From positions 1 through 39,620 of the forward strand of contig JAUCBJ010000846.1 of assembly GCA_032718475.1 (NCBI GenBank): DNA of 39,620 bases, read 5' to 3'. The stretch's first letter is position 1, and each line of letters starts with the position of its first letter. Of this stretch, positions 1 through 39,620 are shown piece by piece. The notes beneath the pieces were generated by a model. The model saw only the letters and a list, made by a program, of their open reading frames with translations. It had not been told where the DNA came from and did not search any database. The position numbers and the translations under genes are program-made. The stretch is from Nemertoderma westbladi. Its lineage: Eukaryota; Animalia; Xenacoelomorpha.

Positions 1-22
1 ATAAAGCATTTTTATTATTTAT

Positions 23-172
23 ATCCCCGCGCCCGCCATACTGACTCCATCTGACTGGGTATGCCATCCCCGCGCCCACCATACTGACTCCATCTGACTG
101 GGTATGCCATCCCCGCGCCCGCCTTACTGACTCCATCTGACTGGGTATTCCATCCCCGCGCCCGCCTTACTG
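23..172. repeat. 43-bp minisatellite, left segment (~3.5 units)
   Basis: Unit CTGACTCCATCTGACTGGGTATGCCATCCCCGCGCCCGCCATA; the array stops abruptly at ...CCTTACTG where the LINE begins. Confidence 0.95.
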
Positions 173-331
173 TTGGGCAATGAAATCTGGATAGTACAGC
201 AGTAATCAGATACTGACCTACTGCAGTCTGGCAATACCGGACCGTTTTTAAATAATTACTATATTTGTCATTATATATTTATACTTTTTGCCTGTGGAGT
301 TCTGGGTGTTTAGATAACTACGATTATCTCT

Positions 332-3300
332 ATGGATAAACTGCGGAAGGCCAGTACTTTACGACTCAAACAATTACTGGAGAAAAATGGCGCGTCATCG
401 TCGGGAAGTCGGGCACAACTACTTATTCGCGCAGATCGCCTATCCATAAAAGGCAAGCTGCATTCTACTAACAGTGGCCTGGATGAAACGAAGGTCCGAA
501 TGGATAGAACGAACTCGCTTTCCAACAACGCATCGGATTCAAATGATACCAACCATGTGAGAAGACCCACCGAACACTTGACCCCTCCAAGGGGACCCAC
601 CGAACCCGGGGTGAGTCCAAGGGGACCATCTGAACCTGGGGTGAGTCCGAAGGGAACCGCCGAACCCGGGGAGAATCCGAGGGGACCCGCTGAACCCGGG
701 GAGAATCTGAGGGGACCCGCCGCACCCGGGGTGAGTCCGAAGGGAACCGCCGAACCCAGGGTGAGTCTGAGGGGACCTGCCGAACCCAGGGTGAATCCGA
801 GGGGACCCGCCGAACCCAGGGTGAATCCAAGGGGACCCGATGAACCCAGGGTTAATCCGAAGGGACCCACCGAACCCGGGGTGAGTCCGAAGAGTACGAG
901 AACCGCCGAACCCGGGGTGAATCCGAGGGGACACGCCGAACCCGGGGTGAGTCCGAAGGGTCCCGCCGAACCCGGGGCGAGTCCGAAGGGTCCCGCCGAA
1001 CCCAGGGAGAATCCGAGGGGACACGCTGAACCCGGGGTGAGTCTGAGGGGACCTGCCGAACCCGGGGTGAATCTAAGGGGACCCGCCGAACCCGGGGCGA
1101 GTCCGAAGGGTCCCGCCGAACCCAGGGAGAATCCGAGGGGACACGCCGAACCCGGGGTGAGTCCGAAGGGTCCCGCCGAACCCAGGGTGAATCCGAGGGG
1201 ACCCGCCAAAACTGGGGTGAATCCAAGGGGAACCGCCGAACCCAGGGTGAATCCGAGGGGACCTGCCAAAACTAGGGTGAGTCCAATGGGACCTGCCGTA
1301 CCAGCGGTGAATCCGAGGGGACCCGCCGAGCCCAGGGTGACTGTGGTGGGACCTGCTGAACCTAGGGCAGCACCAGGGGGAACCACCAAACCTGGGGTGA
1401 ATCCGAGGGGACCCGCCGAACCTGGGGTGAATCCGAGGGGACCCGCCAATCCCGGGGTGAGTCCAAGGGGACCTGCCAAACACGCAGTGAGTAAAATGGG
1501 ACCTGCCGAACCAGGGGTGAATCCGAGGGGACCTGCCGAACCCAGGGTGAATCCGAGGGGACCCGCCGAACCCGGGGTGAGACCAATGGGACCTGCCGAA
1601 CTATGGTTGAATCCGGGGGGACCCGCCGAACCTGGGGTGAATCCGAGGGGACCCGCCGAGCCCGGGGTGAATCCGAGGGGACCCGCCGAACCAGGGGTGA
1701 ATCCGAGGGGACCCGCCGAACCCGCGATGTATCCGAGGGGACCTGCCGAGCCCGGGGTGAATCTGAGGGGACCCGTCGAGCCCGGGGTGACTGTGGCGGG
1801 ACCTCCATGGGTATCTGCCGAACCCAGGACGCTCACAAGGGGTTCTACAATCGTAAAGGACCTGCAGGATGATGGTACTTGGTCCAAAAGAGAATGCTTT
1901 ATTGCTAATGTTGTTAATCCACCATTGTCACCAGATATTTTAGTTCTTCAACATACAGAAGCATATATAGATCCCCCTTTGGACCCAGAGGTTTGGATTG
2001 ACCCCTCACAGTTATTATCTCAGGATCACCTAGCCGAGATAACCCCGAGTAACCATTCAGTGATGAACGCCACTGTACAGTCTGCCCCTAGACAGACACC
2101 AGATGACACTGTAAAAGATGCCCTGAGACATGATTTCGTGATCCCGAGTCCAAAAAAACAGGAACATGAGCTTATCTTATTAGATGACATTGATGATGTG
2201 AGGCCTTGTGGAATACCCTATCCAAATGAAGCCACTGTAATTTTACATCATAATGACAAACGTATACCCCCTGCTACTGATATTAACAAAAGGAAGCAGG
2301 GATCTCTGTTGAATTGGTTGTATCATAATAAAAACATCAATAATCATATGTCAATTAAAGTTCCTGAGATTTCTAGTCCTACCACTGAACAACCACCCCC
2401 TGTATTTCATTCTGAACCACCTGTGAACCTGGATTCAAGTGTAATGGAGCTGATTGACCCTCCTAAGCACCAAGCTTACTCTATGACAACAGATCAAAGC
2501 CATGTAATATCTCATGAACCCACTCTACCGGGTATCGAAGTGGAAGCAGAAATCAACATCCATACAGCTTCAGAAAAGAACAGATCCAGTGGGAGCATAT
2601 TTGATATGCATGAGGTCTGCAATTTTTTCCCTGATATTGAAATTGGATACAATGAGCAAAATATTATTGATGCTGCACTCATGCCAGTTAAAACAACTGG
2701 GCTTACCTTGCTAAAACCTGGTGATATTGATTGGTCATACCTAAAGCCAGGACAGTGGTTTTCAACCACTATCGTGGATTGCTTCCTCTCACTTCTTTCT
2801 AGATCAATGGGCAATGCCTTGTGTGGGATTGACTCTGGGCTATGCTCAAAACTTCAGCAGAAGAGCTTCGATATATCTAGTGCCATCAAATATATCACAG
2901 CAGCATGTGATATATCTAGTACATCCCTGATTTTATTTCCCGACTGCAACGATGCTCATTTTGTCTTACATGTTGCAAATCTTAAAGATAAATCCGTCCG
3001 CACATTGTGCAGCTTGACACCAGCGAAAAAACCGACTAAAAATACACGGATGATTGCCGATCTCCTTAATATGATCAGCAGAGTTAAGGGACAAAAGGAT
3101 AACTGGACCCCAAAAATTTGCTTGAAACCATATCCCTTACAGGAAAATTCCTATGATTGTGGTGGATTTCTGTGCTTATACGCCGTTGCTTTGTGTAATG
3201 GAAGCCCACTACGAGAAGAGTACAAAGACTCTAATCTGCTCCGTAAGTGGATTAAGGCCTGCTTAGAAAATATCAAAGTAGATATTAACTCAAATACAGC

Positions 3301-4837
3301 ACACTTGAAGAATACTTCAATAATATCTCTAGATCCAACTGCTAAAACCTTCAAACCAAAACCCGACAATGGATTCGACTTAAATGTAGGAAGTGACTCT
3401 GAACACAAATCTAGTTTCCCAACCTATAAGGTATACGATCTTGGGCCTCTCCTCATCTGCTCGAAAAAAGAAGCAATAAAAACCCTGAAAGCAGTAACTG
3501 ACATGAAGAAGAAACAAATAAGAGAGCTCTTATTCCAAGACCTAAAACCACTTATGTCACCCACTCAGAGTCTGTGCCTTGAGTTATGTCCAAGAAATAA
3601 TTCACGCGAGTTTGCACTCGATATCTATGAATTGATGCACTCTGTTAAAGATAATACATTATCAGAGCTGTGCAGAAGGCGTTTGAGAAAGGCAGCTACA
3701 AACACTGACTCTAACAATGGATATGAGCAGTTAAAGCAAGACCTAATCACTGCAGTTGCAACACTACAATCAAGAATGTGCAAGGTGGAGAATGAGAATG
3801 ACAGACTTAAGGGCGACAATATAAGACTCAAGGAGGACCTTGAACATGAAAGACACAAACGCATAGTTTTAGAGGCAAAAGTGGAACTCATAGGTAAGAA
3901 AAATTCCACAAACCCCCATGAGAGCAACTGCAGCTCACCACGAACTACCAAATCGCACTCTAGTACATCAACCTACATCGTTCTTGACTCAGTTGACTGC
4001 CCAACCAACACATCTTCTGATGAACCTGACAGCAGTGAGAAAGAAGATTGGTCAGTGCCAAGAAAAACATGCAAACCTATTAGTGAGCGAAAGGTGAGTC
4101 ACGATACATATATGAATCGACTTGGTAACATCTATGAACATCTACCTGATGAGAACAATAAAGGGTCAGCCTTGGTACAAGCAGTACCTAGAATATATTC
4201 CAGTGATCAACTTCAACATGTACACTTCGAGGACATACCAGACTCAAACAAGCCTAGAATTAATGGACAAAAGAGGTTTTCTAGAATTTGGGAAACTGTC
4301 AAGTCTAACCCTTCCAATGATCAGCCCTCCTCTCCTACTGACAGTTCGAACTCTACATATGAGGTGCTTACAAGATACAATAATAAGCCAACACCTTCAG
4401 GACCCAATATACAAGGACATGGATATAGTCGAAAAAAACCCCAGTTCTCTTCACTAAATGTATCAAATAGGGATGCATTTGGTATTGCTGGTTACCCCAA
4501 CTCATATATTGACCATCATAACACACACATCAAAACAAGTCATAGCCCATCATACAGCGGCATGTACTCATATATGTACGTCTCCGGAGTTCACAAACAG
4601 TACGATACTGAGGATCTATTACTCTTCCTGGCCCAGAGGGACATCACAGTCTACTATACAAAAATTTTCACAAAATCCAGGACACACAACTTCAGGATTA
4701 CAGTAGATCCTCATGTTAGAGAGACGCTTTGCCATGATTCGTTTTGGCCATATGGAGTAACATGCCGTGAGTGGATCCCTAATCAAATGCCCCATTACAG
4801 TTCAACTACTAGACCAGTAGGCAGGCACCATTTTTAA
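332..4837 (+). CDS. LINE ORF1p, 1501 aa: SAP-like motif, 10-aa repeats, Ulp1/C48-like peptidase, coiled coil, C-terminal RRM-like domain
   Basis: N-terminal LRLKQLLEKNGASSSGSRAQLLIR (SAP-like). LKPGQWF..., LILFP...HFVL and PLQENSYDCGGFLC (C48 motifs). Heptad-like stretch LQSRMCKVENENDRLKGDNIRLKEDL. C-terminal YMYVSGV...FRITV...FWPYGVTCREW, typical of invertebrate LINE ORF1 ends. Confidence 0.88.
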   Translation: MDKLRKASTLRLKQLLEKNGASSSGSRAQLLIRADRLSIKGKLHSTNSGLDETKVRMDRTNSLSNNASDSNDTNHVRRPTEHLTPPRGPTEPGVSPRGPSEPGVSPKGTAEPGENPRGPAEPGENLRGPAAPGVSPKGTAEPRVSLRGPAEPRVNPRGPAEPRVNPRGPDEPRVNPKGPTEPGVSPKSTRTAEPGVNPRGHAEPGVSPKGPAEPGASPKGPAEPRENPRGHAEPGVSLRGPAEPGVNLRGPAEPGASPKGPAEPRENPRGHAEPGVSPKGPAEPRVNPRGPAKTGVNPRGTAEPRVNPRGPAKTRVSPMGPAVPAVNPRGPAEPRVTVVGPAEPRAAPGGTTKPGVNPRGPAEPGVNPRGPANPGVSPRGPAKHAVSKMGPAEPGVNPRGPAEPRVNPRGPAEPGVRPMGPAELWLNPGGPAEPGVNPRGPAEPGVNPRGPAEPGVNPRGPAEPAMYPRGPAEPGVNLRGPVEPGVTVAGPPWVSAEPRTLTRGSTIVKDLQDDGTWSKRECFIANVVNPPLSPDILVLQHTEAYIDPPLDPEVWIDPSQLLSQDHLAEITPSNHSVMNATVQSAPRQTPDDTVKDALRHDFVIPSPKKQEHELILLDDIDDVRPCGIPYPNEATVILHHNDKRIPPATDINKRKQGSLLNWLYHNKNINNHMSIKVPEISSPTTEQPPPVFHSEPPVNLDSSVMELIDPPKHQAYSMTTDQSHVISHEPTLPGIEVEAEINIHTASEKNRSSGSIFDMHEVCNFFPDIEIGYNEQNIIDAALMPVKTTGLTLLKPGDIDWSYLKPGQWFSTTIVDCFLSLLSRSMGNALCGIDSGLCSKLQQKSFDISSAIKYITAACDISSTSLILFPDCNDAHFVLHVANLKDKSVRTLCSLTPAKKPTKNTRMIADLLNMISRVKGQKDNWTPKICLKPYPLQENSYDCGGFLCLYAVALCNGSPLREEYKDSNLLRKWIKACLENIKVDINSNTAHLKNTSIISLDPTAKTFKPKPDNGFDLNVGSDSEHKSSFPTYKVYDLGPLLICSKKEAIKTLKAVTDMKKKQIRELLFQDLKPLMSPTQSLCLELCPRNNSREFALDIYELMHSVKDNTLSELCRRRLRKAATNTDSNNGYEQLKQDLITAVATLQSRMCKVENENDRLKGDNIRLKEDLEHERHKRIVLEAKVELIGKKNSTNPHESNCSSPRTTKSHSSTSTYIVLDSVDCPTNTSSDEPDSSEKEDWSVPRKTCKPISERKVSHDTYMNRLGNIYEHLPDENNKGSALVQAVPRIYSSDQLQHVHFEDIPDSNKPRINGQKRFSRIWETVKSNPSNDQPSSPTDSSNSTYEVLTRYNNKPTPSGPNIQGHGYSRKKPQFSSLNVSNRDAFGIAGYPNSYIDHHNTHIKTSHSPSYSGMYSYMYVSGVHKQYDTEDLLLFLAQRDITVYYTKIFTKSRTHNFRITVDPHVRETLCHDSFWPYGVTCREWIPNQMPHYSSTTRPVGRHHF
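592..1830 (+). repeat. 30-bp coding tandem repeat in ORF1 (~40 x GPAEPGVNPR-like)
   Basis: Unit GGACCCGCCGAACCCGGGGTGAATCCGAGG; the reading frame is preserved throughout, including a 6-nt insertion near 893. Confidence 0.95.
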
Positions 4838-4877
4838 CACTTGCTTCTTAAATGGACCAACTCGATTATATGACAAC

Positions 4878-7800
4878 ATGTCTCAGCAATATGAAAAAAT
4901 CTCATCTTCTGATTTGGCTACAAGTAACTCTTTTCCCCTCAGCACTATCAAATTGCCTCATTCCACTATTTCAAGCAAGGCAAAAGCATATGGTGTGGAT
5001 CTGTCTTATGGCTCTAGAGGGAACCATCAACAAGATGAAATGGATAGTCTACTGAGACATGAAGATACACAGCAACTAAGGGTTTCAACATACAACTGCC
5101 GTGGTTTTCACACAAGTAGTGATTACATTCTCAAGCTAATGTCCATCAGTGATGTGGTTGCTATTCAAGAGCATTGGCTAGATGCCATTGAGGCTGCTGT
5201 TCTGCTACCAAGTCTACACACTGAGTTTACCTGTGTATATACAACTCATTGTTCATCTGGCAACCCTTACCGTGGAAATGGCGGGGTCGCAATCTGGTAT
5301 AGACATAAAATACTTCATGGAGTCACACAAGTAGAATCAGGTCCTGACATTATTGGAATACATGGAAATATAAAGAATGGCAATCCTGTTATTTTACTAT
5401 CCTGTTATGCTCCTGATAGCTCAAAACCTTGTGATACATTTGAAGATTTCCTTGGGAGATTATCTGCTGTAATAAACTCACATCATGACGCAATCCCAAT
5501 AATCTTAGCTGACACAAACTCTGATGTTGGACCAATGCAGGGACCTCGCTTCGGCAGAAATACAGCCACACCAAGGGGTAAACGTCTGAACAGCTTCCTA
5601 TCAATGAATAATATTTTTTGTGCTGATACATCTGAATGGTTCACAGGCCCTTGCATCACTTTTAAGGGTCATGGTTCCTCCTATATTGACCATATACTAA
5701 CAAGTGAAAGTGGAATGGAGTGTCTATCCCATGGTTTTGTTCTTGAAAGAGACCCTGTTGAAAACTATTCAGATCACTCACCACTCATTGCTTACTTCAA
5801 ATTTCCCCAGAATATCACTTTGGGTAGTGCAAGAAGCGGGGCTGCCAGGGACAAACAGAATACTACAAATACTATACGGTTCTGCTGGGAAAGAGTGACA
5901 AAAGTGCAACAAGAACGCTATGATCAACTTGTCAATGTTGGCATTACAAACCTTCAATCATTAAGTAACAAACCACATGTTTACTGGACTTCAACAGACC
6001 TCAATGATTTCAGTAATGAGCTGCAAAACATAATTTACAAAGCTGCAATATCAGCACTACCAATAATGAAGAAAACTCGCATTACTAAGAATATTCGGGT
6101 CCGGTCTAATGCATTGAAGGAGAGGTCAAAAACTACCAAGGACCTTTTCAAACTGTGGTGCAGGAGAGATAAGGAAGACCCTATGCTTGAGAAGGCCTAC
6201 AAAGATTCAAAAAGGTCTGTCAGACGAATGAAAAACTGGTTATCAAAAAATATTGTTTCCAATGAAGTGAATCGGAAATCAAAGCTCCTGAATAGGGATC
6301 CTAAGAGGTTTTGGCGTAACTTCAAATCATCATCACCAGCAGCCCCTCCCCCACAAGTACAGGAAAGCATCAAATGTAGTCTTTATAAAGAACACTCTAC
6401 TGGTACTATGGAGAATGAAAATCTGGTCAAACTGTCAAACGACCTTTACAAAGCCAGCACCCAAGCAGAGGTCCCAACAGTATCACCAAACACCATCAAA
6501 AGGGCAATATTGGCGCTCTCCAAAGGGAAGGCCCCTGATAAGACATCACTAGTTGTTGAACATCTCCTTTGCATTGAGCCTAGCCATATTTGTCAGGTTC
6601 TAGCAGACATTATAAATGCGTGTTTCAGGCTTGGTGACGTTCCAAGTGTATTCGGGGAAACCGTAGTCTCTCATCAGCACAAAGGTAAGGGTCGCGATCC
6701 ACTCATTCGCAAGTCATATCGCCCAATCTCGATCGTTAATCTATTTGCCAAGATAATGGAATCTGTAGTGCTCTCCGAATACTTATCGATTGTGTTACCT
6801 GAACTTGTCTCTCCATCGCAATTGGCATACCAACGGAAAATTGGGTCAGATCTCATCCTAGCTGCAGTGCTAGAATGTTTGGAATCGCAGCATTCAAAAG
6901 GTAATGCTATATTCCTGTGTCAGCTCGATGTTTCATCAGCTTTCGACAATGTTGATCACTTTACCCTGTTCAACAAACTCAAGGACCATCTCAATCCACA
7001 TATTTGCCTAATGCTTCTTGCATATTACCAATGCACAGTAGTATTTCTGAAGTTTGGAGCAGATATATCCATGATGGGTATCTTCTTATCTAAGGGAGTA
7101 AAACAAGGGTCACTTCTCTCGCCAATTTTCTATAATTTCTACACCAGTGATGTTCTTAAAGCCTTGAAAGATGCTGGATACGACTGTGATGCATGCACCC
7201 TCTGGCTTAGCACAATTGCATATGCGGATGATATTCTAATAATGGGCAAATCTAGTGCTGAGGTTGAACATCAAATCAATATAATCATGGACGAACTTGA
7301 GAAAGTATGCTTGGAAGTTGAGAATAGTAAAACAAACTGGATATTTATACTTCCACATGGTGTCAGCAGCTCATCAGTTCCAACATTTATCAACGTAAAA
7401 GGCACATTGTTACCGCCACAACAGCATCTTACCTTTCTTGGATTTAAACTACAAAATGCCAGAACGTCTGCTGATGCTTTGGCTGATTGTATACAGTTGA
7501 TTGCATCCATCGCCGAATCCTTTCGGAGAAAAGGTTGGACTTCACGATGGCTCAATACTCATATACTGAGCCACCTCTGGTCCTCCATTGCCCTGCCTAC
7601 AATCATCTATAGTGCAAGGTTTATGGTTGGACGAATGACGAGCGGGGATAGAAACAAACTTGATACATACCATCGAAAGGCACTGAGGGGTCTTCTACAT
7701 TTGGGAACGTATGCTAGTAACTCGATAATATACAAACTGATGAAATGCCGACCTATTACCTCTGATGCATTTGCAGCTTCTATAGGCACTATAATTCGCA

Positions 7801-8135
7801 TATCTACGTGCCCTAATGCAATCTTACAAAGTCTATTGCGTATATCACTTCACAGGAACGCAAGACGAGCAGATTCCAGAAGTCAAAATCATTATATCGG
7901 GATTGGATCAACATATTATAATTGCCGTGAGTCATTTCCTGTTCCCTGCATAGTCTCTTTACTCACATACCAATACAGCAAATTGGATCTCATCTCTCGA
8001 CTGAACCTGGGTTCCCTGTCCGTCGGTGAGACAGCTCAGTGTGACTTCATTAATAATTGTTACAACGATATTTATAGTACATCCCCATTCAACACCCGAC
8101 ATAGTCGAATAATCGAATTTTTCAACACAATATAA
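4878..8135 (+). CDS. LINE ORF2p, 1085 aa: AP-endonuclease plus reverse transcriptase
   Basis: APE motifs STYNCRG, IQEHW, GGVAI, ADTN, SYIDH, SDHSP. RT motifs KAP, YRPIS, LDVSSAFDNVDH, GVKQGSLLSP, AYADD, FLG. No RNase H motif recognised. Confidence 0.95.
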   Translation: MSQQYEKISSSDLATSNSFPLSTIKLPHSTISSKAKAYGVDLSYGSRGNHQQDEMDSLLRHEDTQQLRVSTYNCRGFHTSSDYILKLMSISDVVAIQEHWLDAIEAAVLLPSLHTEFTCVYTTHCSSGNPYRGNGGVAIWYRHKILHGVTQVESGPDIIGIHGNIKNGNPVILLSCYAPDSSKPCDTFEDFLGRLSAVINSHHDAIPIILADTNSDVGPMQGPRFGRNTATPRGKRLNSFLSMNNIFCADTSEWFTGPCITFKGHGSSYIDHILTSESGMECLSHGFVLERDPVENYSDHSPLIAYFKFPQNITLGSARSGAARDKQNTTNTIRFCWERVTKVQQERYDQLVNVGITNLQSLSNKPHVYWTSTDLNDFSNELQNIIYKAAISALPIMKKTRITKNIRVRSNALKERSKTTKDLFKLWCRRDKEDPMLEKAYKDSKRSVRRMKNWLSKNIVSNEVNRKSKLLNRDPKRFWRNFKSSSPAAPPPQVQESIKCSLYKEHSTGTMENENLVKLSNDLYKASTQAEVPTVSPNTIKRAILALSKGKAPDKTSLVVEHLLCIEPSHICQVLADIINACFRLGDVPSVFGETVVSHQHKGKGRDPLIRKSYRPISIVNLFAKIMESVVLSEYLSIVLPELVSPSQLAYQRKIGSDLILAAVLECLESQHSKGNAIFLCQLDVSSAFDNVDHFTLFNKLKDHLNPHICLMLLAYYQCTVVFLKFGADISMMGIFLSKGVKQGSLLSPIFYNFYTSDVLKALKDAGYDCDACTLWLSTIAYADDILIMGKSSAEVEHQINIIMDELEKVCLEVENSKTNWIFILPHGVSSSSVPTFINVKGTLLPPQQHLTFLGFKLQNARTSADALADCIQLIASIAESFRRKGWTSRWLNTHILSHLWSSIALPTIIYSARFMVGRMTSGDRNKLDTYHRKALRGLLHLGTYASNSIIYKLMKCRPITSDAFAASIGTIIRISTCPNAILQSLLRISLHRNARRADSRSQNHYIGIGSTYYNCRESFPVPCIVSLLTYQYSKLDLISRLNLGSLSVGETAQCDFINNCYNDIYSTSPFNTRHSRIIEFFNTI

Positions 8136-8362
8136 GTGAGCCATCTACCTACAGCTCTATACCGTAACATTTTAATTATTTATCAGTGTCAACAGAAAAT
8201 TTATACTTCATGTCTGTCAAGTCTGATAATTACGAACTAACTTTAATCTATGTCTTATTAATTTAATGTTATACCGGTACTTTTTATCAGGTGTGTACAA
8301 AAATTTTAATTATATATCATTTTAGATGATTAAATAAATAAATAAATAAAATAAATAAAATA

Positions 8363-9191
8363 ACTGACTCCATCTGACCCGGTATGCCATCCCCGCGCCC
8401 GCCATACTGACTCCATCTGACTGGGTATGCCATCCCCGCGCCCACCATACTGACTCCATCTGACTGGGTATGCCATCCCCGCGCCCGCCTTACTGACTCC
8501 ATCTGACTGGGTATTCCATCCCCGCGCCCGCCTTACTGACTCCATCTGACCCGGTATGCCATCCCCGCGCCCGCCATACTGACTCCGTTTGACCTAGTAT
8601 GCCATCCCCGCGCCCGCCATACTGACTCCATCTGACTAGGTATGCCATCCCCGCGCCCGCCTTACTGACTCCATCTGACTCGGTATGCCATCCCCGCGCC
8701 CGCCATACTGACTCCATCTGACCTAGTATGCCATCCCCGCGCCCGCCATACTGACTCCATCTGACTGGGTATGCCATCCCTGCGCCCGCCATACTGACTC
8801 CATCTGACTGGGTATGCCATCCCCGCGCACGCCATACTGACTCCATCTGACTGGGTATGCCATCCCCGCGCCCGCCATACTGACTCCATCTGACTGGGTA
8901 TGCCATCCCCGCGCCCGCCATACTGACTCCATCTGACTGGGTATGCCATCCCCGCGCCCGCCATACTGGCTCCATCTGACTGGGTATGCCATCCCCGCGC
9001 CCGCCATACTGACTTCATCTGACTGGGTATGCCATCCCCGCGCCCGCCATACTGACTCCATCTGACTGGGTTTGCCATCCCCGCGCCCGCCCTACTGACT
9101 CCATCTGACTGGGTTTGCCATCCCCGCGCCCGCCCTACTGACTCCATCTGACTGGGTATGCCATCCCCGCGCCCGCCATACTGACTCCATC
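8363..9191. repeat. 43-bp minisatellite, right segment (~19 units)
   Basis: Same unit as 23-172, with point variants. Confidence 0.95.
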
Positions 9192-9774
9192 CTGTTAATG
9201 TTTTGATTATTTTTTGGTTGTTTTGGTTTTTATGTCTAATCAATAAATATTATCTTCATAATTCTCGAATTGTTTCACAACATTATTATTTATGTGTCGG
9301 TTTGTTTGTTTCATCTGATTCTTGGCGTTACCACCACTTTAGATGCTAAAGTAATGTGATACTGACTCGAGTGCCAAATATCTTTGAGGTAGTTAAACCT
9401 CAATTTATGGCACAATACAGGCCAATAGTAATATTAATAATTGAGCTAATAAATAATTTATTAATCAATTTTATCCATTTATTTAAAAGTAAATAGTTTT
9501 ATCGAAATCTCTGAAATCAAAAATCAATAACTACAGTTGCCCTTTCTGCGTTTGACACGGCAACATATGATTATAGTAACTAGGTATTTGTTGGAAACAA
9601 TTTTTTAATCTTTAATCCTGTTGGTAATATTATATAAATAATTGTATCTGTAGGATCTGTCCATGACCTACTATAACAGTAGTGTTATAGTAGGTCATGA
9701 TCTGTCGCTTACTAGTCTGTGTCTGTTTGAATTATCTACAATATATAACTTGTAATTTAATATTTGAGTCGAAT

Positions 9775-10301
9775 ATGTCAAATAAAGTGTCAGTAATTCT
9801 ATGGATTTTGTTCACCGTTCATCTGGAGTGCGCGAAATCACAGGAAAAATGCAAAACCTGCTCCCCCCAAACCGTCTGCCCCCAACTGTCGCTAAAGTCG
9901 GTAGACCAGCAGCCCGTGAAGTGTGTGTCGACATCCTTCGAGTGCGACCACATTACCGACTGTGATGACGGATCCGACGAGAGTGTTGCTACTTGCGGAG
10001 ACAAGGTCTCGAGATCCCAGATTCTTAGCCCTGCGCAATGGTGCCCAGTGTTCAACCACCCGATATACTCAACCAGAGCCGCCGAGGCAGAATCCCGCGA
10101 AGTTCCCTTCCCTTGGAGAAATTTTGGACTTTTCCGTAGTGAAATGAATCAGCCTTTTTTCTGTAATGTGCAGAAAAGTTGCAGCAACAGATCTGCCTTG
10201 TCAAATAATCCACCATTTTGTGAAGGGGAAGAGGGAGAGGAGGGAGAGGGAGGAAGTGGCTGTTTTGGAGATGGCCCTCGTTATGTACCACAAGCTTTCC
10301 G
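9775..10301 (+). CDS. Secreted LDLa-like/Cys-rich protein, exon 1 (signal peptide plus first LDLa-like module)
   Basis: ATG followed by MSNKVSVILWILFTVHLECAKS (signal-like); FECDHITDCDDGSDE; donor GTAAGT at 10302, phase 2. Confidence 0.8.
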
Positions 10302-10643
10302 GTAAGTTATTATTTTACATTATTTTATAAAACTATTTGAGATGTTTGGCTGTTAACATGCGTAAGAGGCTTTAAAATGCTTTGTGTGGCATTTTATGTT
10401 CTAAAAAATTGTAGTATCTATCAATTTGTAGAACCGCCCGCTTTTAGGTATTATTGTGAAAAGACGATGGCGAAATTGCAATTGAAATACAATTATTACA
10501 CCACTCCTAATACACAATACTGAAGATACCCTGCGGACGTTTAAGATAAAGACACACATAAGTATAATAAGTACACAGGTTTCCCATATTACAGTAATAA
10601 TATTAATCTAATTTAGTTTCTTAAATTAACTTTATATTATTAG

Positions 10644-10990
10644 ATGCGACTATTTGGAGGATTGCGATGATGGTTCTGATGAGCAGTTTTGCGGTTGGAT
10701 AAACATTGTTGAACATCCCTTAATTAGTTCGAGAGGTGCGATACCTCCATCGGAATGGTGTAAATCAGATATACAACTGGTTGATCGCATCAATTCCATC
10801 AAATGCCAACCCCAACAAACCTGCAGCGTTGGTGTGGCAATCAATGGATATCCAAAATTGTTGGTTCCAAACTCTGCTGTTTGTGATGTTTACAAAGATT
10901 GCTTTCAATCCGAAAGTTTTTCTCCTCAGGACGAAACTAGTGATGCTTGTTCTATACTTCCATCGTGGTCTAGCCCGAAGTCTTCCAATG
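10644..10990 (+). CDS. Secreted LDLa-like protein, exon 2
   Basis: Acceptor TTATTAG; splicing restores AFR|CDYLEDCDDGSDEQFC; further module CDVYKDC...QDE; donor GTTAGT, phase 1. Confidence 0.85.
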
Positions 10991-11279
10991 GTTAGTTTAA
11001 TAGATTATAACATTGCTGCAACATTTGATCATTCGTTTTGTGGTGACGTCACGGCAGCAACACTTTGTGAGTCGAACGTATTGCGAGTGATTGTCGCACA
11101 GCAGTAGGGTGACGGTTCAGTGGTATCTGATAAAAACATTAGTTTTGTAATTAAATTATATTTAATTAACATTGTTATTTACAATAAATTTTATTAATTT
11201 TATTTATTCAAATTACACCAATTGCATTATAGGCCAGTTGCATTTCAATAAGTTAATATTAAAGTGTTTTTTTTTTCAG

Positions 11280-12007
11280 GACTATTAGAACAATGTGGAG
11301 CGAACGCTGATCCCTGGACTTTGGTTCAATCTTCTACTTGGTGTTCTAGTGGGGTCGGTTTCCCTGCACTAGGTTCCGAAACCATCTCACTGCGGTGCGT
11401 TCCTTTACCCGAATGTCGGGAAGGCGTTCCACAATCGACACCCCTACAAGCGAGTTTCTACCAGTGTAATGGAGCTTACGATTGTGTGGACCACTCTGAC
11501 GAGTTGTGTCAAGTTTGTGTTCATAAAACGCAGGAGTGCAGCCCGCCCGCCCCACCGACAACGACACCGGTACCCACCCCTGGACCCACTGTTCCACCAC
11601 CAGTACAGAGTGAGAAGCAATGCTACCAATGGAACTACCATTGCACACTGACAAAGAAATCCAGAACCGACTCCAACCCTATTATTACTTGCGTTGACTC
11701 CAGCAATAGAGTCTTAGATCCATCCATTGTAGATATGAAGGGAGCATCTTTATGTAAACCGGAGACCTCCTGTTATAGATTCATTGATTATGCGCAGAAC
11801 ACAGATGGGACATTATTTACCTTGACATCTGTGGCGGGATGCGACACTCATTGTAACAATGAGGAATTCGTTCACTACCTGAAAGACGACAATCCTTGTC
11901 GAAGTTACTTACCTGAGTTTGCCGGTCTGAGTGACGCCAATCTTTGTCTTCGTGTCTGCTGTGCAGCGATGGAAGACGAGTCGTGTAATAAAGTCACCTA
12001 CCCATAA
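11280..12007 (+). CDS. Secreted LDLa-like protein, exon 3 (LDLa module, Pro/Thr linker, Ly6/uPAR-like Cys domain, stop)
   Basis: Acceptor T(n)CAG, phase 1; CNGAYDCVDHSDELC; PPAPPTTTPVPTP; CYQ...CCAAMEDESCN; ATTAAA at 12085. The spliced CDS is 1602 nt, i.e. 533 aa. Confidence 0.85.
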
Positions 12008-13602
12008 TTCACATTCTATGTTTTATTAGTTGATTTCTTGGCATGCATTCTATTGTAATGACTTGTCACTTTAAATATTTACACATTAAATATTATATTA
12101 AATTAAATTTCTGTGAAATTAAACAGTCGACCTGCTACATAGGTTATTCAGACATCAGCATTCGATATTTTTTTCCAACATGCTGTGAACATTTTATTTA
12201 ATTACAGACTTTCTTTATTTAATGGTCTTGTTTGTATTTATTATTGTTACGATTTTGGCATGGTAATCACTTTGTGAGATTTAAAGATGTTAAGTTGAAA
12301 ATTTAGAAATTTCAATAGGTTCAAAAGTAAAGCAGTTTGCCAGTCATTCTCATTCAAACATATCAGTTCACATTTTGCTGCAAGAGGACCTAAATTATAA
12401 TTATTCTCTCATGTATTTGTTTTAAATTCTTCAAGCTAAAACTTACAGATAGTGGGGGTGGGGGGGGGGGTGGAAAGGGGCAGGTTATAGAGACTGCTTT
12501 TTCTAACCAAAACAATAAACGATGTTGTTACCAATTGAGGGAAAGGAGCAGGTTACTGAGACAGCTGTTTCTAACCAAAACAATAATTGTTTACTGGGCG
12601 AAGATTACCTGCGGGCGAAGGTTTCCGCCAGGAGATAGTTTCTCATTTTGAGGGCGAAGATTGCCGAACCTACCTAGTCTGCTCATATTATGATTGGTAA
12701 TCCTTTCCATTGAAAATGAAAATACGATTTCTTCTTGCTATTAAGATATTAACTTAGATATTGGTATAAGTCTCGATTTATTTAGTTGTTATAGAAACTC
12801 AGTACATCTATTTGTGTTTTACCGCAGTTTCCCCCAATAAGATATTTTAGTGTTCTAACTGGTTCCATTTTTAGAACTTCTTAAATAGCAGATATTATAT
12901 AGTCTTTGGTTTATATAGTCGCGATGTATTTACAAATGTTGGAGCCCGTAAAAATTTCTATTTACAGCATCAAAATAATTTACAGTTGTTCTGTCGGTCT
13001 GTCTTTCAACAAATATTCGAAAAGTGAATAACTCATTCAACTGTTTAATGAAATTAAGCCATACTTTGTACGCATGAAGTCTGACAAAATTTTTAAGTAT
13101 GATTTGCGTGAGTGGTCTCCCTCTAGAGGACGGCTTGGCAACTGTTACCCGTGTGGTAATCTGTATAAAAAAAATCATAAAGAAAATGCGAGAACAAGAA
13201 GTGTAAAATAAACGTAAAAGTAAGTGTAAAAATTACAGGCTGAACACCTTGTATCGTATCCACTCCTTTTCTATGAATTAACACCTAGATATATAATACT
13301 GTTTGTTATGTTGGTAAGTTAAGAGGTATTTCATACAAAAGTCTCTAAATACCAAAAGTCTATTGTGGGGCGAGTAAAATGATAACTGTTCGCTGATGAT
13401 GACTTACAGTTGTGCTGCACGATTTATATAATATGGAATCATGTTGTTTCCTAACCAAAACAATAAACGAGACATGAGGTCAATTTACGCCACTATATCT
13501 GAGGGATTTAAGGTGTTTGGTTCCAATCAGTTTGTAGGCCAAGAAGAACTAGTTCCCCACGTTTCTTACTTTCAGCTGTTAGTTGTACATTTATGTTTGC
13601 AG

Positions 13603-13771
13603 CTGGTCGAAGGGATATCCAAATTGATTCATTGCCTTCATCCCCGCGGAATCTTGCCAGCCCCAAACCAGCACAGAGTCGCAAAGTGTATCTATCCTGG
13701 GAACAACCCCTAGCAACCAATCACGAAATAATCAAATACAGTGTTTACTTCTCTGTTGATGGATCACTAAG
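13603..13771 (+). CDS. NEO1: Neogenin/DCC/Frazzled exon, FN3-1 first half
   Basis: TTTGCAG acceptor, phase 1; LPSSPRNL...LSWEQP...YSVYFSVDGSLR aligns with DCC-family FN1. Confidence 0.85.
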
Positions 13772-13934
13772 GTTGGTTTTATTCTGTAGTTTTTATTTGT
13801 AGGTTCAGTTTTTACTTTATAAGTTTTTACTTCACTCTATAACTATAATTGTACATTTCAACACTTAAGCGTTATACGCGAAATATTGAATTTTTTTGTG
13901 TAATTAATGTGTTTCCCATTAATTTGTATTCCAG

Positions 13935-14080
13935 AGAACGGATAATGAATACATCCCAGACAAATATATATGTAGACAGTCTTCGACCTGATACCATTTA
14001 CACATTCAAAGTGACCGCGTTCAACCAATACGGGGAGAGTGAGGCATCTATTCCGTTGACTATTGTTACACCAGAAGAAA
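13935..14080 (+). CDS. NEO1: Neogenin/DCC exon, FN3-1 second half
   Basis: ERIMNTS...LRPDTIYTFKVTAFNQYGESEAS; GTGAGT donor. Confidence 0.9.
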
Positions 14081-14583
14081 GTGAGTGAATGTAATGGAAT
14101 TACCATTACGGGCCAGTATATTATTATTACCAGTATAATTATATTTTCAAGAATTCCGCATTTTCCAGATTGTGTTAAATTTTTACATTCAGATCTTTAC
14201 ACTTTTGAACCTCCTGTCATAATGAGCACGCCAGTATATTTATATTGTCGCCAATAAGAAAAACTATGGTTGACAACAATTTTTTTGATAATTTAACATG
14301 ATTTACGTAAAAAATTGCAACATGTTATCTTATTTTGCGATTTCTCAAAACTTGAAAAACCATAGTTTTTGAATTTTTAGCTACTTAAGGGCGGGGGGGG
14401 GGGGGGGGGTAGGTAGGTAGTCCCCCATATTTTTAAATTGTAAACAAAATTAATACCCTATCCGAAAAAAATTTATGTGTCGTTAACCGAACAATCAGGA
14501 AGTTAAGTCGAAAGGCATCTTAAGTTTGCGTTGTATTAATTCCTCGAATAGCCAATGTTACGCTCGTATTTTATCCGTTTAAG

Positions 14584-14690
14584 GGACCATTCCCAAGCCT
14601 GTGATTGGTCTACGTGCCGTTACCAAGTCATCCACTTCTATTGAACTAAGTTGGTTGCCTCCTGATTCGCCATCAACTCCAATAATTGAT
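14584..14690 (+). CDS. NEO1: Neogenin/DCC exon, FN3-2 first half (absent from the ORF track)
   Basis: TIPKPVIGLRAVTKSSTSIELSWLPPDSPSTPIID; TTTAAG acceptor, GTAAGT donor; phases fit both neighbours. Confidence 0.88.
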
Positions 14691-14716
14691 GTAAGTTAAT
14701 AATGTAATATAGCTAG

Positions 14717-15678
14717 TTCTTTATCTCACAGTTACGTTAACTTTATTTATCTCATGCTCAGGGTACAGTTACTTTATCTCACATGTATATATTTATTTTA
14801 TCTCTTAATACTGTTTATTTACTTTATATGTTAGCACCTTTTACTTTATATGTTAGCACCTTTTACTTTATATGTTAGCACCTTTTACTTTATCTCACTG
14901 TGGATACTTTATCTCATGTAATGTATACATTATCCTGTAGATGTTTTCATTGCGTTATACATTATCCCTGTTTTCGTTTTACTTTTTATCACTGTTCCCG
15001 TTTAATGACAGATGGACTTATTCTATACATTATGCCTAACAGTAGATGATGCAGTATTGTTGCTTGGTGACGGGTTGTGACAGAGTCTAGTTGCTAAGCT
15101 ACAAGGACTTCTTATCACTTTAACAGTGCTGTTTACTTTATCACTTTACCGTTTACTTTATGTCACTGTACCGTTTACTTTATATCACTGTATCGCTTAC
15201 TTTATTTCGCAGTGCTGTTTACTTTATATCACCGTAGAGTTTACTTTATCTCACAGTGCTGTTTACTTTATCTCGTAGCACTGTTTATTTTGTATATCAC
15301 AGTAGTGTTTACTTTATCTCACAGTGCTGTTTACTTTATCTCACAGTGCTGTTTACTTTAGATCAATGTACCGTTTACTTTATCTCACAGTGCTGTTTAC
15401 TTTATATCACTGTAACGCTCAGTTTATCTCACAGTGCTGTTTACTTTATCTCACAGTGCTGTTTACTTTATCACACAGTGCTGTTTACTTTATCTCGTAG
15501 CACTGTTTATTTTGTATATCACAGTAGTGTTTACTTTATCTCACAGTGCTGTTTACTTTATCTAACAGCGCTGTTTACTTTATCTCACAGTGCTGTTTAC
15601 TTTATATCAATGTACCGTTTACTTTATCTCACAGTGCTGTTTACTTTATCTCACTGTAACGTTTACTTTATCTCACAG
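14717..15678 (+). repeat. 22-bp intronic tandem repeat ending in the splice acceptor (TGCTGTTTACTTTATCTCACAG)
   Basis: ~25 well-conserved units at ~15120-15678, with degenerate relatives at 14717-14920 (including 3 x TTTTACTTTATATGTTAGCACC). Confidence 0.9.
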
Positions 15679-15868
15679 TACACGGTTTCATATAAACGAC
15701 CGGGGGACGACTCTGAGATGGACATGGTTGTTACCCACCCGTCTGTTGTCATAGACCAAGGTCTCACGCCGTTTACAGAGTATTCCTTCCGAGTTATCGC
15801 TAAAAACAAATACGGCTCTGCAGCCATGACAGCGGCTAATGAAGTAACAGCGAGAACGGACCCAGCTG
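15679..15868 (+). CDS. NEO1: Neogenin/DCC exon, FN3-2 second half
   Basis: YTVSYK...GLTPFTEYSFRVIAKNKYG...TARTDPA; phase 0 in, phase 1 out; donor GTTAGT. Confidence 0.9.
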
Positions 15869-18800
15869 GTTAGTACAGCCATAACAGTGGCTAATGAAGT
15901 AACAGCGAGAACGGACCCAGCTGGTTAGTACAGCCATAACAGCGGCTAATGAAGTAACAGCGAGAACGGACCCAGCTGGTTAGTACAGCCATAACAGCGG
16001 CTAATGAAGTAACAGCGAGAACGGACCCAGCTGGTTAGTACAGCCATAACAGCGAGAACGGACCCAGCTGGTTAGTACAGCCATAACAGCGGTTAAGGAA
16101 GTAACAGCGAGAACGGACCCAGCTGGTTAGTACAGCCATAACAGTGAGAACGGACCCAGCTGGTTAGTACATCCATAACAGCGGTTAAGGAAGTAACAGC
16201 GAGAACGGACCCAGCTGGTTAGTACAGCCATAACAGCGGTTAAGGAAGTAACAGCGAGAACGGACCCAGCTGGTTAGTACAGCCATAACAGTGGCTAAGG
16301 AAGTAACAGCGAGAACGGACCCAGCTGGTTAGTACAGCCATAACAGCGGCTAATGAAGTAACAGCGAGAACGGACCCAGCTGGTTAGTACAGCCATAACA
16401 GCGGCTAATGAAGTAACAGCGAGAACGGACCCAGCTGGTTAGTACAGCCATAACAGCGGTTAAGGAAGTAACAGCGAGAACGGACCCAGCTGGTTAGTAC
16501 AGCCATAACAGTGAGAACGGACCCAGCTGGTTAGTACATCCATAACAGCGGTTAAGGAAGTAACAGCGAGAACGGACCCAGCTGGTTAGTACAGCCATAA
16601 CAGCGGTTAAGGAAGTAACAGCGAGAACGGACCCAGCTGGTTAGTACAGCCATAACAGTGGCTAATGAAGTAACAGCGAGAACGGACCCAGCTGGTTAGT
16701 ACAGCCATAACAGTGAGAACGGACCCAGCTGGTTAGTACATCCATAACAGCGGTTAAGGAAGTAACAGCGAGAACGGACCCAGCTGGTTAGTACAGCCAT
16801 AACAGTGGCTAATGAAGTAACAGCGAGAACGGACCCAGCTGGTTAGTACAGCCATAACAGCGGCTAATGAAGTAACAGCGAGAACGGACCCAGCTGGTTA
16901 GTACAGCCATAACAGCGGCTAATGAAGTAACAGCGAGAACGGACCCAGCTGGTTAGTACAGCCATAACAGCGGTTAAGGAAGTAACAGCGAGAACGGACC
17001 CAGCTGGTTAGTACAGCCATAACAGTGAGAACGGACCCAGCTGGTTAGTACATCCATAACAGCGGTTAAGGAAGTAACAGCGAGAACGGACCCAGCTGGT
17101 TAGTACAGCCATAACAGCGGTTAAGGAAGTAACAGCGAGAACGGACCCAGCTGGTTAGTACAGCCATAACAGCGGTTAAGGAAGTAACAGCGAGAACGGA
17201 CCCAGCTGGTTAGTACAGCCATAACAGTGGCTAATGAAGTAACAGCGAGAACGGACCCAGCTGGTTAGTACAGCCATAACAGTGGCTAATGAAGTAACAG
17301 CGAGAACGGACCCAGCTGGTTAGTACAGCCATAACAGCGGTTAAGGAAGTAACAGCGAGAACGGACCCAGCTGGTTAGTACAGCCATAACAGTGAGAACG
17401 GACCCAGCTGGTTAGTACATCCATAACAGCGGTTAAGGAAGTAACAGCGAGAACGGACCCAGCTGGTTAGTACAGCCATAACAGCGGTTAAGGAAGTAAC
17501 AGCGAGAACGGACCCAGCTGGTTAGTACAGCCATAACAGCGGTTAAGGAAGTAACAGCGAGAACGGACCCAGCTGGTTAGTACAGCCATAACAGTGGCTA
17601 ATGAAGTAACAGCGAGAACGGACCCAGCTGGTTAGTACAGCCATAACAGCGGCTAATGAAGTAACAGCGAGAACGGACCCAGCTGGTTAGTACAGCCATA
17701 ACAGCGGCTAATGAAGTAACAGCGAGAACGGACCCAGCTGGTTAGTACAGCCATAACAGCGGTTAAGGAAGTAACAGCGAGAACGGACCCAGCTGGTTAG
17801 TACAGCCATAACAGTGGCTAATGAAGTAACAGCGAGAACGGACCCAGCTGGTTAGTACAGCCATAACAGCGGTTAAGGAAGTAACAGCGAGAACGGACCC
17901 AGCTGGTTAGTACAGCCATAACAGTGAGAACGGACCCAGCTGGTTAGTACATCCATAACAGCGGTTAAGGAAGTAACAGCGAGAACGGACCCAGCTGGTT
18001 AGTACAGCCATAACAGCGGTTAAGGAAGTAACAGCGAGAACGGACCCAGCTGGTTAGTACAGCCATAACAGCGGTTAAGGAAGTAACAGCGAGAACGGAC
18101 CCAGCTGGTTAGTACAGCCATAACAGCGGTTAAGGAAGTAACAGCGAGAACGGACCCAGCTGGTTAGTACAGCCATAACAGTGAGAACGGACCCAGCTGG
18201 TTAGTACATCCATAACAGCGGTTAAGGAAGTAACAGCGAGAACGGACCCAGCTGGTTAGTACAGCCATAACAGCGGTTAAGGAAGTAACAGCGAGAACGG
18301 ACCCAGCTGGTTAGTACAGCCATAACAGCGGTTAAGGAAGTAACAGCGAGAACGGACCCAGCTGGTTAGTACAGCCATAACAGTGGCTAATGAAGTAACA
18401 GCGAGAACGGACCCAGCTGGTTAGTACAGCCATAACAGCGGCTAATGAAGTAACAGCGAGAACGGACCCAGCTGGTTAGTACAGCCATAACAGCGGCTAA
18501 TGAAGTAACAGCGAGAACGGACCCAGCTGGTTAGTACAGCCATAACAGCGGTTAAGGAAGTAACAGCGAGAACGGACCCAGCTGGTTAGTACAGCCATAA
18601 CAGTGGCTAATGAAGTAACAGCGAGAACGGACCCAGCTGGTTAGTACAGCCATAACAGCGGTTAAGGAAGTAACAGCGAGAACGGACCCAGCTGGTTAGT
18701 ACAGCCATAACAGTGAGAACGGACCCAGCTGGTTAGTACAGCCATAACAGTGGCTAATGAAGTAACAGCGAGAACGGACCCAGCTGGTTAGTACAGCCAT

Positions 18801-20814
18801 AACAGCGGTTAAGGAAGTAACAGCGAGAACGGACCCAGCTGGTTAGTACAGCCATAACAGTGAGAACGGACCCAGCTGGTTAGTACATCCATAACAGCGG
18901 TTAAGGAAGTAACAGCGAGAACGGACCCAACTGGTTAGTACAGCCATAACAGCGGTTAAGGAAGTAACAGCGAGAACGGACCCAGCTGGTTAGTACAGCC
19001 ATAACAGCGGTTAAGGAAGTAACAGCGAGAACGGACCCAGCTGGTTAGTACAGCCATAACAGTGGCTAATGAAGTAACAGCGAGAACGGACCCAGCTGGT
19101 TAGTACAGCCATAACAGCGGCTAATGAAGTAACAGCGAGAACGGACCCAGCTGGTTAGTACAGCCATAACAGCGGCTAATGAAGTAACAGCGAGAACGGA
19201 CCCAGCTGGTTAGTACAGCCATAACAGGGGTTAAGGAAGTAACAGCGAGAACGGACCCAGCTGGTTAGTACAGCCATAACAGCGGCTAATGAAGTAACAG
19301 TGAGAACGGACCCAGCTGGTTAGTACAGCCATAACAGGGGTTAAGGAAGTAACAGCGAGAACGGACCCAGCTGGTTAGTACAGCCATAACAGGGGTTAAG
19401 GAAGTAACAGCGAGAACGGACCCAGCTGGTTAGTACAGCCATAACAGGGGTTAAGGAAGTAACAGCGAGAACGGACCCAGCTGGTTAGTACAGCCATAAC
19501 AGGGGTTAAGGAAGTAACAGCGAGAACGGACCCAGCTGGTTAGTACAGCCATAACAGCGGCTAATGAAGTAACAGCGAGAACGGACCCAGCTGGTTAGTA
19601 CAGCCATAACAGCGGCTAATGAAGTAACAGCTAGAACGGACCCAGCTGGTTAGTACAGCCATAACAGCGGCTAATGAAGTAACAGCGAGAACGGTCCCAG
19701 CTGGTTAGTACAGCCATAACAGCGGCTAATGAAGTAACAGCGAGAACGGACCCAGCTGGTTAGTACAGCCATAACAGCGGCTAATGAAGTAACAGCGAGA
19801 ACGGACCCAGCTGGTTAGTACAGCCATAACAGCGGTTAAGGAAGTAACAGCTAGAACGGACCCAGCTGGTTAGTACAGCCATAACAGTGGCTAAGGAAGT
19901 AACAGCGAGAACGGACCCAGCTGGTTAGTACAGCCATAACAGCGGCTAATGAAGTAACAGCGAGAACGGACCCAGCTGGTTAGTACAGCCATAACAGCGG
20001 CTAATGAAGTAACAGCGAAAACGGACCCAGCTGGTTAGTACAGCCATAACAGCGGCTAATGAAGTAACAGCGAGAAAGGACCCAGCTGGTTTAGTACAGC
20101 CATAACAGCGGCTAATGAAGTAACAGCGAGAACGGACCCAGCTGGTTAGTACATCCATAACAGCGGTTAAGGAAGTAACAGCGAGAACGGACCCAGCTGG
20201 TTAGTACAGCCATAACAGCGGCTAATGAAGTAACAGCGAGAAAGGACCCAGCTGGTTTAGTACAGCCATAACAGCGGCTAATGAAGTAACAGCGAGAACG
20301 GACCCAGCTGGTTAGTACATCCATAACAGCGGTTAAGGAAGTAACAGCGAGAACGGACCCAGCTGGTTAGTACAGCCATAACAGCGGCTAATGAAGTAAC
20401 AGCGAGAAAGGACCCAGCTGGTTAGTACAGCCATATCAGGGGTTAAGGATGTAACAGCGAGAACGGACCCAGCTGGTTAGTACAGCCATAACAGCGGCTA
20501 AGGAAGTAACAGCGAGAACGGACCCAGCTGGTTAGTACAGCCATAACAGCGGTTAAGGAAGTAACAGCGAGAACGGACCCAGCTGGTTAGTACAGCCATA
20601 ACAGCGGTTAAGGAAGTAACAGCTAGAACGGACCCAGCTGGTTAGTACAGCCATAACAGTGGCTAAGGAAGTAACAGCGAGAACGGACCCAGCTGGTTAG
20701 TACAGCCATAACAGCGGCTAATGAAGTAACAGCGAGAACGGACCCAGCTGGTTAGTACAGCCATAACAGCGGCTAATGAAGTAACAGCTAGAACGGACCC
20801 AGCTGGTTAGTACA
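15821..20814 (+). repeat. 55-bp tandem array (~94 units, about 10 of them 37-bp deletion variants) derived from the exon 3' end plus donor
   Basis: Unit CAGCCATAACAGCGGCTAATGAAGTAACAGCGAGAACGGACCCAGCTG|GTTAGTA; the first copy overlaps the exon. Confidence 0.97.
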
Positions 20815-21078
20815 AACAGTTAATGCGGCATTGCGAAACATTTAAACGGACGTGTGTGGGACGCTTCGCGCAGTACGTCAATAACAAAGCAGCAGGATAG
20901 TTTTCTACTAAACTGTTTCGTGTTCCTGTCGCAAACTAATCGTAATATAGTAGACACATACACACTACACAGACAGACATAAACTCACAAACAAGGACCC
21001 CATCCTCTAGGTAATAGTCGCTCCACATTATTTTTTTTTAATGTTGATTATTTGTGTAACTCGTCATCTTTCTTCCAG

Positions 21079-21216
21079 TTCCAGTCGGCGCACCGAGGGA
21101 CGTGACTCTGGAAGTTTTATCGTCGACTCAAATAAAAGTTAAATGGCGGACGCCGCCCGAGAATGAAAATAATGGACCGATTACACATTACAAGATTAAG
21201 TACAAAGTGGTTGGTG
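21079..21216 (+). CDS. NEO1: Neogenin/DCC exon, FN3-3 first half (absent from the ORF track)
   Basis: VPVGAPRDVTLEVLSSTQIKVKWRTPPENENNGPITHYKIKYK; TTCCAG acceptor, GTAAGT donor. Confidence 0.9.
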
Positions 21217-21578
21217 GTAAGTAATACTTAGACATATCATAATAATTAATGTCTCTATTGATATTATTTCTATATATCATGTGATAGACATTGGTACAAT
21301 GATAAAAGCTTTACTGTCAATGATAATGTGGCATTGCAAGTTTCATTTTTTATGTGTTTGTTTATATTTCGGTAAAATATCCTTGTTAAGACCAGCAGAC
21401 CAGTTCATATAAATGTAAAATGCATAAAAAGTTGCTTTTCTGCAATGATAAAACACATAAAACATTGGCTGCGCAATAGTAAAAGGTCTCGAAAGGATCT
21501 TTTTTATAGCGAGCTTTGGTTTTATATTTTTAAATTAATTAATATTATATAATGTAATTAATCTTGGTTTTGTTTCAG

Positions 21579-21752
21579 CTCCCAAGGATACCAATAAGGT
21601 GGTATCAACGGCCTCCAAAGTCCGCGAATACACTTTAACTAATCTCGATAAAGGGGAGACTTACGGGGTCAGAGTGATAGCCGTAAACAGCGTTGGTCAA
21701 GGGCCAGCCAGTAAAAACGAGCAAGCCAAGACATTCCACACGGACCTTAAAG
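21579..21752 (+). CDS. NEO1: Neogenin/DCC exon, FN3-3 second half
   Basis: YTLTNLDKGETYGVRVIAVNSVGQGPAS...TFHTDLK; TTTCAG acceptor, GTTCGT donor. Confidence 0.88.
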
Positions 21753-22124
21753 GTTCGTTATGGTCTATCATTGAATGCCCTTCCGTTCACAGCACAATGT
21801 TGTACGGGACAAGGGCTAAACTAATATTTAGTGAATTAGCAGTAACTAGTTACATCGGAGTGATTTGATTAAAGAAGAGTCTTTGCCGACTGACTTAAAT
21901 ATATTTAGTAAACCTGATTTTCTTATGGCTATAATTATTATGTTGTTTACCATTGATTGTCATCTGGATTTTATTAACAAATTTAATTGTCATAGACCTA
22001 GCCTACAAAATTTCGTTCGCATTAGGAGAATTAGGAGAAAATTATTTATTAGGACATTACGATTTTATTTTTCAATTTTTTTATTTTAATCTACGAATGT
22101 TATTGTTTCTCTTCCCTCACATAG

Positions 22125-22675
22125 AAGTGGACGCGCCGGGTAAACCCGATAAATTCGATCGCATCGAACTTTGGTCCAACGCGATCCGACTCCGGTGGAC
22201 TCCGCCGCCGAATGCGGCCCACACCGTGATCCGGTACTACACGATCAACTGGGGGGCCCCCACCCCGGACCACCGCAGCGTACGGATCGAGCACCTCGAC
22301 AGTCTGGAGTACACGATCACCGGCCTGGAGCCCCTCACCCTCTACACGGTCGCCGTGACCGCCGTTAATAAGGCGGGCCCGGGAGAGAGTCGATTGTTTC
22401 AGTTTCGCACGCTCAGTAAGGAAGACGACCCGGGGCAAGAAGAACTCTCGATACCGCACGGAGTCAACGTGGAAGTTCACTCGTCGAGCATCGTTAAGGT
22501 CAGCTGGGTGGACCGCGACGCTTCCACCAAGGGCCGGCGTAGAGATCGCGGCCGCTATTACACCGTTAAGTACGAGACCAACTACCCCGCGGATACGTTG
22601 CCTAGTTACCTGAACTGCAGCGAGACGAGTTGCCTTGTCGACGGGTTGAGACCCGCCACTTGGTACTCCTTCCAG
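22125..22675 (+). CDS. NEO1: Neogenin/DCC exon, FN3-4 and most of FN3-5
   Basis: APGKP...IRLRWTPP...YTINWG...LEPLTLY; VSWVD...RYYTVKY...LRPATWYSFQ. Confidence 0.92.
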
Positions 22676-23051
22676 GTCAGTGCACCTCTACTCTGTTAGA
22701 GATGGCTTTGTTATTCTACTATTCTCTACTAAATTATTCTTTTAGGTAAAATTATTTGTTCTTTACTTCACTCCCACACAACATAAAACGACAGTATTTT
22801 TTTTAATTTAATTTATAACTCCCGTTTGTAACTCTATTATCCTGGTATGACACACAATTTGCTTTTGCTTAATGGATTGTTTGGGCCCGAAGGACTCGTA
22901 TAATATTCAATATAAAAATGCAATAAAGCTAATAAATTCAATAAAACTACACCCAACATGATTAGACTAAAATATTAAAATGAAATCATGAGAGCGATTC
23001 GGGGTATTATAATTTCCAATGTAATTAATAATGTAAAATATGTTCTAACAG

Positions 23052-23375
23052 GTGAAGGTAACAGAGTCGGAACGCTCTAGTCTGTACAGCATGGTGGCTG
23101 AAGGCCAGACGCTGGAGGCGCCGCCCAGTAACAGCCCAGCGGGGCGTCCGCGCGCCCTAACGCCCATCGAATCGCCGGACGACCCGCGAACCGTCATCCT
23201 CAACTGGATGTCCCCGCTAGAACCCAACGGCGTTATCACCGGCTACATCGTTCTCTACACCGCGGATGTGCTACTGGAACCCCATCAGTGGATCATTGAG
23301 CCGGTTCTCGGTCCCGTCATGTCCGAAGAGATCTCCAGCCTCTCCTTGGGAACTACTTATTATTTTAAGATTCAG
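23052..23375 (+). CDS. NEO1: Neogenin/DCC exon, end of FN3-5 and FN3-6
   Basis: TLEAPP...VILNWMSPLEPNGVITGYIVLYTAD...WIIEPVLG...TTYYFKIQ. Confidence 0.93.
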
Positions 23376-23522
23376 GTAAGAATCCTTGCGAATCGTAGGT
23401 CCCGAGAAGTTTAATTTATTTTTTTACACGTTTATATTTCCACACCTATAATCTCTATACTCAACATAATAAAGTGATTAATAATTTTACCCTCAGTAAT
23501 TTCCTCTTCTTCCCCGTCGTAG

Positions 23523-23637
23523 GCCAACAACGCCAAGGGGGAGGGCCCATTCTCTGATGTTGTTAATTACACGACCCCTAAAGCTGCCAGTGGCTCCTCC
23601 AATGTCGCTTTGGGCGCTGACCTCGATTCAACCGACG
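23523..23637 (+). CDS. NEO1: Neogenin/DCC exon, end of FN3-6 and stalk
   Basis: ANNAKGEGPFSDVVNYTTPK; GTAAGT donor, phase 1. Confidence 0.9.
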
Positions 23638-23908
23638 GTAAGTCACTTTATCAACCTACGTCGTTATAGTTGGTAGATGAACTGTTAGTAGTTGATATTC
23701 AAAGTGTATTTTTTAATTATATTTATTTAAGGAGCACTTTTTGTCTATTTGACACTGTTTAATTATTTTTATCACCTGTTTCCCCATGTGAATTTTAAAG
23801 AAAACAACATAAGTTTGCGAACAAAATATTGATATTTTACATTATGTTTAATTTCATTTCTTTTAATAACTATTTAATATTGCTGTTTATTATGTTTGTC
23901 TCATTCAG

Positions 23909-24032
23909 GGGGAGATGGACTCAACAAAAACACTCTAATTATAATAGTGACCTGTGTCAGCGGATTGTTATTGATAACCACCGCCTTAGTAATTGCGTTG
24001 CTATGCCACCGATCCAAATGCAATCACCGCCG
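23909..24032 (+). CDS. NEO1: Neogenin/DCC exon, transmembrane helix
   Basis: LIIIVTCVSGLLLITTALVIALLC followed by basic HRSK; TTCAG acceptor, GTAAGT donor. Confidence 0.9.
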
Positions 24033-24250
24033 GTAAGTTTTGTTGTGTCTATGTAGCGGTTGGTGTGACCACAGGTCAGCTCAGCAGTCAGTCAATAGTG
24101 CTGCACATAATAAACACAATATATTATACAGTATAAACTGAAAGTAATTCCCCATCACCACTACAGTACCAATGGGGGGAATTACTGATTAATGAAATTA
24201 TTGATTTATCATAAATGTTACCTTTTATTTTAATTTATATTGTATTTTAG

Positions 24251-24531
24251 ATCTCAAAATGAGAACGCTAAACGTCCGCAAGGGGTCCTCTCCAAGTCTC
24301 CCCACTCGGGGACCAACCCGCCAGACCTGTGGCTGCACTCGCACCACGTGGCCCACAATCACAGCCAATACGAATTGAAGGTCAGGGACCAACTCCACAG
24401 TCAGGCCGTAGCCAATGCCAACCACGTGGATCCGTTAATGACTGACACCCCCATACCGCAAGGGGGCGTGGGTGACATCCGGGGCCCGATGGGGTCATCT
24501 TGCGTCTACCCCCGGAATCAGAGCGCTCCCG
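24251..24531 (+). CDS. NEO1: Neogenin/DCC exon, cytoplasmic P1 motif
   Basis: PPDLWLH...YELK matches the P1 consensus PPDLWIHH..MELK. Confidence 0.9.
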
Positions 24532-24663
24532 GTTAGTGGCTAAGAATACAATCCAGAATTTATTTCTATTTTTTAGTTTTACATAATTACTCAAGTTTGG
24601 GGCGAGCCACTCGGTTTGTCAGCACCACCATATAATGTCGCATTTACTGTTTTCCTCCTAAAG

Positions 24664-24867
24664 ATGGTTCCGAAGATGCCGAGATTCATTCTGAGAACTC
24701 TAGCGGCCAATCACGGACGAGGAACATTCGAACTAAACCCGGATTGGCTCTGCCAACTCACGCAGTCCCTCCGCTGCCCAGGCAACAACAATCAACCAAC
24801 CAGCATCCGGGAATGTTCGCCAAAAGCAATGAAACTATACCGCATATGCACCTGAATCCCAATCCAT
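24664..24867 (+). CDS. NEO1: Neogenin/DCC cytoplasmic exon
   Basis: Open phase-1/phase-1 exon DGSEDAEIHSENSSGQSRTRNIRTKP...; pyrimidine tract before AAG; GTAAGT donor. Confidence 0.75.
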
Positions 24868-24989
24868 GTAAGTCGCTCAATAACCATTATTGATATTTCC
24901 ATTAATTAATGAAGGAATATTTAAGTAATGAAATATTGGTTTATGTTCTGCATAACTTATATATTTATTTACCTTTGTTTTCGTCTCAG

Positions 24990-25330
24990 TATCCCTTAGC
25001 GACGGCGGCTCAGAGACCTGCGTGTCGACCCCTGAGGACAGAGCCGCCGGCTCGAGGCAACACAAAAACCCGCTGAAGTCGTTCTCGCAACCGCCACCCC
25101 CTGTCTACGGGACGATAACGGCGTACAAAGCGAACCGCGGCGGCGGCGGCAAGGGATGCGGCCCCTCCACCGGCTCCCTCATACGGACTAAAGGTACGCC
25201 CCTAGCGGTGCTGACCCCGCAACTACCAGACCGGAGTCATAGTATCGAGGAACTTAACTCGGAGATGCAGAATCTCGAGGGACTAATGAAGGATCTTAAT
25301 GCCATAACTAATGCCGAGTTCGAGTGCTGA
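24990..25330 (+). CDS. NEO1: Neogenin/DCC terminal exon, P2 and P3 motifs
   Basis: NPLKSFSQPPPP (P2); ELNSEMQNLEGLMKDLNAIT (P3, diagnostic of the family); TGA stop. Confidence 0.95.
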
Positions 25331-25811
25331 TGGATCAATTTAATGGACAATTGTGACAATTCGAACGCACATCGCTCATCTTAGATTCTTTGAGTTTGAT
25401 GGTGCGCCATCTACCGGAATGATGGTGTATTCCGAGCCAAGGTGTGTTCTAGAACACGGCGTATAATGCTGGTTTACTAGTTTAGTCATGTGGGTGTCAC
25501 GATAGTATTTCTGTAAAGGGAAGAAATATTGTATCGCCATTCGTTAGATCTATTTGAATAATCGAGAAATATAAAGGAGTTCTAGTCCCAGAGCGTCAGA
25601 TATATATCGTTACGTATTGGAACTCTGTAAAGGTCCAAGTCTGTAAAACTCTCTGTTGGTTATTACATTTTGGTGCTTTTTGATGTTGAACAAACAAAAA
25701 CCATGAAGTTGTTGATAATATGTGTTGTTTTATATCCGATAGAATATTTAATAATTCTTGGATTTTATTTAATTGTTTCTACTAAAATCTACTTTATATG
25801 TAGTAACTATT

Positions 25812-26536
25812 TACATCATTTGTGTGCAAAGTAGCACTTTGCAGCGTTATGACCCGAGTTTATATTTGTACCGAACGAGCGCAGCGAGGGATGTTTACAT
25901 AAATAAACAAGTGTCTTTAACGCTGAAAAGTGACCTTTGCAAGCAATGATGTATGTAATTTTGTTACATTATGTCAACTTATCAGCGTTCGGTATGTGAA
26001 GAAAGGATTTTATGGATACTCATTTATACATTTTAATCATGTACTACCGGTATATCGAATATATACCGGTATATATCATGTACTATATCGAATATAAGTG
26101 AAATTTATTAACAGTACACAGTATTAATTTATACATTCTAATTCAATCTAATTAAAGTTTATTGGAAGTTATCTCCTGCTTGGATGTGATAAATTATTAA
26201 TCCATATTGACTATAGTCGACTGAAGCAAACTTAGTCACCGACTGTGTCCGTTCAGTTTTACTGAACACTGTCGCCATTTTATTTGGTCATTTTAGTATC
26301 TTCTATTGGACGTTTCGCCATAATGGATTACAGTACACGTTAAAACAAATATTATTTACATACAGTAGCTAGTCCCGTCACTGCAAACTGTATAATAAAG
26401 CAGCACTGATTAACATAAATGGAAATAATACATTCTGGAATACGGTTATTGAAGTTGTTTCCATGTCATTGATTACTTTGCAGCGTTACGGGTAATTCAC
26501 CGGAACGCTGTTAAGTTGACACAATGTAACAAAATT
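25812..26536. mobile_element. Non-autonomous element with nested inverted repeats (Crypton-derived or MITE-like)
   Basis: Imperfect palindrome 25812-25953 centred on CGAGCGCAGCGAGG; inverted repeat 25957-25993 versus 26499-26536; direct repeat ACTTTGCAGCGTTA at 25836 and 26475. Confidence 0.55.
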
Positions 26537-27290
26537 CATTAAATATTATATTTAATAATTCACGATGTTTATTTGAAGTTGTGGAAGCCAAACTTTGTTA
26601 AAGTTTTAAGTATTATATATGTTTTTGTTAACCATAAAACTTAAAAGCCATAGTATCCATGGTCCTACTTTATCGATATAGCCAATAACACGCGCAATTA
26701 ATTTATACCTATTATGATTTTTTTTTAATTTTTTACTAATATTGATTTTCTTTTTAATTCTCTATAAGTTGTTATCATTTGATTAGTAAGCTAAGATATT
26801 CCTAACCCAGTAAACACGTAAATAACTTTACTTAACATTTGTGCATTTGGTTATCAAAGACCTCATTGAATGTAAATCTAACCCTTTGCCTTTTTATGTT
26901 CGGTTTTAAGTATTATTTGGCTTGAATATTATTCATTTTGTGTTTATTATGTCCAACATTTTGTATTCTCGAACACTAACAAATATATTTAAATAGTTTT
27001 CAAACTCAGGAACTCCCATTATTTTTACAACTGATGCACCACTGCGCTTGTGACCTGGGATTTCATTTAAAAATAAGTCAGTCAACACTGACTGACTTGG
27101 ACTGACTCGCCTTCTGGGAGTTTCTTTCAATCTCATTAAGATTTGTAGAAAAAATTTTTTATTATTTCTAATGAATGAAATTATAAATTAAATAGGAACA
27201 TCTGTTACAACAGGTTCTCGAGGTACTGCCAGCTTGAAGGGCGTAAATATATCAGGAAGCGATCGGCAACCCGGCGTAAAACAGGCGGGG

Positions 27291-29635
27291 TAGGGAGGGG
27301 TGGGGTTGAATGGGTCGTGGGGCTAAATGGGTCTATTCGGTATTTTCTGTCATATTTCGAAAAATACTTACGATGACCAAAATAATTTAATTGTTTCTAG
27401 TAATCTAATACATTTCCGTTTTAATGACCTATAATATGTTAGCATTTGAAGTTTACTTCATGTAAATTATTGCTGGTGAAAAAAATATATTTTCCCGCCA
27501 TAAAAACACTCAATTTTGTTAAGCGATTTTCTTTGTTCTGGTTAGTGTGGGACGTTGGGTAATGGATTGTTGAGATTCCCCATTTACCAAGCTATCGTTT
27601 CATTTAGTAGTGTATCATGGAGCGTTTTAAACGAGGAGAAACGATCAATTTGTAAAACGGGGGAAAATGGGTCTATCTGAATTTTTTAGAGTGGGGTAAA
27701 ATGGGTGTATCATGATTCAAAAAAACTGACGGGAATTTAAAGCCACTGTAGATCGACAGGCCCTTTAAGCGATGGATATTGATTTTAGAGGGAAACTTGA
27801 ACTATTAAGCAACATACACTGACGGAATTAACTTCAAGCCTAATGGTGGGGGACTGGATGTTAGTCGAGGTGGCCGGAAGTCGTGATTGAATGCGGAATT
27901 ATATCAGTATGGAATACATAAAAAGAATAACTTGAAAATTATTCCTAACTTTCTGGAAGTGGCACAAACAATAAGTATAATAAAGTTGTTTATCTAGTTT
28001 ATACAAGTATATTATAATGAATATTAACATATCAGCACATAGGACTATCCAAACATTGCCATACCAGTAAACATATACGTAAACATGTAATTTTCACCCG
28101 ATTAGTTATTCATTGTCACTCATTTCAACATCTGATTCTGCCCAGAAGTTCCTTCTCGTGTGGTAGATTTCGAAACATGGTATGGTGCACAGATGTGGGG
28201 CGAGCCACGAAGTTGGCGGAGCCTTAGCGAATTGACACTGTTAGGGGGTGGGTCAATTTATGCAAATAGTTGTCGTCGTCGTTGTCGTCGTCGTTGTCGT
28301 CGTCGTCGTCGTCGTCGTTACGATTTTGACATGCTAATAACTTTGTCGGATTTAAAGCTGCCAAGTTGAAAATTTGTAGGTATCAATATGAGCAAAAGTT
28401 GAGATTTTTGAGAGACTTTCAGACACCATCAGTGCAATGGTCTCCCGCTAGAGGGCCACATGTCTAAACATTAAATGCCCTCCCATTTCTTTGCTTTTAA
28501 TCCGTTTAAGCTGAAACTTGGCAGATATGTATTAGACCATTAGCTGTGACTTTCAAAGGAGGCGAATCCATCTGCAGTTCTCCAGTCTGCCGCTAGAGGG
28601 CCAACGTGACTATTTGCATAAATTGACCTACCCCCTAACAGTGTCAATTCGCTAAGGCTCTGCCAACTTCGTGCTGCGCGAAGTCCCCACTTCGTGTATA
28701 ATACACACACTTTTTTTATTGAATAAGAAATATATAATGATAGATAAAAATAAATAAAATACTAAATAAATATAAATAAATAAAAATAACTGGGAATTAG
28801 TTCAAAACATTAAATTAGCGATAAACTGCGTAATTGTTAACTTCAGAGGCCGATATATATATCACCTGAAAGAGGAGAAACTCACCTTCAACGTGGTGGT
28901 TATAGTTTGTCTCTATGACTTATAATAATGAAAGGGCCATTAGTTTAAATTTGACAATTTTCCCACACTTTACTACCGTGTAGTTTATCATGTAGTGATC
29001 GTCTGGCGCCGATTCAACTACTGTTAGTTATAAAGCTTATCAACTGCCCAATACAATGGCCCTATCTTACTATCTATTGTCGTCGACATATAAGTCAATG
29101 CTACCTTCCTGACGGCTGATAAACAGAGTAGTATAGCCGAAACTCGTACGTGAGTTGGAACCAAGTCAGACCGGTTTAACTGTAACTCATATATGAGTTT
29201 TCACTAAGTCAGAATAGATATAAAGAAAAGTTCCCACCAACTACAACTAACTCTCCTACAACTCATAATAGAATAGATATCATCAAAGATATAGAATGTC
29301 AGAATATCAGAATAGATATCATCAAAAATTCCTACCAAGTAGAACTAACAATCGCAAAACTCATATTTGAGTTTTCACCAAGTGGAGGTGGCGTTTTAGA
29401 AAAACCCTCACCAGTTTAAGGGTTAATATTAAATTTAATATTTTGAACTTACATTTTGACAAAATATAAGTTAAAATGTATACAATCTATATATCAATTT
29501 TTTGCACATTTTGTTCTGCTTTTCAACGACCCATTCAACCCGCTCTTAATCCCACAATATATAGCTAATTTTGTCAAAGATTCAACATAGACCCATTTAG
29601 CCCCACACTTGACCCATTTTCCCGACGATTCATTA
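27291..29635 (+). mobile_element. Decayed TIR DNA transposon (pogo/Tigger-like) carrying nested insertions
   Basis: GTGGGGCTAAATGGGTCTA (27317) perfectly inverted at 29588; GGGTTGAATGGGTCGT (27303) inverted near 29526; further GGGGnAAATGGG copies at ~27660 and ~27692; TA at the inferred ends. Confidence 0.6.
28190..28715. mobile_element. Young fold-back non-autonomous element (HINE/DINE-like or MITE)
   Basis: 65-bp inverted repeats 28206-28270 and 28609-28673 (2 mismatches); (GTC)n microsatellite 28270-28318; CCGCTAGAGGGCCA twice; hairpin CGAAGT-CCCC-ACTTCG near the right end, then a T-run. Confidence 0.7.
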
Positions 29636-31617
29636 CTTCTAAAAACATCTTTCCATAGGATGGTACTCTACTGTCGATTCTTATAAATTCAGAAACTAGA
29701 TATAAATAGGACAATATGATAATGCTCTCCATAGCGAAAAATATCAACCGGCCCTATTGGGGCTCGAACACGGTACCTAGGTTTCAAACTTCTGGTTATC
29801 ATCAGCCGGGTGAGTGTACTGAGCTACCAGACCGGATGAATATTTCGCTATGGAGTGGGAGATCATATTTAGGCCAACTAATCACTCAAAGGAAAGTACA
29901 ACGTTATTCCCGTGCTCTGCCAGAAATGGCAACCATGCCTCAAAGAATAACTATTATACAGTGTTGTAGAAACCACTGTAACCCCGTATGCCTGGCCCAG
30001 GCTGTTAATTAATAATTAATCACTTTGAGGGTCAATAAGCTTAAAAGTGGCCAATGGTTTGTCCGGAAGTTACGATATAATTTTAAATGCTTTAATTTAT
30101 TCGTATGTAATAAAGTTATATATTATTTTGTAGCTAATTTATTTGCGCAGCTTACGCACTAAAAATTATGAAAATCTGTAAAGGCAGTCAAAAGATATGC
30201 CCCATCAAAGACTGAAATATCGTGAAAATCAGTTGTCCCTTAATGACACGACCACAAACAACTGTAAATTTTATCACCCCAAGTGGCAAATATATAGGAA
30301 ACCTGTTGGGAAGCTTAGATGTTTTGCTTTCTTTTCCGATATATTTCAGGCCATAATATTCATGTTGAACCATTTGAGATCGATACATAAAATGGGCATG
30401 GATTTTTCGTTTTTTGTGTCACATCTGTAACATTTACGTCTAGAATCTGAAGTAGTAACTGCAGGTTTTCAGTTTTGATATATTTAGAATCTACAGGGTT
30501 TCTAACATATATAGGCCAAATATCACATACAAAGGACAAGGTCATCTCATTTGGGAAGCATTTATGTTTAACAAAGTCAATATAGAAAGCATAAACGTCC
30601 ATATCTGTAACGCTACAAATGTAGCCATAGATTTTGATAATATTAATCTCATACAAGTATAATGGTACGTGTGGAAAGGCAATTTGAATTTATGCCGCAT
30701 CAACCCCAAGAGTTAATGTGATAAATAAACACCTAGGATGTATGGCGGTGGTAAGCGTTTTTGTCAATCATCTGTAACGCGTCACCGTTACAGTGCAGTG
30801 CGTTACAGATAAGGGATGTCTCATCTGTAATGCATTATATAACCAGTTATCGATGCGTTACAGACTGTAGGTTTTCAGTCCTATCTATATGACAGTCCTA
30901 TCTGTAACGGAGTGTCATCCTGAAATACAATAAGGCATCACTGTCAATATTTGAATGCCTACGCGTTTGATACGTTCTTCGTCTTCCTACTGACATCATA
31001 ACTGCTCATGGTAATGTGGTAGTGTAAGATGGGTAAGTGTAAAACCCGGAACCGGATGCAGGATCCGGATCGGTACCCGGATTTTGAGGTTAAAACGCGG
31101 ATCCGGGTTTTCATGAAATCCGGAAATGAGTGCAAAATACGAATTCAAGCTAATTTTCATTGTCAAGTGTTACTGGATCCCGTAAGGGAAGTAAAACACC
31201 GATTCATGTTTATCTCTATCCGGGAAGAGGTGATTGTGGATTCTAGGGAGTAAAGCGCAGATTCACTTCACATATGAAATTGTATAAATCCAGAGCTTCT
31301 GGGTCCGTGGTAAATAATTTAGGAATTAATTGCAAATATATACAATCTCCATCTTAGAAATTTTAAAAGTATTAATAAAATGTGCTTTCTGCAAAATTTC
31401 GCTTTATTTCGTTTAGAATTATAGAAGATACATTTCCTACAAACAGTGTTTTTTTAACATACAATATATTGCACAGACGGTCCTTTGCCCAACGTTTCGT
31501 TTTTCGTTATTAGGCTGCCCTGCATAGGCGCGTAATTTATTACAACAATGCTGATAGCAGTGGATCCGTCCATTATTGTCAGCTCTCGCTGGCAAGCTTG
31601 TAACTACTACTGGTGTT

Positions 31618-31733
31618 CGGACACTTCCCCCCCGGACAGTTCCCCCCCCCGCTCAAGTAGGACACTTCCCCCCCGGACACTTCCCCCCCAGACACTCCCC
31701 CCCCCCCCCCCCCGCGGACACTTCCCCCCCGAC
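31618..31733. repeat. Short degenerate repeats CGGACACTTCCCCCC (probable subterminal repeats of a MITE end)
   Basis: About six copies. Confidence 0.55.
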
Positions 31734-32131
31734 TGTTCTTAACTTCGCACATTCGTATTTTTCATTTTGTAAGGTAAACGGACCGCTTGTATCCAGATAA
31801 GTTGTATCCAATTTTCCTTTCGTACAGTAGCTCAGAAAGTGATCTTTTGCATCCCGATTTTACATTTTATATCCAAGTTTTATTTATGGGTTTTATCAAT
31901 GCAATTACATCGTATTGTTTGCTAATCTTTAAACAATTTGTACACGGTTCCATTTACTTAGTATTCTGCAAACAAAAATGGCCATACGGATGATTTAGAT
32001 CAGCAGAACTTCTGTGCAATATTATATATTTGGGGCCCCATTGGATCAGTTATTGCATTTAGTTGCCCCTATAGAAGACTACTTCGTCTTCTTAATGCTT
32101 TATGACAGTATTATATCAGGCGCTGATCCAA

Positions 32132-35100
32132 TGTAACCCCCCTTGTGTAACTGTTATAATGTTGTGCAGTGCATACATATTACTTTATTGAGTTGGCCTG
32201 TAATCTATCCTAAGTGATTTGTAGTGTAACTGCCAATGGGATTGCTTAGTGAGCAACCAGCTGGAGTGAATTGATTACCACATTGTTCTTTGTACATTTC
32301 TGCATATTTAAGGCAGTGTAGTTAATATCCCGGCAGTCACCTAGAGTCATTTACGGTAACGATATTATTAGGTGTTTACCCGTTTATACTGGGAGCACAA
32401 ATTCTTATGATTGTTATTCATATTATATTATTATTAGAATATACTATCTCTAATCTGAATTCTCTCTTTTATAATTTGTTAACAACCATGCATAAAATGG
32501 AAACAGCGTTCCTGGGAGAGCTCCTATTCCTCACCGATAGATCCTTAGCCCCAATCTAGTTTCTGCTGCTAGCCGATCAACTCAATTCTTTCCCTTTCAA
32601 AAAACTCACGAACCTAACGCATTCGTGTACAATAAGAATTTGTGTGCAGCGAATTGGTGCGTTCCATCTCGCCGAAAGAGTTGCAGTTTTGGAAGCAGAC
32701 TATCTGTTGGACTACGGATTTTCTAAAGGAGACATCGTATCTAAAGGTTGATCTTATCTATCTATTCACCGACTCTAGGATGATTAGAGAAATTTCTTTA
32801 TCAGGCTAAGTACCCGTTATTTATTACTTCGTGACTGAATGAAATTCTAACAGGCTACTAAACTCGATTCAGAAGTTATTCTCGCTAACATTGCGTCATA
32901 TGTTTTCCGGTCGTTAGGGACACATCGGGCAAACCGACGTTGTTTGTCCGCCGGTACTCTCGTATCTGTAAACGAGGGATTATAATCCCTAGCCTCACGA
33001 AATAATTTTCGTTGTGTTAGTTACTTTTGGCTGTTTTTTTTTAAGTTCTGCTGATCGTGTTTTGGTACATTGGTTTAATGATTTCGGACAATGATTTTAT
33101 AATTTGTTAATATTCTGTCATAATTTTTGCAAGACGACTCATACTGCCCGGTGCGAAAACCATTCATATCCGGTCGGTTGTTTTAAGACAATTTTTACCC
33201 TGATCTTTCCGTATTATAAACGGAATTATTATACCGTTGGTGAGCTCTGTAAATAACTGGTTTAATTATTTTCAGGTTGCCTGCGGGTAATTTACCTTTT
33301 GTATGCTTGGTTTATTTTGTGTTAAATTTTTTAGGACTTTAGTATACTGCACGTTTATTGCTACAAGAAAATGTCAAGTCTTAATGTTGGTATAGGACCT
33401 GGATCCCCAAGGAGTGGAGTGTCTCTGGTTGGTGACCCGTTGCTGGTTGGCGCCCCCATCGCTGACCTCACTGCGGCAAGTCATTCCGAGTTGGTGTCCG
33501 GCCACAAACCGTCCATTCCAGCACCAGCTGATATCACATTAAGTACAGCGGTCGCGTTGAAAAGGTCTCACTATCGGGGTGAGCCGTGTTATGATGAGGG
33601 CCCGCGGCATGCCCCCATTGGTTCAGCAAAGGGCCCCTTAACTCGCCTGAGGGGCAACGGTGCCCCCAGCTCAAACATGGTTGCTAGTGTGACAAGTGTG
33701 GGTACCATAAACCGAGGTTTGGGACAACTCTATCGCCACCTGGAATCGGAGTGTGAGGAGATCAACAAAGCACGGGTAAGTTCCACTGTTGACTCTGCCA
33801 TTTTATACACACTGACACAGAAACTCATTGCCAGGTTTGTCAAGATTAAGGATCGTGTAACACAATTAGAGCGTTACTATGAGTGTAATGGAACCAGAGA
33901 GGACTATGAACAGATAACTTCTAAGTTTAATTATTATAGAGACTTGTACCATAAAGCTATTGAGACTCCAGCTCATTCTGTAAGTATCCAGGTCACTCCC
34001 CCTAGAGAAGTAATTAAAGCTATTACCCACCCGCCCTCAGAGGTACAGAATCTGCAAAGGACATCCGGTGAAGTATTAAACTCTAATTATTATGGCCCGC
34101 CTGGGCCAGAACAGGTAGTTGGTGGCACCGCTAATTTAAACATCGATGCTTTAAATCCCAATAAGGTTAGTACTTACTCTGTGGGACATGGGGTCCCTAG
34201 GCAAAGACAGGTTAGTGTGGGGGGTGCATCACATTTGTCAGGTAGCTCCTCGAGCTCACCCAAAGTTCAGCGGCTCGCCGAAGCCAAATTAGCAGAACTA
34301 GAAAGCATCCAGGCTCAAGAGACCCTTAGGCGCCAGGAAATTGTTGACCGTGAACGCCATCGTATTCAAGTAGACCTTGAGGCTACACGAATTTCGGAGG
34401 CCGGCCAAGAAACTATCTTGAAAGCCACAAAAGCAGCTGAGAAGGCTAAGGAACAAGCAGATGAAGAAACTAGGAAGGCAGAAGCACAGGCCATCAAAGC
34501 TGTTGCTGAGGTCAAACGTGTAGCTGCGGCCAATGAACGTCTACAGGTACTTGAAAGTGCTGAGTTATGGTGTCGAGCGCAAAATGTCAGGGACCAATGT
34601 AGTCTTCGCACCAGAATTTTGGAAGCTGAAGGCAGCGCCCCTGAAGGTGAGGAATTCGCCAGTGTAATGCATGTTGATTTGCCTCTAGTTGCAACCGGAT
34701 ATTCAGTGGCCCATCCAGAACCTGCAAGCACAAGTACCAGCCAGTTTGTTCCACAGGTACGACAGGTAGACAAACCCATATATTCCAGTAACATAGGTGA
34801 TAGCATATTTACTACACCGCAGCCTGAACATCAACCGTCTACTCGACCACATCGACTGAAATTTGACAATCATGTTCAGGCTGCTCGTACTCCTAGGTTT
34901 TTAGATAGACAAGTTAAAAGTAGTTCCACTCACACTTACACCCTCAGTCTAGGTAAATCTCCTGAAAATCATTATATTCCCCAACCTAGTAAGGGCGACC
35001 TTCCTTGTGCCCAGGTGCTTTATAAAACATCAGATAGTGAACATCTCCCACAAGATGAGCCAGGTTCCGTCATAGAACCCCCCAATTGGGAACCTCCAAT

Positions 35101-38100
35101 AGAAAGGGCCCCTTACCAGTTATCTAAGGGACCGCTGACCCCACAGTTTTATGCAAGGCCAACCTACTTAGATCAGCATAACAATAGTAGTGAGTCCCAC
35201 AACCAATGCAGATCACAAAACAACACCGACCCAGTCATACACCACAAGGGGTACACTGATGGGAGTAGGCACCTTGACTCCAGGAGAACTGGAGGCCATC
35301 TGTCTGGTGATCCTGGTGGGGGGCCCAGTGATCCCGACAGTGATAATGACCGATCTACAGGCCGGCGGGGCAGAGATGGACGCCAATCACGTCGTACCTC
35401 CCCTAGACATTATTCATATAATTCACCCAATATGGGAATGTTAGAGGTTTATGAGCGTTTAGCATTGGCTCTAGAAGCCCCACGAGCTGACCCAACGCCA
35501 TTTCTTGGGGATCCCAAGAAATTTGTGTCTTTTAAAAATCGCTTTATGGCTCAAGTGCATTCGAAAGATGTCACTGATGACATCAAATTACGCCATTTGG
35601 TCACCTATGTTAAAGGTGAACCTCTGGACCTCATAGAGCATTTTGAGGGTATGACTAATGGATATCAGCTGGCATGGGAAACCCTAGAAAAGAACTATGG
35701 GAATCCGGCTTTAATAATTAAGGCTGTCATCGAGGATGTCACACGATGTCGCTTTCCCATAGAAACACCTAGTGATGTAAGGAGGTATGCCCATGATGTG
35801 CGACGCAGTATGGATGTGCTATGGACTTTAAATTGCCCACAGTACGTCAACAACCCCGATTTTATTCAGCGAGTAGCTGTGAACCTTAATGATAGGATGA
35901 GGTTACGGTGGGCGAGGAGAGTTACTAGGTTTAGACAGGACCGAGGAAGTGACCCAGGACTTAGACAGTTAGTGGCTTTCTTAGAAGAGGAATCTGACGT
36001 CCTAAACTGTCCTATGTATGGTAGGCCAGCTGCTGAATCTATTCTCAGAGAAAGGATGGGGGACAAATTCCATGGTTTTGGGACAAAACCATTGCCATTA
36101 GCAGGTGACAAGTGTGACCGCCGGGCTGCTCGTGATGTTCATCACGTCCCGGAGACACCACGCTTCCCCTCAATCGACGGTAAACAACGGCTTATGACGT
36201 CATTCCATGAGGAACATTGTGTAGTTCCTGAGGTTATGGAGGAACCATCCTTTTCAGAAGCTAGCGGTGTAGATACTGACAACATTGATAAATTTTCCTG
36301 TGAGGCTTATGCAGTAAATCCACAGCATTCCTGCCAAATGTGTAAGGAGAATCATGGTTTATTTAACTGTCAGCGGTTTCGTGAAATATCTCCGAGGGCA
36401 AGGTGGGAGTTTGTAGTTGAACATAAGCTATGTCTGAGATGTTTGAGACATGGACATTGGCGTGATGGGTGCAAAGCCCAGTTCCGTTGCAAGGAGTGTC
36501 AGCGACCCCATTCCTCACTGCTGCACCCCGAAAATTTTGAAACAAAGGACACTGATGAGCGACTAAAAAACTTTTATGCGGCGAAACGAGACGATGCCTC
36601 TTCGAGACTAAAGGATTACTTACCAGATAAGGTAACACAGAGTAGGCCACCATATGGAATATATCAAAGAGTAACAGCTATGGCTACTGATATGATGGAC
36701 CGCAGAGTCCAGGGGACAGATCAGACTGCTTTAGCTGCGGTATTCCTTAAGGTACTCCCTCTAGCGGTTTCAAATGCCGCAACAGGGGCAGTACTGACTA
36801 CATTTGTGCTGCTCGATGACGGTTCTACAGGTACGTTTTTGGACGCCCATGTAGCGAAGTGTTTAGACATGAACTTGCAGGCGCTAAATATTTCAATTAA
36901 TACTGTACTTACTAAGGATGAAACCAGAACAGTTATGCAGAGTAACTGTCGAGTATCATCAGTAATGCCAAACACCGACATGGTTCTGGCGCTAAATGAT
37001 GTGGTGGTCATGGATGGACTAAGTTTGAGGTATTCTAGACCGGGGTCGTGGTCTCTAGAACAACTGTCTTATTTGAGGGACATAGACCTAGCATATCCAG
37101 AAGTGGATGTTGACAAGATTTCCATGATTGTTGGCTTAAATAATCCGTTGGTGCACAAAACACTTGAGGAGGTGTGGGGTCCAACAGATTACGACAAGTT
37201 GCACAATCCTCACGCAGTTAGAACACCTTTAGGTTGGACATTAGCAGGTCCCATTACATCAACTGTGGCAAACTCATGCTTGGGCTCGAATGAAAATTAT
37301 AAGGCATCTGCTGATTCATCCCCTCGCATACGAAATGGCTCAGTAGCTCAACCTCTTGAATTATTAGGAGCATCAACTAATTTTGCTGACAATAAGGATA
37401 AAGTCTTTGTATATCATATAGACTGTTGTCCCTGGAGGGGAGACAACAGAATGGACGACGAAATAACATCGGACTTGATGACTAAGTATTTTGACTCAGA
37501 AGCATTTTATTGTCCATCTAAAATGCAGACCAAATCAGTAGAGGATCGCAGGTGTGAGGAAATTTTAGACGCCACTACAACCTTTGTTAACGGACACTAC
37601 TCTGTAGGTATGCTGTGGCGTGATGCTAACAAACCATTAATCAATAATAAACAACTTGCTATTTCCCGATTACGTTGGATTAAGCGAAAGTTAAAGGGTA
37701 TGCCCGAGGAACATAAAAAGTACCAGGAAGCTCTACATGACTATGAAATAAAGGGTTATGCTCGTAGGTTATCAATGGAAGATAAATTAGCACCAGACGG
37801 ACCAAGGAAATATTATGTCCCTACTCATCCTGTTTGGAATCCAAATAAGCCAGGTAAACTGCGCATAGTTAACGATGCAGCCGCCACATATCGAGGTATG
37901 AGTTTAAATAGTGAACTTATGGAAGGACCTAACAATTATAACTCGATCCTGGATGTTCTACTTAGATTCAGGGAACATAGGTTTGTATTTGCATGTGATG
38001 TAGCCGAGATGTTTCATCAGGTTAGGACTCCTCCGAGGGACTCTCAATCCCAGAATATCCTATGGTATGAAGGTGATGTTGAACCAGCCGATTTTAGTGG

Positions 38101-39620
38101 ATATATTGTTTATCAGATGCTAGTTAGCATGTTCGGGGCCAAGGACTCTCCTTGTAGGGCCACCCATGCATTACGTAAGACAGCGCTAGATAATGTAGCA
38201 TTGTTTGACGACAAAATAATTAAAGCAATAATACATGACTTTTATGTAGACGACGGACTACATGGTGCAGAAACAATAGACGAGACTGTGAAAACCGCCC
38301 TCGGTATTATTGAATGCTTAAAGCTTGGTGGGTTCACGTTAACAAAGTTTTTGTCGAATTCGCGCGATGTGCTTAAATGTATTCCAGCCGATAGACGTGC
38401 TAAAGAAGCAATAGACCTCAATTTTGATGAATTACCTGCGACGCGCGCTCTGGGTGTGAAATGGATGCCAGAGACGGACTACTTCACTTTTAAGATCTTT
38501 AATGAGAAGTGCACCCCCTCAAAGCGAGGCTGCGTGGCAGCAGTAGCATCTGTGTATGACCCATTAGGTCTTATAGCGCCAATATTACTCAAGGGTAAGC
38601 AATTTATACAAAAATTATGGAGTCAGAAACTGGCATGGGACACAAAACTAGACATTAAACTAGACACAGAGTGGAATGCTTGGTATGCGAATCTGCCAGT
38701 ACTGGCGAAGTTAGAGATTCCGCGTTCATATTTTTATGGCCAAGTTAGAGACCCTACAGACATCTACGAACTACATCACTTTTGTGACGCTAGTAAAGTT
38801 GGTTACGGTTGCATATCTTACATTAGACGAGTACAGAGATTGGGGGACATAACATGCGCCATGGTGCACGCTAAGACTCGGACGGCTCCAATCAAACAGG
38901 TTGATATCACAAGGTTAGAGTTGCAGTCAGCACTACTTCTAGTCCGTAGTCACAGACAGATAATTAATGCACTCACATTACCGTTTGATGCTATCTGGTT
39001 TTATTCAGACTCCAAAATAGTACTTTGCCAGATAGCGAACGAAGCGCGTAAGTTCGACACTTATGTAGCCAATCGTGTAGAAGAGATACATAGATTTACC
39101 ATTCCAGAACAATGGAGGCATGTTCCCGGGAGTAAAAACCCTGCGGATATAGCTAGTAGAGGGGTAAGTCCAGACGACTTCGTTGAAATATATCAGGACT
39201 GTTGGTTCAAGGGACCACGTTTCCTCAGTCAACCAGTTGACCAATGGGAGGGCAGCATGCGTGGTGGGAACCCAATGGGTGGTATAGACATTCCTAAAGA
39301 ATGTGAGTTAAAGCAAATTAATACTAAACAGACAAGGTCGAAAGTTGTGAGCGCAACAGACGTACAGAAATGCATTCCAGATTTAATTGGGCGATTTCTG
39401 CAACACTACAGTGATGTCACCAAATTGTTTCGAGTTGTGTCATATTTTTTGATAAAAATACGCAGAATTCGACATAAACGATCAGGTAAGGTTAGCAACC
39501 TACCGGAATACAAACTTCGTAATGAATGCTTATAGCAAGCTAAACTGAAAGTTTTGCTGCTGGTACAGCATGACGCCTATGGAAAATATACCGACGACAT
39601 ACGGACAGGTAAGTTACACA
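32132..39620 (+). mobile_element. BEL/Pao LTR retrotransposon, truncated by the window end; 5' boundary tentative
   Basis: Long gag-pol ORF. TGTAAC at 32132 is only a candidate LTR start, because the 3' LTR is not in the window for confirmation. Confidence 0.7.
33371..39535 (+). CDS. BEL/Pao Gag-Pol polyprotein (Gag, three Zn knuckles, aspartic protease, RT, RNase H), ending at an in-frame TAG before integrase
   Basis: PTPFLGDPKKFVSFKNRF (DUF1759-like); CQMCKENHGLFNC, CLRCLRHGHWRDGC, CKECQRPHSSLLH; LLDDGS; KLRIVNDAA, FYVDD; FCDAS, SDS, NPADIASRG. Confidence 0.95.
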   Translation: MSSLNVGIGPGSPRSGVSLVGDPLLVGAPIADLTAASHSELVSGHKPSIPAPADITLSTAVALKRSHYRGEPCYDEGPRHAPIGSAKGPLTRLRGNGAPSSNMVASVTSVGTINRGLGQLYRHLESECEEINKARVSSTVDSAILYTLTQKLIARFVKIKDRVTQLERYYECNGTREDYEQITSKFNYYRDLYHKAIETPAHSVSIQVTPPREVIKAITHPPSEVQNLQRTSGEVLNSNYYGPPGPEQVVGGTANLNIDALNPNKVSTYSVGHGVPRQRQVSVGGASHLSGSSSSSPKVQRLAEAKLAELESIQAQETLRRQEIVDRERHRIQVDLEATRISEAGQETILKATKAAEKAKEQADEETRKAEAQAIKAVAEVKRVAAANERLQVLESAELWCRAQNVRDQCSLRTRILEAEGSAPEGEEFASVMHVDLPLVATGYSVAHPEPASTSTSQFVPQVRQVDKPIYSSNIGDSIFTTPQPEHQPSTRPHRLKFDNHVQAARTPRFLDRQVKSSSTHTYTLSLGKSPENHYIPQPSKGDLPCAQVLYKTSDSEHLPQDEPGSVIEPPNWEPPIERAPYQLSKGPLTPQFYARPTYLDQHNNSSESHNQCRSQNNTDPVIHHKGYTDGSRHLDSRRTGGHLSGDPGGGPSDPDSDNDRSTGRRGRDGRQSRRTSPRHYSYNSPNMGMLEVYERLALALEAPRADPTPFLGDPKKFVSFKNRFMAQVHSKDVTDDIKLRHLVTYVKGEPLDLIEHFEGMTNGYQLAWETLEKNYGNPALIIKAVIEDVTRCRFPIETPSDVRRYAHDVRRSMDVLWTLNCPQYVNNPDFIQRVAVNLNDRMRLRWARRVTRFRQDRGSDPGLRQLVAFLEEESDVLNCPMYGRPAAESILRERMGDKFHGFGTKPLPLAGDKCDRRAARDVHHVPETPRFPSIDGKQRLMTSFHEEHCVVPEVMEEPSFSEASGVDTDNIDKFSCEAYAVNPQHSCQMCKENHGLFNCQRFREISPRARWEFVVEHKLCLRCLRHGHWRDGCKAQFRCKECQRPHSSLLHPENFETKDTDERLKNFYAAKRDDASSRLKDYLPDKVTQSRPPYGIYQRVTAMATDMMDRRVQGTDQTALAAVFLKVLPLAVSNAATGAVLTTFVLLDDGSTGTFLDAHVAKCLDMNLQALNISINTVLTKDETRTVMQSNCRVSSVMPNTDMVLALNDVVVMDGLSLRYSRPGSWSLEQLSYLRDIDLAYPEVDVDKISMIVGLNNPLVHKTLEEVWGPTDYDKLHNPHAVRTPLGWTLAGPITSTVANSCLGSNENYKASADSSPRIRNGSVAQPLELLGASTNFADNKDKVFVYHIDCCPWRGDNRMDDEITSDLMTKYFDSEAFYCPSKMQTKSVEDRRCEEILDATTTFVNGHYSVGMLWRDANKPLINNKQLAISRLRWIKRKLKGMPEEHKKYQEALHDYEIKGYARRLSMEDKLAPDGPRKYYVPTHPVWNPNKPGKLRIVNDAAATYRGMSLNSELMEGPNNYNSILDVLLRFREHRFVFACDVAEMFHQVRTPPRDSQSQNILWYEGDVEPADFSGYIVYQMLVSMFGAKDSPCRATHALRKTALDNVALFDDKIIKAIIHDFYVDDGLHGAETIDETVKTALGIIECLKLGGFTLTKFLSNSRDVLKCIPADRRAKEAIDLNFDELPATRALGVKWMPETDYFTFKIFNEKCTPSKRGCVAAVASVYDPLGLIAPILLKGKQFIQKLWSQKLAWDTKLDIKLDTEWNAWYANLPVLAKLEIPRSYFYGQVRDPTDIYELHHFCDASKVGYGCISYIRRVQRLGDITCAMVHAKTRTAPIKQVDITRLELQSALLLVRSHRQIINALTLPFDAIWFYSDSKIVLCQIANEARKFDTYVANRVEEIHRFTIPEQWRHVPGSKNPADIASRGVSPDDFVEIYQDCWFKGPRFLSQPVDQWEGSMRGGNPMGGIDIPKECELKQINTKQTRSKVVSATDVQKCIPDLIGRFLQHYSDVTKLFRVVSYFLIKIRRIRHKRSGKVSNLPEYKLRNECL

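Follow-up and report, generated by a model that had tools for sequence, protein, structure and literature searches.

A Ulp1/SENP-fold C48 domain in ORF1 of an APE-type LINE from Nemertoderma westbladi

An intact LINE inserted in a 43-bp satellite

The window analysed here is a stretch of 39,620 nt of Nemertoderma westbladi DNA (contig JAUCBJ010000846.1), and its left end is occupied by a full-length APE-RT LINE embedded in a 43-bp satellite (Table 1). To the right lie exons with LDL-receptor class A cysteine repeats (9694-12007), from a probable secreted or surface protein gene, and exons of a neogenin/DCC-like gene (15800-25330), whose FN3 domains are recognized by Pfam and whose C-terminal motif we take to be the neogenin P3 region; such a gene is indicative of a bilaterian host. 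A 5-kb tandem array of about 84 units of 55 bp (15821-20814) starts where a fibronectin-type exon frame (15238-15873) ends. Each unit contains the last codons of the exon frame and then GTTAGT, which resembles a 5' splice site; duplicated exon ends with their donors may thus occur dozens of times within the intron. MITE-like inverted repeat pairs are found at 25957-26536 (34 nt, 94%) and 28206-28673 (65 nt, 97%), and a BEL/Pao retrotransposon frame of 2066 aa (33335-39535; DUF1759, Peptidase_A17) ends before an integrase match, near the window end.

Table 1. Positions of the LINE, its reading frames and domains, and the flanking satellite in the window
Feature	Position	Strand	Remark
43-bp satellite, left flank	23..172	.	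TRF; exact second copy of the 150 bases at 8389
Target-site duplication ACTG, left copy	169..172	+	
Full-length APE-RT LINE	173..8362	+	8190 bp
5' untranslated region	173..331	+	5' junction to first ATG
ORF1	332..4837	+	1501 aa, stop-free
SAP-like N-terminus (hint)	332..461	+	Pfam SAP E 0.0023, 17.9 bits versus cut-off 23.9
40 coding repeats of 30 bp	586..1790	+	10 aa, Pro/Gly-rich
C48 (Ulp1/SENP) protease domain	2714..3286	+	aa about 795-985
Trp809, lid Trp	2756..2758	+	SENP1 Trp465; kept
His876 and Phe877	2957..2962	+	His876 catalytic, kept
Cys893 at triad-acid position	3008..3010	+	codon TGC
Gln937 to Cys943	3140..3160	+	oxyanion hole to nucleophile, kept
Predicted coiled coil, ORF1 core	3728..3892	+	aa 1133-1187; coiled-coil families E 0.025-0.06, heptad-like sequence
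RRM-like C-terminal domain, inferred	4571..4774	+	beta-alpha-beta-beta-alpha-beta pattern by eye
ORF2 frame	4821..8135	+	1104 aa, stop-free; first ATG 4878
APE endonuclease in ORF2	5088-5777	+	Pfam Exo_endo_phos E 1.5e-15
RT in ORF2, with YADD	6708-7451	+	Pfam RVT_1 E 9.3e-27
(TAAA)n-like tail	8331..8362	+	
Right ACTG copy (8363-8366) plus 43-bp satellite	8363..9191	.	19 units; TRF and sequence

The satellite has a four-unit (172-bp) higher-order pattern, and the LINE insertion lies 150 bp from the edge of the array. An empty satellite junction with a single ACTG is found uninterrupted at 8519. Together with the 4-bp ACTG duplication, this uninterrupted junction indicates that the whole element, protease domain included, was inserted as a unit. 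The catalytic motifs of the APE and RT domains were located in ORF2 and are intact. Inspection of the ORF2 sequence revealed neither a CCHC/zinc-knuckle nor a restriction-like PD-(D/E)xK pattern 3' of the RT. Judged from its sequence, the host element is an APE-type LINE and does not belong to the NeSL/Utopia clade, as an APE endonuclease is present. ORF2 is distant from everything searched, with 8 matches at 1e-10 among 7992 candidates (21-28% identity), the best being a sea-urchin protein (22% over 824 aa). The two share motifs that we take to be RTEX-like (EH before RT domain 1, HKGKG, and LW...LP...Y), a likeness to the RTEX clade of the RTE group. The RT tree proposed in the earlier note for placing the clade was built from 10 rows with no named RTEX references; it sets this RT on a long branch without a resolved grouping. 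No match was found among phage records or in Rfam.

The element was found in three public sequencing runs of two studies (X1, X2, and X3), of which X1 may be the source of the window and X2 comes from the other study; runs X4 and X5 have next to no cover of it, and no RNA data set is among the holders listed. A single X2 contig spans 1800-8330 and so covers everything from the C48 domain through ORF2; it shows 8 differences. In X3, a contig that enters the element from foreign sequence at 4601 represents a 5'-truncated copy. Among the contig ends listed, forks in X1 lie at 3177, 4601, and 7605, and contig depth, which is not a copy number, rises toward the 3' end (24.5, 40.6, 52, and 83.4); the fork at 3177-3206, inside the C48 coding region, may reflect a 5'-truncated copy. 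The truncated copies and the 3' rise in depth fit a young family with few copies, and the element itself is intact and was mobile recently. X1 and X3 share the 5' satellite junction of the window and may therefore represent one locus; no second full-length locus was seen among the matches listed for X1, X2, and X3. In X2, a contig of low depth passes from the element into foreign sequence at 212; it is either a second near-full-length insertion or an artefact. The putative protease domain is likely present family-wide.

Between samples, three coding differences outside the triad fall within the C48 domain (one silent, two amino-acid changes), with no selection signal either way, and the 5' untranslated region carries a 6-bp deletion in X3. 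The window differs from all three runs in ORF2 at 5050, 5261, 7208, and 7449; three of these differences are silent, and the fourth, upstream of the endonuclease, is a Leu/Pro change. X1, X2, and X3 all contain a sister version of the ORF1 start (327-461; 16 differences, 88%), and the 7 differences listed for it include five silent codons and one amino-acid change. Further sister pieces, which may or may not belong with the ORF1 piece, match parts of the RT; none at 85% covers the C48 or APE region among the matches listed. This sister LINE-like sequence sits on contigs of higher depth than the family described here.

The C48 domain and its active site

ORF1 runs from the SAP-like start through the repeats, a low-complexity linker, the C48 domain, and the coiled coil to the RRM-like end. 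The SAP-like start has no PDB match, and the 10-aa repeats are likely a flexible linker. An antisense ORF (310-1947) was rejected as a gene, being accounted for by the coding repeat. The RRM-like assignment rests in part on what we take to be an ORF1 motif; the region has no Pfam or PDB match and an Atlas score of 0.92 to unnamed arthropod proteins, while aa 1030-1200 score below 0.9 in Atlas. Word-index searches returned no relatives of the ORF1 core among proteins of 397-1264 aa and none of ORF1 over its C48 region among proteins of 825-2627 aa.

The earlier note, made from the letters alone, had proposed a Ulp1/SENP-like protease captured in ORF1 of an APE-type LINE. The analysis supports this: ORF2 encodes APE and RT, and ORF1 carries a Ulp1/SENP-fold C48 domain in one frame ahead of its core. 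In the whole ORF1, Pfam Peptidase_C48 matches aa 808-967 above the cut-off (E 2.3e-4, 21.5 bits versus 20.7), and the domain alone reaches E 4.9e-6 and 27 bits. Sixteen of the 18 matches in a PDB sequence search (E up to 10) are Ulp1/SENP chains, the best being yeast Ulp1 (1euv, E 3.1e-9). An exhaustive phmmer search of 1.84 billion cluster representatives gave 163 matches with an E of 0.001 or less, none of which reached 1e-10. The 58 of 150 phmmer matches chosen for profile scanning, the best and longer ones, belong to the C48 family in 56 cases and carry RT or APE families in none. The score of our domain (21-27 bits) is far below the 51-164 bits of these 56, and no other part of ORF1 is matched by any of 158 phmmer-hit proteins.

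The structure prediction called for earlier likewise gave a SENP fold. The model, built on 98 C48 sequences, has a pLDDT of 88 and leans on that alignment, the single-sequence model reaching only pLDDT 35. Its closest fold is SENP5 (Z 24.0, rmsd 1.9, 184 aligned residues), and SENP3, SENP1 (22.6), SENP2, and Ulp1 complete a range of Z 20.6-24.0. A NEDD8 protease scores lower (Z 18.3), as do the viral maturation proteases ASFV pS273R (Z 13.2) and poxvirus I7L (Z 11.9). In the structural alignments, identity to cellular SENP1/2/3/5 and yeast Ulp1 is 17-22%, and overall identity is below 30% to any relative, a divergence of about 70%.

We mapped SENP1 residues onto the domain by motif. LKPGQW starts at aa 804 (nt 2741), and on recheck this motif, His876, Gln937 (nt 3140), and Cys943 (nt 3158) proved correctly identified and numbered in the earlier note. 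Its spacings also hold, with 6 residues from Gln to Cys and 67 from His to Cys, against 70 between His533 and Cys603 of SENP1 (PMC10882314, partial text). What it had missed is the loss of the triad acid and the change of four substrate-site residues; its reading of a C48 protease stands for His, Gln, Cys, and the lid Trp. At the position of SENP1 Asp550 the domain has Cys893, and 150 matches have Asp in 132 cases, Asn in 11, and Cys in 4. Trp follows the catalytic His in 142 of the 150; here it is Phe877 at the position of SENP1 Trp534, so that the floor Trp is lost. Thr812 stands at the position of SENP1 Asp468, Gly836 at that of Phe496, where none of the 150 matches has Gly, and a Tyr at that of Trp512, presumably a substrate-site residue. 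Only 1 of 141 full-length matches is changed at all five checked positions (468, 496, 512, 534, and 550). The roles of Trp465 and Trp534 in SENP1 are described in PMC5030089, and the triad and binding-site residues in PMC10882314, a review according to which triad mutation abolishes SENP1 activity (partial text of both). By its residues at the triad Asp and at the Trp and contacts of the Gly-Gly channel, the domain is not a canonical SUMO protease.

Of 12 columns conserved in at least 90% of 141 full-cover matches, 11 are kept in the domain, and the next conservation class is kept at 15 of 28 columns (median of the matches, 20). That 11 of the 12 top columns persist at less than 30% identity points to selection on the active site. 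The codon of Cys893 is two changes away from an Asp codon and shows no difference among those listed in X1, X2, and X3 (two studies); Cys893 therefore cannot be put down to an error in this copy. Unrelated C48 proteins also have Cys in place of the triad acid (P0026, P0099, P0118, and P0120; PMC4640811 S5 Fig).

Related domains and the origin of the capture

The earlier statement that Ulp1-like domains occur in the RLE element NeSL, in Ginger1, and in Mutator was confirmed (PMC4640811 and PMC2836005, partial text). NeSL and Utopia-1_TSP, both RLE elements with Ulp1-like domains (PMC4640811, partial text), are, like our element, non-LTR retrotransposons with an N-terminal Ulp1-like domain and a variable triad acid. 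In PMC4640811 S5 Fig, counted by eye, 7 of 12 NeSL/Utopia domains have Asp at the triad-acid position, 3 have Asn, and 2 have Cys, whereas cellular enzymes have Asp in 10 of 10. Retrotransposon-borne C48 domains thus appear, from these sequences, often to relax the triad acid, and since 5 of the 12 have Cys or Asn, the change does not imply a dead enzyme. Two further states are shared with NeSL: a Cys two residues after a conserved Pro (11 of 11 NeSL domains; Cys872 here) and an Asp before the SENP1-Phe496 motif (10 of 11; Asp834 here), which occur together in 2 of 150 matches. The NeSL/Utopia elements differ in having an RLE and generally one ORF, with the protease on the RT polyprotein, whereas here there are an APE and two ORFs, with the protease in ORF1; they also have His-Trp in 12 of 12 domains, where ours has His-Phe. 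No description of NeSL/Utopia protease activity was found in the literature examined, part of it as partial text.

Ginger1 and Mutator transposases carry Ulp1 domains, accompanied by PHD, and transposon Ulp1/OTU domains have been proposed in the case of Ginger1 to act in transposition (PMC2836005, partial text). These transposon-borne C48 domains are a possible donor class, but they lie C-terminal to a DDE transposase and not on the RNA-binding protein of a retrotransposon (same partial text). Cellular SENP1/2/3/5 and yeast Ulp1 share with our domain the fold, the His-Cys spacing, the Gln, and the lid Trp, and differ at the triad Asp and the SUMO-contact residues. Zisupton elements pair SAP with Ulp1 domains and differ in being DNA transposons; our literature search for Zisupton with SAP plus a SUMO protease found nothing. 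Dualen/RandI encodes a Josephin-like cysteine protease, but this protease belongs to a different family and is part of the element's single ORF. These elements combine an APE with an RLE (PMC4640811, partial text).

The enzymes known from ORF1 of APE LINEs are esterases (PMC3905857 and PMC5408684, partial text). Those of CR1, L2, and RTEX resemble the present case in that an enzyme was captured into ORF1 with its active-site residues kept, and differ in being SGNH esterases with demonstrated activity, where ours is a predicted protease (PMC3905857, partial text). Literature searches over listings and the openings of abstracts returned no C48 domain in ORF1 of an APE LINE, although the combination may already be catalogued in Repbase, Dfam, or Repbase Reports. 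The ORF1 types of 448 Jockey, CR1, and L2 elements include RRM, CCHC, PHD, and esterase (PMC4120745, partial text); the words protease, peptidase, Ulp1, and SUMO are absent from the available main text of that paper, and the first three also from its three supplements. The available main text and searchable supplements of PMC5203782 contain none of the terms looked up, the available text of PMC6431247 and PMC5753468 has no mention of Ulp1, and that of PMC11203168 and PMC5678591 adds nothing further on the question. What appears to be new is a Ulp1 domain in ORF1 of an APE LINE, such domains being known in RLE LINEs and DNA transposons. Two metagenome loci were also compared, which we take to be L1/Tx1-like elements, and neither showed a protease-like ORF by eye. 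The metagenome contig L002 (568-5311) has a CCHC-type ORF1, unrelated to the protease finding.

The domain matches the rest of the element in composition, with a GC content of 0.41 and a GC3 of 0.40 versus 0.42 and 0.39 for the RT. No contig matching the C48 domain at 85% or more, as a donor would, is among the run matches listed. The domain sits on a long branch (1.76 changes per column). FastTree groups it with transposase-like matches (0.89, 0.76), and a more careful tree of 49 selected rows sets it outside the cellular SENP/Ulp1 cluster with modest support (87/81) and has no starred set that contains it, so that the trees single out no donor. On the best reading, the lineage is still mobile and took up the domain long ago, its source being probably another mobile element (a DNA transposon or a NeSL-type LINE) and not a host SENP gene. 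Cys872 and Asp834, very few residues, would hint at a NeSL-type donor.

Possible roles of the domain in ORF1

We tentatively favour an atypical SUMO/ubiquitin-like Cys-His isopeptidase, an old capture carried on the RNP and acting on host chromatin proteins, and we rate this as possible, at somewhat less than an even chance. Each functional step is one that we infer. The coiled coil and the RRM-like end would let ORF1p coat the element RNA, the SAP-like tip would bind DNA, and the repeat linker would give the protease reach to neighbouring proteins. The protease would free host chromatin proteins of SUMO or a related tag, and the local loss of SUMO would ease insertion into, or transcription from, heterochromatin such as the 43-bp satellite. 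This reading is favoured because the catalytic core has been conserved, SUMO proteases have the closest folds, and flies require SUMO for heterochromatin and for transposon repression, transposons being derepressed when it is lost (PMC10363806, partial text). Against it stand the eroded SUMO face, the abolition of SENP1 activity by triad mutation noted above, the low Pfam score, and the SAP match below the cut-off. Knockdown of host Ulp1 in fly cells raised R1/R2 expression (PMC7676866, partial text), so that silencing does not necessarily weaken as deSUMOylation increases.

With its triad acid and floor Trp gone and its element inserted in a satellite, the domain might instead be a pseudo-protease of little or no activity, which would bind SUMO or another tag as a trap or a tether to SUMO-rich heterochromatin, or would serve as a structural module. 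We consider this unlikely: here the SUMO-binding face has eroded and the nucleophile, the His, and the oxyanion Gln persist, which is the opposite of what a binding-only domain should show. Self-processing, as raised in the earlier note, would have the protease cut the 1000-aa extension from the ORF1 core or trim ORF2p in the manner of viral CE-clan proteases. The substrate face no longer looks SUMO-specific, the viral maturation proteases named above have the same fold, and the extension doubles the usual size of ORF1. Yet ORF1 contains only three Gly-Gly pairs, two in the repeats and one in the active-site motif; the single Gly-Gly of ORF2 lies inside the endonuclease; and no Gly-Gly, Ala-Gly, or Ser-Gly occurs at aa 975-1060, between the domain and the core. 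The candidate self-processing role draws weak support from these sequences, and we hold it improbable.

A passenger domain, captured once and decaying, would keep its frame for no other reason than that a stop would cost the element the downstream ORF1 core. The long branch, the low profile score, the many departures from consensus residues, and the low copy number are in keeping with this, as are sister-family contigs that match the SAP-like start and the RT and not C48 among the matches listed. The sister gap is uninformative, however, because the endonuclease region equally has no listed sister piece, and the invariant catalytic motifs have survived the divergence from all relatives, which leaves the passenger with little weight in our assessment. 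Far less credible still is a one-off chimera or assembly artefact, in which a single LINE copy would have gained a piece of a DNA transposon by insertion or joining. Its case is that X1 and X3 share the 5' junction of the window with no second full-length locus in sight; it is countered by the single open frame of 1501 aa, the contig of the other study that spans 1800-8330, the target duplication that brackets the whole element, and the lack of a close donor among the matches.

A bolder form of the isopeptidase reading, which we regard as doubtful, is an APE LINE lineage with a DNA-tethered deSUMOylase ORF1 that acts as a counter-defence at its own insertion site, the module having come from an RLE retrotransposon or a DNA transposon. 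A SAP hook, a 400-aa repeat arm, and a dyad protease would then together clear SUMO from heterochromatin. An ORF1 with a protease would add a new type to those known, and it would show that RLE LINEs, DNA transposons, and APE LINEs each recruited the same enzyme independently. In LINE particles, ORF1p is normally the protein present in abundance. This abundance would make the family a good system for studying the role of transposon Ulp1 domains and their possible counteraction of SUMO-dependent silencing, and the recurring change from Asp to Cys or Asn in retroelement C48 copies is testable in itself.
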